Shown: positions 1 to 22,993 of the stretch, one piece after another
How positions within the stretch are numbered: position 1 is the first letter of the stretch
How the letters are laid out: every line of letters begins with the position of its first letter
IMG/VR virus record: IMGVR_UViG_2713896729_000008
Coordinates: 1 to 22,993 of that record
Strand: one strand, 5' to 3'
Length of the DNA: 22,993 bases
Origin: a virus
Taxonomy: Duplodnaviria > Heunggongvirae > Uroviricota > Caudoviricetes
Made by a program: the position numbers and the translations under genes
Notes under the pieces: model-generated
What the model was told of the DNA's origin: nothing
Databases searched by the model: none
What the model saw: only the letters and a program-made list of their open reading frames with translations

Positions 1-215
1 GAAACCGCTATTGCCCGTGAGCTTGAAGGATTTTATCTGCGACAGCACGGGCAAACAAAAGGCATGGAAATCGCCTGCGCCCTGCTTTCAGACCTGATGG
101 AATCCGGCCCTCTAATGTCCTGTCCCGCACTCTCCCAGCTCGGAATAGCCGTAATGGATGAGTTATGCGTCCGTCACATCAAAAAGCCAGTTTTACACTG
201 AGGGAGAACTGCATC

Positions 216-1691
216 ATGTCAGGAATGAAAGTCAGTCAGGCCGTGAAGGCTGCCCGCGGTCACTGGGCTCAGATTCTGCCAGCGCTGGGCGTGAATATAT
301 TGAAAAATCGCCATCAGCCTTGTCCGGTCTGTGGCGGTAAAGATCGTTTTCGCTTCGACGATCAGGAAGGACGTGGAACATGGTTCTGCAATCAGTGCGG
401 AGCCGGGGATGGTTTAGCGCTTGTCACCAGGGCACTGAATGTGGATATCAGTGAAGCAGCTGACAGGATACATGGACTGACACATGGTCTCTCTATAGCT
501 AATTCCGAAGTCAAGACGTTAACCGCCGATGCCGATAGCGGGAAAGATGCAGCGGCAGCACTTGCCGCGCGACTGCTGCAAGCCTCGCGTGAATCTGCCG
601 GAAACACTTATCTTACACATAAAGGTTTCCCGGAGCATATTTGCCATGAGCTGACTTCAGATCATAAAACCGGTGGGGTGATGTTCCGCCCCGGTGATTT
701 GATCGTCCCGCTCTATAACACTGACGGGGTGCTGGTGAATATTCAGCTTATCAGTGGCAATGGTAGCAAGTGTTTTCTTAAAGGGGGTCAGGTTAAGGAG
801 GCCTATCATCTGATAGAAGGGAGCGGGAGTTCAGTAAGAAGGATGTGGATTGCGGAAGGCTACGCCACGGCGCTTACCATTCATCATCTGACAGGAGAAG
901 CCGTCATGGTGGCATTTTCGGCGGTCAACTTTCTTTCTCTGGCCAGCGTTGCCCATAACAAGTATCCGGGATATCAGTTAATTATTGCAGCGGACCGCGA
1001 TCTGAATGGTTCAGGCCAGAACAGGGCGGAAGCTGCTGCAAAAGCGTGTCAATGTGACATTGTCCTGCCACCGGTTTTTGGTGACTGGAATGATGCGCTT
1101 GCCCATTACGGAGAGGAATCCACCCTGAAGGCAATTCTTGAGGCTTTGAAGCCACATAACGCCAGTCCTTTCGACACGATGAGTGAAGCAGAATTCACAG
1201 CGATGAGTGTCAGCGAAAAAGCTCAGAGGGTTCGGGAGCATTACAGGGATGCACTGGCGGTTGATCCGAACGGTCAGCTTTTATCCCGCTATGAGTCTGG
1301 AGCGTGGAAAGTGATTTCTCAGTCTGATTTTGCCCGAGATGTCGCAGCCCTTTTCCAGCGCCTCGGTGCACCGTTTTCCTCAGGAAAAATTGCCTCACTG
1401 GTGGAAACATTAAAGTTAATTGTTCCGCAGCAGCAAAATCCGGCACGTCATCTGATCGGTTTTCGTAATGGCGTCCTCGATACGCGAACAGGGCTGTTTA
1501 GTCCGCACTGTAAAGAGAAGTGGCTGCGTACCCTGTGTGAAGTTGATTTCACGCCACCGGTAAATGGGGAAACGCTTGAAACTCATGCCCCGGCATTCTG
1601 GCGCTGGCTGGACAGGGCAGCCGGGCGCAAGCCAGCAAAACGCGACATTATTCTCGCAGCGCTGTTTATGGTGCTGGCGAACCGCTATGAC
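216..1691 (+). CDS. P4 alpha-like primase (N-terminal zinc-binding primase region), 3' end lost at assembly gap
   Basis: ATG at 216 preceded by RBS-like agggagaa (201-208). Translation carries CPVCGG...RFRFDD...WFCNQCG, the zinc-ribbon primase signature of satellite phage P4 alpha and related island primases. The track ORF 165..2147 runs through the N-run at 1692-1701 and is meaningless beyond it. Confidence 0.75.
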
Positions 1692-1701
1692 NNNNNNNNN
1701 N
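1692..1701. other. assembly gap (10 N)
   Basis: Run of n; unrelated genes on opposite strands either side. Confidence 0.95.
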
Positions 1702-2057
1702 GTGATCGCACCGGCAAGCCCCCTGAACATGGGGATCATCCCGCCGAAGGAGTCCTTCACCTGACCACCCTGTTGCAGCAGGATCAGCCACGGACTCTGC
1801 CCGCCTGCAAGCTGCGTGGCCACGTCGGTGAACTGCGCAGGCAGCATACGCATGGCGGCTTTATACTGCCCGACGGAAATCCCCGCTTTCTGTGCAGCCA
1901 GCGCCTGTCGGCTCAGCGACTGTTCAACGACTGCCGCTGTTTTTTTCGCATCACTTTCCGTACCGGAAAAATGACGCCTGACTCTGGCCATCTGCTCGTC
2001 AAATCTGGCCGCATCCAGACTCAAATCAACGACCAGATCGCCTACCGGTTCAGCCAT
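1702..2057 (-). CDS. H: lambda-like tail tape measure protein gpH, N-terminal fragment (cut by gap)
   Basis: Minus-strand translation MAEPVGDLVVDLSLDAARFDEQMARVRRHFSGTESDAKK...GGQVKDSFGGMIPMFRGLAGAI is recognisable as the N-terminus of phage lambda gpH; ends at the N-run. Confidence 0.85.
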
Positions 2058-2235
2058 ACCGGACTCCTCCTGCGATCCCTTCTGATACTGTCATCAGCAT
2101 TACGTCATCCTCCGTCATGTCCGCCACATCCGGGGAAGCGGGGATAACTTCATTCCCGTCCGGGCCAAAACGAACGCCTCCGGCAAGCCCTGCCGCTTTC
2201 TGCATCAGCACATCATCTTCAGGCTCTTCGTCAGC
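2050..2235 (-). CDS. lambda-like tail assembly chaperone (gpT / G-T) C-terminal fragment
   Basis: Minus-strand ORF ending ...MTVSEGIAGGVRYG with stop overlapping the gpH start by 8 nt, the position gene T occupies in lambda. Only the post-gap portion is credited. Confidence 0.55.
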   Translation of the reverse strand, partial: ADEEPEDDVLMQKAAGLAGGVRFGPDGNEVIPASPDVADMTEDDVMLMTVSEGIAGGVRYG

Positions 2236-2245
2236 NNNNNNNNNN
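2236..2245. other. assembly gap (10 N)
   Basis: Run of n separating minus-strand H/T fragment from plus-strand I/J fragment. Confidence 0.95.
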
Positions 2246-2696
2246 GACGGCGCAGTTACATGAGGTTCTGCCTGACGGCGCTGTGATTCATATTGTTCCC
2301 AGAGTCGCCGGGGCCAAGTCAGGGGGCGTATTCCAGATTGTCCTGGGAGCAGCCGCCATTGCCGGATCATTCTTTACCGCCGGAGCCACCCTTGCAGCAT
2401 GGGGGGCAGCCATTGGGGCCGGTGGTATGACCGGCATCCTGTTTTCTCTCGGTGCCAGTATGGTACTTGGTGGTGTGGCGCAGATGCTGGCACCGAAAGC
2501 CAGAACTCCCCGTACACAGACAACGGATAACGGCAAACAGAACACCTATTTCTCCTCACTGGATAACATGGTTGCCCAGGGCAATGTTCTGCCTGTTCTG
2601 TACGGTGAAATGCGCGTGGGGTCACGCGTGGTTTCTCAGGAGATCAGCACGGCAGACGAAGGGGATGGTGGTCAGGTTGTGGTGATTGGTCGCTGA
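2246..2696 (+). CDS. I: lambda-like tail assembly protein gpI, C-terminal fragment
   Basis: Frame open from the gap: TAQLHEVLPDGAVIHIVPRVAGAKSGGVFQIVLGAAAIAGSFF...GGQVVVIGR matches the lambda gpI C-terminus; stop at 2694-2696. Confidence 0.85.
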
Positions 2697-2756
2697 TGCA
2701 AAACATTTTATGTGAAACCGCCTGCGGGCGGTTTTGTCGTTTATGGAGCGTGACGA

Positions 2757-3046
2757 ATGGGTAAAGGCAGCAGTAAGGGGCATACCCCGCGCGAAGCGAA
2801 GGACAACCTGAAGTCCACGCAGCTGCTGAGTGTGATCGATGCCATCAGCGAAGGGCCGGTTGAAGGTCCGGTGGACGGATTAAAAAGCGTGCTGCTGAAC
2901 AGTACGCCGGTGCTGGACAGTGAGGGGAATACCAATATATCCGGCGTCACGGTGGTGTTCCGGACCGGTGAGCAGGAGCAGTCACCGCCGGAGGGATTTG
3001 AATCCTCCGGCTCCGAGACGGTGCTGGGTACGGAAGTGAAATATGA
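2757..3046 (+). CDS. J: lambda-like host specificity / tail tip protein gpJ, N-terminal fragment (cut by gap)
   Basis: MGKGSSKGHTPREAKDNLKSTQLLSVIDAISEGP...VLGTEVKY is the recognisable lambda gpJ N-terminus; gene order I then J preserved. Confidence 0.85.
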
Positions 3047-3056
3047 NNNNNNNNNN
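3047..3056. other. assembly gap (10 N)
   Basis: Run of n. Confidence 0.95.
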
Positions 3057-3391
3057 CACTTTCAAAAGTCCCTGAACTTCCCAACGAATCCGCAATTAAA
3101 TATTCTGCCCATGCGGGGAAGGATGAGAAGCTTCGACCAAGGTTCGACTCGAGCGCCAGCGAGAGAGCGTTGCCGCAGGCAACGACCCGAAGGGCGAAGC
3201 GCGCAGCGCTGAGTAATCCTTCCCCCACCACCATCACTTTTCAAAAGTCCGTAAACTCTCAAACGAATCCGCAATTAAATATTCTGCCCAAGCGGGGAAG
3301 GATGAGAAGCTTCGACCAAGGTTCGACTTGAGCGCCAGCGAGAGAGCGTTGCCGCAGGCAACGACCCGAAGGGCGAAGCGCGCAGCGCTGA
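3057..3391. repeat. tandem direct repeat, two copies of a ~178-bp unit (second copy cut by gap)
   Basis: Copy 1 starts at 3057 (cactttcaaaagtcc...), copy 2 at 3235 (cacttttcaaaagtcc...), near-identical with a few substitutions and a 1-bp indel. Each unit contains a 7-bp-arm dyad cgttgcc-gca-ggcaacg (copy 1 at 3168-3184) and the palindrome cagcgctg. Confidence 0.8.
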
Positions 3392-3401
3392 NNNNNNNNN
3401 N
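3392..3401. other. assembly gap (10 N)
   Basis: Run of n. Confidence 0.95.
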
Positions 3402-3798
3402 AGGAGCCAACTTTTTTATCGTTGACGTAAACATCAAAATTCGCAGCCTGACTCAGCGCATTAATAAATGACACCCAGGCATTGTCACCGTTTCGCCAGC
3501 CAAGGAATGACGGTAAGGGGTACTGGCTGTTATCCATGACGACCGTTATCTCTGTTCCGTCATCGCTGGAATTGACGGAAGTGCCATCAGGCAGGGTGAG
3601 CCAGACGCTGTGTTGCAGAATATTCTGCGCATCCGGATTGCCAGTACAATTCAGATTAAATACCACCTTATCCGGGCTGGTAATGATATATTCGGTCACG
3701 CCCTGACCAAATCCGCTGGTCCACATATTGGGCAGGGCATGGGCTGTTGACGCGGAAGCCAGTATGGCTGCGGTGAGAATACAGTGAGACAGTCTCAT
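3402..3798 (-). CDS. exported protein of unknown function, 3' end lost at gap
   Basis: Minus-strand ORF with a classic signal peptide MRLSHCILTAAILASASTAHA followed by a hydrophilic domain; frame runs into the N-run. The track extension into the tandem repeat (3259-3391) is not credited. Confidence 0.6.
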
Positions 3799-3892
3799 GA
3801 TATTGTCCTTAAGTAATGAATACTGTTAATGTGTTGATAATAGCGATTGCAATTAAACGGTGATGTTCAGCATTCCTTCTGCTGAATAACCA

Positions 3893-4432
3893 TCAGCCAG
3901 TCAGCAGTACCAGTATCAGCGCGACCAGCCAGACCCAGAAGTAAGCCGGTTTCTGACTGAGGGCCTTTGCCCGACGCCACAGATAAAACGGTACCAGCCA
4001 GGCCAGCCAGCCAAAGGCGGTGGTATCCACGCCGGATTTACGGAGCCGCCGTTCATCCAGATATCCCAGCGCAATATTCAGTATCAGCGTGATAAACCAG
4101 TATTGCCCTTCACTTACTGCGGCATACGCTTCCTCAAATTCCATTCCGCTCAGCCCTGCAGTCCATATTTCCAGGGCATACCCAATCAGGGGAGCAAAAG
4201 CCAGCGTCCAGACCACGCCACCGGGGATACGATGGCCGGGGAGCGCGGGGGGAACCGCACTTTGTTTCAGCACTTCTGCGAGCCGTGTAGCTGACAGCGG
4301 CTGCCATTCTGTCATTCCCTGTTGCCATACCAGCGTTGATGCATTCAACTCTCCGCGCTGAATGCGTTCGGTTATGTCGGCTTCGGTCACATTGTCATGA
4401 CGCACGCCATTTTTCTCATAATGCCAGTTCAT
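3893..4432 (-). CDS. membrane protein with N-terminal DUF4339-like (GYF-like) domain
   Basis: 179-aa ORF; N-terminus MNWHYEKNGVRHDNVTEADITERIQRGELNASTLVWQQGMTEWQPLS resembles the DUF4339 fold, followed by hydrophobic segments (WTLAFAPLIGYALEIW, YWFITLILNIALGYL, FGWLAWLVPFYLW, WVWLVALILVLL). Domain name from memory, not verified. Confidence 0.6.
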   Translation of the reverse strand: MNWHYEKNGVRHDNVTEADITERIQRGELNASTLVWQQGMTEWQPLSATRLAEVLKQSAVPPALPGHRIPGGVVWTLAFAPLIGYALEIWTAGLSGMEFEEAYAAVSEGQYWFITLILNIALGYLDERRLRKSGVDTTAFGWLAWLVPFYLWRRAKALSQKPAYFWVWLVALILVLLTG

Positions 4433-4498
4433 TCTTTTCCTTATTTTTTATTCTGTTGAGTGAATACGGGAAGCGTCTCCCGGAGGCCGGGGGTTAGT

Positions 4499-4960
4499 TC
4501 ATTCTTCAAGGTATTCGAAAGAATCGACTGGCCTGCCGTTGTAGTACATCACGACATCGGCCAGTGATTTCCTGTTCTTCAGTTTGACAAAACCTGCACT
4601 GAATGCCTTGCTGCAGTACTGCTCCAGGGACATTTTCGCCGCCGGGACCAGCTCCATGGCATCACCATCAGAACGGTCAACCACACCCCAGATACCGTTG
4701 GGGCATTTCCAGTCGGTGGGGACCATTCTGACGATGGCGACGCGCCCGTTTTCCGATTGCGCGACCACTTCACACATCTTTCGCACCAGCCTGTACTGGT
4801 TACACCAGAAGGGGTTGTTGTGTTTTACATCGCGGATGTAGGCCGGAATGCCGCCTTTGATAGCCCCTGAAAACCACCAGAGACATCAGCATGGGCCGGT
4901 GTCAGTAAATACAGATTCAGGGCTGCAGCAGAGACGACACCTTTCAGCTTATGGCTCATG
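4499..4960 (-). pseudogene. exported protein gene with apparent frameshift (or sequencing error)
   Basis: ATG at 4960 with RBS ggagaa encodes a signal-peptide-like MSHKLKGVVSAAALNLYLLTPAHA and stops after 46 codons near 4822. A second frame is open from 4885 to 4499 (...GGIPAYIRDVKHNNPFWCNQYRLV...YNGRPVDSFEYLEE). The two frames overlap for about 60 nt, consistent with a single indel. The ATG at 4960 overlaps the upstream lipoprotein stop (ATGA). Confidence 0.4.
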
Positions 4961-5411
4961 GGTTGTTCTCCTGATTCTCCGGCAGGTAGAGTTTCCCCAT
5001 TTCCTTGCCATCGTGCGAATACACCACCGATTTCTCACCCGTATAGCTGTCGGTCTCAATCCGGAAGCTCAGGGCGATATTGTCAGCAAGGCACAGGGCG
5101 GCTATCAGCGGCTGCACCGTTTTCTGCTGCATATCGGCAATGTAGTAATAACTGCCGGACTCACAGCCTTCCGGCGACTGGCGGGTTTTCATTACCGTGT
5201 ATTGCGGCGTGCCGAAGGCATCCTTTTTTACCCATTCCTGCACGATGTCGGATTTATGCGCCACCACATCGCTGAACGGTGGTGGAGTCAGGTCCTTAAA
5301 TCGGGCTATCGCTTTCACGCCAGCATCTTCCTTGCTGTCACAACCGGAAACACTGATAGCACTGATAACGGCCAGAACAGTGACAACAATACGCGGGTAT
5401 GTTTTTTTCAT
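4956..5411 (-). CDS. lipoprotein of unknown function
   Basis: 151-aa ORF; signal peptide with lipobox MKKTYPRIVVTVLAVISAISVSGC. Confidence 0.65.
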   Translation of the reverse strand: MKKTYPRIVVTVLAVISAISVSGCDSKEDAGVKAIARFKDLTPPPFSDVVAHKSDIVQEWVKKDAFGTPQYTVMKTRQSPEGCESGSYYYIADMQQKTVQPLIAALCLADNIALSFRIETDSYTGEKSVVYSHDGKEMGKLYLPENQENNP

Positions 5412-5449
5412 GACGTTGATCCCTTGCTGATAATATCGTTTTGACTGCG

Positions 5450-6085
5450 TCAGCAGTTACCGGTACGACGGCATAGCTCAGCAAGACTCTGCTGTGCCAC
5501 CCACTGTTGCAGTTCCCTGTCTTTTTCAGTACGCCGGGCTGCAAGCGCTGCCTGCTGCCGTTTGTTAACACAATTGTCCTTTACCATCATCATGACTTCC
5601 GGCGTGAACTGTTTTTTGAGTTCAGCCGCTTTTTCATCAACATTTTCAACGGCGGGATACTGGTAGAGCAGCTTGTCTTCAACGGCTGTCCAGTAGTTAG
5701 CCATCCGGTCATCAACGACAGCGAAATAACAGCCCTGTCCTTCATTATTGCCCTGATAAATAATCCGGAGATGTAGCGGATATTCGTCACGGGGTTTTAT
5801 ATCAATGTATCTGACCGTCAGGGATTTTTTGTCTGCCAGATAAAGCGAGCCTCCATCTCTGCTGCGAAGAAAAAAGTGATTCGTCCAGGGATAATTGTCG
5901 AGTACAACCGCCTGATAGAGTGCGTTATGCATATGGTTATCATCGTATCCATCAGCGGATTTCCAGCCATCTGCCTGCATGGACTTCCAGGTTCTGACTG
6001 AACCCACGATATTTTCAGCGAGGACCGGGGGCGCTGAGATAATGCTGAGACTGGCGACCAGCGCCGCTGTGATGAGTAATTTCAT
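5450..6085 (-). CDS. exported protein of unknown function
   Basis: 211-aa ORF; signal peptide MKLLITAALVASLSIISAPPVLA; start overlaps the stop of the upstream regulator gene by 4 nt (operon-like). Confidence 0.65.
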   Translation of the reverse strand: MKLLITAALVASLSIISAPPVLAENIVGSVRTWKSMQADGWKSADGYDDNHMHNALYQAVVLDNYPWTNHFFLRSRDGGSLYLADKKSLTVRYIDIKPRDEYPLHLRIIYQGNNEGQGCYFAVVDDRMANYWTAVEDKLLYQYPAVENVDEKAAELKKQFTPEVMMMVKDNCVNKRQQAALAARRTEKDRELQQWVAQQSLAELCRRTGNC

Positions 6086-6795
6086 ACCTGTTCCTTATGG
6101 ATAATCTGCCCGTAACTGTCGTCAGCGAGCAGTGAATGAAAAAGATGAAAATGAGGTAACGCCTGTAAAAAATCCGGGCGTGACAGGATGCGGGTGAAAT
6201 GTCCGTCTGGTGTGAAGGTTTCCGGGTGAAACATCACAGAGTGAACAGTGTGCAGTGCAAAAATGGTTATCCTGCCGAGGTGTTCTCCTGCCAGAAACCA
6301 CTCACCGGAACTGAAAATCAGCCGGTAGGGAGCAAGGCTGTCGCAACGGCACCCGTCAGCCAGGAGGGTTACCCTTCGCTGTTCTGATACCGCCCTGACC
6401 AGTCGGGTGAAGATGCCCGGGCGGGAAGGCGGTATGGGTGCACCCTGATGCCAGATAAGGCATGGTGGGGTGCCCCGACCGCTTAGTAATGAGCTGACCA
6501 GATGGTGGTCCATCTCAGGAAACAGCGCGTCAGTGCCTGACTGACGGGCAAACTGCATTGCTGCCCCGGCCTGAATCTCGTGTCGTCCCCCGCTCAGCAG
6601 ACGGCAGCAGCCATTCTGATATTCGAGGTCGAGATAAATCAGACGCTCGCGGAAATCACGATGCAGGGTACGCTCCGAGACCCCAAACTCCGTCGCCAGT
6701 TTGCGCATATTCAGCGTTTCCCCCGCGAGCAGACGGCTGATAATCAGCGAAAGCCGGACAGACAGGCGGTCATAACGACGCTCAGCCTGAGACAT
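6082..6795 (-). CDS. HTH transcriptional regulator, YfjR-like (CP4-57 prophage family)
   Basis: 237-aa ORF; N-terminus MSQAERRYDRLSVRLSLIISRLLAGETLNMRKLATEFGVSERTLHRDFRER is a DeoR/YafY-type HTH and resembles E. coli YfjR as I recall it. C-terminal ligand domain not verifiable by eye. Confidence 0.7.
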   Translation of the reverse strand: MSQAERRYDRLSVRLSLIISRLLAGETLNMRKLATEFGVSERTLHRDFRERLIYLDLEYQNGCCRLLSGGRHEIQAGAAMQFARQSGTDALFPEMDHHLVSSLLSGRGTPPCLIWHQGAPIPPSRPGIFTRLVRAVSEQRRVTLLADGCRCDSLAPYRLIFSSGEWFLAGEHLGRITIFALHTVHSVMFHPETFTPDGHFTRILSRPDFLQALPHFHLFHSLLADDSYGQIIHKEQV

Positions 6796-7055
6796 GTATT
6801 ATCTCCGTGTTGGGTAAGTGATTAATTAAGAAGGTATTACTGTAAAGGATGAGACTGACAGGTTATGTCCGTGATACGTTGCGAAGCGCCTGGCGCGAAA
6901 AGGCCGTCTGGGTGCCCTGTTGGCAGCAGTAACGCGCTTATGACCGGTGGTATCTTTTGCTGGTGCAGACAGGTTATGTCTGCCACATAAAAATCATCTG
7001 CCGGATGATGAATAAACAGAGTCATTCACTACAGTCCTGATGACCTTTTACTCAT

Positions 7056-7931
7056 TCAGAAGAAGACCCAGTCCCAGACCGCGCGGGCTACAGACACCAC
7101 AGCATCACGCACGGTACGTATCACCGTCTTCAGCGGCGCAGGCAGGAATGACGATGATTCTGCCGTATCGAACACCAGCCCCACCGCCTCACCGAAGCCG
7201 TCACGGGCCTGCGACTTTACCGGCTCCGTGCAGAGCCTCCCGTGCAACTGTGTCGCCAGCGGGCTGGTGGCGCGGTCCGGAAGACAGCGCATCATGGTGC
7301 CCACCATCTCCTCAGTGCCCCATCCGGCCAGCGCGGACACCATGCAGACAGGATGATGTGGTTTAAACATCGCGGTAATGGCTACCTGCTTTTCCTGAAG
7401 ATTTGCCCATTGCTGTGCTGAAGGCGTGCTGGTTCGGGTATCCCATTCGTGGCAGGGTTCTATTTTGTCGGCCTGGTTAATCACGAACAACACCTGCTGC
7501 TGGTAAGGCTGCATCACGCCGCGCCAGAAATGCTCGTCCACCGACAGCGCCCGGTCATCGGCCTTAATGACCCACAACACCAGGTCCAGCTCCGGCAGCA
7601 TACGCCGGTACAGGGCGCGGTATTCCTGGTCCCGTTGTCCGTTTTCGCCCACGCCCGGCAAATCAACAATCACCAGACTGTGACGCCCGCTGCGTAGCCG
7701 GAAGCGCAGCACGGCACGGGTGCAGGCGTTCACATCACTGACGGCGGAGACTTTCCCCCGAAAGAGTTCGTTACAGAGCGACGACTTACCGACACCACTC
7801 TTGCCCATGATGCCAATCACCGGCTCGTAGTGGGTCAGATTCTGAATACGTTCAAGAATAAGCTGGCGAAGCGTATCGGGAAGCGACGACAGCGGTTGTT
7901 CAAGGGCCTGAAGGCCGTGTGGTTTAGTCAT
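7056..7931 (-). CDS. YfjP/YkfA/YeeP-family small GTPase (prophage-island GTP-binding protein)
   Basis: 291-aa ORF with G1 GIMGKSGVGKSS, G3 DLPGVGE and G4 NQADK motifs; size and motifs fit the cryptic-prophage GTPase family of E. coli. Confidence 0.75.
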   Translation of the reverse strand: MTKPHGLQALEQPLSSLPDTLRQLILERIQNLTHYEPVIGIMGKSGVGKSSLCNELFRGKVSAVSDVNACTRAVLRFRLRSGRHSLVIVDLPGVGENGQRDQEYRALYRRMLPELDLVLWVIKADDRALSVDEHFWRGVMQPYQQQVLFVINQADKIEPCHEWDTRTSTPSAQQWANLQEKQVAITAMFKPHHPVCMVSALAGWGTEEMVGTMMRCLPDRATSPLATQLHGRLCTEPVKSQARDGFGEAVGLVFDTAESSSFLPAPLKTVIRTVRDAVVSVARAVWDWVFF

Positions 7932-7948
7932 AAAGGATTCTCAGCGTG

Positions 7949-7989
7949 AAAAACAAAAATCCCCGCACTCCGGTCAGGGAGGCGGGGGA
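7949..7989 (-). terminator. candidate rho-independent terminator (minus strand)
   Basis: On the minus strand, a GC-rich imperfect hairpin (cccgcctcc ... ggagtgcggg) is followed by gatttttgttttt, about 60 nt downstream of the stop of the 8054-8881 gene. Confidence 0.45.
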
Positions 7990-8053
7990 TTCACGAAGAT
8001 AATATCTGTCTGAGATTATTTCGAATGAAGCTTATTGCTTCTGCCATATCACT

Positions 8054-8881
8054 TTATGATTGCCGTGATTGACTCTTCGCATCATTAAAAGCATTGTTAA
8101 TCAGTTCGTTAAGAATTTCCTTCGATGTGGTCTTCTCTACATGCGCAATAAACTCAAGTTTTTTTTGAGCCGCTTTGGTCAACTTCACAGCAGCTGGTTC
8201 CTTAGCTCTTCTGGCTCTTCTTTCCTTTTGCTCCCATGCATTTTTAAGCTCATCAAGAAGAATATCTTTATGATTTTTATTGATGCCATTTTCCGGCATG
8301 ATGCCATGTCCAAGAAACTTTCCTTTATTACGCCTTTTATTTTTGCCGTTAAGATAAGATTCCTGCTCGGTAGTCCATCCTTTCCAGTTATCAAAAATAG
8401 CAAAGATAAAATAATATTTCTCTTTATTATCATGTGGTTTTAATGGAATGCCTAAGCATCGTTCCTGCATTTGTTGCCATAACCACTGGCATTGAGTTTC
8501 ATCTTTGCTGTTAACCCATGAAAAAGGTGCTGGGTAAAGGGCGTACTGGTGACGCCATTCGATATCTATAGATGAGATTAAATTTGATATTTTTTGAGGC
8601 TTTTTTACGAAGGTTATCAACAGGTGTACGAATAAAGAAAAGCCAACGTTTCTCTCTGAGACATCCTTAATTCTTTTAAAAAGTAACCCGTTTGCATTTC
8701 TGATATTTTCAGGTGGAATTTTATCGGTCTTTTCTTTTTTATCTTGTTTACAGGTACTAAGGTTTATTTTCTCCGGGGACGAGAATGCGGAGGAAGAAGT
8801 TTTATTTTTAGCATCAATAGTACTGGATTGTTTATCAATAGTATCCACTAACTCAGCAGGAAGAGTCTGCGACCACGGCAT
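8054..8881 (-). CDS. hypothetical protein in AT-rich DNA, K/R-rich C-terminus
   Basis: 275-aa ORF in a visibly AT-rich stretch; no motif I recognise. C-terminal third is strongly basic (KNKRRNKGKF..., KERRARRAKEPAAVKLTKAAQKK). Confidence 0.5.
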   Translation of the reverse strand: MPWSQTLPAELVDTIDKQSSTIDAKNKTSSSAFSSPEKINLSTCKQDKKEKTDKIPPENIRNANGLLFKRIKDVSERNVGFSLFVHLLITFVKKPQKISNLISSIDIEWRHQYALYPAPFSWVNSKDETQCQWLWQQMQERCLGIPLKPHDNKEKYYFIFAIFDNWKGWTTEQESYLNGKNKRRNKGKFLGHGIMPENGINKNHKDILLDELKNAWEQKERRARRAKEPAAVKLTKAAQKKLEFIAHVEKTTSKEILNELINNAFNDAKSQSRQS

Positions 8882-8980
8882 AATATCGCGGGAAGGCTGA
8901 GTATATTGACTGGTGGATATAGGGTGATGCTGCCAACTTACTGATTTAGTGTATGATGGTGTTTTTGAGGTGCTCCAGTG

Positions 8981-8990
8981 NNNNNNNNNN
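8981..8990. other. assembly gap (10 N)
   Basis: Run of n. Confidence 0.95.
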
Positions 8991-9200
8991 GATGCTTATA
9001 TCGCAATAACTCCTGACACCTCAATATTACATATGGCAAGTGCCTATAATACCCCTGTTGTTGCAATTTATGCTGATTACAAAACGCGATGGCCCGCAAT
9101 GGCCGATGTCTCGGAGTCAGTCGTCGTTGGGCAAAAAATTGACAATATAAGTCTGGATGAATTCGCAAAGGCATTAAAAAGTGTTTTGGCGAGAATATGA
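8991..9200 (+). CDS. glycosyltransferase family 9 (heptosyltransferase-like) C-terminal fragment
   Basis: Frame open from the gap: DAYIAITPDTSILHMASAYNTPVVAIYADYKTRWP... resembles the conserved C-terminal nucleotide-sugar-binding segment of LPS heptosyltransferases. Confidence 0.5.
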   Translation, partial: DAYIAITPDTSILHMASAYNTPVVAIYADYKTRWPAMADVSESVVVGQKIDNISLDEFAKALKSVLARI

Positions 9201-9461
9201 GACAGTACTTATGCATAGTAATGCCGATCTGTTATGAACGGTGGTGTCATCAATACTCTGAGGCTGGTCAATCATCACAGAAAACCAGCCTTTAGATCAA
9301 AGCAGTACTCACCGAAAATGATCATAGTCACATCGAACGCGATTCTGGCGGTGCCGCATTTTTATTTATTCATTTTCTGTGAGAGAAGGGCTAGTTCTGT
9401 AGAGGGAATGTAAAAAAGAGTGCCCCGAATGGAACACTCTTTAAGAAATTATAACGGAAAA

Positions 9462-10317
9462 TCACAGGTTTTTATAACATGTCGCATAAGAAAACCCAAG
9501 CTTTTCAAATACGCTTTGATCACCTGTTGCCAGGGAAACTACGTATTGTTCGCTTGAGTTTGCGGGACTAGATGACCAATACATATTTGATTGAAAACCA
9601 GCGTCAGTCGTGTAATGCCCCATATCTCCCCATTCACTGTACAGTGACCCGATGCCTCGGGAACTACAGTGGTTTAAATAGTTTGCTCTGGGGAGCGTGT
9701 AGCCATTGCTGCTGCAAAAATTTTCAGCAAGGCTGTATATCATGAAAGCCTCGCCGGCGTTCACCCACCAACTCTTCACACGGATTTCGTATACATAGCT
9801 AGGGCCTCCTGATTTTGGCGTCGCCGTAATCCTTTCCGAATTGCTGCCGACATTTTTAAATGTCACTTTACCGGTAGCATCAACATCGACCCAGGAGGCA
9901 GAGCTTGAAAACTCATAATCAGCCGCCGTTTTTCCTGGGGCAAAGTTGTCATTATTCAACTGATAATACGCCCCGGTGAACCCCTGCGAAGGGAATGTAG
10001 TTGTCGGTAGGTCAGTACCATTGACTGATACTGTACCGCTCATTATTTTGTCTTCTGCGCGAGTGAATTGTATTGTGGTACTCAGACCAGCTTGATGAAC
10101 ACCATTCAATACAGGGATCAGCGTTGCGATACCCTCTCCGCCTCCTGTAACAGTGGCTTTGTAATCACCGTTGATATTTAGACTGTAATCAATTGCGCTA
10201 ATTTTTATATAGGGCACGTTAGTACCTGATTGCACAAATTCCATCCCTTCAGAAACTTTGATCGGATTGCCTGATATATCGTGCAGAACAAGACGTAATT
10301 CAGCACTATCGGTATAG
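9462..10317 (-). pseudogene. invasin/intimin-family adhesin, C-terminal portion, 5' end truncated by IS3
   Basis: Minus-strand frame is open from the stop at 9462 right up to the IS3 terminus at 10318 with no credible start (track starts at an internal Met, 10244). Contains a beta-rich Ig-like segment and a Cys-containing C-terminal domain (...NFCSSNGYTLPRANYLNHCSS...SYATCYKNL) reminiscent of invasin/intimin lectin-like domains. Confidence 0.5.
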
Positions 10318-10347
10318 TGATCCTACCCACGTAATATGGACACAGGC

Positions 10348-11214
10348 CTAAGCGAGGTTCTTGTTTTCAAATTGTTCCGGACTGAGGCCGCCACACCAAC
10401 TGTGCCGCCGCCACCGATTGTAATCACATTCGATATAATTAAACACCGTTGCCCGCATTATTTCCCGGCTGATAAAGTGTTCTCCATGGATACATTCCAC
10501 TTTCAGCGAATGAAAGAAGCTTTCCACGCAGGCATTATCGTAGCAGCAACCTTTTGCGCTCATACTTCCACGCAGATTATGCCGCTTCAGTTGCGCCTGA
10601 TAATCTGCTGAACAGTACTGGCCTCCACGGTCCGTGTGAACGATAACGTTCCGGGGCCTCTTACGCCGCCACAGCGCCATCTGCAGGGCATCGCAGGCCA
10701 GTTGCGCCGTCATGCGTGGCGACATTGACCAGCCAATAACGGCACGTGACCACAGGTCAATGACCACTGCCAGATACAGCCAGCCTTCATCTGTACGTAA
10801 GTACGTGATGTCTCCTGCCCACTTCTGGTTCGGGCCACTGGCGTAAAAATCCTGCTCCAACAGATTTTCTGACACAGGCAGGCCGTGTGCGCGGTAGCTG
10901 ACCGGGCTGAACTTCCGGGAGGCCTTTGCCCTCAGTCCCTGACGGCGCAGGCTTGCCGCCACGGTTTTTACGTTAAAGGGGTAACCCTGAGCACGCAGTT
11001 CATCCGTCAGGCGTGGGGCACCGTAACGCTGTTTTGACCGGGTAAAAGCCGCGAGGACAACGCTGTCGCAGTGTTGGCGGAACTGCTGACGCGTGCTTAT
11101 CCTTGTCCGCCGCTGACACCACGTATACCAGCCGCTGCGGGCCACCCGGAGCACGCGGCACATTGCTTTTATGCTGAACTCAGCCTGATGTTTTTCAATA
11201 AAGACATACTTCAT
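10348..11214 (-). CDS. insF: IS3 OrfB (InsF), DDE transposase catalytic region
   Basis: 288-aa [32 protein letters not shown]...[12 protein letters not shown] is recognisable as IS3 InsF; overlaps orfA by 4 nt. Confidence 0.85.
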
Positions 11215-11510
11215 TTCAGGCGCTTCGCGAAGTATGTCGCGGCCTTTTGGAGGATAGCCAGCTCTTCATCCCGTTCTGCCAGCTGGCGTTTGAGACGTGC
11301 AATCTCGGTAGACATCTCCAGTTCACGTTCAGAAGACGTCTGCTGATTTTGCTGTTTACTGCGCCAGTTGTAGAGTTGTGATTCATACAGGCTGAGTTCA
11401 CGGGCTGCGGCAGTAACACCGATGCGTTCAGCAAGCTTCAGGGCTTCACTGCGAAATTCAGGCGAATGCTGTTTACGGGGTTTTTTACTGGTTGATACTG
11501 TTTTTGTCAT
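11211..11510 (-). CDS. insE: IS3 OrfA (InsE), transposase N-terminal HTH protein
   Basis: [32 protein letters not shown]...ATYFAKRLK is recognisable as IS3 InsE; the track ORF begins two in-frame codons-plus upstream at 11519. Confidence 0.85.
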
Positions 11511-11575
11511 GTGAGTCACCTCTGACTGAGAGTTTACTCACTTAGCCGCGTGTCCACTATTGCTGGGTAAGATCA

Positions 11576-11902
11576 CTGAACCAGTGGGATGCGCTGTGCT
11601 ACTACTGTGAAGATGGCCTGGCAGAGCCTGATAACAACGCTGCCGAACGAGCCCTTCGTGCCGTCTGTCTTGGGAAAAAGAATTTTATCTTCTTCGGCAG
11701 CGACCACGGTGGTGAGCGCGGAGCCCTGCTGTACGGACTGATCGGGACGTGCAGGCTGAATGGTATCGATCCGGAAGCCTACCTTCGCCATATCCTGAGC
11801 GTACTGCCGGAGTGGCCCAGCAACAAAGTGGCCGAACTGCTGCCATGGAACGTGGTTCTTACCGATAAATAACCGTCAATACGGCGCTCACTTAACGCTT
11901 AC
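11576..11902 (+). mobile_element. IS66-family element remnant: transposase (TnpC) C-terminal 98 codons plus probable terminal repeat
   Basis: Frame open from the first base after IS3: ...DNNAAERALRAVCLGKKNFIFFGSDHGGERGALLYGLIGTCRLNGIDPEAYLRHIL...ELLPWN, stop at 11870-11872. This is the conserved IS66 TnpC C-terminal signature. The sequence ...cgcttac ending near 11902 is the reverse complement of the GTAAGCG IS66-type terminus. Confidence 0.75.
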
Positions 11903-12075
11903 AATTGGCGTTAGTGTTAGACATATATTCAAGCCTATCTCTTATCTGGAGATACAGCTACTGTCTGGTGTTTCAGGGGGCTACATTAGTAACAATCCTG
12001 ACACTGAGGGCATCAGGTCTTTCTTCAATCTCACACTCCGATTATCTGAGCAAAAATTTCTCTATATTTAGTGCA

Positions 12076-12103
12076 TTTACAAATATATCTGATTTCGTAA
12101 ACT
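12076..12103 (+). promoter_or_regulatory. candidate sigma70 promoter for the defence operon
   Basis: TTTACA (12076-12081), 16-bp spacer, TAAACT (12098-12103), in an AT-rich 270-bp intergenic region upstream of the SNF2 gene. By-eye hexamer match only. Confidence 0.25.
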
Positions 12104-12176
12104 AGATTTCAGAATTGAAAATTGGTTCTGAAAAAGGTAGACCAGTTTAGAACCTGAGCTGATTACAGGAAATGGA

Positions 12177-14027
12177 ATGGTTTATTCGATAAAACACGGC
12201 ATTGTCGAGCAGGACGGGTGTCCAATCGATCCCGAATTGCTTTTTAGACTTGGCAAATTTGTAGCTGAGGCTAGAGACAGCGAAACTACTTTGGTCATCT
12301 CAAAACGCCCAGCTGAACTGAAATTCCGGTTCAGCCATGAACCAGCGCCTTCATTCAGATTGTTTTTCAGGGAGGTAGAGCTTACTCCTGATCAGGTGAA
12401 TTCTTTGGTGGAATACGGTTATTTTATTGCTGATGGCAAGCGGGTGTATTTTGTCAGTGACAGACTTAAGGATTTCTCCGTATCTGCCTGCAACAAGCTG
12501 TCACTCCCCGGATTGCTCAAACTACTTCGCAAACTATACAATGATGGACTTATTGACGCTCTTCCATCATCCCTTGTAGAGAAGCTCAGGGCACAGCAGC
12601 AGAAAATATCACTCCACGATAAACTCTTTGTCAGGGAACTCTACCCCTACCAGAATGAAGGTGTTGCATGGCTGACCTTCTGTGCAGCCAACGGTGTGGG
12701 TACCATCCTTGCCGATGATATGGGTCTGGGTAAGACTGCTCAAGTAATTGCCCTGTGCTGCGATGTTCTCGAACACAATCCTGAAGGTAGGATCCTTATT
12801 GTTGTTCCCAATCCTCTGCTGGCCAACTGGATCAGAGAATTTTCTTTTTTTGCTCCTTCACTCAGACCTTTTCTCCATTATGGGCAGAACAGGAGCGGTC
12901 TCAGTTCAGATCTTTCCGAGCACAATATAATTGTTACTCCCTATACCGTATTGAGTTCCGATATTTCGATGCTGGAAGAAATCCCGTTTGACCTTGTACT
13001 TTATGATGAAGCCAGTATGCTGAAAAATCCTCAGTCGGGCAGATCTCTTGCAGCAAGACGTCTTGATTCTGTTGCTTCCGTTGCAATGTCGGGAACTCCT
13101 GTCGAGAACTGCCTTCTTGACGTCTGGGCTCTCTGTGACCTGGTTTTCCCCGGTTTTCTCGGAAACGAGCAGGATTTCAGATCTCGTTATGTCCATCGCG
13201 AACTGTCCAAAACGCTCAATACGGATCTACACGGGCTTGAAAACAGTCTCCGGCAGATAACCCTGCGACGTATGAAAAAAGATGTCCTGACACAGCTGCC
13301 TGAAAAAATGGATATTCACAGAGCTGTTACCGCAGGAGACAAGGAACGAAATACCTATGAATCCATCATTGAGGAGATGCAGCAGGATGCGGCAAAAGGA
13401 GGAGGAGGTATGCTACCCCTGATCAACAAACTACAGCAGTTTACTGCACATCCGGCTCTTCTAGATCCGAGCATACCCCATGATGTCAAATCCCTATGCC
13501 TCCACAGCGCCAAATTCGAACTACTGATGATGGAACTGGACGGCATAGAACAATCCGGAGAAAAAGTCATCATCTTTGCCACATTCCAGAAGGCAATCGA
13601 TCTGCTAGGTGCTGCAGTTAGGGAACGTTATGGCATCACCCCAGGAGTGATTGACGGACGGACTCCAAATGAACAACGGCAGCCGCTGATTGACAGATTT
13701 TCCAAATCGTCCGGATTCGATCTGCTGCTGTTGCACCCTAAAACAGCCGGTATGGGGCTAAATATCACCGCTGCCACCAATGTAATCCATTATTGCCGAC
13801 AGTGGAATCCGGCCCTTGAGGCACAGGCTACGGCAAGAGCATGGAGAAACGGACAGAAATCTGTGGTTAGCGTTTACTACATGTATTACGCGGATACTGT
13901 CGAAGAAATGATCGATGAACGGATACGAATGAAACAGAAGCTTAGCGAGCAGGTTGTTGCAGTGGCCGACTATAAAGAAACAGACAAACAGCTGATGCTG
14001 GAATATTTGGAATCGATAAAAAAATGA
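12177..14027 (+). CDS. SNF2-family helicase-like ATPase
   Basis: 616 aa; RBS aggaaa upstream of ATG. Motif I LADDMGLGKT, motif II LVLYDEASMLKN, motif III MSGTPVEN, motif V GMGLNITAATNV, motif VI QATARAWRNGQ. N-terminal ~150 aa without recognisable motif. Confidence 0.9.
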   Translation: MVYSIKHGIVEQDGCPIDPELLFRLGKFVAEARDSETTLVISKRPAELKFRFSHEPAPSFRLFFREVELTPDQVNSLVEYGYFIADGKRVYFVSDRLKDFSVSACNKLSLPGLLKLLRKLYNDGLIDALPSSLVEKLRAQQQKISLHDKLFVRELYPYQNEGVAWLTFCAANGVGTILADDMGLGKTAQVIALCCDVLEHNPEGRILIVVPNPLLANWIREFSFFAPSLRPFLHYGQNRSGLSSDLSEHNIIVTPYTVLSSDISMLEEIPFDLVLYDEASMLKNPQSGRSLAARRLDSVASVAMSGTPVENCLLDVWALCDLVFPGFLGNEQDFRSRYVHRELSKTLNTDLHGLENSLRQITLRRMKKDVLTQLPEKMDIHRAVTAGDKERNTYESIIEEMQQDAAKGGGGMLPLINKLQQFTAHPALLDPSIPHDVKSLCLHSAKFELLMMELDGIEQSGEKVIIFATFQKAIDLLGAAVRERYGITPGVIDGRTPNEQRQPLIDRFSKSSGFDLLLLHPKTAGMGLNITAATNVIHYCRQWNPALEAQATARAWRNGQKSVVSVYYMYYADTVEEMIDERIRMKQKLSEQVVAVADYKETDKQLMLEYLESIKK

Positions 14028-15622
14028 CAGATAAAATTGAATTACAGGAAAATGATTTCCGCCCTTCTGCTGCGAGGCTGGTCGAAAGCCTCCGTGATAC
14101 GGGATACAGTGAAAAAGCGGCATTTGCTGACATTGTAGACAATTCAATAGCAGCTAATGCTACGAAAATTGCCATCGAGCTCCAATATCTAATGGGTGAG
14201 TTCCGAGTAGTCATTACCGATAACGGTGATGGAATGACTGAGTCCGAGCTGAAGAATGCGATGCGGTACGGTTCCGAAAAACGGCCGAATCCGAAGTCAC
14301 TGGGCAAATTCGGAATGGGGCTGAAAACTGCGTCTACGGCATTCTGCCGTAGACTGGTGGTACTTTCACAGAAAGAAGGAACTGCAGTAGGCCGTATCTG
14401 GGATCTCGATACCATCAGTGAAAAAGATCGCTGGGAACTCGAGACCCCAGATGAAAACGACTATTACGACGATTTCGAAGTTCTTGAGGATTTCTCCGGA
14501 AATTCAGGCACCATGATTGTCTGGGAAAAAATTGATCGTCTGATCAAGCCAGGCAGCGATAGACAGATGCTTGATCAGATCCGGACCCTCGGTAAGGAAC
14601 TTGTTGACGAACTGAGTGCCGTCTTTTTCAAATATCTTTCCTCCGGAAACGTAGAAATTTCACTCAAAATTGCGGATGAACCCGAAATCCTTCTCCAAGG
14701 ATGGGATCCCCTGTCTACTGAACTTGTTACCAGTGGCGGGGCCCGTCCCCAGCTCTTGAAAGAAAAGAAAATCCGCGTCGAGTTCAACGGAAACAGCTAT
14801 TCTTTCACAATCAGAGGAAGCCTGATTCCATCGCAGAATGAGCTGACTGCGGAAGAGCAGGAGGCTGTGAGATACGGATTGGATAACCAAGGGTTCTATA
14901 TCTATCGAGAAGACCGGTTGATATGGAATGACGGCTGGCCTCACCGAATGTATAAAAAGGAAGGTAAGATCACCCGTCTGCGTGTCGAGCTGGTTTTCTC
15001 CCATGAACTTGATGATGTATTCAGTATCGATTTCCGCAAAAGCCGAGTGATAATCCCTGTTGAAATCCGTAGGGAACTGCAGTCGCTGATTGCTCCATGG
15101 CGTCAGGCACTACTTTCCGTTCCGTCAAAAAAACAATCTGAACAGTCCGGTTCGACACGTGCACATGGTCCTGCTGATAATGCGATAGATAAGCAGAAAA
15201 ACCGTACAAAAAACTCCGATATAAAGGTTGATGGCGAAACAGTTACTATCAGAAACCAGAACCAGCCCAAACCTGCAGTAATCAACGATATACGCGTCTA
15301 TGAGGACAAGACTGTCAGGGTTCACGAAGAAAACTCCCTGATGGGTGACAATCTCTGGGAACCGTCATGTGACATTGATGGAAACACCTGCGTAACACTT
15401 GGGAAGTCGCATCCATATTTCCTGAGAATGTATGATGTCTGCAAGGACAATGTAGAAGCCATGAAAGCTCTCGACATGCTTCTGTGGAGCCTTGCAAATG
15501 CCGAACATGGTGAATACTCAGAAGCGAACAAGCACACCCTGAAAGGATTCCGCCAGAAGGTCAGTGAGAGTCTTCGTTATCTCAGCCTTGAACTGCCGGA
15601 TCCGGAAGAGGATTCAGAATGA
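14024..15622 (+). CDS. GHKL (Bergerat-fold) ATPase, MutL/MORC-like
   Basis: 532 aa; ATG overlaps the SNF2 stop (ATGA). N-box DIVDNSIAANATKIAIEL (compare MutL ELVENSLDAGAT), G1 box VITDNGDGM, G2 box GKFGMGLK. C-terminal ~300 aa unassigned. Confidence 0.85.
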   Translation: MTDKIELQENDFRPSAARLVESLRDTGYSEKAAFADIVDNSIAANATKIAIELQYLMGEFRVVITDNGDGMTESELKNAMRYGSEKRPNPKSLGKFGMGLKTASTAFCRRLVVLSQKEGTAVGRIWDLDTISEKDRWELETPDENDYYDDFEVLEDFSGNSGTMIVWEKIDRLIKPGSDRQMLDQIRTLGKELVDELSAVFFKYLSSGNVEISLKIADEPEILLQGWDPLSTELVTSGGARPQLLKEKKIRVEFNGNSYSFTIRGSLIPSQNELTAEEQEAVRYGLDNQGFYIYREDRLIWNDGWPHRMYKKEGKITRLRVELVFSHELDDVFSIDFRKSRVIIPVEIRRELQSLIAPWRQALLSVPSKKQSEQSGSTRAHGPADNAIDKQKNRTKNSDIKVDGETVTIRNQNQPKPAVINDIRVYEDKTVRVHEENSLMGDNLWEPSCDIDGNTCVTLGKSHPYFLRMYDVCKDNVEAMKALDMLLWSLANAEHGEYSEANKHTLKGFRQKVSESLRYLSLELPDPEEDSE

Positions 15623-16542
15623 ATTATGAATACGATCTGGCCGATTTCAAACGTTACCTTTACGACAAAAACCACAGTTACAGGGTAGATGGACTGATTT
15701 TCTGGCAGAACAGGATTCCGTTGCCGATTGACCTGTTCAATCGAATATTCGATGAATCAGATCTGATAATTGCAGATTTTGTTTATCAGGTAGCAGCAAG
15801 CGCTGCCGTTTTCAGCGAAAAAGAGTCATTCGAGAGTACCTTCGGGCTGGAAGTGACAAATCTTCCAACCGACAAGCTTAAAGCGGAAATACCAGCACTG
15901 TCCACGTGGGTGGATGAACATCTGCCTGAAAATTGCAGAATTGTCCGTATGATATATGAAATCGCGGAGCTTCTGGGCCTTTCAGAGTTCAGGTTTTCCG
16001 GTGATAGGATCGCAAAATCGCTTGCTCACCAAGGGAAAAAGTATGCCCGTCTATTCATGCCGAGTCCGGTAAAGGATCTGGTGAACAACATTCAGGGATG
16101 TGACACCATCGGGCAGGACAATACTGACATGTTCGGTAATATCATTGCCGACCGTTATAATATTTACCGTTCAGGTTTCAGTGATGCCTTGGCTATCATA
16201 TTCAATGCCCTACTCGAATTTAGGCTCCTGTTTTCTGGAAAAAGCGGCAATCTGCCTAGATTTAGGGTAATGATGACTGCTCCTGACGACATCGATATTC
16301 GTTTCGGTAAAACAGCCGACGGTTCATTGTGGGAACCTGGTTACGGGGACGATCATTTCATTACCATCAATACTGAACATCCCGTGATGAAAAATCAGGC
16401 GAAAGACCAGGGCTGTGCACTGGCCGAATTGCTGTTTTTTATGGGGCAGTATGAAAACTCTCAGTTTTCGGACCAGAACAAGAAATTTATTGAAAACATG
16501 CGACAGACAATATCCAGAAATCTCTGGATCAAGTATGACTAA
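15619..16542 (+). CDS. hypothetical protein, operon partner of unknown function
   Basis: 307 aa; ATG overlaps the GHKL stop (ATGA); same strand and frame-coupled inside the operon; no motif I recognise. Confidence 0.7.
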   Translation: MNYEYDLADFKRYLYDKNHSYRVDGLIFWQNRIPLPIDLFNRIFDESDLIIADFVYQVAASAAVFSEKESFESTFGLEVTNLPTDKLKAEIPALSTWVDEHLPENCRIVRMIYEIAELLGLSEFRFSGDRIAKSLAHQGKKYARLFMPSPVKDLVNNIQGCDTIGQDNTDMFGNIIADRYNIYRSGFSDALAIIFNALLEFRLLFSGKSGNLPRFRVMMTAPDDIDIRFGKTADGSLWEPGYGDDHFITINTEHPVMKNQAKDQGCALAELLFFMGQYENSQFSDQNKKFIENMRQTISRNLWIKYD

Positions 16543-16569
16543 TTTTTCTCATGCAAGGACGGGACAAGT

Positions 16570-18510
16570 ATGCTTTCAGAACTGGATATGGTGATGAACT
16601 GGTTCAAAAATGAACCTGAATCGGCATGGCAATTCGATGAGATCGGATTCGATGATGAAACAAGAACGGTTCTATCAACAACCGGACTGACATTGCTGGA
16701 CCATACAGCACGGATGAAAACTGGAAGCGGGTATCACTGTTATATACCATGCCAGTATCTGATGTATATGCTAAAGATTGGGCCATTTGTAAGACTACTG
16801 GACAACTACATCTCTGTATTCGAAGAAATCAAAAAAAATATGTTTCCGGCAGAATTCGAAGCAATGATCGAAAGCGGAACGTCAAACGAGCAGGCGCTCG
16901 TTTCGCTGGACATCTACAGCCGCAGTAACTTTTTCTGGGCTTTCAAAGATCCCAGAACAAGACTTGAGGCAAAAAATCTAATAAACACGAGCTCAAAAAC
17001 TGGGAAAAAGAGTTATAGGCAATCCGATGATTTTGTCAAATCGGTCTTGCTGGCATCATTGCCGGTCCCGAATGTAAGCTCGGAAACACTCGGTACCCTG
17101 ATTCTTGATCTGGTGCGTTCTCAAGAAACATATGATTACCTTCAAAGGAGATATATGCCCAGTCTTCCTTATATGTTCAGTGTTCCTGATGGGGATGAAC
17201 TGCTGTTCAGAATAATGACAACCATTGGCTGGTCCGGTCAGTTTGAGCCTTTACTGGGGACTGACCCCGATGCCGAATTTGTTTCATGGAATGATATAGA
17301 CAGGGCATTTCTTCTCCGCCCATCCAGGGAACCCGGCAATGCGCTGTATGTCCAGAATCCCGTCCATTTTTCTGTTCCGCTGGAGAAATATATTTTCATC
17401 AGAAAGGGTCTCTTGGATACTCCCGATTCACTTGAAAAAATATCGGTTCTGGTTTCCGGTTTATGGCTGGGGATGAGTATCCGGAACAGAGAGGGCAAGT
17501 TCTTTTTCGAGTCATCGACCAGAGCCTCCGTATCCGGACCTAGAGTGACCGGTGGAACGAACAGAATCTTCTATGGGGCACCCGGTACGGGAAAAAGCTA
17601 CAGGGTCCATGGTGAAATGAGTGACGGTGCAGAAAAGATTGTCACAGTTTTCCATCCTGATACTCAGCATAACGATTTTGTCGGTGCCCTGAAGCCTAAA
17701 ATGGAAAAGAATGAACAGGGAGAAAGCAGCATAACCTACAGTTTCAGACCAGGCCCCTTTACCTGCGCACTCATACTGGCCATTGCTCGTCCAGACAGAA
17801 AGGTCTGTCTCATTATCGAAGAAATCAACCGTGCTTCTGCTGCAGCTGTCTTCGGCGAGCTTTTCCAGCTTCTAGACAGGGAGCCTGATGGAACGAGTAC
17901 CTACAGCATCAATGCCACTGATCCGGATATGATCGAGTATATAAATACGGAACTAGGTACTATGGGATGTACTCCTGTCGATAGCTTACGGATCCCGTCC
18001 AATATGTCTCTACTGGCTACCATGAACAGCAGTGATCAGGCAGTTATGCCGCTGGATACTGCATTCAAACGGCGCTGGAATTTCGAATATCTACCAATCG
18101 ATTTATCAAAACCGGAGATCCCACAAACCGAAATCGTTTTCACCACCAATTCAGGAAAATATTCGGTACTCTGGCGCGATTTTGCTCAAATTATTAATGA
18201 CACCCTTGTCGAATGTGAAATAGCAGAGGATCGTCTGATCGGCCCGTTTTTCCTAGATTCTAAAGAACTGGAAAATAGGGAAGCAGCGAAAGCTGCCCTT
18301 GGCGGAAAACTGTTCATCTATTTGTGGGATGATGTGCTGAGACATGTCGGACACCAGAAAATATTTGCGTCTACCTTCAGAACGTTCGGCAACCTATCTG
18401 CAGCATTTCGCAATGACATGGCTGTTTTCTCCACTGCCGTAGAGAACAGACTTGAAGGGGTGGGCACTCCTGTTGACATGAACAGGGATCCGCAAGATGT
18501 TGCCAGCTGA
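16570..18510 (+). CDS. McrB-like AAA+ GTPase with unrelated N-terminal domain
   Basis: 646 aa. C-terminal half has Walker A RIFYGAPGTGKSY, Walker B CLIIEEINRASAAAVFGELFQLLDRE (McrB DEINRA-type signature) and MSLLATMNSSDQ...DTAFKRRW. N-terminal ~330 aa has no resemblance I can see to the E. coli McrB DNA-binding domain. Confidence 0.85.
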   Translation: MLSELDMVMNWFKNEPESAWQFDEIGFDDETRTVLSTTGLTLLDHTARMKTGSGYHCYIPCQYLMYMLKIGPFVRLLDNYISVFEEIKKNMFPAEFEAMIESGTSNEQALVSLDIYSRSNFFWAFKDPRTRLEAKNLINTSSKTGKKSYRQSDDFVKSVLLASLPVPNVSSETLGTLILDLVRSQETYDYLQRRYMPSLPYMFSVPDGDELLFRIMTTIGWSGQFEPLLGTDPDAEFVSWNDIDRAFLLRPSREPGNALYVQNPVHFSVPLEKYIFIRKGLLDTPDSLEKISVLVSGLWLGMSIRNREGKFFFESSTRASVSGPRVTGGTNRIFYGAPGTGKSYRVHGEMSDGAEKIVTVFHPDTQHNDFVGALKPKMEKNEQGESSITYSFRPGPFTCALILAIARPDRKVCLIIEEINRASAAAVFGELFQLLDREPDGTSTYSINATDPDMIEYINTELGTMGCTPVDSLRIPSNMSLLATMNSSDQAVMPLDTAFKRRWNFEYLPIDLSKPEIPQTEIVFTTNSGKYSVLWRDFAQIINDTLVECEIAEDRLIGPFFLDSKELENREAAKAALGGKLFIYLWDDVLRHVGHQKIFASTFRTFGNLSAAFRNDMAVFSTAVENRLEGVGTPVDMNRDPQDVAS

Positions 18511-19771
18511 TATTCTGTATCTTTCAGACAGGACACCTGTCACCGATCGCAGTATTCCTGCGACCGTGCTCGATGAGCTGAGAAACAGGGGGCTGCTGGC
18601 CCCCGACATGCAGAAAATCCATTTCTGTGGAGTCATGTCTTTCAGTGGAGGTCTGGCTGTATTTCTGCCACGAAATAACAGTTCTTCTCGTGAATCGCAG
18701 GCTCTTTCAGCACATTATCTGCTCCGCTCACTCCTGAAATTCTACCGAGATAGAGACACCGGTGTTTTTGATGGGGATGCAGGAACCGGACTTATCGGTG
18801 GTGAATCCCTGTCGTTGGCAACTGCACTGATTGACGACTATCAGACGAATGGTCTCTATGTCCGCCGGATTAGAGTCGATACAACCAACTCCGGAAAAGT
18901 TGTATGGCCGGAGACAATTGCCCGAGGGACTGCCTATACTAGCCCATCTGGGCCTGTATATATCGATCCTGTAACCACACGTTCGCGCTACCTCACCGAT
19001 AGCGAGACAGCAAAGATTCATGCCTCTGTAATGAGGGAGCTCTATCCGGTATACGGAATGCTCTGGACAGGCAGTCAGGGCACTCCTGAACGACTGCAGA
19101 ATGTTCCGCGTCCTGAGGGAAATGTTTTCTCATGGGTTGTACACCTAAGAAGAGAACTGCAGTTCAGCTATTCCGAAAGGGATATTTTCCTTTTGCGGAG
19201 ACTGATCATGTATCTTGAAACAGGGAGAGGAATGCGGAATGGCGGGGTTCTTATCGGTGTCAGGAAGTTTCACAGTCTGTGGGAAGCCATGCTGGATGAA
19301 TGCTTGGTGGGTAAATACCGAGTTAACAATAAATTGCCTATTCCCGTGTATCGGGCCGGCAGTGACAGGTTTGTTCCCGTTGCCAACAAGAGCCAGAGAA
19401 CGGATACGGTTCTCCACAATGCAGAAAAAACGCACGTCGCGATCATAGATGCCAAATACTATGATGCGAAGACACCGGATAGTGCTCCTGGTTGGCCGGA
19501 TCTGGTAAAACAGTTTTTCTACCAGAAGGCGCTTTCTTACCTAGTGCCGGTCGGTACCCACATCACAAACCATTTCATTTTTCCTGGAACAGAAAAGCCA
19601 CTCAGGGCTGTCCATGTTGCGGAAAGGGGAAAGGTTCTGGTTACAGAAGCTGACTGTCTGTCCGAATATCCGCCGATTCATTGCCATTACCAGGATCCCC
19701 TAGAACTACTTCGGCTGTATTCAACAGGAGAAAAGCTGGTAGAACTGACCCGCGAAATTTTTACAGTCTGA
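18497..19771 (+). CDS. McrC-like PD-(D/E)xK nuclease subunit
   Basis: 424 aa; start overlaps the McrB-like stop by 14 nt (mcrBC-type arrangement); contains ...TDTVLHNAEKTHVAIIDAKYYD, fitting the (I/V)DxKY nuclease motif of McrC and LlaJI.R2. Confidence 0.7.
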   Translation: MLPADILYLSDRTPVTDRSIPATVLDELRNRGLLAPDMQKIHFCGVMSFSGGLAVFLPRNNSSSRESQALSAHYLLRSLLKFYRDRDTGVFDGDAGTGLIGGESLSLATALIDDYQTNGLYVRRIRVDTTNSGKVVWPETIARGTAYTSPSGPVYIDPVTTRSRYLTDSETAKIHASVMRELYPVYGMLWTGSQGTPERLQNVPRPEGNVFSWVVHLRRELQFSYSERDIFLLRRLIMYLETGRGMRNGGVLIGVRKFHSLWEAMLDECLVGKYRVNNKLPIPVYRAGSDRFVPVANKSQRTDTVLHNAEKTHVAIIDAKYYDAKTPDSAPGWPDLVKQFFYQKALSYLVPVGTHITNHFIFPGTEKPLRAVHVAERGKVLVTEADCLSEYPPIHCHYQDPLELLRLYSTGEKLVELTREIFTV

Positions 19772-19883
19772 AAAGATTCGGACTATGCCCAGAAATGTCG
19801 ATAGACATGAGACCCCCTCATTGATTGATCATCCGTACAGTGATACTATCGCCGGGAATAAAACCGGATAAGGTGAGCATGGG

Positions 19884-21200
19884 ATGGACAGTAAGAATAA
19901 ATTCCAATATATCAAAAATATGAGAAAAAAATTAGGCATAGGTCGCACCGAATTTGCCAATCTTCTCGGACTCGGTGCCACCGGAGAACGTACAGTCCGA
20001 GGATGGGAAGAAGAGGAACATGAACCGTCTTCCGCCAAATGGCAGGCCATTCTCGATGTGGAAAAGAAGATGACTGAATATCTGGAAAACGCACCTTTCC
20101 GCCAGAAGCCTGAAAATGAATGCAATTTCACCTTCATCGATCTGTTTGCTGGTATCGGAGGTATTCGTCTTCCTTATCAGCAGCAGGGAGGGCACTGTGT
20201 ATTCTCATCCGAATGGGACAAGTTCTCCCAGAAGACCTATCTAACGAATTTCGGCGAAATGCCCCAAGGTGACATCACTAGAATTCCGGCATCCGACATT
20301 CCTGATCACGATGTACTGCTTGGCGGATTTCCATGCCAGGCTTTTTCACAGGCCGGTTTGAAAAAAGGTTTCAGCGATACCCGTGGAACCATGTTCTTCG
20401 AAATTCAGCGGATAATGACAGCCAAGCGTCCAAAGGCATTCATGTTGGAAAATGTCAAGCAACTGCAGGGACATGATAAGGGTCGTACCCTGAAAACCAT
20501 TCTCGATATCCTGCGGGGCAATGGAACCCATTCCGTTCCGGACGATATCCCGATTAGTGAGGATGCCCGCAATGCTCTGTCCGAAAAACTCAATTACTGG
20601 GTTGATTACCGTGTACTGCGTGCAGGTGACTTCGGTGCCCCCCAGAACCGTGAACGTATTTTCATCGTTGGTTTTGACCGTGACTATTATAGGGGCGTGG
20701 ATTTCGACAGTGTATTCAGATGGCCGGTACCTCCTATGACTCCGACCCGTGTTGGTGACATTCTGGAAGACCTCGATCGTCTGCCTCTATCACAAGACAG
20801 ATATACCATCTCGGATAGACTGTGGATAGGCCACCAGAAACGGAAACTGGAACACGAAAAGAAAGGTAACGGTTTCGGCTATTCTCTTTTCAACAAGGAC
20901 AGCGAATACACTAATACCATCAGTGCACGTTATTACAAGGACGGCTCCGAAATCCTGATTGACCAGTCACATTTGGGTAGGAACCCACGCAAGCTAACTC
21001 CGCGCGAATGTGCACGTCTACAGGGATTCCCTGACGACTACATCGTCGATGCTGTTTCACAGGGCCAGATCTACAAGCAATTTGGCAACTCTGTCTGCAT
21101 GAATGTCATCCGTGCTGTCTCGGAACAGTTGGTCGAAACTATGAAAAAAGCCGAAATACTGGCTGGTAAGAACCAGGGTCTGGAGCGAACAGCAGGCTAA
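19884..21200 (+). CDS. DNA (cytosine-5) methyltransferase with N-terminal XRE-type HTH domain
   Basis: 438 aa; RBS aaggtgag. N-terminal HTH-like KKLGIGRTEFANLLGLGATGERTVRGWE. C5-MTase motifs I FIDLFAGIGGIRL, IV GGFPCQAFSQAG, VI FMLENVKQL, VIII QNRERIFIVG, IX RKLTPRECARLQGFPDDY, X KQFGNSV. Confidence 0.9.
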   Translation: MDSKNKFQYIKNMRKKLGIGRTEFANLLGLGATGERTVRGWEEEEHEPSSAKWQAILDVEKKMTEYLENAPFRQKPENECNFTFIDLFAGIGGIRLPYQQQGGHCVFSSEWDKFSQKTYLTNFGEMPQGDITRIPASDIPDHDVLLGGFPCQAFSQAGLKKGFSDTRGTMFFEIQRIMTAKRPKAFMLENVKQLQGHDKGRTLKTILDILRGNGTHSVPDDIPISEDARNALSEKLNYWVDYRVLRAGDFGAPQNRERIFIVGFDRDYYRGVDFDSVFRWPVPPMTPTRVGDILEDLDRLPLSQDRYTISDRLWIGHQKRKLEHEKKGNGFGYSLFNKDSEYTNTISARYYKDGSEILIDQSHLGRNPRKLTPRECARLQGFPDDYIVDAVSQGQIYKQFGNSVCMNVIRAVSEQLVETMKKAEILAGKNQGLERTAG

Positions 21201-21540
21201 TGACCCTGCAGTGGAAGAAAATGTCGTGATGTGATGCCCCCTTTCCTGAAGCAGCCAATGTAATACTGCCACAGTTTGCGTTTGCTATGGGAGTAAATCA
21301 CATCACTACATATGTAGCCTTTTCATTATCACAATATTCCTCAGTGTTAGACTGAATACTGCGCCATCCACTTCCTATCTGATGGCTTCACCACTTTTTT
21401 GCCAATCTAAGAATCCCAGCAAAACGGCCCATCCACTTTTAGAGATCTTCCGACTGATCTTGACCCGCCATCTCCGGACAGCTTTTGTAGCTAAAATTAA
21501 CGATGCTCGCTGCCGCCGGTATTCTCTCGGAAAGACATAT

Positions 21541-21563
21541 CCCACCCGCACAGTGCGGGTGGG
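21541..21563. repeat. 23-bp perfect palindrome between convergent methyltransferase and integrase genes
   Basis: cccacccgcac-a-gtgcgggtggg: 11-bp arms, single-base centre; no flanking T-run on either strand. Confidence 0.6.
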
Positions 21564-21730
21564 AGACTGATTTAGTCATCATCTTTCCTGTCTCTATTTT
21601 CTTCCTAACTGGCATCTAGGCTACAAAGATAAACTTCCGCCTATGGAACAGAGCTGCCTGCAGATTAGGTTTAGCTCTGTGCCAGAGCTGTGTCAGATCA
21701 AATCTGAGCTAATATATTTAAACACATATG

Positions 21731-22993
21731 CTACATATTACCCCGGTTGATCTTCGCATAGTCAAACGGCGTAATTCCCCTTTCCCGATTGGCATCCAGA
21801 AAATCAGCCCACCACTGCAACATCAGCTTGCGCTCATCCAGATGTTCCGCTTTATGAATATACGCCGCCCTCACCGAATTGCGTTCCATATGGCTCATCT
21901 GCCGTTCTACCGCATCTCTGGACCAAAGACCTGACTCAATCAACGAACTACAGGCCATTGCCCGGAAGCCGTGACCACAGACATCGACCTTTGTATCATA
22001 GCCCATCAGACGCAGTGCGTTATTTACAGTGTTCTCACTCATGGGTTTCCATGGATTGTGATCGCCGGTGAAAATCAGTTCATGTTCTCCGCTGATAGTG
22101 TGGATCTGCTTCAGTATATTCACCGCCTGAGTAGATAGTGGCACAAGATGCTCTGTTCGCATTTTTGAGCCACGATGGGAATACTTGACCCCTTCAATAG
22201 GTTTCCGCTCAGGAGGAATGGTCCACATGGCTTTCTTGAAGTCGATCTCAGACCACCTGGCAAAGCGTAGTTCGCTGGAACGGATGAAGATAAGCAGGGT
22301 GAGTTTAGTTGCCTGCCGGGTGAGAGGTTGTCCTCTGTAGGCATCCAGTCGTTCAAGAAGCTCTGAAATGCGATTTAAGGCGAGGGCAGGGCGGTGCTGG
22401 CGTTTCACTGTGGTTAACGCGCCAGCCATATCCAAGGCAGGGTTATAGGTGATAATGCCTGACTGGGCAGCATAGCGCATGATTGCAGTGATACGCTGCT
22501 GAAGGCGCGCTGCGATTTCATATATCTCCTTTGCTTCGGCTGCTTTAACGGGAACAAGTAAATCGGGAGTCCTGAGGGTGGTAATGTCACGTGAACCAAT
22601 AAAGGGGAAAACATGAGTTTCGAGGCTTTTCAGTATCCTCTCATTGTGTGAGGCTGACCATTTTTTGTTGCTCTTATGCCACTGTCTTGCGATGCCTTCA
22701 AATGTCTGAGCTGTTTCGGGTACCGACTTTTTGATCCTTTTCTGTTCGCATGGGTCAGTTCCCTCAGCTATCAGCTTTCTCGCCGTATCGCGTTTTTCCC
22801 TTGCTTCTGATAACGAGACTTCAGGATAGACCCCCAGAGCGAGCGTTTTCTCTTTGCCCAGAAACCGATAGCGGAGCCGCCAGTAGCGAGAGCCGTTAGG
22901 GTGAACGAGCAAGAACATGTTGCCGCTGTCGGCAAGTTTATAAGGTTTTTCATCCGGTTTAGCGGCACGGATTTTAGCGTCAGTGAGCGCCAT
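21731..22993 (-). CDS. int: P4-type tyrosine integrase (site-specific recombinase)
   Basis: 420 aa; N-terminal arm-binding region MALTDAKIRAAKPDEKPYKLADSGNMFLLVHPNGSRYWRLRYRF typical of the P4 Int / IntA family; catalytic region with HGFRAM (HxxR) and RAAYIH (Tyr). The start codon is the final three bases of the window. Confidence 0.9.
   Translation of the reverse strand: MALTDAKIRAAKPDEKPYKLADSGNMFLLVHPNGSRYWRLRYRFLGKEKTLALGVYPEVSLSEAREKRDTARKLIAEGTDPCEQKRIKKSVPETAQTFEGIARQWHKSNKKWSASHNERILKSLETHVFPFIGSRDITTLRTPDLLVPVKAAEAKEIYEIAARLQQRITAIMRYAAQSGIITYNPALDMAGALTTVKRQHRPALALNRISELLERLDAYRGQPLTRQATKLTLLIFIRSSELRFARWSEIDFKKAMWTIPPERKPIEGVKYSHRGSKMRTEHLVPLSTQAVNILKQIHTISGEHELIFTGDHNPWKPMSENTVNNALRLMGYDTKVDVCGHGFRAMACSSLIESGLWSRDAVERQMSHMERNSVRAAYIHKAEHLDERKLMLQWWADFLDANRERGITPFDYAKINRGNM

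Follow-up and report, generated by a model that had tools for sequence, protein, structure and literature searches.

Two repeat units in a gap-bounded contig

The window analysed here, a stretch of 22,993 nucleotides catalogued as a viral record (Caudoviricetes; IMG/VR IMGVR_UViG_2713896729_000008), is a scaffold interrupted by runs of ten N at positions 1692-1701, 2236-2245, 3047-3056, 3392-3401 and 8981-8990. The gaps at 3047-3056 and 3392-3401 enclose a contig of 335 bp (3057-3391), which holds two repeat units in tandem on the + strand. Unit 1 (3057-3233) is present with 177 of its 178 bp, the contig beginning one base inside the unit, and unit 2 (3234-3391) with 158 of 179 bp, its 3' 21 nt being lost to the gap. 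Tandem Repeats Finder delimited the array at 3060-3391, with a period of 179, 1.9 copies and 95% matches without indels (score 615), and in a pairwise alignment the two units were identical at 149 of 156 positions, with seven substitutions and one 1-nt indel. Each unit consists of a 5' spacer of around 58 nt, rich in C and poor in G (C/G about 3, GC about 0.4), followed by a GC-rich 3' core of around 120 nt; in unit 1 the spacer (3057-3114, +) has a C/G ratio of 3.2 and a GC content of 0.43, compared to 0.64 in the core. Six of the seven substitutions and the indel fall in the 5' 60 nt or so of the unit, that is, in the spacer, and the sole core substitution between unit 1 and unit 2 is a C to T change at 3329, equivalent to 3150 in unit 1.

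Two elements of dyad symmetry are found in each core as exact matches on the + strand. The hairpin CGTTGCC-GCA-GGCAACG (3168-3184 in unit 1, where it corresponds to a helix of the Rfam model discussed below, and 3347-3363 in unit 2) occurs exactly twice in the window, once per unit, with none expected from shuffled sequences. The palindrome CAGCGCTG (3204-3211 and 3383-3390) is also present once per unit, along with two unrelated sites in the window (280 and 1657), for an expectation of 0.5. A previous description of this contig from its letters alone, to which we refer as the sequence-only reading, had pointed out an isolated piece made of two near-identical tandem repeats of about 178 bp, each with one hairpin with 7-bp arms and one CAGCGCTG palindrome, all of which is confirmed by these results.

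When the window was scanned with Rfam, both units matched RF00391 (RtT RNA) above its gathering score of 45 bits, and no matches beyond RtT were obtained in the window. The match to unit 1 spans 3102-3233 and covers the whole model (1-130 of 130) with 137.5 bits and an E value of 2e-30, with no non-canonical pairs flagged, while that of unit 2 (3281-3412, 83.7 bits) has its 3' end aligned to the N run and unrelated sequence, the closing stem being lost because its 3' strand is removed by the gap. Positions 3063-3233 (+), with the full-length RF00391 match, are the equivalent of the 171-nt RtT RNA gene rttR (b4425) of K-12, with 171 of 171 positions identical. The 3'-terminal 19 nt of unit 1 (AATCCTTCCCCCACCACCA, 3215-3233, +) are the same as the final 19 nt of tRNA-Tyr, both in the reference locus L001 and in K-12, and constitute the 3' tail by which tRNA-linked repeats (TLRs) are defined. 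These repeats were first described by Egan and Landy (1978, as cited in PMC8144298), later references including Rudd (1999); K-12 harbors 22 of them at ten loci, their 3' 18-19 bp reproducing the 3' end of the upstream tRNA or rRNA (PMC8144298). One repeat unit of the tyrT operon encodes rttR (PMC3318445), in vitro transcription data indicate that the tyrT transcript includes rttR and tpr (PMC3141248), and RefSeq describes each RtT of strain ATCC 8739 as 'processed from tyrT transcript'. The sequence-only reading could place the repeat in no known family, a view that does not hold: through its RF00391 and rttR matches the unit belongs to a well-known intergenic repeat family, the RtT sRNA / tyrT tRNA-linked repeats, which is curated in Rfam and annotated in RefSeq. 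The correct label for 3057-3391 is RtT sRNA / tyrT-operon tRNA-linked repeat, instead of unknown repeat; the feature is already known and already annotated.

Probable place in the tyrT-tyrV operon and copy number

A megablast search with the 335-bp piece led to the tyrT array, the piece being matched in 4726 of the 5426 complete E. coli genomes searched. There were 238 records matching at 99% identity or more and, among the matches listed, at least 20 complete genomes were 100% identical over the 335 bp, junction included, with the annotation 'RtT sRNA (x2)'. The order of elements in ATCC 8739 is purU, tRNA-Tyr, RtT, tRNA-Tyr, four RtT units and narI. The units of this four-unit array measure 178, 178, 178 and 179 bp, and 3057-3391 is 100% identical to the distal two of those located 3' of the second tRNA-Tyr; the piece maps to positions 2501-2835 of L001. 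Taken separately, unit 1 is identical (177/177) to the unit that comes third behind the second tRNA-Tyr of ATCC 8739 and to the one that immediately follows tyrV in K-12, and unit 2 (158/158) to the final unit of the ATCC 8739 array. The annotation of the locus in K-12 MG1655 comprises tyrT, tyrV, rttR (b4425) and tpr (b1229), with ychS on the opposite strand, and the location of RtT matches in complete genomes is compatible with a single array. A search for tRNA genes over the whole window found none, and because the window contains neither these genes nor the flanks of the operon, the operon context is drawn from the 100% identity to complete genomes. On this evidence, 3057-3391 is almost certainly a fragment of the 3' trailer array (tRNA-linked repeats, RtT RNA genes) of the E. 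coli tyrT-tyrV operon.

The finding of a 335-bp, gap-bounded contig amid unrelated contigs in a scaffold could suggest that the two units arose when a single-copy sequence was duplicated or mis-joined during assembly. We give this explanation, which the sequence-only reading had contemplated, practically no credit: the units differ at seven positions plus the indel, and the exact two-unit sequence, with its junction, is found at 100% identity in many complete genomes, within a four-unit array. Because that junction is present in complete genomes, the contig faithfully reproduces part of a larger array and does not derive from a duplication during assembly. Another of the earlier guesses, a collapsed array whose copy number is hidden by the gap, turned out to be right in that the piece is part of a longer array; the complete genomes with a 100% match have four to five units. 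The contig illustrates how this array interrupts short-read assemblies, and the window lacks both the proximal units and the tRNA-Tyr genes.

Copy number varies widely. Using one unit as query, between 1 and 14 places were detected per complete E. coli genome, with a median of 3, and about 13% of the complete genomes (around 685 of 5426) had no detectable unit even in sensitive mode, so that the array is dispensable. The highest count, 14 places, corresponds to one genome; 18-21 places were counted on plasmids. Unequal recombination between units would lead to changes in copy number, and such instability fits the losses inferred by Skippington and Ragan.

Two further observations concern the array in reference loci. 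The K-12 gene ychS (b1228; L002, 1210-1485) is an open reading frame antisense to repeat units 2-3, its translation being that of the repeat in reverse frame; a ychS-like reverse frame is also present in 3057-3391, and ychS is probably a spurious gene call. In L001, a REP-like element is located just 3' of the array (about 2944-2975), outside the unit.

The rest of the tyrT locus was also sought in the window, and no tRNAs, no further Rfam matches and only unrelated mobile-element DNA as neighbours were found, so the order of contigs in the scaffold is uninformative with respect to the context of the repeat. The stretches 1-1691, 2246-3046 and 3402-8980 consist of mobile-element DNA with no relation to tyrT. 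They comprise a primase-helicase zinc-binding/DUF5375 region, a lambda-J-like tail gene of which the start is present, at 2758, and a CP4-57-like island carrying genes for GTPase, WYL and DUF4339 proteins and YfjS/YafY lipoproteins. Two mechanically called open reading frames extend from the repeats across N10 gaps: one at 2757-3212 (+) fuses the N-terminus of the lambda-J-like tail protein to the tpr frame, and another at 3259-3798 (-) links the next contig to the repeat read in reverse. These two are artefacts of the scaffolding, and mechanical reading frames that pass through 3057-3391 and over the gaps are to be disregarded. The last piece of the scaffold (8991-22993, 14 kb) begins with an adhesin locus disrupted by an insertion sequence (8991-11576), in which an IS3-family transposase gene (10348-11214, -) lies within the locus, with a yeeJ/invasin-like adhesin fragment and a glycosyltransferase family 9 gene nearby. 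It continues, at 11600-22993, with a putative integrase-linked restriction/defence island, where Pfam assignments identify a SNF2 helicase (12177-14027), a HATPase_c_3 protein (14024-15622), a reading frame without family assignment (15619-16542), an AAA_5/McrB-like ATPase (16570-18510), a LlaJI-type restriction endonuclease (18497-19771), a C5 cytosine methylase (19884-21200) and a tyrosine integrase (21731-22993, -). A place covering at least 80% of this piece was found in none of the 5426 complete E. coli genomes, so this gene combination looks uncommon among them; the best places among the matches listed cover the first 2.6 kb, approximately.

Fold and reading frame across Enterobacterales

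A degenerate pattern derived from the conserved core was used to retrieve arrays from other bacteria. It identified arrays in many Enterobacterales genera, among them Salmonella, Klebsiella, Citrobacter, Kosakonia, Buttiauxella and Phytobacter, and also Mangrovibacter, Pectobacterium, Sodalis, Acerihabitans, Edaphovirga and Serratia. In all 18 Enterobacterales loci sampled, the units were located directly 3' of tRNA-Tyr(GUA), on the same strand. One or more units scored above the Rfam threshold at 17 of these loci, the exception being Serratia (L007), with a short variant below it. Pattern matches outside the enterobacteria (Clostridia, Acidobacteria, Planctomycetota and others) were single matches and were discarded as due to chance.

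Some of these loci depart from the usual arrangement or length. In Sodalis sp. RH13 (L055, 4452-5260) two RtT units lie within an operon with the order tRNA-Thr, tRNA-Tyr, RtT, RtT, tRNA-Gly, tRNA-Thr, a context of the tyrU type, not the tyrT type, so that the repeat goes with tRNA-Tyr whatever the operon. Shortened RtT-like units, with a period of about 132-140 bp, were found in Cedecea colo (L014, 2553-3272; 45.7 bits) and Dryocola sp. BD586 (L054, 2687-2973; 45.4 bits), with scores at the threshold of 45, and another in Serratia fonticola (L007, 4265-4426) gave no Rfam match. These shortened units would constitute a truncated variant of the family, largely missed by Rfam annotation.

A consensus structure was obtained with RNAalifold from 25 aligned units of 17 genera, three of the units being from E. 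coli. The structured RtT core in unit 1, according to both Rfam and this consensus, extends over 3115-3225 (+), closed by a stem between GGGGAAGGA (3115-3123) and TCCTTCCCC (3217-3225). The consensus agrees with the Rfam model, and 6 of its 28 predicted pairs show double compensatory changes, some of them in the hairpin; compensatory changes are seen both in the hairpin and in a neighbouring helix. The arms of the hairpin covary, reading CGATGC/GCATCG in Acerihabitans, CGTCGC/GCGACG in Sodalis and CAATGC/GCATTG in Pectobacterium. When a single 171-nt RNA was folded, the minimum free energy was -51 kcal/mol, no more stable than that of shuffled sequences (z = -1.06); because this single-sequence fold is uninformative, support for the structure is taken from the covariation and the Rfam model only. 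The segment CTTCGAccAAGGTTCGA was also considered as a remnant of the tRNA-Tyr T-arm, with the unit being a tRNA half plus an insertion, and this idea was rejected, with a local alignment score of 17 that was equalled in 129 of 1000 shuffles.

These data bear on the nature of the symmetries. The presence in each unit of a perfect 7-bp inverted repeat and an 8-bp palindrome made it conceivable that they are operator-like sites bound by proteins at the DNA level, one of the options raised in the sequence-only reading. Yet the substitutions in the inverted repeat are compensatory, its arms still pairing although their sequence changes, as is characteristic of an RNA stem, and because pairing is kept in this way we consider the hairpin to be such a stem and not a DNA operator. 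The CAGCGCTG sequence, in turn, is not palindromic in most other genera, where it typically reads GAAGCGACG, and since the palindrome is not kept it is probably incidental. A DNA-binding role of these symmetries is thus extremely improbable. Another early proposal, that of a structured non-coding RNA locus, finds support in the Rfam match to RtT and the compensatory base changes.

The core also overlaps a short reading frame. In unit 1, positions 3123-3212 (+) correspond to tpr, annotated as a 29-aa 'protamine-like protein' and identical to b1229 of K-12. The statement in the sequence-only reading that the piece encodes nothing credible is therefore at odds with annotation, the frame of unit 1 being K-12 tpr and the unit itself an annotated ncRNA gene. 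An array of tandem genes for a tiny basic peptide, Tpr being the conserved functional product, would be favoured by this intact, ATG-initiated frame of 29 codons, and such a protein was proposed by Altman et al. (1981, Cell 26:299, as cited in PMC11623569). However, the tpr-like frame of unit 2 (3302-3391, +) is interrupted by an in-frame TGA at codon 10 (3329-3331; MRSFDQGST*), and the only core substitution, the C to T change at 3329, leaves a U-G wobble where unit 1 has a predicted C-G pair, thereby preserving the pairing in the RNA while destroying the reading frame. Across the 25 units of 17 genera, 17 have a stop at codon 6, 3 have ACG in place of the start codon, and indels of 1-3 nt shift the frame among aligned units; the test for reading-frame conservation among homologous units thus revealed no conserved tpr frame. 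We regard the peptide as very unlikely to be the product for which the array is maintained. Because the fold covaries and the tpr frame is not conserved, the conserved entity is the RNA. The linkage to tRNA-Tyr, the covariation of the fold and the lack of conservation of the frame are, as far as sequence comparison goes, consistent with selection on the RNA, a result that is not new in kind.

Expression, possible function and relation to known elements

The way in which RtT units are produced can be outlined with reasonable, if not full, confidence. The tyrT promoter, which is strong and subject to growth-rate regulation, would drive transcription of the array together with both tRNAs, as the literature indicates or as may be deduced from the locus; a strong promoter-like site, TTTACA-16-TATGAT with a TG, is present upstream of the first tRNA in L001. 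Because the units share the final 19 nt of the tRNA, each of them would be released by the tRNA 3'-end machinery, with a cut by RNase E and exonucleolytic trimming to the stem/CCA freeing one stable RtT RNA of about 171 nt per unit. Release via a shared 3' end has been discussed for 5S-linked TLRs (PMC8144298). A search for intrinsic terminators on the + strand within and after the array in L001 yielded none. Transcription may end by Rho-dependent termination inside the array, with the C-rich, unstructured spacers as plausible Rho loading sites. In the window this role could correspond to the spacer at 3057-3114, which is largely unpaired in the Rfam model and in the consensus structure and may act as a rut-like Rho loading region. 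Rho termination within the tyrT repeats was reportedly observed by Kupper et al. in 1978 and by Rossi et al. in 1981.

With respect to function, we take RtT to be a structured RNA whose production is proportional to the transcription of tRNA-Tyr and whose role is modulatory at most. The sole published phenotype, as presented in PMC8144298, is the stringent-response claim of Bosl and Kersten (1991), which according to the same source was later withdrawn, the phenotype being attributed to a neighbouring open reading frame; the 1991 work is cited in PMC3318445 for the co-transcription and processing of rttR. A 2024 preprint lists the mode of action of RtT as unknown.

An alternative with the same identity for the locus, and differing in function alone, is that RtT acts in trans, as a regulatory RNA or tRNA mimic reporting the rate of tRNA-Tyr transcription; it could be a sponge or decoy for tRNA-processing enzymes, Hfq, CsrA or some other tRNA-Tyr-binding factor. 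The conservation of the fold with compensatory changes across families of Enterobacterales, the strict linkage to tRNA-Tyr, maintained even in the Thr-Tyr-RtT-RtT-Gly-Thr operon of Sodalis, and the in vitro binding of Hfq and CsrA by the related 5S-linked TLRs RrA/B/F (PMC8144298) would all be in line with such an activity. However, a predictor of CsrA binders gives the 19 TLRs of tRNA operons scores below 0.01 and TLRs are reported as having no known function (PMC8144298), the stringent-response claim was withdrawn, and the absence of units in about 13% of complete E. coli genomes, together with a copy number of 1 to 14, also argues against it. A trans-acting role is therefore a tentative idea that we consider rather unlikely. 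A CsrA/Hfq sponge by analogy with RrA/B/F was in particular set aside, given the predictor score below 0.01 for all the tRNA-operon TLRs, and is retained as a low-probability alternative. The broader proposition that RtT is a conserved, trans-acting RNA module travelling with tRNA-Tyr in Enterobacterales, more than a by-product of processing, seems doubtful to us; if true, RtT could, for instance, be a decoy bearing a tRNA-Tyr acceptor end and titrating a tRNA-binding or RNA-processing factor in proportion to the growth-rate-dependent transcription of tyrT. The function of TLRs, which were discovered more than 45 years ago, is a question that the window does not advance; to that of a trans-acting role it adds one more copy of RtT and nothing else.

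Compared with the RtT/rttR gene (RF00391, b4425) and the overlapping tpr (b1229) of K-12, unit 1 shows no difference, either in the 171 nt of the RNA or in the 29-aa Tpr, whereas unit 2 is the distal 179-bp variant of ATCC 8739-type arrays, absent from K-12, here truncated by the gap and with a stop in the tpr frame. Nor is 3057-3391 different in kind from TLRs, the RtT array being the founding member of that family. The 5S rRNA-linked TLRs (rrA, rrB, rrF) copy the 3' end of 5S rRNA, whereas the tyrT units copy that of tRNA-Tyr, and the binding to Hfq and CsrA shown in vitro for the former is not predicted for TLRs of tRNA operons (PMC8144298). 3'ETS-leuZ, one of the 3' external transcribed spacer sRNAs of tRNA operons, is likewise an RNA that the tRNA-processing machinery frees from a tRNA precursor (PMC8144298), but it is a single short spacer with demonstrated activity as an sRNA sponge, whereas RtT is larger, tandem and structured, with a tRNA-like 3' end and without demonstrated targets. 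Finally, REP/BIME and ERIC elements are also non-coding enterobacterial repeats with dyad symmetry, but they measure 35-130 bp and are dispersed over hundreds of intergenic sites, whereas RtT is confined to the trailer of tRNA-Tyr.

Follow-up and report, generated by a model that had tools for sequence, protein, structure and literature searches.

Do six adjacent genes encoding two remodeller-like ATPases, an uncharacterised protein, a McrBC-like pair and a cytosine methyltransferase (MTase) form a single restriction-modification (R-M) system, or do they belong to separate systems that share an operon? The question is raised by a stretch of viral DNA of 22,993 nucleotides (IMGVR_UViG_2713896729_000008:1-22993), referred to here as the window. 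A sequence-only reading had proposed one composite R-M or phage-defence system that could be matched to no named one. The features of the locus are as follows.

11570..11870, plus strand: C-terminal remnant of an IS66-family transposase, bordering the cassette on its left (context; sequence reading)
12039..21349, no strand assigned: mobile cassette, 97.2% nucleotide identity with the E. coli draft genomes L001 and L002, flanks unrelated (blastn against the window)
12138..12156, plus strand: TAGACCAGTTTAGAACCTG, weakly supported degenerate operator-like copy found by eye some 20 nt ahead of the SNF2 start codon
12177..14027, plus strand: SNF2-family ATPase/translocase, 616 aa (Pfam SNF2-rel_dom 4.5e-50, Helicase_C 7.5e-19)
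14024..15622, plus strand: GHKL ATPase of prokaryotic MORC type, 532 aa (Pfam HATPase_c_3 4.3e-30)
15619..16542, plus strand: P3, uncharacterised protein, 307 aa, whose gene always accompanies those for SNF2 and MORC
16570..18510, plus strand: McrB-like AAA+ NTPase, 646 aa (Pfam AAA_5 2.8e-10; PADLOC REase_II 1.7e-49)
18497..19771, plus strand: McrC-like PD-(D/E)xK nuclease of the LlaJI family, 424 aa (Pfam RE_LlaJI 6.2e-32)
19852..19870, minus strand: TATCCGGTTTTATTCCCGG, operator-like element of 19 bp, an imperfect inverted repeat TCCGGT-N5-ACCNGG (motif regex), located 14 nt before the MTase ATG and directly adjacent to the RBS
19884..21200, plus strand: HTH-fused C5 cytosine DNA methyltransferase of Dcm/EcoRII-like architecture, 438 aa (DNA_methylase 1e-94; TIGR00675 8.7e-91)
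21731..22993, minus strand: P4-type tyrosine integrase of the host island, outside the cassette (context; Arm-DNA-bind_3, Phage_int_M, Phage_integrase)

The six open reading frames lie exactly where the sequence-only reading had placed them, and the junctions it described follow from their coordinates. The SNF2 and MORC genes and the MORC and P3 genes are joined by 4-nt ATGA overlaps (at 14024 and 15619), 27 nt separate the P3 stop from the McrB-like start at 16570, and the McrB-like and McrC-like genes overlap by 14 nt at 18497. The MTase gene starts 112 nt after the McrC-like stop. Profile searches confirm the SNF2, GHKL, McrB-like, McrC-like and C5 MTase calls and give no match for the 307-aa protein, and the catalytic motif sets are read intact in the translations.

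The cassette has sharp edges in blastn comparison with L001 and L002, where the surroundings are unrelated. A Rheinheimera locus is 81% identical to the window at the nucleotide level over 12066-21164. The same six genes are found at more than 30 loci, among them loci of E. coli, Vibrio, Shewanella, Aeromonas and Undibacterium. The flanks are unrelated, a plasmid location occurs as well, and the copies adjoin differing integrases or a resolvase. All six occur together at 22 of the 25 genome or assembly loci and at the type-B metagenome loci. The MTase gene flips between an upstream-divergent and a downstream-codirectional position, while the order of the other genes and their tight junctions are kept. 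At more than 30 loci, with 35-55% protein divergence, the trio of SNF2, MORC and P3 genes always lies between the operator/promoter and mcrB, with codons that overlap or nearly abut. The catalytic motifs of all five enzymes are kept in every full-length family member; distance correlations are confounded by shared phylogeny.

Conservation across genera and in unrelated loci, which had been suggested as a check, thus supports the proposal that SNF2 and GHKL proteins, a McrBC-like nuclease and an m5C MTase may make up one composite R-M-type system. In PADLOC, Pfam and NCBIfam searches the cluster as a whole matches no characterised system, and the literature searched holds neither a named system nor an experimental description of the six-gene combination. 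We consider it probable that 12039-21349 is a self-contained, horizontally mobile six-gene defence cassette of R-M type, the two modules of which also occur apart. Its restriction activity, its target site and the contribution of the trio are inferred.

The nuclease half resembles the McrBC-homologue R-M systems LlaJI (Lactococcus pNP40), BsuMI (B. subtilis ydiOP/ydiRS-ydjA) and LlaI. As in LlaJI and BsuMI, a RE_LlaJI nuclease (111.6 bits against a gathering cutoff of 23.6) directly follows a McrB-like motor with P-loop, Walker B and MNxxD loop (GAPGTGKSY, IEEINRA and MNSSDQ in the translation), and an m5C MTase gene is linked to the restriction genes. The McrC-like motif TD...IDAKY, also read in translation, is conserved in 35/35 members, and orthologues in NCBI are annotated 'LlaJI family restriction endonuclease'. 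The McrB-like protein matches E. coli McrB in the PDB at 3.5e-8 and is 38-41% identical to plasmid LlaJI-family R1 proteins; its AAA+ domain is 38% identical to the lactococcal LlaJI-type R1 subunit of pLLNCDO702C, where the gene order is two C5 MTases, R1, R2. N-domain 1 (residues about 24-198) is followed by an additional inserted stretch of some 120 aa (199-320) and the AAA+ domain (321-620). The N-terminal region of LlaJI.R1 is a B3-like domain. N-domain 1 of the window protein is common to stand-alone three-gene systems (hhalign against the Salinivibrio type), and the N-terminal region finds no related PDB entry by sequence. An AF2 model of the motor (pLDDT 85.5) has YdiS/BsuMI.R2 as its best Foldseek match (33% identity, E 4e-22). 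Together with the RE_LlaJI match, this modelled similarity places the pair in the R-M-type subgroup.

The BsuMI.R2/YdiS subgroup has been reported to be nucleotide-promiscuous, and LlaI and BsuMI to require their MTases and to act site-specifically (bioRxiv 10.64898/2026.08.31.748284). GTP dependence, as proposed in the sequence-only reading, is unsafe because the closest structural relative falls in that promiscuous subgroup. By analogy with LlaJI and BsuMI, unmethylated sites would be cut and methylation would be protective. Unlike these systems, which have two MTases, the window has one HTH-fused MTase and carries the SNF2, MORC and P3 genes between promoter and mcrB. P3 is not LlaI.R1-like: its predicted structure is largely helical, in contrast to the ERCC4-like alpha/beta fold of LlaI.R1.

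E. coli K-12 McrBC shares the homologous AAA+ motor, the P-loop GxPGxGKS with an aromatic residue, the MNxxD consensus loop and a PD-(D/E)xK partner directly downstream with overlapping codons. The window differs in its obligatorily linked MTase, its LlaJI-family nuclease, its N-terminal domain and in a polarity that is likely opposite, with cutting of unmethylated DNA. Canonical Type IV McrBC is rejected since the MTase is strictly linked and the McrB-like protein scores 30.9 against the NCBIfam McrB equivalog cutoff of 637.

The MTase shares 37% identity with E. coli Dcm, the TRD motifs GNGFGY and SARYYKDG-EILID among it, and matches M.HhaI at 8.6e-64. FAGIGG, PCQ, ENV and GNSV are present in the translation, with PCQ and ENV kept in 58/58 members, and a C5 MTase of 65-78% identity is encoded in every locus. 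For the HTH fusion claimed earlier, a relative of 62% identity gives clear matches (HTH_3/HTH_23 at 1e-5 to 5e-6), whereas residues 9-56 of the window protein give a weak, sub-cutoff match to an NCBIfam MqsA-type HTH (4.9e-4). SsoII/EcoRII-type C5 MTases have a regulatory HTH at the N-terminus. The window enzyme resembles them in the predicted combination of HTH and Dcm-like MTase and in a conserved palindromic element in the promoter or 5'-UTR region; the sequence of the putative operator is specific to the window MTase family.

The operator regex matches the window once. In each of 36 related loci it matches once or, if the MTase gene and the SNF2 operon diverge, twice. Among loci holding the MTase upstream region, the element stands beside the MTase start in every case examined; one stray match occurs in L029. 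In most loci the palindrome is duplicated toward the divergent nuclease operon, whereas the window has one clear copy. The degenerate copy ahead of the SNF2 gene sits where divergent-MTase loci carry their second operator and fails the regex. Separate promotion of the MTase, another earlier claim, is plausible in view of the conserved operator, although a promoter scan was no better than chance.

The Salinivibrio plasmid pM138.2 carries a stand-alone three-gene system of MTase, McrB-like protein and LlaJI-family nuclease, and its MTase is 74% identical to that of the window and has the same operator. The MTase and McrBC module is thus complete alone, which makes the trio an add-on that is not obligatory for the McrBC nuclease. 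Vsr is present in relatives (L025, L052, L058 and L071), as expected where host DNA is itself m5C-methylated; it is absent in the window.

Within the trio, the N-terminal domain of the SNF2 protein, some 150 aa long, evolves fast and has no assigned function; the protein's motifs GLGKT and DEAS are conserved in 53/53 family members. Its best PADLOC profiles are of the ZorD/DpdE-like helicase core, and the DrmD match is weak. The GHKL protein shows DNSIAA, DNGDGM and GKFGMG in translation. A family scan of motifs I-III and S5 found DNGDGM-type motif II in 59/59 members, GxFGxG-type motif III in 59/59 and motif I in 55/59; the MORC S5 motif (GhXhhpXXRhl), which reads GFYIYREDRLI in the window, is kept in 59/59. 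The best PDB sequence matches are MORC2/3/4. What had been called MORC-like can thus be refined: on these similarities the protein is a bona fide prokaryotic MORC. Its C-terminal region (about 400-520) is conserved with no assigned function. P3 matches neither the profile families of Pfam, PADLOC and NCBIfam nor solved folds, and profile searches at type-B loci found no nuclease or effector domain in the trio proteins.

The trio adjoins a C5 MTase of one family in every sufficiently long locus recovered, and an HNH or McrBC nuclease in all of these except L052, which has the trio, MTase and Vsr and no recognisable nuclease. More distant relatives (type-A, about 25 loci) have HNH without McrBC, and there the HNH gene is embedded within the trio, with MORC and P3 on either side, which indicates that the trio works with a nuclease. 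Strict adjacency of trio and McrBC is not required, since an unrelated GmrSD_N/AAA_15 system separates them in L044.

Operons of MORC, SWI2/SNF2, nuclease and Dcm(-Vsr) were predicted to be R-M systems by Iyer, Abhiman and Aravind in 2008 (PMC2292703). The combination in the window is therefore less unprecedented than the sequence-only reading held. The window shares with class 2 of that paper the MORC GHKL+S5 ATPase, adjacent SWI2/SNF2 helicase, cytosine methylase and nuclease, and the relatives L025 and L057 match the pattern exactly with HNH, Dcm and Vsr. The window differs from class 2 in having, instead of an HNH or EcoRII-like nuclease, a McrBC-like motor and nuclease encoded by two genes; a Pfam search of the window found no HNH or EcoRII domain. 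The text of PMC2292703 mentions neither McrB nor McrC. In the section consulted, an extra conserved uncharacterised protein, a RE-fold nuclease, is given for class-3 operons and not for class 2. New relative to the 2008 class are McrBC as the nuclease and the conserved uncharacterised protein P3. The literature searched contains no experimental study of this operon class.

Several other systems share part of the gene content. DISARM (DrmA/B core, DrmD SNF2, DrmMII C5-MTase) likewise has a SNF2 ATPase and C5 MTase in one operon, the window MTase matches DrmMII at 2.5e-98 (PADLOC), and the CoCoNuTs census reported association of McrBC with DISARM-like systems. DISARM is rejected because PADLOC, NCBIfam and Pfam find no DrmA/YprA helicase, DrmB/DUF1998 or PLD among the six proteins; the window also differs in its MORC and P3 proteins and in a SNF2 protein nearest ZorD/DpdE-type cores, not DrmD. 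The top defence-library match of the GHKL protein is MzaB (2.2e-42 PADLOC, 5.7e-50 NCBIfam), and Mza (MzaABCDE) is rejected at 170 bits against the MzaB equivalog cutoff of 850, with no other Mza match. Zorya is rejected as well: the NCBIfam ZorD score is 252 against 1500 and covers the helicase core only, and ZorA/ZorB are absent. The paraMORC pairs HEF_HK/Response_reg_2 found near C5-MTases (Bellieny-Rabelo et al. 2021, PMC8011034) also combine a HATPase_c_3 GHKL protein with an adjoining conserved partner gene and are enriched beside C5 MTases, HNH and Vsr. They are rejected since there is no PF19191 or PF19192 match, even at E<=10.

Gene content, intact motifs, co-inheritance and the operator are observed; every biochemical step of the mechanism that we propose we infer. 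Module 1 would be a LlaJI/BsuMI-type R-M system of autoregulated HTH-fused Dcm-like MTase, McrB-like motor with a DNA-binding N-terminal region, and McrC-like nuclease. Module 2 would consist of the SNF2 translocase, the MORC ATPase and P3, and is paired with HNH in distant relatives. The MTase would methylate a short cytosine-containing site on host DNA, and its HTH would bind the 19-bp operator and set its own expression and, in the divergent arrangement, that of the nuclease operon. Incoming DNA without the mark would be recognised; the SNF2 motor would translocate on it while a MORC dimer uses ATP to clamp or loop it, with P3 as adaptor or specificity subunit of this engine. The trapped DNA would then be passed to, or activate, a McrB hexamer-McrC nuclease, resulting in cleavage.

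A bolder form of this proposal, which we advance tentatively and hold rather unlikely to be right, makes the trio a nuclease-agnostic engine that senses methylation state via the new-fold P3, entraps unmethylated DNA and licenses the nuclease with which it is combined, be it HNH, as in most relatives, or McrBC, as in the window; it would also upgrade an autonomous LlaJI-type R-M system. If true, it would be a direct prokaryotic counterpart of the eukaryotic axis of MORC, SNF2 remodeller and DNA methyltransferase. In eukaryotic silencing, e.g. plant RdDM, these three enzyme families operate around cytosine methylation. The likeness is an analogy of function only: the bacterial form has a nuclease attached, and its methylation would presumably label self and not the DNA to be silenced. 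In PMC2292703, eukaryotic MORCs are proposed to have arisen from prokaryotic systems of this kind.

Since both modules exist independently, the trio could be a separate system with a non-McrC output that merely shares an operon with a three-gene LlaJI-type R-M system, the two being transferred together through defence-gene clustering alone. The complete module on pM138.2, the roughly 25 loci with the trio and without McrBC, and the intervening system in L044 are consistent with this. We nevertheless judge it unlikely: no effector domain is found within the type-B trio, more than 30 loci keep it between operator/promoter and mcrB despite their divergence, and the HNH gene of type-A loci is embedded between MORC and P3. 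In a second alternative, SNF2, MORC and P3 would form a non-nucleolytic core that compacts or silences unmethylated incoming DNA, with HNH or McrBC as an optional second line. A true MORC, which the protein is by its S5 motif and MORC2/3/4 matches, would fit such a role, eukaryotic MORCs being described as entrapping and compacting DNA in the abstract of PMC8277788; the nuclease module is interchangeable among loci, and L052 has none that is recognisable. Yet nearly every locus has a nuclease whose catalytic residues are always intact, and silencing by prokaryotic MORC systems is without support, which leaves this reading decidedly improbable.

Least probable, in our estimation, is a Type IV activity in which foreign DNA bearing methylation or hypermodification would be the substrate of the McrBC-like pair and the MTase would serve another purpose, such as regulation or the marking of DNA for cleavage. 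Homology of the AAA+ domain to canonical McrB speaks for it; the LlaJI-family nuclease and a motor nearest BsuMI.R2 place the pair with MTase-protected site-specific systems, every locus has the closely related MTase with its dedicated operator, and Vsr accompanies several relatives. An R-M-type cassette with two separable modules remains the preferred reading.

At the left cassette border, L001 has DDE_Tnp_IS66 at the position equivalent to the IS66 remnant of the window, with 70% nucleotide identity. The V. cholerae copies of the cassette likewise adjoin an integrase, next to smpB.

The six genes that a sequence-only reading had described as a candidate defence island at 12177-21200 are all found at exactly the positions proposed, and all lie on the plus strand.

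Genes of the cassette in the window
12177-14027, plus strand: SNF2 gene; SNF2-rel_dom (4.5e-50) plus Helicase_C
14024-15622, plus strand: GHKL (MORC) gene; HATPase_c_3 (4.3e-30)
15619-16542, plus strand: P3 gene; 307 aa, no profile match
16570-18510, plus strand: McrB-like gene; AAA_5 (2.8e-10) and the REBASE-derived 'REase_II' models of PADLOC (1.7e-49)
18497-19771, plus strand: McrC-like gene; RE_LlaJI (6.2e-32)
19884-21200, plus strand: C5 methyltransferase (MTase) gene; DNA_methylase (1e-94)

The ORF coordinates reveal an operon structure: neighbouring genes overlap by 4 nt (ATGA) at 14024 and 15619 and by 14 nt at 18497, and are separated by 27 nt before 16570 and by 112 nt before the MTase gene. 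A promoter scan of the window was uninformative (14 sites against 14.0 expected). Profile searches back five of the six domain assignments in the sequence-only reading, the sixth protein (P3) having no match, and the motifs it named are all present in the translations. The active sites are intact, and full-length family members keep the catalytic motifs of SNF2 (53/53), MORC (S5, 59/59), McrB (39/40), McrC (D...DxK, 35/35) and the MTase (58/58).

The GHKL protein has an S5 motif, GFYIYREDRLI, that fits the diagnostic GhXhhpXXRhl (PMC2292703), and in PDB sequence searches it matches human MORC2/3/4 best. Judged by these similarities, it is a MORC in the sense of Iyer, Abhiman and Aravind (PMC2292703). 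In the relevant section of that 2008 paper, operons of MORC, SWI2/SNF2, HNH, Dcm and Vsr are predicted to be restriction-modification (R-M) systems, and prokaryotic MORC ATPases are predicted to belong to R-M systems and to be ancestral to the chromatin-silencing MORCs of eukaryotes. The same section describes no P3-like partner for the MORC-SNF2-HNH class, and McrB and McrC are absent from the text of the paper.

The McrC-like nuclease is a member of the LlaJI family of Pfam. For the McrB-like protein, the AF2 model (pLDDT 85.5) has B. subtilis YdiS (BsuMI R2; 33% identity, E 4e-22) as its top Foldseek match, ahead of canonical McrB. A lactococcal LlaJI-type locus, with two C5 MTases, R1 and R2, encodes an AAA+ domain 38% identical to that of the window McrB-like protein. 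The MTase has a Dcm-like architecture, with 37% identity to E. coli Dcm and shared GNGFGY and SARYYKDG-EILID motifs. Assignment of the methylation site from Dcm was rejected, 37% identity being too low for specificity.

Outside the window, the two parts of the cassette are found in different settings.

Comparison loci
L079 (Salinivibrio costicola plasmid pM138.2), 5896-10395: three-gene system without SNF2, MORC or P3
L025/L057 (a genome locus and a metagenome locus of the same sequence), 3843-10945: operon with a distant P3 relative, HNH-type architecture

In the pM138.2 system the MTase gene is divergent, and its HTH-Dcm-like product shares 74% identity with the window MTase. The other two genes encode a McrB-like protein of 556 aa, with 54% identity in the AAA+ domain, and a nuclease of the LlaJI family with 44% identity. 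Profile-profile alignment identifies the Salinivibrio N-domain as a homologue of N-domain 1 of the window McrB-like protein (residues ~24-198). Residues 199-320 (within window 16570-17529) are an extra beta-rich insert of approximately 120 aa, which occurs only in window-type McrB-like proteins and is absent from the type found in Salinivibrio and in the metagenome loci L044 and L046. A PDB sequence search with the N-terminal 320 aa of the McrB-like protein came back empty. Thousands of homologues match the full-length protein and none the N-terminal 320 aa as a separate query, a difference that we put down to the search tool. L044 and L046 are intermediate, combining the trio of SNF2, MORC and P3 with a short, Salinivibrio-type McrB.

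A HMMER scan of 1.84 billion representatives recovered only 52 P3-related clusters, approximately 30 of them full-length, at 27-35% identity. The loci of these distant relatives come from one genome (L025) and approximately 25 metagenome contigs (L047-L074). Their operons encode an HTH-C5 MTase (with or without Vsr), SNF2, MORC, HNH and P3, and the HNH gene overlaps both of its neighbours. Loci of the L025 type are the MORC-SWI2/SNF2-HNH-Dcm-Vsr class predicted in PMC2292703. The nuclease module is exchanged: other lineages have the same trio wired to an HNH nuclease. The stand-alone Salinivibrio module, together with the trio found elsewhere with HNH, indicates that the window cassette is a hybrid: an autonomous LlaJI-type R-M module with the MORC trio inserted between the promoter and mcrB.

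Some of these loci have further peculiarities. At 9964-13205 of L044 an unrelated three-gene set (a GmrSD_N/DUF262 protein, an AAA_15+DUF3696 ATPase and a 307-aa unknown) separates the trio from an inverted McrC-McrB-MTase block. The metagenome locus L052 (5228-11796) has the trio, MTase and Vsr with no recognisable nuclease; its SNF2 is longer (699 aa), and 184-aa and 316-aa ORFs of unknown kind flank the locus. L044 and the metagenome locus L071 have a similar ORF of approximately 180 aa ahead of SNF2, which is an integrase fragment in L044 and has no Pfam match in L071.

Even with the threshold relaxed to E<=10, P3 matches nothing in Pfam, NCBIfam, PADLOC or PHROGs. Its AF2 model is mostly helical and moderately confident (pLDDT 79), and the predicted fold has no match in the PDB. 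Residues invariant across the family cluster in HxGKKYxR, DMFGNxxAD, YRSGFSDA, DGSLWEP and a C-terminal E...R...SR. In the sampled loci P3 is never found alone but in each case comes after MORC, or after an HNH gene that is embedded behind MORC; from this placement we infer that the SNF2/MORC engine has an obligate partner in P3, perhaps as an adaptor or specificity factor. Two other identities were rejected. The helical fold without a PDB match speaks against a DNA-binding subunit of the LlaI.R1/BsuMI.R1 type, as does the association of P3 with SNF2 and MORC, not McrBC. GHKL and P3 as a HEF_HK/Response_reg_2 pair was also discarded.

P3 was chosen as the search marker because it is the least promiscuous of the six genes. 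Its close family comprises 224 clusters, all of approximately 307 aa and at least 56% identical, from Vibrio, Photobacterium, Aliivibrio, Aeromonas, Shewanella, Yersinia, Pantoea, Pectobacterium, Xenorhabdus, Providencia, Moritella, Amphritea and Glaciecola, and also from a betaproteobacterial MAG and contigs labelled Atribacterota. The sequence-only reading had raised the question of whether the neighbourhood is conserved elsewhere and moves between unrelated loci, and both prove to be the case. The genes are co-inherited: of the first 25 loci fetched, 22 encode the complete set of six proteins. The other three are a Xenorhabdus locus that is rearranged, a symbiont locus that has decayed and a distant relative. 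The genes SNF2-MORC-P3-McrB-McrC always come in this order. The MTase gene is upstream and divergent in most loci, and downstream and co-directional in E. coli, Rheinheimera, Alkalimonas and Undibacterium.

Nucleotide alignment defines the mobile unit as window 12039-21349, which is 97.2% identical to E. coli drafts with unrelated flanks. A Rheinheimera MAG is 81% identical across 12066-21164. The cassette adjoins an integrase beside smpB in V. cholerae and a resolvase in other contigs, and V. vulnificus plasmid pFORC54 carries a copy. None of the phage records searched carries it. The cassette is rare in E. coli, where it is known from drafts and metagenomes only; these carry the six-gene stretch at 96-99% protein identity. 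Among 5,426 complete E. coli genomes there is no match to 12000-21300 (megablast) and none to the MORC gene (sensitive blastn).

In every locus that includes the region before the MTase gene, a 19-bp element, TATCCGGTTTT-N3-CC(N)GG, comes ahead of the start codon, at a distance of approximately 12-15 nt in the loci with sequence examined. It is an imperfect inverted repeat (TCCGGT-N5-ACCNGG), and a regular expression for it has matches in the window and in 36 related loci, plus a single stray one in L029, another compared locus. The three-gene Salinivibrio system also has it. Loci with a divergent MTase have a second copy in the same orientation, approximately 20 nt upstream of the SNF2 start and 63-65 bp from the other.

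Elements near the MTase gene (L005, L007, L020 and L039 are compared loci)
Window 19852-19870: 19-bp element, abutting the RBS of the MTase gene
Window 12138-12156: just a degenerate second copy
L005 6476-6494 and 6539-6557: two copies of the 19-bp element
L005 ~6500-6520; L007, L020, L039; L079 ~7255-7272: ACTGTATAT...ACAT element

The conserved 19-bp element is probably an operator for the N-terminal HTH of the MTase, a reading based on the SsoII/EcoRII-type C5 MTases, which we take to have a regulatory HTH. Because it contains CCGG/CCNGG and the MTase is Dcm-like, one may speculate that the predicted operator is itself methylatable. Between the two operator copies there is a conserved ACTGTATAT(N4-5)ACAT element, which is absent from the window. 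It could provide SOS control or equally be an extended -10 element; the full LexA-type CTGT-N8-ACAG is present in only 4 of the loci examined, including the Salinivibrio plasmid.

In the mechanism that we propose, the MTase would mark self DNA and autoregulate, and unmethylated DNA would be recognised by the McrB N-domain, the trio or both. SNF2 would translocate, MORC would dimerise round the DNA, and the McrB-hexamer/McrC nuclease would then cut. According to earlier work cited in the introduction of a preprint (bioRxiv 10.64898/2026.08.31.748284), it is established that stable maintenance of the LlaI restriction genes needs its MTase, that BsuMI acts at a defined sequence and that the R2 motors of LlaI and BsuMI are not GTP-specific. 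A Type IV reading of the cassette seems to us very improbable, and a primarily non-nucleolytic system of MORC-based compaction or silencing is somewhat less so, yet still unlikely.

The serious rival is that two independent systems share one operon, because the trio and the MTase-McrBC module both exist apart. We nevertheless disfavour it as rather unlikely: the trio itself lacks an effector, relatives have the HNH gene inside the trio, and even deeply diverged loci keep the trio in the same place between promoter and mcrB. The McrB N-domains, the SNF2 N-domain and McrC evolve fastest in the family (mean pairwise distance 0.49-0.55), and the MTase and MORC are slower (0.15-0.27). SNF2-N distances correlate with those of McrB/McrC (r ~0.9), and MTase-TRD distances with those of P3 and the SNF2 core (r ~0.83-0.84) more than with those of McrB-N1 (0.66), all confounded by shared phylogeny. 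They are suggestive of protein contacts as leads only, and are not relied on because of this confounding.

R-M systems built from McrBC homologues are already known, as are MORC-SNF2 R-M operons as a prediction. The CoCoNuTs census mentions MTase-associated McrBC branches and puts their treatment off to a future publication. The cluster has no system-level identity in PADLOC v2, NCBIfam or Pfam, and MADS, DISARM, Mza, Zorya and Dpd were rejected on gene content. Full-text literature searches, which missed subscription journals, returned no paper that brings prokaryotic MORC and McrBC together and none that names a defence system containing GHKL and SNF2; the literature searched contained no experimental work on any prokaryotic MORC ATPase. 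The six-gene hybrid, the P3 family and the 19-bp operator-like element all appear to be undescribed.

At only 9.3 kb, and natural in E. coli and V. cholerae, the cassette is a tractable way into prokaryotic MORCs. The three-gene Salinivibrio system, its MTase 74% identical, is a natural 'minus-trio' control, and the HNH and McrBC loci form a natural 'nuclease-swap' series. Such comparisons would reveal what the MORC and SNF2 pair adds to a restriction enzyme, the role of P3 and how a McrBC-type motor is recruited to unmethylated DNA. RefSeq labels the orthologues, in gene order, 'DEAD/DEAH box helicase / ATP-binding protein / hypothetical protein / AAA family ATPase' and 'LlaJI family restriction endonuclease / DNA (cytosine-5-)-methyltransferase'; the six genes merit recognition as one system in place of the generic terms.

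The window belongs to an enterobacterial integrative island.

Island features around the cassette
165-2147 and 3259-7931: D5/Toprim primase-helicase and CP4-57-like genes, left part of the island
10348-11519, minus strand: IS3-family element (orfA/orfB), directly left of the cassette
11570-11870: C-terminal remnant of an IS66 transposase, directly left of the cassette
21731-22993: P4-type integrase, right of the six genes

The left part, 98.7% identical to many E. coli chromosomes, has CP4-57-like genes for a YfjS-family lipoprotein, a GYF_2-domain protein, a WYL/HTH regulator and a MMR_HSR1-type GTPase. GC content falls from ~0.55 to ~0.44-0.48 over the six genes. A sharp GC trough (0.37-0.39) spans 8000-9500 and holds two minus-strand ORFs (8054-8881 and 8938-9216) with no Pfam match; an adjoining 260-aa ORF (9462-10244) has weak invasin/intimin-domain matches. 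The E. coli drafts L001 and L002 have an IS66 remnant at the same position, 70% identical in nucleotides. Downstream of the integrase gene, a strong GC-rich hairpin of 11 bp with a T-rich tail behind it (21540-21564, minus strand) is likely the integrase terminator and marks the right-hand junction region.

Follow-up and report, generated by a model that had tools for sequence, protein, structure and literature searches.

LlaJI carries two methyltransferases and has no known SNF2, MORC, or ORF307 component. E. coli McrBC, a Type IV system, cleaves DNA that is methylated and lacks a methylase of its own. In a further group of operons, MORC and SWI2/SNF2 proteins occur with HNH or EcoRII-like nucleases and DCM/Vsr, and these have been predicted to be DNA-looping restriction-modification (R-M) systems (PMC2292703; PMC3417536). 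They correspond to operon type 2 of Iyer, Abhiman & Aravind (2008, Biol Direct 3:8; PMC2292703), which is a computational prediction only. In GHKL-Shedu/paraMORC3, a DUF4263 nuclease is fused to the protein (PMC12137116). No experimental study of a SNF2/MORC/ORF307 system was found in the searchable literature.

The window analyzed here is the whole 22,993-nt stretch of the virus record. A six-gene cassette, borne by an integrative island of E. coli, extends from 12177 to 21200 (Table 1), and the window also holds an integrase, IS elements, and a WYL regulator. The first three genes, hereafter the triad, encode a SNF2 protein, a GHKL ATPase, and ORF307, and are joined in the sequence by ATGA start/stop overlaps at 14024-14027 and 15619-15622. 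Such 4-nt overlaps are frequent in bacterial operons and alone are unremarkable. At the GHKL-ORF307 junction, however, each of 14 orthologous loci had an overlap of either ATGA or TAATG, and all three proteins kept 61-89% identity across genera; this strong conservation indicates that they are real, co-expressed genes. The operon runs past 16542, and the McrB-like, LlaJI-R2-type nuclease, and Dcm genes then follow. We propose that the triad is probably the conserved, ATP-driven core of a six-gene defense cassette of cytosine-methylation-based R-M type.

Table 1. Coordinates of the cassette genes, the domain shared by two of their products, and the island integrase.
Feature	Position	Strand	Length or residues	Basis or remark
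SNF2 gene	12177-14027	+	616 aa	ORF list
GHKL/MORC gene	14024-15622	+	532 aa	ORF list
MORC C-terminal domain common to ORF307	15335-15580	+	aa 438-519	
ORF307 gene	15619-16542	+	307 aa	ORF list
ORF307 C-terminal domain, paralogous to MORC C-terminal domain	16309-16530	+	aa 231-304	
McrB-like AAA+ NTPase, LlaJI R1 equivalent	16570-18510	+	646 aa	Pfam AAA_5 2.8e-10
LlaJI-R2-type (McrC-like) PD-(D/E)xK nuclease	18497-19771	+	424 aa	14-nt overlap with McrB-like gene
Dcm-type C5 cytosine DNA methyltransferase	19884-21200	+	438 aa	Pfam DNA_methylase 1e-94
Tyrosine integrase of island (context only)	21731-22993	-		Arm-DNA-bind_3, Phage_int_M, Phage_integrase; NCBIfam integrase domain

The McrB-like protein has the AAA+ motifs Walker A (GTGK342S), Walker B (EE417-418), and the NxxD signature (N486-SSD), and its PDB matches were E. 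coli and Thermococcus McrB only. It is not McrB proper, as it scored 30.9 bits with NCBIfam PRK11331 (cut-off, 637), over the AAA+ part only. Its N-terminal domain (residues 1-320) had no family in Pfam and no solved-structure match by sequence, and is the most variable part of the cassette, with 29-47% identity across loci compared with 51-72% for the AAA+ part. The nuclease matched Pfam RE_LlaJI (PF09563) at 6.2e-32 and 111.6 bits (cut-off, 23.6), as an R2 subunit of that family, and is named "LlaJI family restriction endonuclease" by NCBI; D303, D318, and K320 are candidate catalytic residues that may form its active site. The methyltransferase scored 305 bits against TIGR00675 dcm (cut-off, 100.65) and has the catalytic PC151Q and ENV189-191 motifs, along with an N-terminal HTH (residues ~9-56) that gave a weak MqsA-type HTH match and, on the L023 orthologue, an HTH_3 match. 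Given the methyltransferase encoded alongside, the McrB-like/R2 pair presumably acts against unmethylated DNA, as in the LlaJI type.

The six genes occurred together in 15 of the 16 genome loci with an ORF307 homologue, in the same order and in many genera, and the set was also present in L023/24, L025/26, and plasmid pFORC54. These McrBC-type cassettes are found here and in related Gammaproteobacteria. A more distant branch from Alpha- and Gammaproteobacteria and Bacteroidota (L016-L022, L027/28, L030, and L031) has the order Dcm (with or without Vsr), SNF2, GHKL, HNH, and ORF307-like. There, the McrBC-like pair is absent, and an HNH nuclease gene, whose product starts with a domain of ~170 residues without an assigned family, lies between the GHKL gene and the ORF307 homologue. 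Dcm was present in every related locus whose contig extends that far except L020, for which the sequence covered starts at the SNF2 gene; both cassette types carry one Dcm each. The constant set is thus Dcm, SNF2, GHKL, and ORF307, and the nuclease is exchangeable.

These distributions bear directly on the initial annotation of this DNA. The linkage of the triad to an McrBC-like pair was a sound observation, being conserved in those 15 of 16 loci, but the idea of a triad dedicated to feeding an McrBC-like effector is not supported, since the same triad occurs with an HNH nuclease where McrBC-like genes are absent. That annotation had itself named, as evidence against it, the occurrence of these genes without McrBC-like neighbors and with a clearly different role; such neighborhoods were found, though the role there is not clearly different. 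Dcm, the constant partner, had been left out, and its presence therefore points to R-M logic, as predicted by Iyer et al. 2008 for operons with MORC and SWI2/SNF2 (PMC2292703).

We also considered that the island may hold two independent neighbors, a self-sufficient LlaJI-type R-M system (Dcm, R1, and R2) and a separate SNF2/MORC/ORF307 system. The triad would then act alone by its own mechanism, for example, by compacting or silencing foreign DNA at the expense of ATP or through abortive infection. LlaJI-type systems such as LlaJI and BsuMI function without SNF2 or MORC, a 27-nt gap rather than an overlap separates ORF307 from the McrB-like gene, and evolution has been slower in the triad (61-89% identity) than in the McrB-like/R2 genes (41-81%). 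In L025/26, the pair is inverted, divergent from Dcm, and parted from the triad by NsnABC, so the two modules can be transcribed separately and might act independently. All parts nevertheless remain together despite the NsnABC insertion, a single Dcm serves each cassette, and the genes co-occur, with unchanged order and in many genera, at 15 of the 16 genome loci. Furthermore, the triad of the HNH branch always has its own HNH nuclease and Dcm, and the McrBC-type triad would therefore be without a nuclease unless it used McrB-like/R2. Two systems side by side are consequently unlikely.

The SNF2 protein matched Pfam SNF2-rel_dom at 170.8 bits (cut-off, 24.9; 4.5e-50) and Helicase_C at 7.5e-19. 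An N-terminal domain without a family spans residues 1-150, and the helicase core (~154-600) has both the N-lobe and the Helicase_C lobe with motifs I, II, and VI intact; the translation contains Walker A GLGK186T, DEAS at D277/E278, and QATARAWRNGQ. Comparison with SNF2 enzymes in the PDB gave values of 1e-42 to 1e-65, the best solved relatives being SsoRad54-like 1z63 (8.7e-65), ZorD 8qy7, ISWI, CHD1, and DDM1. PADLOC matches to ZorD and DpdE were restricted to the helicase half of the protein, which reached none of the NCBIfam equivalog cut-offs. The gene product is a predicted SNF2-family dsDNA translocase.

For the GHKL protein, Pfam HATPase_c_3 gave 105 bits (cut-off, 25), and its model was closest to MORC3, SMCHD1, and MORC2. 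A GHKL and S5 module (~1-365) is followed by a beta-rich region and then by the C-terminal domain. The GHKL domain contains the four nucleotide-binding motifs, with N40, DNGDGM, GKFGMGLK, and SGTM invariant among 19-34 homologues, and the S5-fold domain after it has the conserved basic residue. MutL uses a catalytic Glu in motif I, as does MORC2, the characterized GHKL ATPase compared here. In the protein studied here, Asp36 replaces this residue, so it may turn ATP over slowly or in the manner of a switch. The MORC-specific S5 motif GhXhhpXXRhl, as defined in Iyer et al. 2008 (PMC2292703), was found at G290-F-Y-I-Y-R-E-D-R-L-I300 and is conserved in both branches. Judged on its sequence, this protein is a true bacterial MORC-family ATPase in the sense of Iyer et al. 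2008. The initial annotation had described three ATGA-joined ORFs that include two classes of ATPase, one of them likened to MORC. The coordinates and lengths proved exact, with all three genes on the plus strand; Pfam matches and the MORC signature bear out both classes, and this signature carries the MORC analogy beyond expectation.

A MutL-like MORC protein and a helicase might instead be no weapon but a module that serves the methylase in repair or maintenance, either assisting very-short-patch repair of T:G mismatches from 5mC deamination or helping Dcm to reach and methylate DNA, like eukaryotic DDM1 and MORC. Vsr, which is stimulated by MutL in E. coli, is encoded in several related cassettes, and DDM1 and LSH are among the good matches of the SNF2 core. 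In a remark of Iyer et al., some MORC operons are possibly recruited for repair (PMC2292703). We consider such a module very unlikely, as every cassette encodes a nuclease (HNH or McrB-like/R2), Vsr is missing from this cassette and from most McrBC-type loci, and the cassette sits on mobile defense-type islands, beside BrxR, NsnABC, or prophage, with the sporadic, laterally transferred distribution typical of R-M systems. A BrxR-type regulator lies upstream of the cassette in L027, NsnABC is inserted within it in L025, and E. coli strain RM9513 has the same island backbone with other defense-like cargo. The integrase, IS elements, and neighboring defense genes thus agree with a mobile, defense-type setting for the island assumed at the outset.

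Remote homology search on 15619-16542 placed ORF307, previously annotated as an orphan, in no family (no match in Pfam, PADLOC, NCBIfam, or PDB), and to that extent the label stands; its tail, however, was recognizable as a MORC C-terminal domain. The N-terminal region (residues 1-225) is mostly helical, and the last ~75 residues share homology with the domain that ends the neighboring MORC protein (hhalign E 1e-14, with 98.3% and 97.8%; BLASTP E 1e-6). This match was reciprocal and exclusive among 23 sources and holds in both branches, Bacteroidota loci included, while the negative controls (SNF2, McrB-like, R2, Dcm, and HNH) all stayed below 1% probability. Residues in LWEP and HP, as well as E279, S284, R295-Q, and S299 (ORF307 numbering), are identical in both tails, and the predicted topology of the MORC domain comprises two strands, one short helix, and two long ones. 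The ORF307 and MORC models also both matched 2ejq. A zincin-like (TTHA0227/DUF1025-type) fold was considered for the shared domain, which does not have the metal-binding HExxH motif expected on the helix that follows the sheet.

The orphan had been suggested as a specificity or sensor subunit, which would read a target (an unmethylated site or a phage cue) and instruct the ATPases and the McrBC-like effector. ORF307 is always present and has many invariant charged and aromatic residues, and the HNH variant, without the McrB-like N-terminal domain, needs another DNA reader, for which ORF307 is one candidate. That reading could instead be done by the ~170-residue N-terminal domain of the HNH protein. 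Moreover, no DNA-binding fold or motif and no catalytic fold were recognized in ORF307, whose sole recognizable part is the MORC-tail paralogue. ORF307 is also among the better-conserved components and highly conserved between cassettes, the variable element being the McrB-like N-terminal domain. This leaves the specificity role without support, and a sensor of this kind is quite improbable. We infer that ORF307 serves as a binding partner of MORC, not as an established sensor. Its invariant polar residues (H137, K141, R144, D170, D178, R184, and D189) could equally be an unrecognized active site, and the shared domain, instead of mediating a MORC-ORF307 contact, could be where both proteins bind DNA or the same third partner.

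In the R-M-type cassette that we favor, Dcm would mark host sites, its HTH probably autoregulating expression. On unmethylated incoming DNA, the variable McrB-like N-terminal domain would bind the site, and the McrB-like protein and the R2 nuclease would form an assembly like those of LlaJI and McrBC. The MORC protein, as an ATP-gated dimeric DNA clamp, and the SNF2 protein, as a dsDNA translocase, would loop, reel, or hold DNA, so that cleavage could be coupled to distant recognition and kept off methylated host DNA. ORF307 may bind MORC via the shared C-terminal domain, either heterodimerizing with it or competing with MORC homodimerization, and its conserved N-terminal domain may be an adaptor or regulator that joins the MORC/SNF2 motor to the nuclease of the given cassette. 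In this model, the defense phenotype is inferred, as are the methylation motif and all contacts between proteins.

Several known systems resemble single parts of the cassette. MzaB of Mza resembles the GHKL and S5 part only (PADLOC 2e-42); an Mza system (MzaABCDE) was ruled out, with NCBIfam MzaB at 170 bits against a cut-off of 850, and the other Mza models matched none of the six cassette proteins. ZorD, DpdE, and DrmD resemble the SNF2 core only. Zorya, Dpd, and DISARM were ruled out, as ZorD gave 252 bits (cut-off, 1500), DpdE 41 bits (cut-off, 500), and DrmD 68 bits (cut-off, 950), and none of their partner genes was found in the window. Unlike GHKL-Shedu, the MORC protein has no DUF4263 nuclease fusion. 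It also differs from eukaryotic MORC2, MORC3, and SMCHD1 in lacking CW, coiled-coil, and hinge domains, in having the ~80-residue C-terminal domain common to ORF307 and Asp rather than Glu in motif I, and in its R-M operon setting.

As in E. coli McrBC, an AAA+ NTPase with this fold and motifs is partnered by a PD-(D/E)xK nuclease; in contrast to McrBC, a Dcm is linked and the McrB-like N-terminal domain is unrelated to the McrBC reader domain. Type IV membership was therefore rejected, given the linked Dcm and PRK11331 below its cut-off. As in LlaJI and BsuMI, R1 is an AAA_5 McrB-like NTPase with the NxxD signature and its own N-terminal domain, but the cassette here differs from LlaJI in that it has a single m5C methylase and, in addition, three conserved genes. 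The exchange to an McrBC-type nuclease, the ORF307 family, and the ORF307-MORC tail paralogy appear to be undescribed so far. The main text of Iyer et al. lists a VP1/RAV protein and, as nucleases, HNH or EcoRII-like ones, and does not mention the McrB-like/LlaJI-R2 pair or the conserved ~310-aa fourth protein found here (PMC2292703). Like their operon type 2, however, the cassette resides on laterally mobile islands and sets a MORC GHKL and S5 ATPase beside an SWI2/SNF2 helicase, accompanied by a nuclease, a cytosine methylase, and in many cases Vsr, and the distant HNH branch (Dcm-Vsr-SNF2-GHKL-HNH) fits the type 2 description (PMC2292703).

An ORF scan and inspection of the sequence bore out the initial annotation of the triad, in which three plus-strand ORFs, encoding an SNF2 protein, a GHKL protein and the 307-aa protein ORF307, share ATGA start/stop overlaps, at 14024 and at 15619, that couple their translation. 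Such an overlap is ordinary by itself, but in 14 of 14 loci the GHKL gene and ORF307 meet in one, either ATGA or TAATG. Together with the genes for a McrB-like protein, a LlaJI-type nuclease (R2) and a Dcm-type methyltransferase, the triad makes up a cassette of six uninterrupted ORFs with every motif in place. For each of the six proteins, NCBI has identical entries among E. coli, Enterobacter, Citrobacter and relatives. These entries bear nothing more specific than generic names: DEAD/DEAH box helicase, ATP-binding protein and hypothetical protein for the triad, and for the other three AAA family ATPase, LlaJI family restriction endonuclease and DNA (cytosine-5-)-methyltransferase. The HTH at the start of Dcm gave a weak MqsA-type match in the window and an HTH_3 match in the orthologue from comparison locus L023, which suggests C-protein-like autoregulation. 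No operator-like inverted repeats were found upstream of the SNF2 gene or dcm, and a promoter and terminator scan was uninformative, the promoters not rising above those of shuffled sequences.

Features of the cassette and its surroundings in the window
Feature	Coordinates	Strand	Description
Two tandem RtT RNA matches (Rfam RF00391)	3102-3233, 3281-3412	+	137.5 and 83.7 bits; gathering score 45
Island segment	3402-8000		98.7% identity to an island in many E. coli chromosomes; GTPase, WYL regulator, YfjS/YafY lipoprotein, DUF4339
WYL regulator	6082-6795		adjoins island GTPase
Island GTPase	7056-7931	-	MMR_HSR1/dynamin-like; weak PADLOC match to LeoBC (9.8e-9)
Low-GC stretch	8000-9500		37-39% GC, about 50% elsewhere
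275-aa ORF in low-GC stretch	8054-8881	-	no Pfam or PADLOC match
Invasin/intimin-like fragment	9462-10244		follows 275-aa ORF
IS3-family transposase pair (HTH_Tnp_1 and rve) and IS66 transposase C-terminal fragment	10348-11519, 11570-11872	-, +	directly upstream of cassette
SNF2 protein	12177-14027	+	616 aa; passes Pfam SNF2-rel_dom and Helicase_C
GHKL protein	14024-15622	+	532 aa; passes Pfam HATPase_c_3
Asp36 of GHKL protein	14129-14131		motif I residue
ORF307	15619-16542	+	307 aa; no Pfam, PADLOC or NCBIfam match
McrB-like AAA_5 protein	16570-18510		27-nt gap after ORF307
RE_LlaJI-family nuclease (R2)	18497-19771		14-nt overlap with McrB-like gene
Dcm-type m5C methyltransferase	19884-21200		N-terminal HTH
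HTH of Dcm	19884-20060		residues 1-60
Tyrosine integrase	21731-22993	-	downstream of cassette

Upstream of the cassette lie the IS66 fragment, an IS3-family transposase, the GTPase, the WYL regulator and a primase. The insertion sequences suggest that IS activity delivered or rearranged the cassette cargo. The island position looks like a variable defence-cargo site, because the same island carries different defence-like cargo in E. coli RM9513 (comparison locus L032), namely an SNF2-related protein, an AAA ATPase, an S8 peptidase, a DNA methyltransferase and a DEAD/DEAH helicase. The cassette itself gave no megablast match among 5,426 complete E. coli genomes or PLSDB plasmids, and a protein search of phages gave no cassette match. 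Elsewhere in the island, the GTPase and WYL regulator may form a second small defence or regulatory module, and the RtT RNA matches overlap small unassigned ORFs; ARAGORN found no tRNA genes in the window.

We then collected 16 genome loci with an ORF307 profile and compared them by tblastn, using the six window proteins as queries. All six genes were present in 15 of the 16. Identity to the window was 61-89% for the triad and Dcm and 41-81% for the McrB-like protein and R2, the most variable part of the McrB-like protein being its 320-residue N-terminal domain. The placement of Dcm varies, either downstream as in the window or upstream and divergent, and Vsr is added in further McrBC-type loci (L023/24). 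In two other metagenome contigs (L025/26), an inserted NsnABC defence system (complete at 11565-14803 of L025) parts the triad from the McrB-like/R2 pair, which is inverted there, and the cassette therefore tolerates splitting into separate transcription units. A second 307-aa ORF in L025 was considered as an ORF307 paralogue and rejected, as it is NsnC. A plasmid-borne copy is found on Vibrio vulnificus pFORC54 (NZ_CP019123.1), where the GHKL, ORF307 and McrB-like genes are annotated as shortened or split CDSs, which could be decay or sequencing frameshifts. We consider it unlikely that the cassette is two adjacent independent systems.

The sixteenth locus, from an alphaproteobacterial MAG, has an ORF307 homologue of 32% identity, no McrBC-like genes, and the order Dcm, Vsr, SNF2, GHKL, HNH (262 aa) and ORF307-like. 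The same order, with or without Vsr, surrounds divergent ORF307 homologues (L017-L022) and more distant GHKL homologues, including those of Pedobacter and Kaistella (Bacteroidota); one such locus adjoins a BrxR-type regulator and P2-like tail genes. Local profile searches identified the last gene of these HNH-type loci as an ORF307 homologue (E about 1e-100), with the HNH protein just before it. Both types of locus hold Dcm, SNF2, GHKL and ORF307, which therefore form the constant set, joined by either HNH or the McrB-like/R2 pair. No homology was found between the N-termini of the HNH and McrB-like proteins, which would have pointed to a reader-domain swap. This natural exchange of nucleases separates motor core from effector. 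We think it highly improbable that the triad is a repair or methylation-assistance module.

The GHKL protein proved to be a genuine MORC. Its sequence matches in the PDB are solely human MORC2, MORC3 and MORC4, its S5 region GFYIYREDRLI fits the MORC signature GhXhhpXXRhl, and DNGDGM, GKFGMGLK, SGTM and the DFRKSR lysine are invariant among its homologues. Motif I reads ADIVDN and places Asp36 where MORC2 has its catalytic Glu; MutL likewise has a catalytic Glu at this position. Asp36 is invariant in 34 of 34 homologues and in both cassette branches, and may point to slow, switch-like ATP hydrolysis. The SNF2 protein has an intact core, similar to SsoRad54-like enzymes, ZorD, ISWI, CHD1 and DDM1, and no family is assigned to its residues 1-150.

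ORF307 belongs to a small family, with 58 clusters among 1.84 billion representatives. Its 224 homologues are all unnamed, come from Vibrio, Yersinia, Aeromonas, Shewanella, Pectobacterium, Xenorhabdus and metagenomes, and among the matches listed are almost all 307-309 aa long. Full-length cluster members nearly all measure 310-330 aa; a MORN extension occurs in one. In locus L020, a 471-aa homologue (P0139, 4338-5753) is extended at its C-terminus, where it gives a weak MORN-repeat match, and is followed by a gene for a 1953-aa DUF4011/AAA_11/AAA_12 helicase. The remote homology search proposed in the initial annotation yielded no family for ORF307 in Pfam, PADLOC, NCBIfam or a PDB profile search, and per-member Pfam scans at E<=5 returned scattered single matches only. 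The AF2 model (pLDDT 79.8) consists largely of helices, apart from a small sheet towards the C-terminal end, and has no convincing counterpart among PDB structures.

Comparison of the translations by eye showed that the C-termini of ORF307 (aa 231-304) and the MORC protein (aa 438-519) are alike. The former reads DGSLWEPGY..DH.I.N.EHP...LL.F....EN.QFSD.NKK.IEN.RQ.ISR.L and the latter NLWEPSCD..GNTCVTLGKSHP...LLWSLANAEHGEYSE.NKHTLKGFRQKVSESL, with W, E-P, H-P, E, S, R-Q and S identical across both families. The pair scored E 1e-6 by BLASTP and 98.3% (E 1e-14) by hhalign of family alignments (97.8% with broad alignments), which detected no similarity outside the C-terminus. Across every ORF of 23 sources, profiles of either domain matched nothing but the C-termini of GHKL proteins and homologues of ORF307, and did so in both branches. 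As negative controls, no homology to SNF2, McrB-like, R2, Dcm or HNH proteins was found for ORF307 or the MORC tail. In the AF2 models of both proteins, the shared region is made up of strands, one short helix and a pair of long helices; a zincin-like metalloprotease was rejected for lack of HExxH. The shared domain predicts a specific contact between ORF307 and the MORC tail. The initial annotation had also suggested that ORF307 could be the specificity or sensor subunit; that it is the specificity subunit we consider unlikely.

Collectively, we think it probable that the triad is the ATP-driven core of an m5C-based restriction-modification-type defence cassette, and hold the individual steps with much less confidence. 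By analogy with LlaJI/McrBC, MORC clamps and SNF2 translocases, Dcm would protect host DNA, while the N-terminal domain of the McrB-like protein would read unmethylated sites and recruit R2. MORC as an ATP-gated clamp and SNF2 as a translocase could loop or reel DNA, coupling recognition to cleavage, and ORF307 may use the shared domain to dock onto the tail of MORC, linking or regulating motor and nuclease. A more specific and tentative possibility is that this domain joins MORC and ORF307 into an asymmetric ATP-gated DNA clamp, which SNF2 loads or drives and which tells unmethylated from Dcm-methylated DNA, licensing whichever nuclease is plugged in (HNH or McrBC-like). If so, ORF307 would be a MORC partner of a new class, with a new fold, and the cassette would amount to a living bacterial counterpart of the eukaryotic axis of DNMT, DDM1/LSH-type SNF2 and MORC, which silences foreign DNA. 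This Enterobacteriaceae copy is intact and its proteins match E. coli, Enterobacter and Citrobacter entries exactly, which makes the system directly testable in E. coli.

The PADLOC 2.0 models make no system call for the defence cassette flagged here. Curated cut-offs were missed and partner genes were absent, and we therefore rejected Mza, Zorya, Dpd and DISARM; McrBC proper was rejected on missed cut-offs. By Pfam, the nuclease pair belongs to the LlaJI family. Methyltransferase-associated McrB clades were named as a subject for future work by Bell et al. 2024 (PMC11090510). In the searchable literature we found no experimental study of a MORC and SNF2 restriction operon, only GHKL-Shedu/paraMORC3 and computational surveys. 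Iyer, Abhiman and Aravind 2008 (PMC2292703) predicted an "operon type 2" in which MORC and SWI2/SNF2 occur with DCM, Vsr and nucleases of the HNH or EcoRII-like kind, and read such operons as DNA-looping restriction-modification systems (see also PMC3417536). Also in 2008, it was proposed that the eukaryotic MORC chromatin compactors descend from bacterial MORC ATPases. The cassette would work as the predicted MORC-SNF2 restriction-modification operons do, and its HNH form fits this operon type 2 description, whereas the McrB-like/LlaJI pair and the conserved fourth protein have no mention in the main text of that paper. Three elements appear undescribed, namely the nuclease swap seen in the McrBC-type loci, the ORF307 family, a fourth component that is universal yet unrecognised by the libraries searched, and the paralogy of ORF307 to the MORC tail.

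Follow-up and report, generated by a model that had tools for sequence, protein, structure and literature searches.

The 22,993-nt window examined in the present study (the whole stretch analysed, positions 1 to 22,993 of IMG/VR record IMGVR_UViG_2713896729_000008, Caudoviricetes) carries a six-gene locus that is probably a methylation-protected restriction-modification system of the LlaJI class, organised around an SsoII-like CCNGG methylase and with SNF2, MORC and X307 genes as an accessory module. An McrBC-like gene pair beside an m5C methylase had been predicted here from the DNA letters, and the open reading frames of the pair were recovered where the original prediction placed them. The pair and its adjoining methylase stand, but not as the whole unit, since the SNF2, MORC and X307 genes had been overlooked. 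The McrB-like and LlaJI-like genes make up the 3' half of an operon of five genes (SNF2, MORC, X307, McrB, LlaJI), which together with the methylase gene forms one conserved six-gene unit.

Gene layout and genomic context

All six genes are on the plus strand. The SNF2 gene (12177..14027) overlaps the MORC gene (14024..15622) by 4 nt, which in turn overlaps the X307 gene (15619..16542) by 4 nt. A gap of 27 nt separates the X307 stop from the McrB-like gene (16570-18510), and the latter overlaps the LlaJI-like gene (18497..19771) by 14 nt. The three upstream genes are translationally coupled to the McrB-LlaJI pair. The methylase gene (19884..21200) starts 112 nt downstream of the LlaJI-like gene. 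The island edge is marked by a P4-type tyrosine integrase gene (21731..22993, minus strand; Pfam Arm-DNA-bind_3, Phage_int_M and Phage_integrase), which reaches the window end and is 98.8% identical to integrase genes of E. coli chromosomes. The cargo (12000-21300) had no match in 5,426 complete E. coli genomes by megablast, the integrase alone giving matches. CCNGG occurs 71 times in the window versus 85 ± 9 expected, which is not a significant depletion, and a promoter and terminator scan of the window returned chance-level results.

The McrB-like AAA+ protein and its LlaJI-type nuclease

The McrB-like gene encodes a 646-aa protein in which an McrB-type AAA+ module, a predicted GTPase, and the C-terminal region are encoded by 17530..18510 (+). 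Pfam AAA_5 covers residues 333-502, and a sequence search against solved structures matched McrB proteins only, including E. coli McrB (6hz4; E 3.5e-8, residues 323-509) and T. gammatolerans McrB. The McrB-like motifs comprise Walker A GAPGTGKS, Walker B IIEEINR, the NxxD signature MNSSDQ and the arginine pair FKRRW, none of which varies across 19 relatives; the NxxD signature is a hallmark of McrB-like GTPases (PMC11090510). The earlier description of the GTPase module as McrB-like is therefore borne out by the Pfam assignment, the structural matches and the invariant motifs.

The partner protein (424 aa) is an LlaJI.R2/McrC-type PD-(D/E)xK nuclease according to Pfam, a family profile and its motifs. 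Pfam RE_LlaJI (PF09563) matches residues 43-367 and scores 111.6 bits there, the cut-off being 23.6 (E 6.2e-32). As a single-sequence query against the PDB the protein found no match and a family profile was required to reach McrC; this profile retrieved McrC chains only (6ut5_G, E 2.3e-4; E. coli McrC, E 0.02-0.03). The McrC-aligned region spans the nuclease motif D...DAKYY, and D303 and D318-A-K320-Y-Y are invariant.

The methylase and an operator-like element

The linked methylase is an HTH-fused, SsoII-like C5 DNA methyltransferase (Pfam DNA_methylase, E 1e-94). It shares 52% identity with the pKPN2 methylase across residues 10-420, a stretch that takes in the N-terminal HTH, where residues 10-57 align with residues 9-56 of the pKPN2 protein. 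Identity is 64% with a methylase from an Acinetobacter plasmid, the partner of which is a 'LlaMI family' endonuclease. The target-recognition domain (TRD) signature proposed for CCNGG methylases, G(K/N)GFx13T(I/L)x3YYK (PMC3346939), is present in the window methylase as GNGF-x13-TI-SAR-YYK. Based on these identities of 52-64% and the published signature, the enzyme is predicted to modify the inner cytosine of CCNGG, giving C-m5C-NGG. The TRD core is 93-97% conserved in six-gene and three-gene loci alike.

A quasi-palindrome, TATCCGGTTTTAttCCCGGCGATA (19847..19870, minus strand), ends 13 nt short of the start codon of the methylase gene. The 12-mer TATCCGGTTTTT, either exact or with one mismatch, occupies the same place next to this gene in loci of both the three-gene and the six-gene kind, and where the Dcm and SNF2 genes are divergent the element is present in two copies about 63 bp apart. 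We regard the quasi-palindrome as operator-like by analogy with the M.SsoII regulatory site, AGGACAAATTGTCCT, from which it differs in sequence (PMC3978073). A LexA box was considered at a conserved CACTGTATAT beside the operator in other loci, one of which (L011) has a perfect CTGT-N8-ACAG there, and was set aside, as the right half varies between loci and no such site lies near the window operon.

SNF2, MORC and X307

The first operon gene encodes an SNF2-family ATPase of 616 aa (Pfam SNF2-rel_dom, E 4.5e-50; Helicase_C, E 7.5e-19) with the motifs DDMGLGKT, DEAS and QATARAWRNGQ invariant across 23 loci. Assignment to ZorD, DrmD or DpdE was rejected at scores of 252, 68 and 41 against curated cut-offs of 1500, 950 and 500, respectively, and the similarity to these proteins is confined to the common SNF2 core. 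The second product is a prokaryotic MORC-type GHKL ATPase of 532 aa (Pfam HATPase_c_3, E 4.3e-30). It has the MORC-specific S5 motif, defined as GhXhhpXXRhl (Iyer et al. 2008, PMC2292703), in the form GFYIYREDRLI at residues 290-300, and this motif is conserved in 23 loci. Its GHKL motifs do not vary, and the base position of the N-box is occupied by Asp instead of Glu. The closest known protein is MzaB of the Mza system, to which it is related without being a member (NCBIfam, 170 bits against a cut-off of 850); Mza membership, judged by the MzaB cut-off together with MzaC/D/E neighbours, was not found. Neither the GHKL gene nor the SNF2 gene was consequently assigned to the Mza, Zorya or DISARM systems, the curated cut-offs of which are not reached. 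X307 (307 aa) has no recognised fold and was not found among viral contigs. None of the three proteins could be matched to a nuclease family or fold.

Distribution, linkage and decay

The six genes occur together, at 37-89% identity, in V. cholerae, Yersinia, ten further species, metagenomes and a V. vulnificus plasmid, with Shewanella and Aeromonas among the genera that keep all six together despite rearrangements. The linkage holds with the methylase gene either divergent upstream or co-directional downstream, and two loci (L108 and L110) have the McrB-LlaJI pair inverted relative to SNF2-MORC-X307. Wherever the DNA around X307 extends far enough to tell, McrB, LlaJI and Dcm genes accompany it. 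About 30 other loci comprise only methylase, McrB and LlaJI genes, with other N-terminal domains and an equally conserved methylase. As such three-gene systems are common, the McrB-LlaJI engine is presumably able to work alone. An SsoII-like methylase gene lies beside the McrB and LlaJI genes in nearly every gammaproteobacterial relative, in several gene orders, the linked methylases being 59-89% identical apart from one at 35%. It also remains intact in decayed loci (L015, L090, L008); apart from genes cut off by the end of a contig, the methylase is truncated only in L023, where the adjoining McrB and LlaJI genes are truncated as well.

The N-terminal region of the McrB-like protein

The N-terminal 320 residues gave a confident predicted model, which was compared with solved structures and resembles no solved fold. 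The comparison found no SRA, YTH, EVE, PUA-like or McrB-N fold, and no B3-type domain as in LlaJI.R1. This agrees with the original prediction, which had recognised no McrB modification-reading domain in the first ~330 residues.

Two subdomains can be distinguished. Subdomain A (about residues 1-200; 16570..17169, +) is homologous, as judged by sequence profiles, to the N-domains of some three-gene systems: residues 21-193 align with the ~230-aa N-domains of three-gene and type-B loci (hhalign, probability 98%, E 7.5e-14), partial matches are present in L029, L035, L021, L058 and L048 (hmmsearch), and about 25 cluster representatives of 650-790 aa match residues ~20-205 only (phmmer). The window N-domain is unrelated to a second, ~150-aa class of three-gene N-domains (hhalign, probability 1-9%). 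Subdomain B (about residues 200-320; 17170..17529, +) is lineage-specific and was found among complete proteins only in McrB-like members of the window-type six-gene family; it has no relative among solved structures and is missing from the type-B six-gene loci L030, L108, L110 and L112.

Subdomain A is the best candidate for DNA or target binding, and subdomain B is a candidate contact surface for SNF2, MORC or X307. A role for subdomain B as an obligatory docking site is weakened because type-B loci have the three genes without it. Within the unit, sequence change is fastest in the N-domain and the LlaJI protein (37-58% identity versus 61-77% for SNF2, MORC and X307), which is at odds with a simple adaptor whose partner is conserved. 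The methylase TRD is equally conserved where the McrB N-domains are unrelated, so that either several folds read one site or reading sits elsewhere, and the site may be read by something other than the N-domain.

Comparison with known systems

LlaJI of Lactococcus lactis pNP40 recognises DNA in its unmodified state, and methylation blocks it (PMC12707154). Both LlaJI and its H. pylori homolog combine, as does the window, an McrB-related NTPase, an McrC-related RE_LlaJI nuclease and one or more m5C methyltransferases, and the window has the LlaJI-type arrangement of an RE_LlaJI R2, an McrB-related R1 directly upstream and an m5C methylase in the locus. LlaJI.R1 reads an asymmetric site via an N-terminal B3 domain, and two methylases are needed (PMC12707154), whereas the window has one SsoII-like methylase, a predicted palindromic site and an N-domain that is not B3-like, as well as three further genes in the unit (SNF2, MORC and X307).

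With E. coli McrBC the window shares an AAA+ ring with NxxD signature and arginine fingers, together with a McrC-type PD-(D/E)xK partner. In contrast, E. coli McrBC lacks a cognate methylase and is directed against methylated DNA, and its N-domain fold was not found in the window. The window protein also has EE rather than DE in Walker B, and Q rather than R after the NxxD signature. BsuMI of Bacillus subtilis reportedly combines m5C methylases with a three-gene restriction operon containing McrB-like and LlaJI-like subunits. Its methylases and site differ from those of the window, and we know of no SNF2 or MORC genes associated with it.

The SsoII, Ecl18kI, Kpn2kI, ScrFI and LlaMI systems (CCNGG) resemble the window in having a methylase with an HTH regulator, the TRD signature and an operator beside the gene, but their partner is a small Type IIP endonuclease, as opposed to the predicted NTP-driven multi-protein machine of the window. 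Operons combining MORC, SNF2 and cytosine methylase genes have been predicted to be restriction-modification systems (Iyer, Abhiman and Aravind 2008, PMC2292703). In these operons, as in the window, genes for an SF2 ATPase and a C5 methylase adjoin that for the MORC-type GHKL ATPase. Literature searches on LlaJI with SNF2, on McrB with MORC, and on a literal peptide string did not retrieve a description of the six-gene unit.

Restriction-modification reading and alternatives

The original prediction had proposed LlaJI/BsuMI-type logic, in which the N-terminal domain recognises an unmodified site and the adjacent methylase blocks cleavage. The methylation-protected part of this proposal is supported by the RE_LlaJI nuclease, by the linked SsoII-like methylase with its HTH and operator-like element, and by the persistence of an intact methylase in decaying loci, while site reading by the N-terminal domain is in doubt for the reasons given above. 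We infer that methylation blocks cleavage. The methylase would mark host DNA and probably also control expression, acting through the HTH at its N terminus and the operator that adjoins its gene, and the cutting engine would consist of the McrB-type ring and the McrC/LlaJI-type PD-(D/E)xK nuclease. The SNF2 translocase, MORC and X307 would act as an accessory DNA-handling module, for translocation or clamping, that works together with McrB-LlaJI and is not a separate system; the two may be physically coupled. A more specific proposal, which we put forward only tentatively, is that all five proteins form one machine licensed by missing C-m5C-NGG, with a MORC clamp and the SNF2 translocase docked via X307 and subdomain B onto the GTP-driven nuclease of McrBC type.

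A less probable arrangement is that two restriction modules share one methylase, McrB-LlaJI being complete in itself and SNF2-MORC-X307 an independent, Mza-like module with X307 or an unrecognised domain as its nuclease or effector. The inverted orientation in L108 and L110 and the abundance of three-gene systems are in keeping with such independence. However, McrB-LlaJI accompanies X307 in every sampled locus with enough flanking DNA, X307 and the McrB-like gene belong to one operon with a spacing of 27 nt, McrB residues ~200-320 exist only where SNF2, MORC and X307 are present, and these three proteins have no recognised nuclease family or fold. It is also conceivable, though rather unlikely, that SNF2-MORC-X307 is a guard or back-up layer that comes into play if the engine or methylase is blocked by an anti-restriction protein or hypermodified cytosines, or that it governs the choice between self and non-self at hemimethylated DNA. 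The dispensability of the three genes in three-gene relatives would suit a guard, as would their conservation next to an arms-race-exposed N-domain and LlaJI protein that evolve fastest, and MORC and SNF2 are ATP-driven DNA remodellers tied to methylases in predicted restriction-modification operons (PMC2292703). Against this, the guard proposal is wholly inferential, with no sensor domain found and no trigger indicated by the sequences.

We consider it very improbable that the pair is a classical Type IV, modification-dependent McrBC lying beside an unrelated methylase, with the new N-domain reading some modified base. Although the AAA+ and nuclease modules are of McrBC type, the nuclease is a LlaJI family member, the N-domain lacks an SRA, YTH, EVE or PUA-like fold, and the same methylase family adjoins the genes in nearly every close relative and in several arrangements. 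The methylase also has regulatory features typical of restriction-modification systems, and a nuclease directed at the mark of its own neighbouring methylase would be self-destructive.

The original prediction had further suggested that the m5C mark could itself be targeted by a classical McrBC or Mrr of the host. E. coli McrBC requires R-m5C; attack by McrBC is unlikely because the base 5' of the methylated cytosine in the predicted C-m5C-NGG is C and not a purine. McrA or Mrr attack on some C-m5C-NGG sites is possible. At CCWGG, which makes up half of the CCNGG sites, the same cytosine is already methylated by E. coli Dcm, so that DNA from dcm+ hosts would be sensitive only in part.

Significance

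LlaJI-type restriction-modification is itself known, whereas we found no published description of McrB-LlaJI combined with SNF2, MORC and X307, nor an experimental study of a MORC, SNF2 and McrBC-type unit in the literature. Methylase-linked McrBC relatives are numerous and hardly described, having been deferred to a later paper (PMC11090510), and a restriction-modification role for bacterial MORC ATPases was predicted in 2008 (PMC2292703). The SsoII-like CCNGG methylase appears as a hub with at least four kinds of nuclease partner, namely small Type IIP enzymes, McrB-LlaJI, the Mza module and the six-gene unit. The present locus is compact, lies on an E. coli-type island and, judging from motifs, encodes enzymes that all appear active. 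It offers a way to ask what MORC and SNF2 motors contribute to a restriction nuclease, and how an McrB ring finds unmethylated DNA without a known reader domain. If the single-machine proposal is true, the unit would represent a new composite class of restriction enzyme, subdomain A would be a new fold reading an unmethylated short site, and the locus would provide a bacterial, E. coli-native and tractable counterpart of the eukaryotic silencing partnership of MORC, SNF2 and 5-methylcytosine.

Gene organisation and the McrB-LlaJI pair

Six close-packed genes occupy the plus strand of the window from 12177 to 21200, encoding an SNF2 ATPase (12177-14027, 616 aa), a GHKL ATPase of the MORC type (14024-15622, 532 aa), a 307-aa protein designated X307 (15619-16542), a McrB-like AAA+ protein (16570-18510, 646 aa), a LlaJI-like nuclease (18497-19771, 424 aa) and a C5 methyltransferase (19884-21200, 438 aa; DNA methyltransferase match, E 1e-94). 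The SNF2/MORC and MORC/X307 junctions are 4-nt overlaps, followed by a 27-nt gap before the McrB-like gene, a 14-nt overlap between this and the nuclease gene, and 112 nt to the methylase gene. An integrative island carries the unit as cargo, with a P4-type integrase (98.8% identical to E. coli integrases) at one end and a P4 alpha-like primase (165-2147) at the other. Also present are a WYL/HTH regulator (6082-6795), a YeeP-like GTPase (7056-7931), a low-GC stretch (8000-9500, GC 0.37-0.39) and an invasin/intimin-like fragment (9462-10244). A strong GC-rich hairpin of 11 pairs (21540-21564) between the methylase and integrase genes is likely a terminator separating cargo from integrase. An E. 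coli record of X307 is 99% identical, and the entire unit is present, at 97-100% identity, on a 937-kb metagenome contig; none of the 5,426 complete E. coli genomes searched contains the cargo.

Family matches agree with the original prediction of McrBC-like genes adjoining a C5 methylase. The McrB-like GTPase module it placed in the 646-aa protein was recovered as AAA_5 (residues 333-502), and McrB is the only solved structure matched by sequence (E 3.5e-8 to 5.9e-6), with the Walker A, Walker B, NxxD signature (MNSSDQ) and arginine pair unchanged in 19 relatives. The 424-aa protein belongs to Pfam RE_LlaJI; in the PDB its family profile matches McrC chains only, with the D...DAKYY nuclease motif aligned. 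All five enzymes keep their catalytic motifs unchanged across 19-23 loci. At its core the unit is a LlaJI-class system. RefSeq labels for relatives are 'LlaJI family restriction endonuclease' and 'McrB family protein'; PADLOC v2 labels the pair just as generic Type II restriction enzymes and is without any model for X307. Methylase-associated McrBC clades have been noted and left to later work (Bell et al. 2024, PMC11090510). In the searchable literature there appears to be no description of the fixed association with SNF2, MORC and X307, of the two-part McrB N-domain without known fold, or of a single SsoII-like methylase serving several nuclease partners.

Distribution across genomes

All six genes were found in V. 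cholerae, Yersinia enterocolitica and ten further species (scan of one genome per species), in metagenome contigs retrieved with X307 as query and, in decayed form, on a plasmid of V. vulnificus. Identity to the window is 61-89% for SNF2, MORC, X307 and the methylase, and only 36-58% for the McrB N-domain and nuclease, closest relatives excepted. The six-gene linkage outlasts rearrangement: the methylase gene is divergent and upstream of SNF2 in most loci, co-directional and downstream in the window and in loci L010 and L016, and the McrB-LlaJI pair is inverted in L108 and L110. These two belong to a more distant set, type B (L030, L108, L110, L112), whose SNF2, MORC and X307 proteins are 44-57% identical. 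Wherever a sampled locus had enough DNA on its flanks, X307 was accompanied by the pair.

In Xenorhabdus anantnagensis (L008, 193-11911) a complete system of methylase, short McrB-like and LlaJI-like genes adjoins a frameshifted SNF2, MORC, X307 and a McrB-like gene with full-length N-domain and no nuclease gene of its own, which may be a recombination intermediate or decaying hybrid. The V. vulnificus plasmid pFORC54 (L090, 32.6 kb; unit at 1122-10698, McrB-like gene in fragments) bears a 114-aa 'type II restriction endonuclease' remnant across from the intact methylase gene, hinting at a former Type IIP partner.

Simpler relatives and the McrB N-terminal region

Approximately 30 loci, chiefly of Gammaproteobacteria, comprise only methylase, McrB-like and LlaJI-like genes. 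Their methylases, usually divergent and directly adjacent, are mostly 59-81% identical to that of the window; methylase conservation is equal in three-gene and six-gene loci, with the target-recognition-domain core (residues 341-360) at 93-97%. Despite this, the McrB N-domains of three-gene loci are of at least two classes that are unrelated to each other.

Searching 1.84 billion cluster representatives with the N-terminal region of the window protein gave 43 matches, of which ~5 span residues 1-318 and ~25 (each 650-790 aa) cover residues ~20-205 only. Profile comparison identifies residues 21-193 as homologous to N-domains of ~230 aa in some McrB-like relatives (probability 98%, E 7.5e-14), and the same type of comparison found the ~150-aa class unrelated. 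The region is therefore two-part, with a subdomain A common to simpler relatives and a subdomain B (~200-320) peculiar to this lineage. All loci that have the full N-domain and sufficient flanking DNA also have the SNF2, MORC and X307 genes. In type B loci the N-region is ~230 aa and subdomain B is absent.

The methylase and its putative operator

The methylase is 52% identical over residues 10-420, N-terminal HTH included, to that of plasmid pKPN2 and to the genes of identical length on small plasmids from Shigella, E. coli and Enterobacter. We take the pKPN2-type sequence to be of the SsoII/Kpn2kI/Ecl18kI type. A further match (64% identity) is paired with a 'LlaMI family' endonuclease. Another is on a Psychrobacter plasmid, the description of which proposed G(K/N)GFx13T(I/L)x3YYK as a CCNGG-methylase signature and remarked on the HTH_XRE N-termini of these enzymes (PMC3346939); the window methylase reads GNGF-x13-TI-SAR-YYK. 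M.SsoII methylates the inner C of CCNGG.

A quasi-palindromic, operator-like element (TATCCGGTTTTT-nn-CCnGG...) at 19847-19870, immediately before the start codon of the methylase gene, is kept at the same place in three-gene and six-gene loci alike. Loci with divergent methylase and SNF2 genes have a second copy, placed shortly before the SNF2 gene. The window lacks this copy and has mobile-element sequences there instead, namely an IS3-family element (10348-11519; orfA 11211-11519, orfB 10348-11214) and, at ~11560-11872, a remnant similar to the end of an IS66-type transposase gene. As the divergent promoter region of other six-gene loci is missing too, this strain may drive expression of the five-gene operon in another way. 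In many loci the operator is followed by a conserved CACTGTATAT (L004 5516-5535, L011 ~5511-5530 and equivalent sites), which is a perfect CTGT-N8-ACAG in L011, resembling a LexA box, and one mismatch off in several others; it is a candidate SOS box, or may just be the -10 region of the promoter for the restriction operon. The window has a degenerate copy (cactgtacgg).

Methylation is most likely protective, judging from family membership, linkage, regulation and decay. The nuclease is of the LlaJI family, whose namesake targets unmodified DNA (PMC12707154); the methylase gene stays linked in practically every close relative, and its regulatory architecture is that of a Type II system. Decayed loci have a broken restriction side and an intact methylase; for example, McrB is fragmented in pFORC54, SNF2 and MORC are frameshifted and the nuclease is missing in L015, and SNF2 is frameshifted in L008. 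The sole truncated methylase without a contig-end explanation (L023) stands beside McrB and LlaJI genes that are also truncated.

Possible role of SNF2, MORC and X307

The GHKL ATPase contains the S5 motif (GFYIYREDRLI) defined as MORC-specific by Iyer et al. 2008 (PMC2292703). Its N-box (residues 36-46, DIVDNSIAANA) has Asp at the usual catalytic Glu position of GHKL ATPases, invariant in 23 loci, and the usual aspartate after Asn is also missing. X307 models poorly in its C-terminal third (pLDDT below 50), yet residues 226-255 there contain a dense invariant run (D226, R228, T232, D234, G235, W238, P240, Y242, H246, H254, P255) that may be a metal- or partner-binding segment ordered only in complex.

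McrB-LlaJI and SNF2-MORC-X307 might be two separate, independent systems, a reading we favour less: SNF2, MORC and X307 include no recognisable nuclease, and in all sampled loci with sufficient flanking DNA X307 is accompanied by the McrB-LlaJI pair. On these two grounds one composite machine, or failing that an obligate accessory module, appears preferable, and the type B loci without subdomain B argue against a simple docking model. Prokaryotic MORCs were predicted in 2008 to act with SF2 helicases (SNF2 included), nucleases and cytosine methylases in restriction-modification (PMC2292703); the design of a C5 methylase accompanied by a GHKL ATPase, an SF2 ATPase and a nuclease is therefore a recurring one.

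Follow-up and report, generated by a model that had tools for sequence, protein, structure and literature searches.

Known systems of self-control

Cytosine methyltransferases fused to a helix-turn-helix (HTH) domain are an established means by which restriction-modification systems without a separate controller protein control themselves, and the fusion as such is not new. The closest described examples are M.SsoII, M.Ecl18kI and M.Kpn2kI, CCNGG methyltransferases of small enterobacterial plasmids with an N-terminal HTH of about 70 residues. The SsoII operator is the 15-bp palindrome AGGACAAATTGTCCT, and a binding site overlapping the promoter is known for SsoII/Ecl18kI and for MspI (PMC2760811). 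Both Arg35 and Arg38 of M.Ecl18kI are required to bind the regulatory site, and their loss abolishes binding (PMC3695355). The HTH of this enzyme is reported to be distinct in sequence from the C proteins (PMC2760811). In the strict sense, the "SsoII-like" systems are plasmid systems that are about 99% identical (PMC6100179).

Two further enzymes are comparable. The methyltransferase of the Psychrobacter plasmid pP62BP1 (ORF9, ORF25) is 64% identical to the enzyme studied here; it is a predicted CCNGG methyltransferase with an HTH_XRE domain, for which no operator was described (PMC3346939). For M.ScrFIA of Lactococcus lactis, DNA-protein interactions of the N-terminus beyond the recognition of the methylation site have been shown experimentally, as cited in PMC3346939; the likeness to M.ScrFIA rests on this citation and not on sequence comparison.

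Controller (C) proteins have the XRE fold in common with our protein and likewise a proposed feedback role on the genes of their system. However, they are encoded by free-standing small HTH genes, use paired C-boxes and usually activate the endonuclease gene, whereas here the HTH is fused and the element is single. The LlaJI system has two methyltransferases (M1 and M2) for its asymmetric site, and M1 represses through its own recognition sites, not through a fused HTH. The regulatory function of M1.LlaJI has been confirmed experimentally (PMC3695355).

Methyltransferase gene and its cassette

We analysed a window of 22,993 nucleotides, that is, the whole stretch of DNA under study. Its plus-strand ORF 19884-21200 starts with ATG, is preceded by the ribosome-binding site AAGGTGAG (19870-19877) and codes for 438 amino acids. 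Judged by its sequence, the product is a complete C5-cytosine methyltransferase, homologous to M.SsoII and fused to an HTH; the gene adds a further instance to a known design and is no new kind of system. The Pfam family DNA_methylase (PF00145) matches with E = 1e-94, and the conserved motifs I, IV, VI, VIII, IX and X place the protein among the C5-methyltransferases. Motif I, FIDLFAGIGG, was read at residues 84-93 (20133-20162), with FAGIGG at residues 88-93; PCQ at residues 150-152 (20331-20339) contains the predicted catalytic Cys151, and ENV (189-191), QNRER (254-258), TPRECARLQGFP (372-383) and GNSV (401-404) follow. The catalytic domain (20124-21200), outlined by these motifs and by invariant columns, is alignable with M.HhaI (E about 1e-63). 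The sequence-only reading had the core begin at FIDLFAGIGG, and its positions proved exact: the LlaJI-like ORF upstream stops at 19771, leaving a 112-bp gap (19772-19883) before the methyltransferase ORF at 19884-21200. An identical database protein is named "DNA (cytosine-5-)-methyltransferase" (MULTISPECIES, Enterobacteriaceae), and a megablast with the gene as query found no match among 5,426 complete E. coli genomes.

The methyltransferase gene is the last of six genes on the plus strand. It is preceded, in the same direction, by genes for a SNF2 helicase (12177-14027), a GHKL/MORC-like ATPase (14024-15622), a 307-aa protein of unassigned family (15619-16542), a McrB-like AAA+ NTPase of 646 aa (16570-18510) and a LlaJI-family endonuclease subunit of 424 aa (18497-19771). 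The last two are likely restriction subunits 1 and 2. The NTPase matches Pfam AAA_5 (2.8e-10) and PADLOC REase_II (1.7e-49), the NCBIfam McrB match being weak, and it is 48% identical to its Yersinia partner over residues 317-633 only. The endonuclease subunit matches Pfam RE_LlaJI (6.2e-32) and is 35% identical to its Yersinia partner over the full length. The 307-aa protein and residues 1-317 of the McrB-like protein had no sequence match in Pfam, NCBIfam, PADLOC or PDB.

Thus AAA_5, RE_LlaJI and the REBASE-derived REase_II models identify a LlaJI-type restriction pair, and its genes are codirectional as in LlaJI. The cassette differs from LlaJI in having one methyltransferase gene instead of two, with an SsoII-type HTH fused to the product. 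The closest PADLOC matches (ZorD, MzaB and DrmMII) are single components and make up no named system. Some likeness exists to the MORC/GHKL and SNF2 restriction-modification operons of Iyer, Abhiman and Aravind (2008), where a GHKL ATPase also lies beside a SNF2 helicase and a cytosine methylase; but the passages concerned list nucleases of the HNH or EcoRII-like kind and mention neither a McrB/LlaJI pair nor an HTH-fused methylase (PMC2292703).

The same six-gene order occurs in related loci L001-L004, L095 and L096, and the Pectobacterium relative also has Vsr. The cassette adjoins an integrase, and the locus, unlike that of SsoII on a ColE1-type plasmid, is an integrative island of the chromosome. 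SsoII is partnered by a divergent type IIP endonuclease; in our window the restriction genes precede the methyltransferase gene on the same strand, and no divergent restriction gene shares the regulatory region. Divergent layouts are found in relatives L005, L007, L092-L094, L097 and L099. The pP62BP1 enzymes, unlike ours, have a tail-to-tail LlaMI-family endonuclease as partner. This integrase-adjacent six-gene cassette is poorly characterised, and its methyltransferase, probably both CCNGG-specific and self-limiting, offers an entry point for its study.

Relation to M.SsoII and the predicted methylation target

BLASTP gave 52% identity to M.SsoII/M.Kpn2kI (WP_000131511.1) over residues 10-420, with E = 1e-146. 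The alignment begins at residue 10 of our protein and residue 9 of M.SsoII and covers the HTH residues 10-58. By this comparison the SsoII precedent, which the sequence-only reading had cited as an example, is true homology beyond analogy, with the N-terminal regulatory region included. At 52% protein identity the locus lies outside the strict "SsoII-like" group, which requires near-identical genes and intergenic region. Compared with M.SsoII, our protein carries 23 inserted residues (211-233), has a longer linker and ends in a C-terminal tail.

The target-recognition signature GNGF-x13-TI-x3-YYK was found at residues 328-352 (20865-20939). It corresponds to G(K/N)GFx13T(I/L)x3YYK, typical of CCNGG methyltransferases (PMC3346939), and predicts this specificity here too; a hand count on the BLASTP alignment put the identity of this region to M.SsoII at roughly 65%. 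Relatives at 63-72% identity adjoin endonucleases of the LlaMI family (CCNGG). The cassette itself contains fewer CCNGG sites than expected (17 vs 29.7 +/- 5.9), while the remaining window contains 50 vs 49 expected. These sequence data point to the inner cytosine of CCNGG as the most likely methylation target.

N-terminal domain

The N-terminal regulatory region comprises residues 1-80 (19884-20123), that is, an XRE/HTH_3 domain followed by a helix (residues 50-68) and a linker. The Pfam HTH_3 match covers residues 10-58 (19911-20057). For the protein of the window alone this match is below threshold (19.5 bits with a cut-off of 23, E = 0.001), and all 14 of the 14 aligned family N-termini match HTH_3, the best with E = 1.1e-12. 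A profile of the family N-termini against PDB found XRE/Cro-type structures only.

The N-terminus was also modelled separately from the full-length protein, from an alignment that left out M.SsoII and two other loci. AlphaFold2 predicted helices 3-17, 21-28, 31-42 and 50-68 with a mean pLDDT of 86.6 (93-96 for residues 11-60). Foldseek matched this model to XRE-family folds only: HigA2, CylR2, HipB, MqsA, P22 c2 and controller proteins. Among the top structures were C.Csp231I (0.9 A rmsd over 56 columns), C.BclI, C.Kpn2I, C.Esp1396I and C.AhdI. The match probabilities were 0.97-1.0; the shortness of the domain accounts for the weak E-values (0.1-1). A Foldseek run with the full-length model returned methyltransferase structures only, with no match reported for the N-terminal domain.

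Since HTH_3 in all 14 relatives, the PDB profile, AlphaFold2 and Foldseek agree, both sequence and predicted fold identify the first 70 or so residues as an XRE/HTH_3 domain, homologous to residues 1-71 of M.SsoII. Such a domain, separate from the catalytic core, is what the sequence-only reading had suggested; it had named structure prediction as a possible refutation, and the N-terminus was predicted to fold as an HTH.

The predicted recognition helix GATGERTVRGWE (residues 31-42; 19974-20009) holds R36 and R39. In the BLASTP alignment these are the equivalents of M.Ecl18kI Arg35 and Arg38, and in the relatives they show little or no variation. Across 25 sequences the invariant N-terminal residues were I10, R14, G34, E35, R36, T37, R39, G40, W41, E42 and P48. 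In helix 3, SsoII has Arg where our protein has Gly40.

Upstream region and candidate operator

The 112 bp separating the methyltransferase gene from the LlaJI-like gene (19772-19883, plus strand) contain a predicted promoter, a candidate operator and the ribosome-binding site. The promoter would consist of a -35 element TTGATT (19821-19826), a 17-nt spacer and an extended -10 element TG-a-TACTAT (19841-19849). A consensus scan of the plus strand of the gap at a threshold of 9/12 found nothing, because the hexamers have 8 of 12 consensus matches, apart from the TG extension. The prediction rests instead on conservation: most relatives outside the Moraxellaceae have TTGAYT and TGnTAnnnT at corresponding positions, so that the promoter is conserved in most of 17 related loci and missing from the four Moraxellaceae loci. 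No terminator-like site was found on the plus strand of the gap. The palindrome ATGTC-GATA-GACAT (19795-19808) was considered as operator or terminator and rejected, being neither conserved in relatives nor followed by a T-run.

The SsoII palindrome AGGACAAATTGTCCT had no match in 19772-19883 at up to two mismatches, and outside this gap the window has five such matches, a number not above chance expectation. A different conserved block was found at this place. Comparison of 17 loci with methyltransferases about 60-100% identical yielded a 21-bp element, CCNGG-N7-C(C/A)GGATAAG, at 19852-19872. It consists of the CCNGG site CCGGG (19852-19856), an A-rich 7-nt spacer and CCGGATAAG (19864-19872), with GGATAA at 19866-19871. 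The block would span the predicted transcription start to about +16, and it abuts the ribosome-binding site. It was recovered by the locus comparison only; a repeat finder run over 19700-19960 reported no direct and no inverted repeat.

All 17 loci have the block, once per locus, 11-22 nt 5′ of the start codon. Mean pairwise identity is 80% within it vs 33% in the flanks. Both the search pattern and the scoring matrix were derived from the loci that were scored; the A-tract and the AG positions, which lie outside the pattern, are also near-invariant. In the window the block has a single zero-mismatch match, with a matrix score of 36.9 vs 9.5 for the runner-up. The pP62BP1 upstream region has a matching block, TATCCGGG-aataaaa-CAGGATA. 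On these comparisons 19852-19872 is the best operator candidate, and it fits the earlier proposal of an operator within 19772-19883. A second operator, suggested at the operon promoter (11903-12176), found no support: the block has no match there at up to two mismatches, and this region is poorly conserved among the window, Pectobacterium and Pantoea.

Thus the clade has a specific operator candidate, differing from the sole well-studied operator. The half-sites are similar (GGACA in SsoII, GGATA here), but the SsoII palindrome is compact, whereas our block is asymmetric, contains an embedded CCNGG and has arms facing outward with centres about 16 bp apart. SsoII dimer geometry may not fit such a block. 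Recognition helix and DNA motif appear to change together: 6/6 proteins from distant phyla with "RRWE" in the helix have the SsoII-type palindrome or one closely resembling it, and all "RGWE" proteins have the CCNGG-N7-CNGGATA block. The sequences compared are related and not phylogenetically independent.

The left part of the block allows a refinement of simple HTH binding, compatible with it, in which the operator is composite or epigenetic. The catalytic domain would read CCNGG at 19852-19856 and the HTH would read GGATAA 14 bp away, so that occupancy or strength of the promoter would depend on methylation. CC-N-GG is kept in 15 of the 17 loci with all four bases at N, and the fifth base G is invariant where a simple dyad would put spacer, but the remaining two loci (L094 and L012) have CAGGG instead. 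In the enteric loci the block shows marked asymmetry, its left arm being weak, and the outer TTAT expected from symmetry is not conserved. However, Acinetobacter loci L014 and L098 have a perfect 8-bp inverted repeat, TTATCCTG-N8-CAGGATAA, which can be explained by a plain HTH dimer site, and an uncontacted central base is common among ordinary operators. This CCNGG site persists in a cassette that otherwise has fewer such sites than expected. [quoted passage not shown] The CCNGG target on which the idea depends is itself predicted. We regard the composite operator as possible but rather unlikely. If it were true, the enzyme would sense how much of itself is present as well as whether its own promoter is methylated, a hybrid of SsoII (HTH) and LlaJI (promoter methylation) control; the gene and its switch would form a portable module with at least three different restriction partners, with 7 bp between the GGATAA half-site and CCNGG at the start of transcription.

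The right part of the block raises another question, namely whether it is a promoter, leader or ribosome-binding element, the HTH being no regulator but an aid in target recognition or in docking to the restriction complex. The block does abut the ribosome-binding site, and GGATAAGG overlaps it in several loci; moreover, four lysines important in M.Ecl18kI (K21, K31, K46 and K53) are not kept in our protein. Nevertheless, no Shine-Dalgarno match includes the strongest positions of the block, the block is retained with three unrelated restriction partners, the recognition helix co-varies with the DNA motif, and R36 and R39 are invariant. For these reasons we find a non-regulatory HTH very improbable.

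Action of the block as RNA (a 5′-leader hairpin or riboregulator) or as a host-factor site seems to us extremely improbable. The two CCGG segments, as read from the sequence, could pair as a short stem, but the consensus fold has 3 pairs at -0.49 kcal/mol without compensatory change, and no Rfam match was found at E <= 1. With no consensus structure, covariation or Rfam match, the RNA element was rejected as a candidate. As to a host factor, the hosts range from Enterobacterales to Moraxellaceae and Alteromonas, and the block always lies beside the methyltransferase gene.

Probable self-regulation

The reading we prefer, and consider quite probable from the sequence comparisons, is that of a two-domain enzyme of the M.SsoII/M.ScrFIA kind, which methylates the inner cytosine of CCNGG and binds with its HTH at its own promoter. 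As in the M.SsoII group, the likely binding site, here a candidate, would lie over this promoter. Transcription of the gene would begin at a sigma-70 promoter of its own within the 112 bp, and the block 19852-19872 would overlie the transcription start, up to about +16. When the island enters a cell free of the methyltransferase, the promoter would be unrepressed and the genome would become protected. The accumulating enzyme would then occupy the block and exclude or stall RNA polymerase, holding its own level low and steady. The bound protein could also stop read-through from the upstream restriction genes.

On homology and conservation, self-repression of the methyltransferase is likely. The analysis shows the two-domain layout, the kinship with M.SsoII, the conserved arginines, the CCNGG signature and the conservation of promoter and block, and from there we infer which site is methylated, that the HTH binds DNA and represses, and where transcription begins. 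Because the HTH domain of M.Ecl18kI in isolation did not bind its operator (PMC2760811), the isolated N-terminal domain of our protein may fail to bind even if the model is right.

The sequence-only reading had proposed autoregulation and timing control in place of a separate C protein. Its first part is supported by the homology to M.SsoII and by the conserved block. The second part is not: the switching-on or timing of restriction genes in the manner of SsoII or of a C protein does not transfer directly to the gene order of the window, because the restriction genes are upstream and codirectional and the operon promoter has no such element.

The partners of the methyltransferase gene differ between loci: a LlaMI-type endonuclease, a McrB/LlaJI pair or the six-gene SNF2-GHKL-McrB/LlaJI cassette. 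Through these three arrangements the block accompanies the gene, and the predicted promoter and the block stay with it for every partner seen, which suggests that the primary job of the HTH is to keep the level of its own enzyme steady.

Methyltransferase Gene and Its N-Terminal Domain

The methyltransferase ORF has 438 codons, from the ATG at 19884 to position 21200, and is separated from the end of the LlaJI-like ORF at 19771 by a gap of 112 bp (19772-19883), exactly as the sequence-only reading had placed them; AAGGTGAG lies at 19870-19877, 5′ of the ATG. Judged by Pfam (DNA_methylase, E = 1e-94), by alignment of its core with M.HhaI (E ~1e-63) and by its motifs, this ORF is an intact C5-cytosine methyltransferase. 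All catalytic motifs are legible: FAGIGG (residues 88-93, within FIDLFAGIGG at 84-93, where it had been expected), PCQ (150-152), ENV, QNRER and GNSV. A 23-residue insertion relative to M.SsoII (residues 211-233, 20514-20582, GNGTHSVPDDIPISEDARNALSE) is kept across the clade and is partly helical in the model.

The N-terminus, proposed to be a helix-turn-helix domain, taken alone gave a sub-threshold HTH_3 match (19.5 bits, cut-off 23). The region is strongly kept in 25 homologues (70-100% identity), HTH_3 was matched by 14/14 N-termini of a wider set (best E = 1.1e-12), and a PDB search with the profile of these 14 returned XRE/Cro-type structures only. AlphaFold2 folded the first 80 residues as an HTH, in a four-helix model of high confidence (pLDDT 86.6 on average; 93-96 over residues 11-60). 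Its top Foldseek matches were all XRE-family proteins, several of them restriction-modification controller proteins, with probabilities of 0.97-1.0 and E-values that are weak because the domain is short; C.Csp231I superposed at 0.9 Å rmsd over 56 columns. Unlike typical XRE domains, this one has three extra residues inserted in the turn that precedes helix 3. The family data establish the N-terminus as an HTH domain.

Relatedness to M.SsoII and the Probable Target

A tblastn search of plasmids led to Shigella, Klebsiella (pKPN2) and Enterobacter plasmids of ~4.2 kb with the SsoII, Kpn2kI and Ecl18kI systems. Their methyltransferase (WP_000131511.1, 379 aa) shares 52% identity with the window enzyme over residues 10-420 (E = 1e-146), N-terminal regulatory region included. 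Arg35 and Arg38 of M.Ecl18kI are required for regulatory-site binding and for regulation (PMC3695355); their equivalents in the window protein, R36 and R39, are invariant or nearly so. The four M.Ecl18kI lysines studied in the same work (K21, K31, K46, K53) are not kept. The HTH_XRE domain of the pP62BP1 relatives is already in print (PMC3346939), and sequence comparison places the window enzyme with the known HTH-fused CCNGG methyltransferases of SsoII/ScrFIA type.

The target-recognition signature of CCNGG methyltransferases, G(K/N)GFx13T(I/L)x3YYK (PMC3346939), was found at residues 328-352. LlaMI-family (CCNGG) endonucleases accompany relatives of 63-72% identity in Aliivibrio, Acinetobacter and Psychrobacter. 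The six-gene cassette (12177-21200) is poor in CCNGG: it has 17 sites, one of them conserved within the candidate operator, where a first-order model predicts 29.7 ± 5.9 and 1% of simulations gave so few; outside it (1-11900) there is no depletion, with 50 sites against 49 expected. Because of this signature, pairing and depletion, CCNGG is the likely specificity of the enzyme.

Predicted Promoter and Candidate Operator

The repeat finder and the promoter scan reported nothing in the gap; its conserved elements were revealed by comparison of 17 loci from Enterobacterales, Vibrionaceae, Aeromonas, Alteromonas, Oleispira, Acinetobacter and Psychrobacter, with methyltransferases about 60-100% identical to that of the window. 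The block C(C/A)NGG-N7-(C/T)(C/A)GGATA, usually followed by AG, is present in 17/17 loci and ends 11-22 nt 5′ of the start codon, so the gap, where an operator had been predicted, does hold a candidate for it. Pairwise identity averages 80% within the block and 33% across its outer flanks, and the A-tract and trailing AG are near-invariant though the search pattern did not require them. The block is unique in each locus (matrix scores of 24-37, with no other site above 12.4, from a matrix built on the same sites that were scored). In the window CCGGGAATAAAACCGGATAAG (19852-19872) is the sole zero-mismatch match.

Just 5′ of the block, TTGAYT and TGnTAnnnT, separated by a spacer of ~17 nt, recur in most non-Moraxellaceae loci. 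By this conservation the predicted promoter of the window consists of TTGATT (19821-19826) and TG-a-TACTAT (19841-19849), which therefore places the predicted transcription start inside the left end of the block. A palindrome ATGTC-GATA-GACAT (19795-19808) lies 13 nt 5′ of the predicted -35; relatives do not share it, and no T-run follows. The idea of an RNA element in the block found no support: the consensus folds with three pairs (-0.49 kcal/mol) and no compensatory change, and an Rfam search of the block gave no match.

How does this block relate to the SsoII operator? In SsoII the regulatory site is AGGACAAATTGTCCT, a compact palindrome some 30 nt 5′ of the start codon (PMC2760811), and a search of the window did not find it. 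More distant HTH-methyltransferases have SsoII-type sites or close variants, namely in Collinsella (AGGACATATTGTCCT), Undibacterium (AGGACGTATTGTCCT), Thiobacillaceae (AGGGCGTATTGTCCT), Marinilactibacillus (AGGACAGTTTGACCT) and Carnobacterium (AGGACAATTTGACCT). In all of these proteins helix 3 ends in R-R-W-E, and in every protein with the CCNGG-N7-CNGGATA block it ends in R-G-W-E; this co-variation, between groups that are clades and not independent samples, supports the motifs as HTH targets. The half-sites are alike (GGACA in SsoII, GGATA in the window clade), but the architecture differs, the block having outward-facing arms. Two Acinetobacter loci carry a perfect inverted repeat, TTATCCTG-N8-CAGGATAA, with outward-facing arms whose centres are about 16 bp apart. 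In the enteric loci, the window among them, the outer left arm has decayed and CC-N-GG is kept.

CC-N-GG occurs in 15/17 loci with all four bases at N, its fifth base G is invariant, which simple symmetry does not predict, and it coincides with the likely methylation site of the enzyme. For these reasons we retain a secondary reading, in which the catalytic domain reads CC-N-GG or the methylation state of this site plays a part; the published model of SsoII, where methyltransferase domains contact the flanks of the regulatory site (PMC6100179), agrees with such a reading. An ordinary, if asymmetric, HTH operator is favoured by CAGGG in two loci and by the perfect dyad of Acinetobacter.

Probable Self-Regulation and Possible Control of Restriction

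From homology and from the block in the gap we infer, as for every function ascribed here to the window enzyme, that the methyltransferase regulates its own synthesis, and this is the supported part of the sequence-only interpretation. Most probably the gene forms a self-contained module of promoter, operator and coding region. In a naive cell the promoter would be free and enzyme would accumulate, until it bound the block over the transcription start and limited its own synthesis, much as in SsoII/Ecl18kI, where enzyme and RNA polymerase compete for the methyltransferase promoter. No terminator-like site was found on the + strand between the LlaJI-like and methyltransferase genes, and therefore read-through from the operon is possible; bound protein could damp it.

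The other part of that interpretation, timing control of restriction, may apply to this cassette only in a mode other than that of SsoII. SsoII boosts restriction-gene transcription by clearing a facing promoter, which is impossible in the same way in the same-direction order of the window, and block and matrix searches found no copy of the block in the poorly conserved operon promoter region (11903-12176). In the divergent relatives such control may exist. A perfect 12-bp palindrome, TATCTGGAGATA (11943-11954), in the presumed operon promoter 5′ of the SNF2 gene resembles the TATCC/GGATA arms with other spacing, and is not kept in the Pectobacterium or Pantoea versions.

Cassette and Restriction Partners

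The cassette encodes, all on the + strand, an SNF2 helicase (12177-14027), a GHKL/MORC-like ATPase, MzaB-like (14024-15622), a 307-aa protein (15619-16542), a McrB-like AAA+ NTPase (16570-18510), a LlaJI-family nuclease (18497-19771) and lastly the methyltransferase (19884-21200). The 307-aa protein had no Pfam, NCBIfam, PADLOC or PDB sequence match and is conserved within the six-gene cassette, including the related loci L095 and L096. The same six-gene order occurs in Pectobacterium, with a Vsr gene and an integrase, and in Pantoea. GHKL/MORC and SNF2 operons with cytosine methylases and Vsr figure among the predicted restriction-modification systems of Iyer et al. 2008 (PMC2292703). Vsr genes lie beside the system in Vibrio vulnificus (L005, 5543-5974) and Pectobacterium (L095, 264-740); the scanned window proteins gave no Vsr match, and the window cassette may rely on a host Vsr or need none.

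A three-gene layout occurs in Yersinia, Citrobacter, Aeromonas, Pantoea, Lelliottia, Vibrio and Salinivibrio (methyltransferases 70-83% identical), where a gap of about 70-115 bp separates the methyltransferase gene from the divergent McrB-like/LlaJI-like pair. The SsoII layout resembles this one, unlike the order of the window. The restriction proteins of the window and of the three-gene layout are related, with 48% identity in the NTPase region and 35% in the nuclease. The N-terminal ~316 residues of the window NTPase (16570-17520) have no counterpart in the ~185-residue N-terminus of the three-gene partners, despite methyltransferases about 80% identical. Residues 1-316 had no Pfam or PDB sequence match; they could recognise DNA as a domain of a different kind, or serve to dock the SNF2/GHKL proteins.

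In three related loci the methyltransferase keeps its promoter and block, and a LlaMI-family (CCNGG) type IIP endonuclease replaces the McrB/LlaJI pair (L009, 11333-12103; L098, Acinetobacter, 2605-3387; L100, 5257-6042). The modification module is thus shared by three or more kinds of restriction partner. This portability, the variant candidate operator and the little-studied six-gene cassette are of modest interest.

Mobile Surroundings

The cassette, followed by a P4-type integrase gene (21731-22993, opposite strand), is found with an identical methyltransferase at four different chromosomal places (L001-L004), next to type II secretion genes, icd, dsbD/cutA and a prophage; its behaviour is that of cargo on a mobile integrative island. 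Further 5′ on the island lie a P4-alpha-like primase with zinc ribbon, Toprim and D5_N (165-2147) and, on the - strand, a WYL-domain HTH protein (6082-6795), a dynamin/MMR_HSR1-type GTPase (7056-7931) and a short invasin/intimin-like fragment (9462-10244); several ORFs near them have no family. Directly 5′ of the cassette is an IS3-family transposase pair (HTH_Tnp_1 and rve, 10348-11519, - strand). It adjoins an apparent C-terminal remnant of an IS66-family transposase (about 11560-11870), called solely because L002 carries an IS66 Pfam annotation at a similar offset, and this junction is shared by some sister loci and not by others.

Follow-up and report, generated by a model that had tools for sequence, protein, structure and literature searches.

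The region 21201-22993 is very probably the tRNA-proximal edge of an E. coli genomic island integrated at pheU, between yjdC and cadC. The island has a variable cargo slot, which would extend from the 3' end of the integrase gene to the yfjJ stop codon and is filled here by a six-gene cassette. The window, meaning the whole stretch of 22,993 nucleotides that was analysed (JRRJ01000104.1:1-22993; assembly GCA_001413355.1), ends exactly at the integrase start codon. The source scaffold and contiguous copies of the same island settle the address of the cassette: the site is pheU, already catalogued among the defence hotspots of E. coli, and the carrier is a CP4-57-like island rather than a P4 satellite. 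The integrase and the cassette are moreover seen to move jointly between species. The features concerned are listed in Table 1.

Table 1. Features of the window that bear on the island edge and its cargo.
Feature	Position	Strand	Basis or remark
IS3-family element (orfA, 102 aa; orfB, 288 aa)	10348-11519	-	Pfam HTH_Tnp_1 and rve; truncates IS66 and abuts its breakpoint
IS66-family right-end fragment	11576-11902		Beside the cassette; matches ISKox1-type IS66 transposase genes
SWI2/SNF2 helicase, 616 aa (first cassette gene)	12177-14027	+	PF00176, PF00271
MORC-like GHKL ATPase, 532 aa	14024-15622	+	PF13589 (HATPase_c_3), 105 bits
Conserved 307-aa protein without a family	15619-16542	+	Always between the GHKL and McrB-like genes
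McrB-like AAA+ (AAA_5) NTPase, 646 aa	16570-18510	+	PF07728; PADLOC REase_II, 1.7e-49
LlaJI-family (McrC-like) restriction endonuclease subunit, 424 aa	18497-19771	+	PF09563 (RE_LlaJI), 111.6 bits (cut-off 23.6)
C5-cytosine DNA methyltransferase (Dcm), 438 aa	19884-21200	+	PF00145, 318 bits; TIGR00675 (dcm), 305 bits; PADLOC MTase_II, 4.6e-118
Spacer between the convergent Dcm and int genes	21201-21730		Cassette-specific
Full-length P4-family tyrosine integrase gene (int), 420 aa	21731-22993	-	Island edge; Pfam domains, identity to P4 Int, catalytic residues

The integrase gene

The preliminary description placed an integrase gene at the very end of the window, convergent with the methyltransferase gene, and both statements are accurate. 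Read on the minus strand, the last three bases are the int ATG; the open reading frame runs from 22993 to 21731, and 530 nt separate it from the end of the Dcm gene. The predicted protein has the three domains of a P4-type enzyme: an arm-binding domain at the N-terminus (Arm-DNA-bind_3/DUF4102, PF13356, 98 bits), a central core-binding domain (Phage_int_M, PF22022, 90 bits) and a catalytic domain at the C-terminus (Phage_integrase, PF00589, 68 bits; all Pfam). It is 57% identical to P4 Int across 97% of its length (tblastn, E 6e-152), and solved CP4-like integrase domains match it at E 1e-24 to 1e-35. Alignment with P4 Int indicates that all six catalytic residues are kept (R238, K277, H341, R344, H368 and Y378), which is the complete R-K-H-x-x-R-H-Y set. 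The product of int is an intact P4-family tyrosine integrase, which on the strength of its family would be active in recombination. Far from being a degenerate remnant unlinked to the cargo, it has its full catalytic set and is co-inherited with the cassette (see below).

The int ATG is preceded, 8 nt upstream, by an AGGAG ribosome-binding site. The 196-nt leader between the tRNA and int contains two GAGGGTA repeats 12 nt apart and one inverted copy. The arm-type sites of the integrase are probably located within this leader, and by analogy with its family the enzyme would act on an att site overlapping the tRNA-Phe 3' end. On the other side of int, the spacer includes a G+C-rich palindrome with an 11-bp stem (21540-21564; terminator scan), a candidate bidirectional terminator, and a small open reading frame of 46 aa (21439-21579, minus strand; gene calls). 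The spacer matches no complete E. coli genome, and likeness to related int genes begins only at 21782.

Integration at pheU

A tRNA gene had been expected just past position 22993. It is there: tRNA-Phe(GAA) occurs 196 nt beyond the int ATG, at 23190-23265 of the source scaffold, which is contiguous and without a gap at this point (ARAGORN, Rfam). Past the tRNA come yjdC and then dsbD, 99.9% identical to K-12, which identifies the site as pheU. The order groSL...dsbD-yjdC-tRNA-Phe-int is common to four contiguous assemblies. The same place in K-12 is occupied by dsbD, dicD (yjdC), pheU, the 163-nt pseudogene yjdQ and then cadC. yjdQ has been described as the remnant of a P4-like integrase gene; the K-12 record describes it only as a pseudogene.

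The interval between yjdC and cadC with its tRNA_Phe_GAA is E. coli defence hotspot #38 (Hochhauser, Millman & Sorek, 2023; PMC10121019, S1 Table), which would place the region in an established class of anti-phage hotspot, as had been proposed. The table of that paper gives the hotspot as occupied in just 53 of 915 genomes. What is seen here is the yjdC/tRNA-Phe side of the site, and the available sequence ends before the cadC side. A second att copy (attR), which had been looked to as a means of bounding the island, was not found. Searches with the 3' end of tRNA-Phe (25-, 20- and 17-mers, with up to 2-3 mismatches) returned only the tRNA itself in the window and in every fetched locus. When 5,426 complete E. 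coli genomes were searched with the cassette (megablast), the IS66 fragment alone gave a match, so no closed E. coli genome can be used to set the limits of the island.

A CP4-57-like backbone and a variable cargo slot

In contiguous copies of the island the order is tRNA-Phe, int, the six-gene cassette, YfjJ, AlpA and then a YfjP/Q/R/S backbone. Three of these copies (L022, L045 and L046) have genes for YfjJ, AlpA, a GTPase, a DUF932 protein and a WYL protein right after the cassette. The backbone as a whole consists of a YfjJ/Gp2-like protein, AlpA, a 308-aa protein, YfjP, YfjQ, YfjR, YpjK and YfjS. Amino acid identity with the K-12 CP4-57 proteins in the three copies is 84-85% for YfjP, 94-96% for YfjQ, 63-94% for YfjR and 89% for YfjS. 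A CP4-57-like backbone is present in all three, whereas in the window IS elements and an N gap interrupt the linkage to it. The integrase is not of the IntA type, being only 33% identical to IntA of K-12 CP4-57, and the integration site is tRNA-Phe, not ssrA. By these comparisons the island resembles CP4-57 in its backbone only. The element had been described in advance as either P4-like or CP4-57-like. The second description holds, with YfjJ, AlpA and YfjP/Q/R after the cassette (84-96% amino acid identity), but the first does not, since psu, sid, delta, eps, cI and vis are missing from the window and from 10 kb of contiguous island (discussed later).

The limits of the cargo slot can be read from related islands. 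Homology to related int genes of E. coli ends at window position 21782 and backbone homology ends at the yfjJ stop codon. The resulting unit of 10 kb is cleanly delimited, by codon 404 of int on one side and the stop codon of yfjJ on the other. In sister islands (int 98.8% and backbone 99% identical) the slot has either type I restriction-modification (R-M) genes together with two DUF262 proteins and the heat-resistance locus, or capsule (app/gfc) genes. Islands with a more distantly related int (91.4% DNA and 94% protein identity) have Kiwa-like genes directly beside it. The location had been put forward as independent support for a defence role. pheU is indeed a known hotspot, but the slot is also used for cargo unrelated to defence in sister islands, and the support that location gives is therefore only modest.

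The six-gene cassette

The cassette is approximately 9-10 kb long and of lower GC content. Its SNF2 protein is ZorD- or DpdE-like in the helicase core only, with scores under the equivalog cut-offs. The top solved-structure matches of the GHKL protein are human MORC2, MORC3 and MORC4, and those of the McrB-like NTPase are E. coli McrB chains (E 3.5e-8). The LlaJI gene starts inside the preceding McrB-like gene, with an overlap of 14 nt. Residues 9-56 of Dcm match an MqsA-type HTH weakly. The 307-aa protein has no match in Pfam, PADLOC, NCBIfam or PDB, and is syntenic and 61-81% identical in five other gammaproteobacterial genomes.

A predicted LlaJI-type set, consisting of the RE_LlaJI subunit, the McrB-like NTPase and an m5C methyltransferase, is encoded in one operon. 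The cassette most likely acts as a restriction system that tells self from non-self by methylation. Dcm is likely to be its self-marking component and would mark host DNA, the McrB/LlaJI pair would cleave DNA that lacks the mark, and translocation or looping would fall to the SNF2 and MORC ATPases. As for named systems, none of the six proteins reaches the cut-off of a curated named defence system (NCBIfam). Membership of Mza, Zorya, DISARM or Dpd can be rejected from the scores, which are 170 against 850 bits for the match of the GHKL protein to MzaB, 252 against 1500 for ZorD, 68 against 950 for DrmD and 41 against 500 for DpdE. The remaining components of these four systems are absent (PADLOC).

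Joint movement of the integrase and the cassette

Outside E. coli, all six genes are kept in Rheinheimera, Alkalimonas and two Shewanella loci, with 48-89% amino acid identity (tblastn segment values). Synteny extends to four genes in Xenorhabdus (63-83% identity), where no match to the LlaJI gene of the cassette follows the McrB-like gene. Across these genera Dcm is the only gene to shift position, and the neighbours are other conflict genes. The five loci came from a contig scan that used the 307-aa protein as query, and none of them has a tRNA or a P4-type integrase within 10 kb, which means that association with an integrase is not a property of the cassette as such.

At pheU the situation is different. 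In one pair of loci (L004/L045) identity to E. coli is as low as 75% in the dsbD-yjdC flank, yet it reaches 99.97-100% over the tRNA, leader, int and complete cassette. The break in identity between the chromosomal flank and the int-cassette module falls at the tRNA. The cassette carrier that is not E. coli is CAXOHJ010000006.1. In addition, the exact Int protein is accompanied by the cassette in every contig inspected. Because identity of 99.97-99.99% stands beside a flank that is only 75% identical, int and the cassette must be regarded as linked and mobile, travelling together between species. The same comparison shows, at the level of sequence, that the module moved between species very recently.

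A more far-reaching reading can be built on this, although taken as a whole it is rather doubtful. Perhaps the six-gene operon is a composite restriction system that has no name so far, with an SNF2 and MORC pair, resembling chromatin remodellers, coupled to a McrBC-type nuclease. It would ride in a dedicated integrase-proximal slot of a CP4-57-like island family that uses pheU and pheV interchangeably and that very recently passed from one species to another. The island family might even be mobile in a helper-dependent manner, given that YfjJ resembles Gp2 of inoviruses.

Scaffold structure and the state of the window copy

Some of the genes that first suggested the nature of the island may not be linked to it. 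The scaffold is joined across five 10-N gaps (at 1692, 2236, 3047, 3392 and 8981), which the preliminary description left out of account. The alpha-like primase fragment (165-1691), the YfjR-like gene (6082-6795) and the YfjP-like gene (7056-7931) are all on contigs other than the one that carries int and the cassette. The YfjP/YfjR contig had been taken as evidence of what kind of element this is. Its similarity to the backbone of the contiguous island is no more than 69-75%, but it is 98.75% identical to a leuX island and may belong to another island. The alpha fragment, which had been used in the same way, is on a separate contig together with the orf106 matches, behind an N gap. Its 98% relatives are in P4-like satellites at thrW or ssrA that have other integrases. 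In this assembly, to be neighbours in the scaffold is no proof of linkage.

Disruption is also evident close to the cassette. Going outward in the window there are the IS66 fragment, the IS3 element, an invasin-like fragment and then an N gap. The match to the IS66-free copy L045 ends at 11903 and the match to the IS66-bearing copy L047 ends at 11576. The IS66 fragment is missing from the uninterrupted island copy (assemblies GCA_964208965.1 and GCA_022396825.1 have the uninterrupted island), and in this strain the IS3 element parts the cassette from its former neighbour sequence. The invasin-like protein (9462-10244) was found solely on repeat-flanked contigs of approximately 1.4 kb. Because IS66 and IS3 have severed the cassette from the AlpA/YfjJ module, the present-day mobility of the window copy is doubtful.

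What if the edge is a fossil in this strain? In this scenario int is still whole, but IS66 and IS3 have rearranged the island, AlpA/YfjJ or the far att site has been lost, excision is no longer possible and the cassette has become fixed. This is a serious possibility, although not the one we favour. It fits the two insertion sequences abutting the cassette with an unrelated invasin-like fragment behind them, and the failure to find attR in the window and the fetched loci. There are also parallels elsewhere. Sister islands in complete genomes have a far end truncated by IS1 or survive only as remnants, IS66 copies split the cassette itself in L046, and K-12 retains only yjdQ at pheU. Nevertheless, the int open reading frame, its ribosome-binding site and the leader with the candidate arm sites are 100% conserved, and near-identical copies in a different species show very recent movement. 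The remainder of the island in this strain is simply missing from the assembly.

It is much less probable that the cassette reached this site independently of int, for example by IS66-mediated transposition, and that their adjacency is incidental. In E. coli copies an IS66 end does lie 274 nt upstream of the SNF2 gene, and the five loci in other genera have the cassette with no P4-type integrase or tRNA nearer than 10 kb. However, the uninterrupted copies (L004/L045 and L011) are without IS66 and still have an identical cassette-int junction, which is why arrival of the cassette on IS66 is rejected. Moreover, int, the spacer and the cassette are co-inherited across species at an identity of at least 99.97%, and no inspected contig has the exact Int protein without the cassette.

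The least credible account is that the element is a P4-like phage satellite, with the cassette in the psu-int hotspot and the alpha fragment as its replication gene; it is rejected, as the P4 core genes are missing from the island contigs. Its appeal comes from the resemblance of int to P4 Int, from the alpha/orf106-like fragment in the same scaffold, from the P4 variable genes gop, beta and cII, which likewise adjoin the 3' end of int, and from the standing of P4 hotspots as an established defence reservoir (PMC9122126). Against this, tblastn with all 13 P4 proteins found psu, sid, delta, eps, cI and vis neither in the window nor in 10 kb of the contiguous island copy L022, and int was the only match in the island contigs. 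In contiguous copies the cassette is followed directly by the CP4-57-type backbone, and N gaps part the alpha fragment from the cassette. The satellites in which the 98% relatives of that fragment occur are compact (12.5 kb; three complete genomes), with separate integrases of 388-397 aa and with Drt3, RT or SIR2 genes in hotspots of their own. Size is a further point. The cargo locus of P4 lies between psu and int next to cos and measures 1-5 kb (Rousset et al., 2022; PMC9122126), whereas the cassette is roughly twice the upper figure and is bounded by yfjJ, without psu.

Comparison with known systems

The pheU island is an ordinary example of a catalogued defence hotspot, and its context adds nothing new on tRNA-linked defence islands. 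It shares the yjdC flank, tRNA-Phe(GAA), a tRNA-adjacent integrase and predicted defence genes with hotspot #38 and with the "integrase-only" defence islands (PMC10121019). Like the latter, it has no transfer or packaging genes in the sequence at hand. It differs from the hotspot #38 catalogue in that the six-gene cassette is absent from the 5,426 complete E. coli genomes (megablast).

With P4 the island shares the integrase family, variable cargo abutting the 3' end of int, an att site (here predicted) in a tRNA 3' end upstream of int, and tandem repeats with 12-nt spacing just upstream of the int start. Unlike P4, it is without psu, sid, delta, eps, cI and alpha, its cargo is approximately 10 kb and its backbone is CP4-57-like. 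CP4-57 itself (ssrA-intA-...-yfjP-yfjQ-yfjR-ypjK-yfjS-yfjT) has orthologous backbone proteins, AlpA- and YfjJ-family genes and anti-phage cargo (AbpAB, RnlAB), to which the predicted defence cassette would correspond. However, alpA and yfjJ of the pheU island face the integrase, and its cargo is between int and yfjJ, whereas that of CP4-57 is between yfjJ and yfjP. Also close is an island of E. coli strain 81 (NZ_CP088131.1), with the same overall order, int DNA identity of 98.8%, a tRNA-int leader that is 100% identical and an AlpA/YfjJ/GTPase backbone that is 99.0% identical. This island sits at pheV, and instead of the six-gene cassette its slot holds 54 kb with type I R-M genes, two DUF262 proteins, many IS elements and a heat-resistance locus.

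As for the cassette, operons that combine MORC, SNF2, a cytosine methylase and a nuclease have been predicted to be R-M systems (Iyer, Abhiman & Aravind, 2008; PMC2292703). In the second operon type of that study, as here, a MORC-like GHKL ATPase adjoins an SWI2/SNF2 helicase and a cytosine methylase. A census of McrBC systems (PMC11090510) mentions neither LlaJI nor GHKL proteins. The cassette also has the RE_LlaJI nuclease, McrB-like AAA_5 NTPase and m5C methyltransferase of LlaJI-type (McrBC-like) R-M systems. LlaJI R-M has two methyltransferases, whereas the cassette has a single one. What sets the cassette apart from LlaJI and from the MORC/SNF2 operons alike is that it unites both modules, together with the 307-aa protein, in one conserved operon.

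The integrase and its attachment site

The gene at the right-hand edge of the window encodes a complete P4-type tyrosine integrase. Its Pfam domains (Arm-DNA-bind_3, Phage_int_M and Phage_integrase, all far over cut-offs) are the P4-type trio, solved "CP4-like integrase" domains match its N-terminal and central parts, and a tblastn search of phage records aligns 97% of its length with P4 Int at 57% identity (E 6e-152). An alignment that includes P4 Int and four relatives from E. coli shows it to be full length, with the catalytic residues R238, K277, H341, R344, H368 and Y378 invariant. The preliminary description placed the integrase start at the last bases of the window, convergent with the methyltransferase gene, and expected a tRNA or tmRNA site just beyond. 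All of this is borne out. A spacer of 530 nt separates int from the convergent Dcm gene, and between the two lies a palindrome with an 11-bp stem (21540-21564), which may terminate both transcripts.

The source scaffold, found via the SNF2 protein (locus L027, JRRJ01000104.1:2177-24027 of assembly GCA_001413355.1), matches window positions 2177-22993 without mismatch and continues for a further 1,034 nt without N. ARAGORN and Rfam agree on a minus-strand tRNA-Phe(GAA) at scaffold positions 23190-23265, 196 nt upstream of the int ATG. Past it come yjdC (dicD) and dsbD, in a stretch identical to E. coli K-12 at 874 of 875 positions. The order groSL, yjeH, fxsA, aspA, dcuA, cutA, dsbD, yjdC, tRNA-Phe, int recurs in four contiguous assemblies with an identical Int. 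The integration site is pheU. The K-12 order is dsbD, dicD, pheU, yjdQ, cadC, where yjdQ, described as a P4-like integrase remnant, is recorded only as a 163-nt pseudogene. Homology between the source scaffold and K-12 stops 37 nt past the tRNA, after a terminator hairpin.

The 196-nt leader that links tRNA to int shows no difference between pheU and pheV copies (100% identity). Just outside the window (scaffold 23021-23066, or 20845-20890 of the extended locus L027) it carries two GAGGGTA repeats 12 nt apart, 49-72 nt upstream of the int ATG, and an inverted copy at 27-33 nt. These are kept in the relatives inspected, while other leader positions vary, and in P4 the corresponding place is taken by tandem 12-nt arm repeats. 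The repeats are candidate arm-type Int binding sites. A second att copy (a repeat of the tRNA-Phe 3' end), from which the island limits were to be set, was not found in the window or any fetched locus.

Features of the window
Feature	Position	Strand	Basis or remark
P4 alpha-primase/orf106-like fragment	1-1691		own contig; 65-76% aa identity to P4
Lambda-type tape-measure protein, N-terminal part	1416-2057	-	short contigs (1702-3046); translation reading only
J-like host-specificity protein, N-terminal part	2757-3046	+	short contigs (1702-3046); translation reading only
RtT RNA repeats (n=2)	3102-3233, 3281-3412		Rfam RF00391, 137.5 and 83.7 bits; small contig unrelated to island
CP4-57-like backbone contig	3402-8980		GTPase, WYL regulator, YfjS lipoprotein, GYF_2 protein
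SWI2/SNF2 helicase	12177-14027	+	Pfam
GHKL ATPase	14024-15622	+	Pfam; best solved relatives human MORC2/3/4
307-aa protein	15619-16542	+	no family match in Pfam, PADLOC, NCBIfam, PDB
AAA_5 protein, McrB-like	16570-18510	+	Pfam; best solved relative McrB
RE_LlaJI protein	18497-19771	+	Pfam
Dcm methyltransferase	19884-21200	+	Pfam; weak N-terminal HTH match
int, 420 aa	22993→21731	-	ATG is the reverse complement of the window's last three bases

The island backbone

Five runs of exactly 10 N (1692-1701, 2236-2245, 3047-3056, 3392-3401 and 8981-8990) make the window a scaffold of six contigs rather than continuous DNA, and the integrase and cassette finding is confined to the last (8991-22993). 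In many sister assemblies (JRR and JRS accessions) the contig ends in or just after tRNA-Phe and an unrelated contig is joined via 10 N. The chromosomal region attached to the int contig at this break differs widely among them. Joins of this kind mean that scaffold neighbours are no evidence of linkage and that their order carries little linkage information.

The island type can be read from unbroken contigs (L045, L046 and L022/L047). These carry tRNA-Phe, int, the six-gene cassette, a YfjJ-family (inovirus Gp2-like) gene, AlpA and a 308-aa protein, followed by a GTPase, DUF932, a WYL regulator and then either YpjK-YfjS-YfjT or an Ag43-like autotransporter. Amino acid identity to K-12 CP4-57 is 84-85% for YfjP, 94-96% for YfjQ, 63-94% for YfjR and 89% for YfjS, whereas int is only 33% identical to IntA of that prophage. 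Backbone values of 63-96% against 33% make the backbone CP4-57-like and place the integrase in a different, P4-like branch that targets tRNA-Phe. In L045 a group II intron reverse transcriptase (1789-3498) sits inside yfjQ (DUF932), with YfjQ residues 1-44 and 45-270 on either side.

The preliminary description had also entertained a P4-like satellite, citing the alpha-like primase fragment. This reading is rejected. In a tblastn search with all 13 P4 proteins the sole match in the island contigs is int; psu, sid, delta, eps, cI and vis are absent, and the alpha fragment is on another contig. Relatives with 98% DNA identity to it are found in three complete genomes, in compact ~12.5 kb satellites at thrW or ssrA, each with its own 388-397-aa integrase and its own delta, psu and icd genes. 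The hotspot cargo there, between int and psu/delta, is RT, Drt3ab, or SIR2 plus an ATPase. The fragment thus probably comes from a distinct P4-like satellite located at another place in the genome. The contig at 3402-8980 calls for similar caution. Its DNA is 69-75% similar to the uninterrupted pheU island backbone versus 98.75% identical to the leuX island of RM9513, and the YfjP/YfjR genes it carries, those cited in the preliminary description, may come from a different island. The earlier conclusion of a CP4-57-like element nevertheless holds for this island family, as the contiguous copies show. The tape-measure and J-like pieces read as lambdoid prophage fragments unrelated to the island, and the RtT repeats are of the type typical of the tyrT-tpr locus.

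A replaceable cargo slot

Alignment with related int genes from complete E. coli genomes breaks off at window position 21782 (int codon ~404). Beyond it, the spacer and the final 16 codons of int are cassette-specific, and these codons differ from those of the related genes (…RERGITPFDYAKINRGNM versus …REQSVSPFDYAKINNPLRR). The stop in homology and the divergent codons together suggest that cargo is exchanged by recombination inside the int 3' end. At the opposite boundary, the backbone remains homologous (97.7-99.5%, 28 complete genomes) right up to the yfjJ stop codon and no further. What lies between the two breakpoints is a replaceable slot.

What fills this slot is varied. At pheV, strain 81 (int 98.8%, leader identical, backbone 99.0%) has 54 kb with type I R-M, two DUF262 proteins, many IS and the locus of heat resistance, and GPT21-003, with the same backbone, has appBA/cbdX and etk-etp-gfc genes. 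More distant pheV islands hold Kiwa-like genes (E1; int 91.4% DNA, 94% protein identity), Srf and tellurite-resistance genes (ET490; int 89.5% DNA) or IS-ridden remnants (G5 and 2273-PO3; int 89.5% DNA). The same layout is seen in the leuX island of RM9513, whose int-proximal slot contains SNF2, AAA ATPase, S8 peptidase, methylase and DEAD helicase genes. By these gene contents the slot holds defence genes often, but far from always, and such a mixture makes position alone modest evidence of function. The proposal that location independently supports a defence role must be weakened accordingly: defence genes are frequent there, yet sister islands also carry non-defence cargo.

That the site belongs to a known anti-phage hotspot class does stand, as judged from its yjdC and tRNA-Phe side. 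The yjdC-cadC interval with tRNA_Phe_GAA is hotspot #38, found in 915 genomes and occupied in 53, and yghD-yqgA (pheV) is hotspot #5, occupied in 141 of 484 genomes (Hochhauser et al., 2023, PMC10121019). The same study describes integrase-only defence islands, whose mobilisation is unknown. By definition the P4 hotspot spans 1-5 kb and lies between psu and int, beside cos (Rousset et al., 2022, PMC9122126). The pheU locus fits the former class, not the latter.

Linkage of integrase and cassette

At least 24 contigs encode exactly this Int protein, and the same six cassette genes accompany it on every one. One carrier, CAXOHJ010000006.1 (L004/L045), has a dsbD-yjdC flank 75% identical to that of E. 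coli and a groEL region at ~89%, whereas from the tRNA through the leader and int to the end of the cassette it agrees with the E. coli copies at 99.97-100%. The tRNA is where identity jumps, the mark left when an element integrating there has recently been transferred horizontally. Integrase and cargo therefore look like one mobile unit. A degenerate integrase unlinked to the cargo, which the preliminary description had named as a refutation, is ruled out by the same comparison, with Int intact and co-transferred.

The window's strain matches the uninterrupted island only as far as 11903, where an IS66 element has inserted; an IS3 element (10348-11519) in turn truncates this IS66 copy at 11576. 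Because this disruption adjoins the cassette, this copy may no longer be able to excise. Beyond it lie an invasin-like fragment and an N gap. The fragment is a 260-aa ORF (9462-10244, minus strand) with weak Invasin_D4 and Intimin_C matches; elsewhere it occurs only on ~1.4 kb contigs, pointing to flanking repeats. L046 (UFWE01000006.1) has IS66 at 15817-18129 between the LlaJI-like and Dcm genes, and another at 20251-21599, after Dcm, where int is expected. This looks like a decaying cassette copy, its nuclease genes separated from the methylase gene.

The six-gene cassette

The island context is ordinary, and the cassette is the most interesting part of the locus. Its genes are tightly packed (4-nt and 14-nt overlaps), with G+C of 0.43-0.50, below that of the flanks. 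Under PADLOC models the McrB-like and LlaJI-like proteins count as type II REase and Dcm as type II MTase; none of the six proteins reaches the curated cut-offs for Mza, Zorya, DISARM or Dpd.

Two Shewanella genomes, together with Rheinheimera and Alkalimonas, also have the full set, with tblastn segments at 48-89% aa identity. In Xenorhabdus (L037) the SNF2, GHKL ATPase, 307-aa and McrB-like genes are syntenic at 63-83% identity, and no LlaJI homologue was detected after the syntenic McrB-like gene. Upstream of this block (L037 1221-5350) a second, more divergent McrB-like/LlaJI-like pair lies beside Dcm. Across the loci of these genera only the Dcm gene shifts position. Neighbours there include ABC-3C genes, RadC, a NERD-UvrD helicase, another SNF2 helicase, UmuC and a transposase, with no P4-type integrase or tRNA within 10 kb of the cassette.

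How might such a cassette work? Dcm would mark self DNA, the McrB-like/LlaJI pair would cut unmarked DNA, and SNF2 and MORC would supply ATP-driven translocation or looping. The cassette is apparently a conserved MORC/SNF2/McrBC-type restriction operon without an established name. Operons combining MORC, SNF2, a cytosine methylase and a nuclease have been predicted to be R-M systems (Iyer et al., 2008, PMC2292703), and the gene make-up of the cassette fits that prediction.
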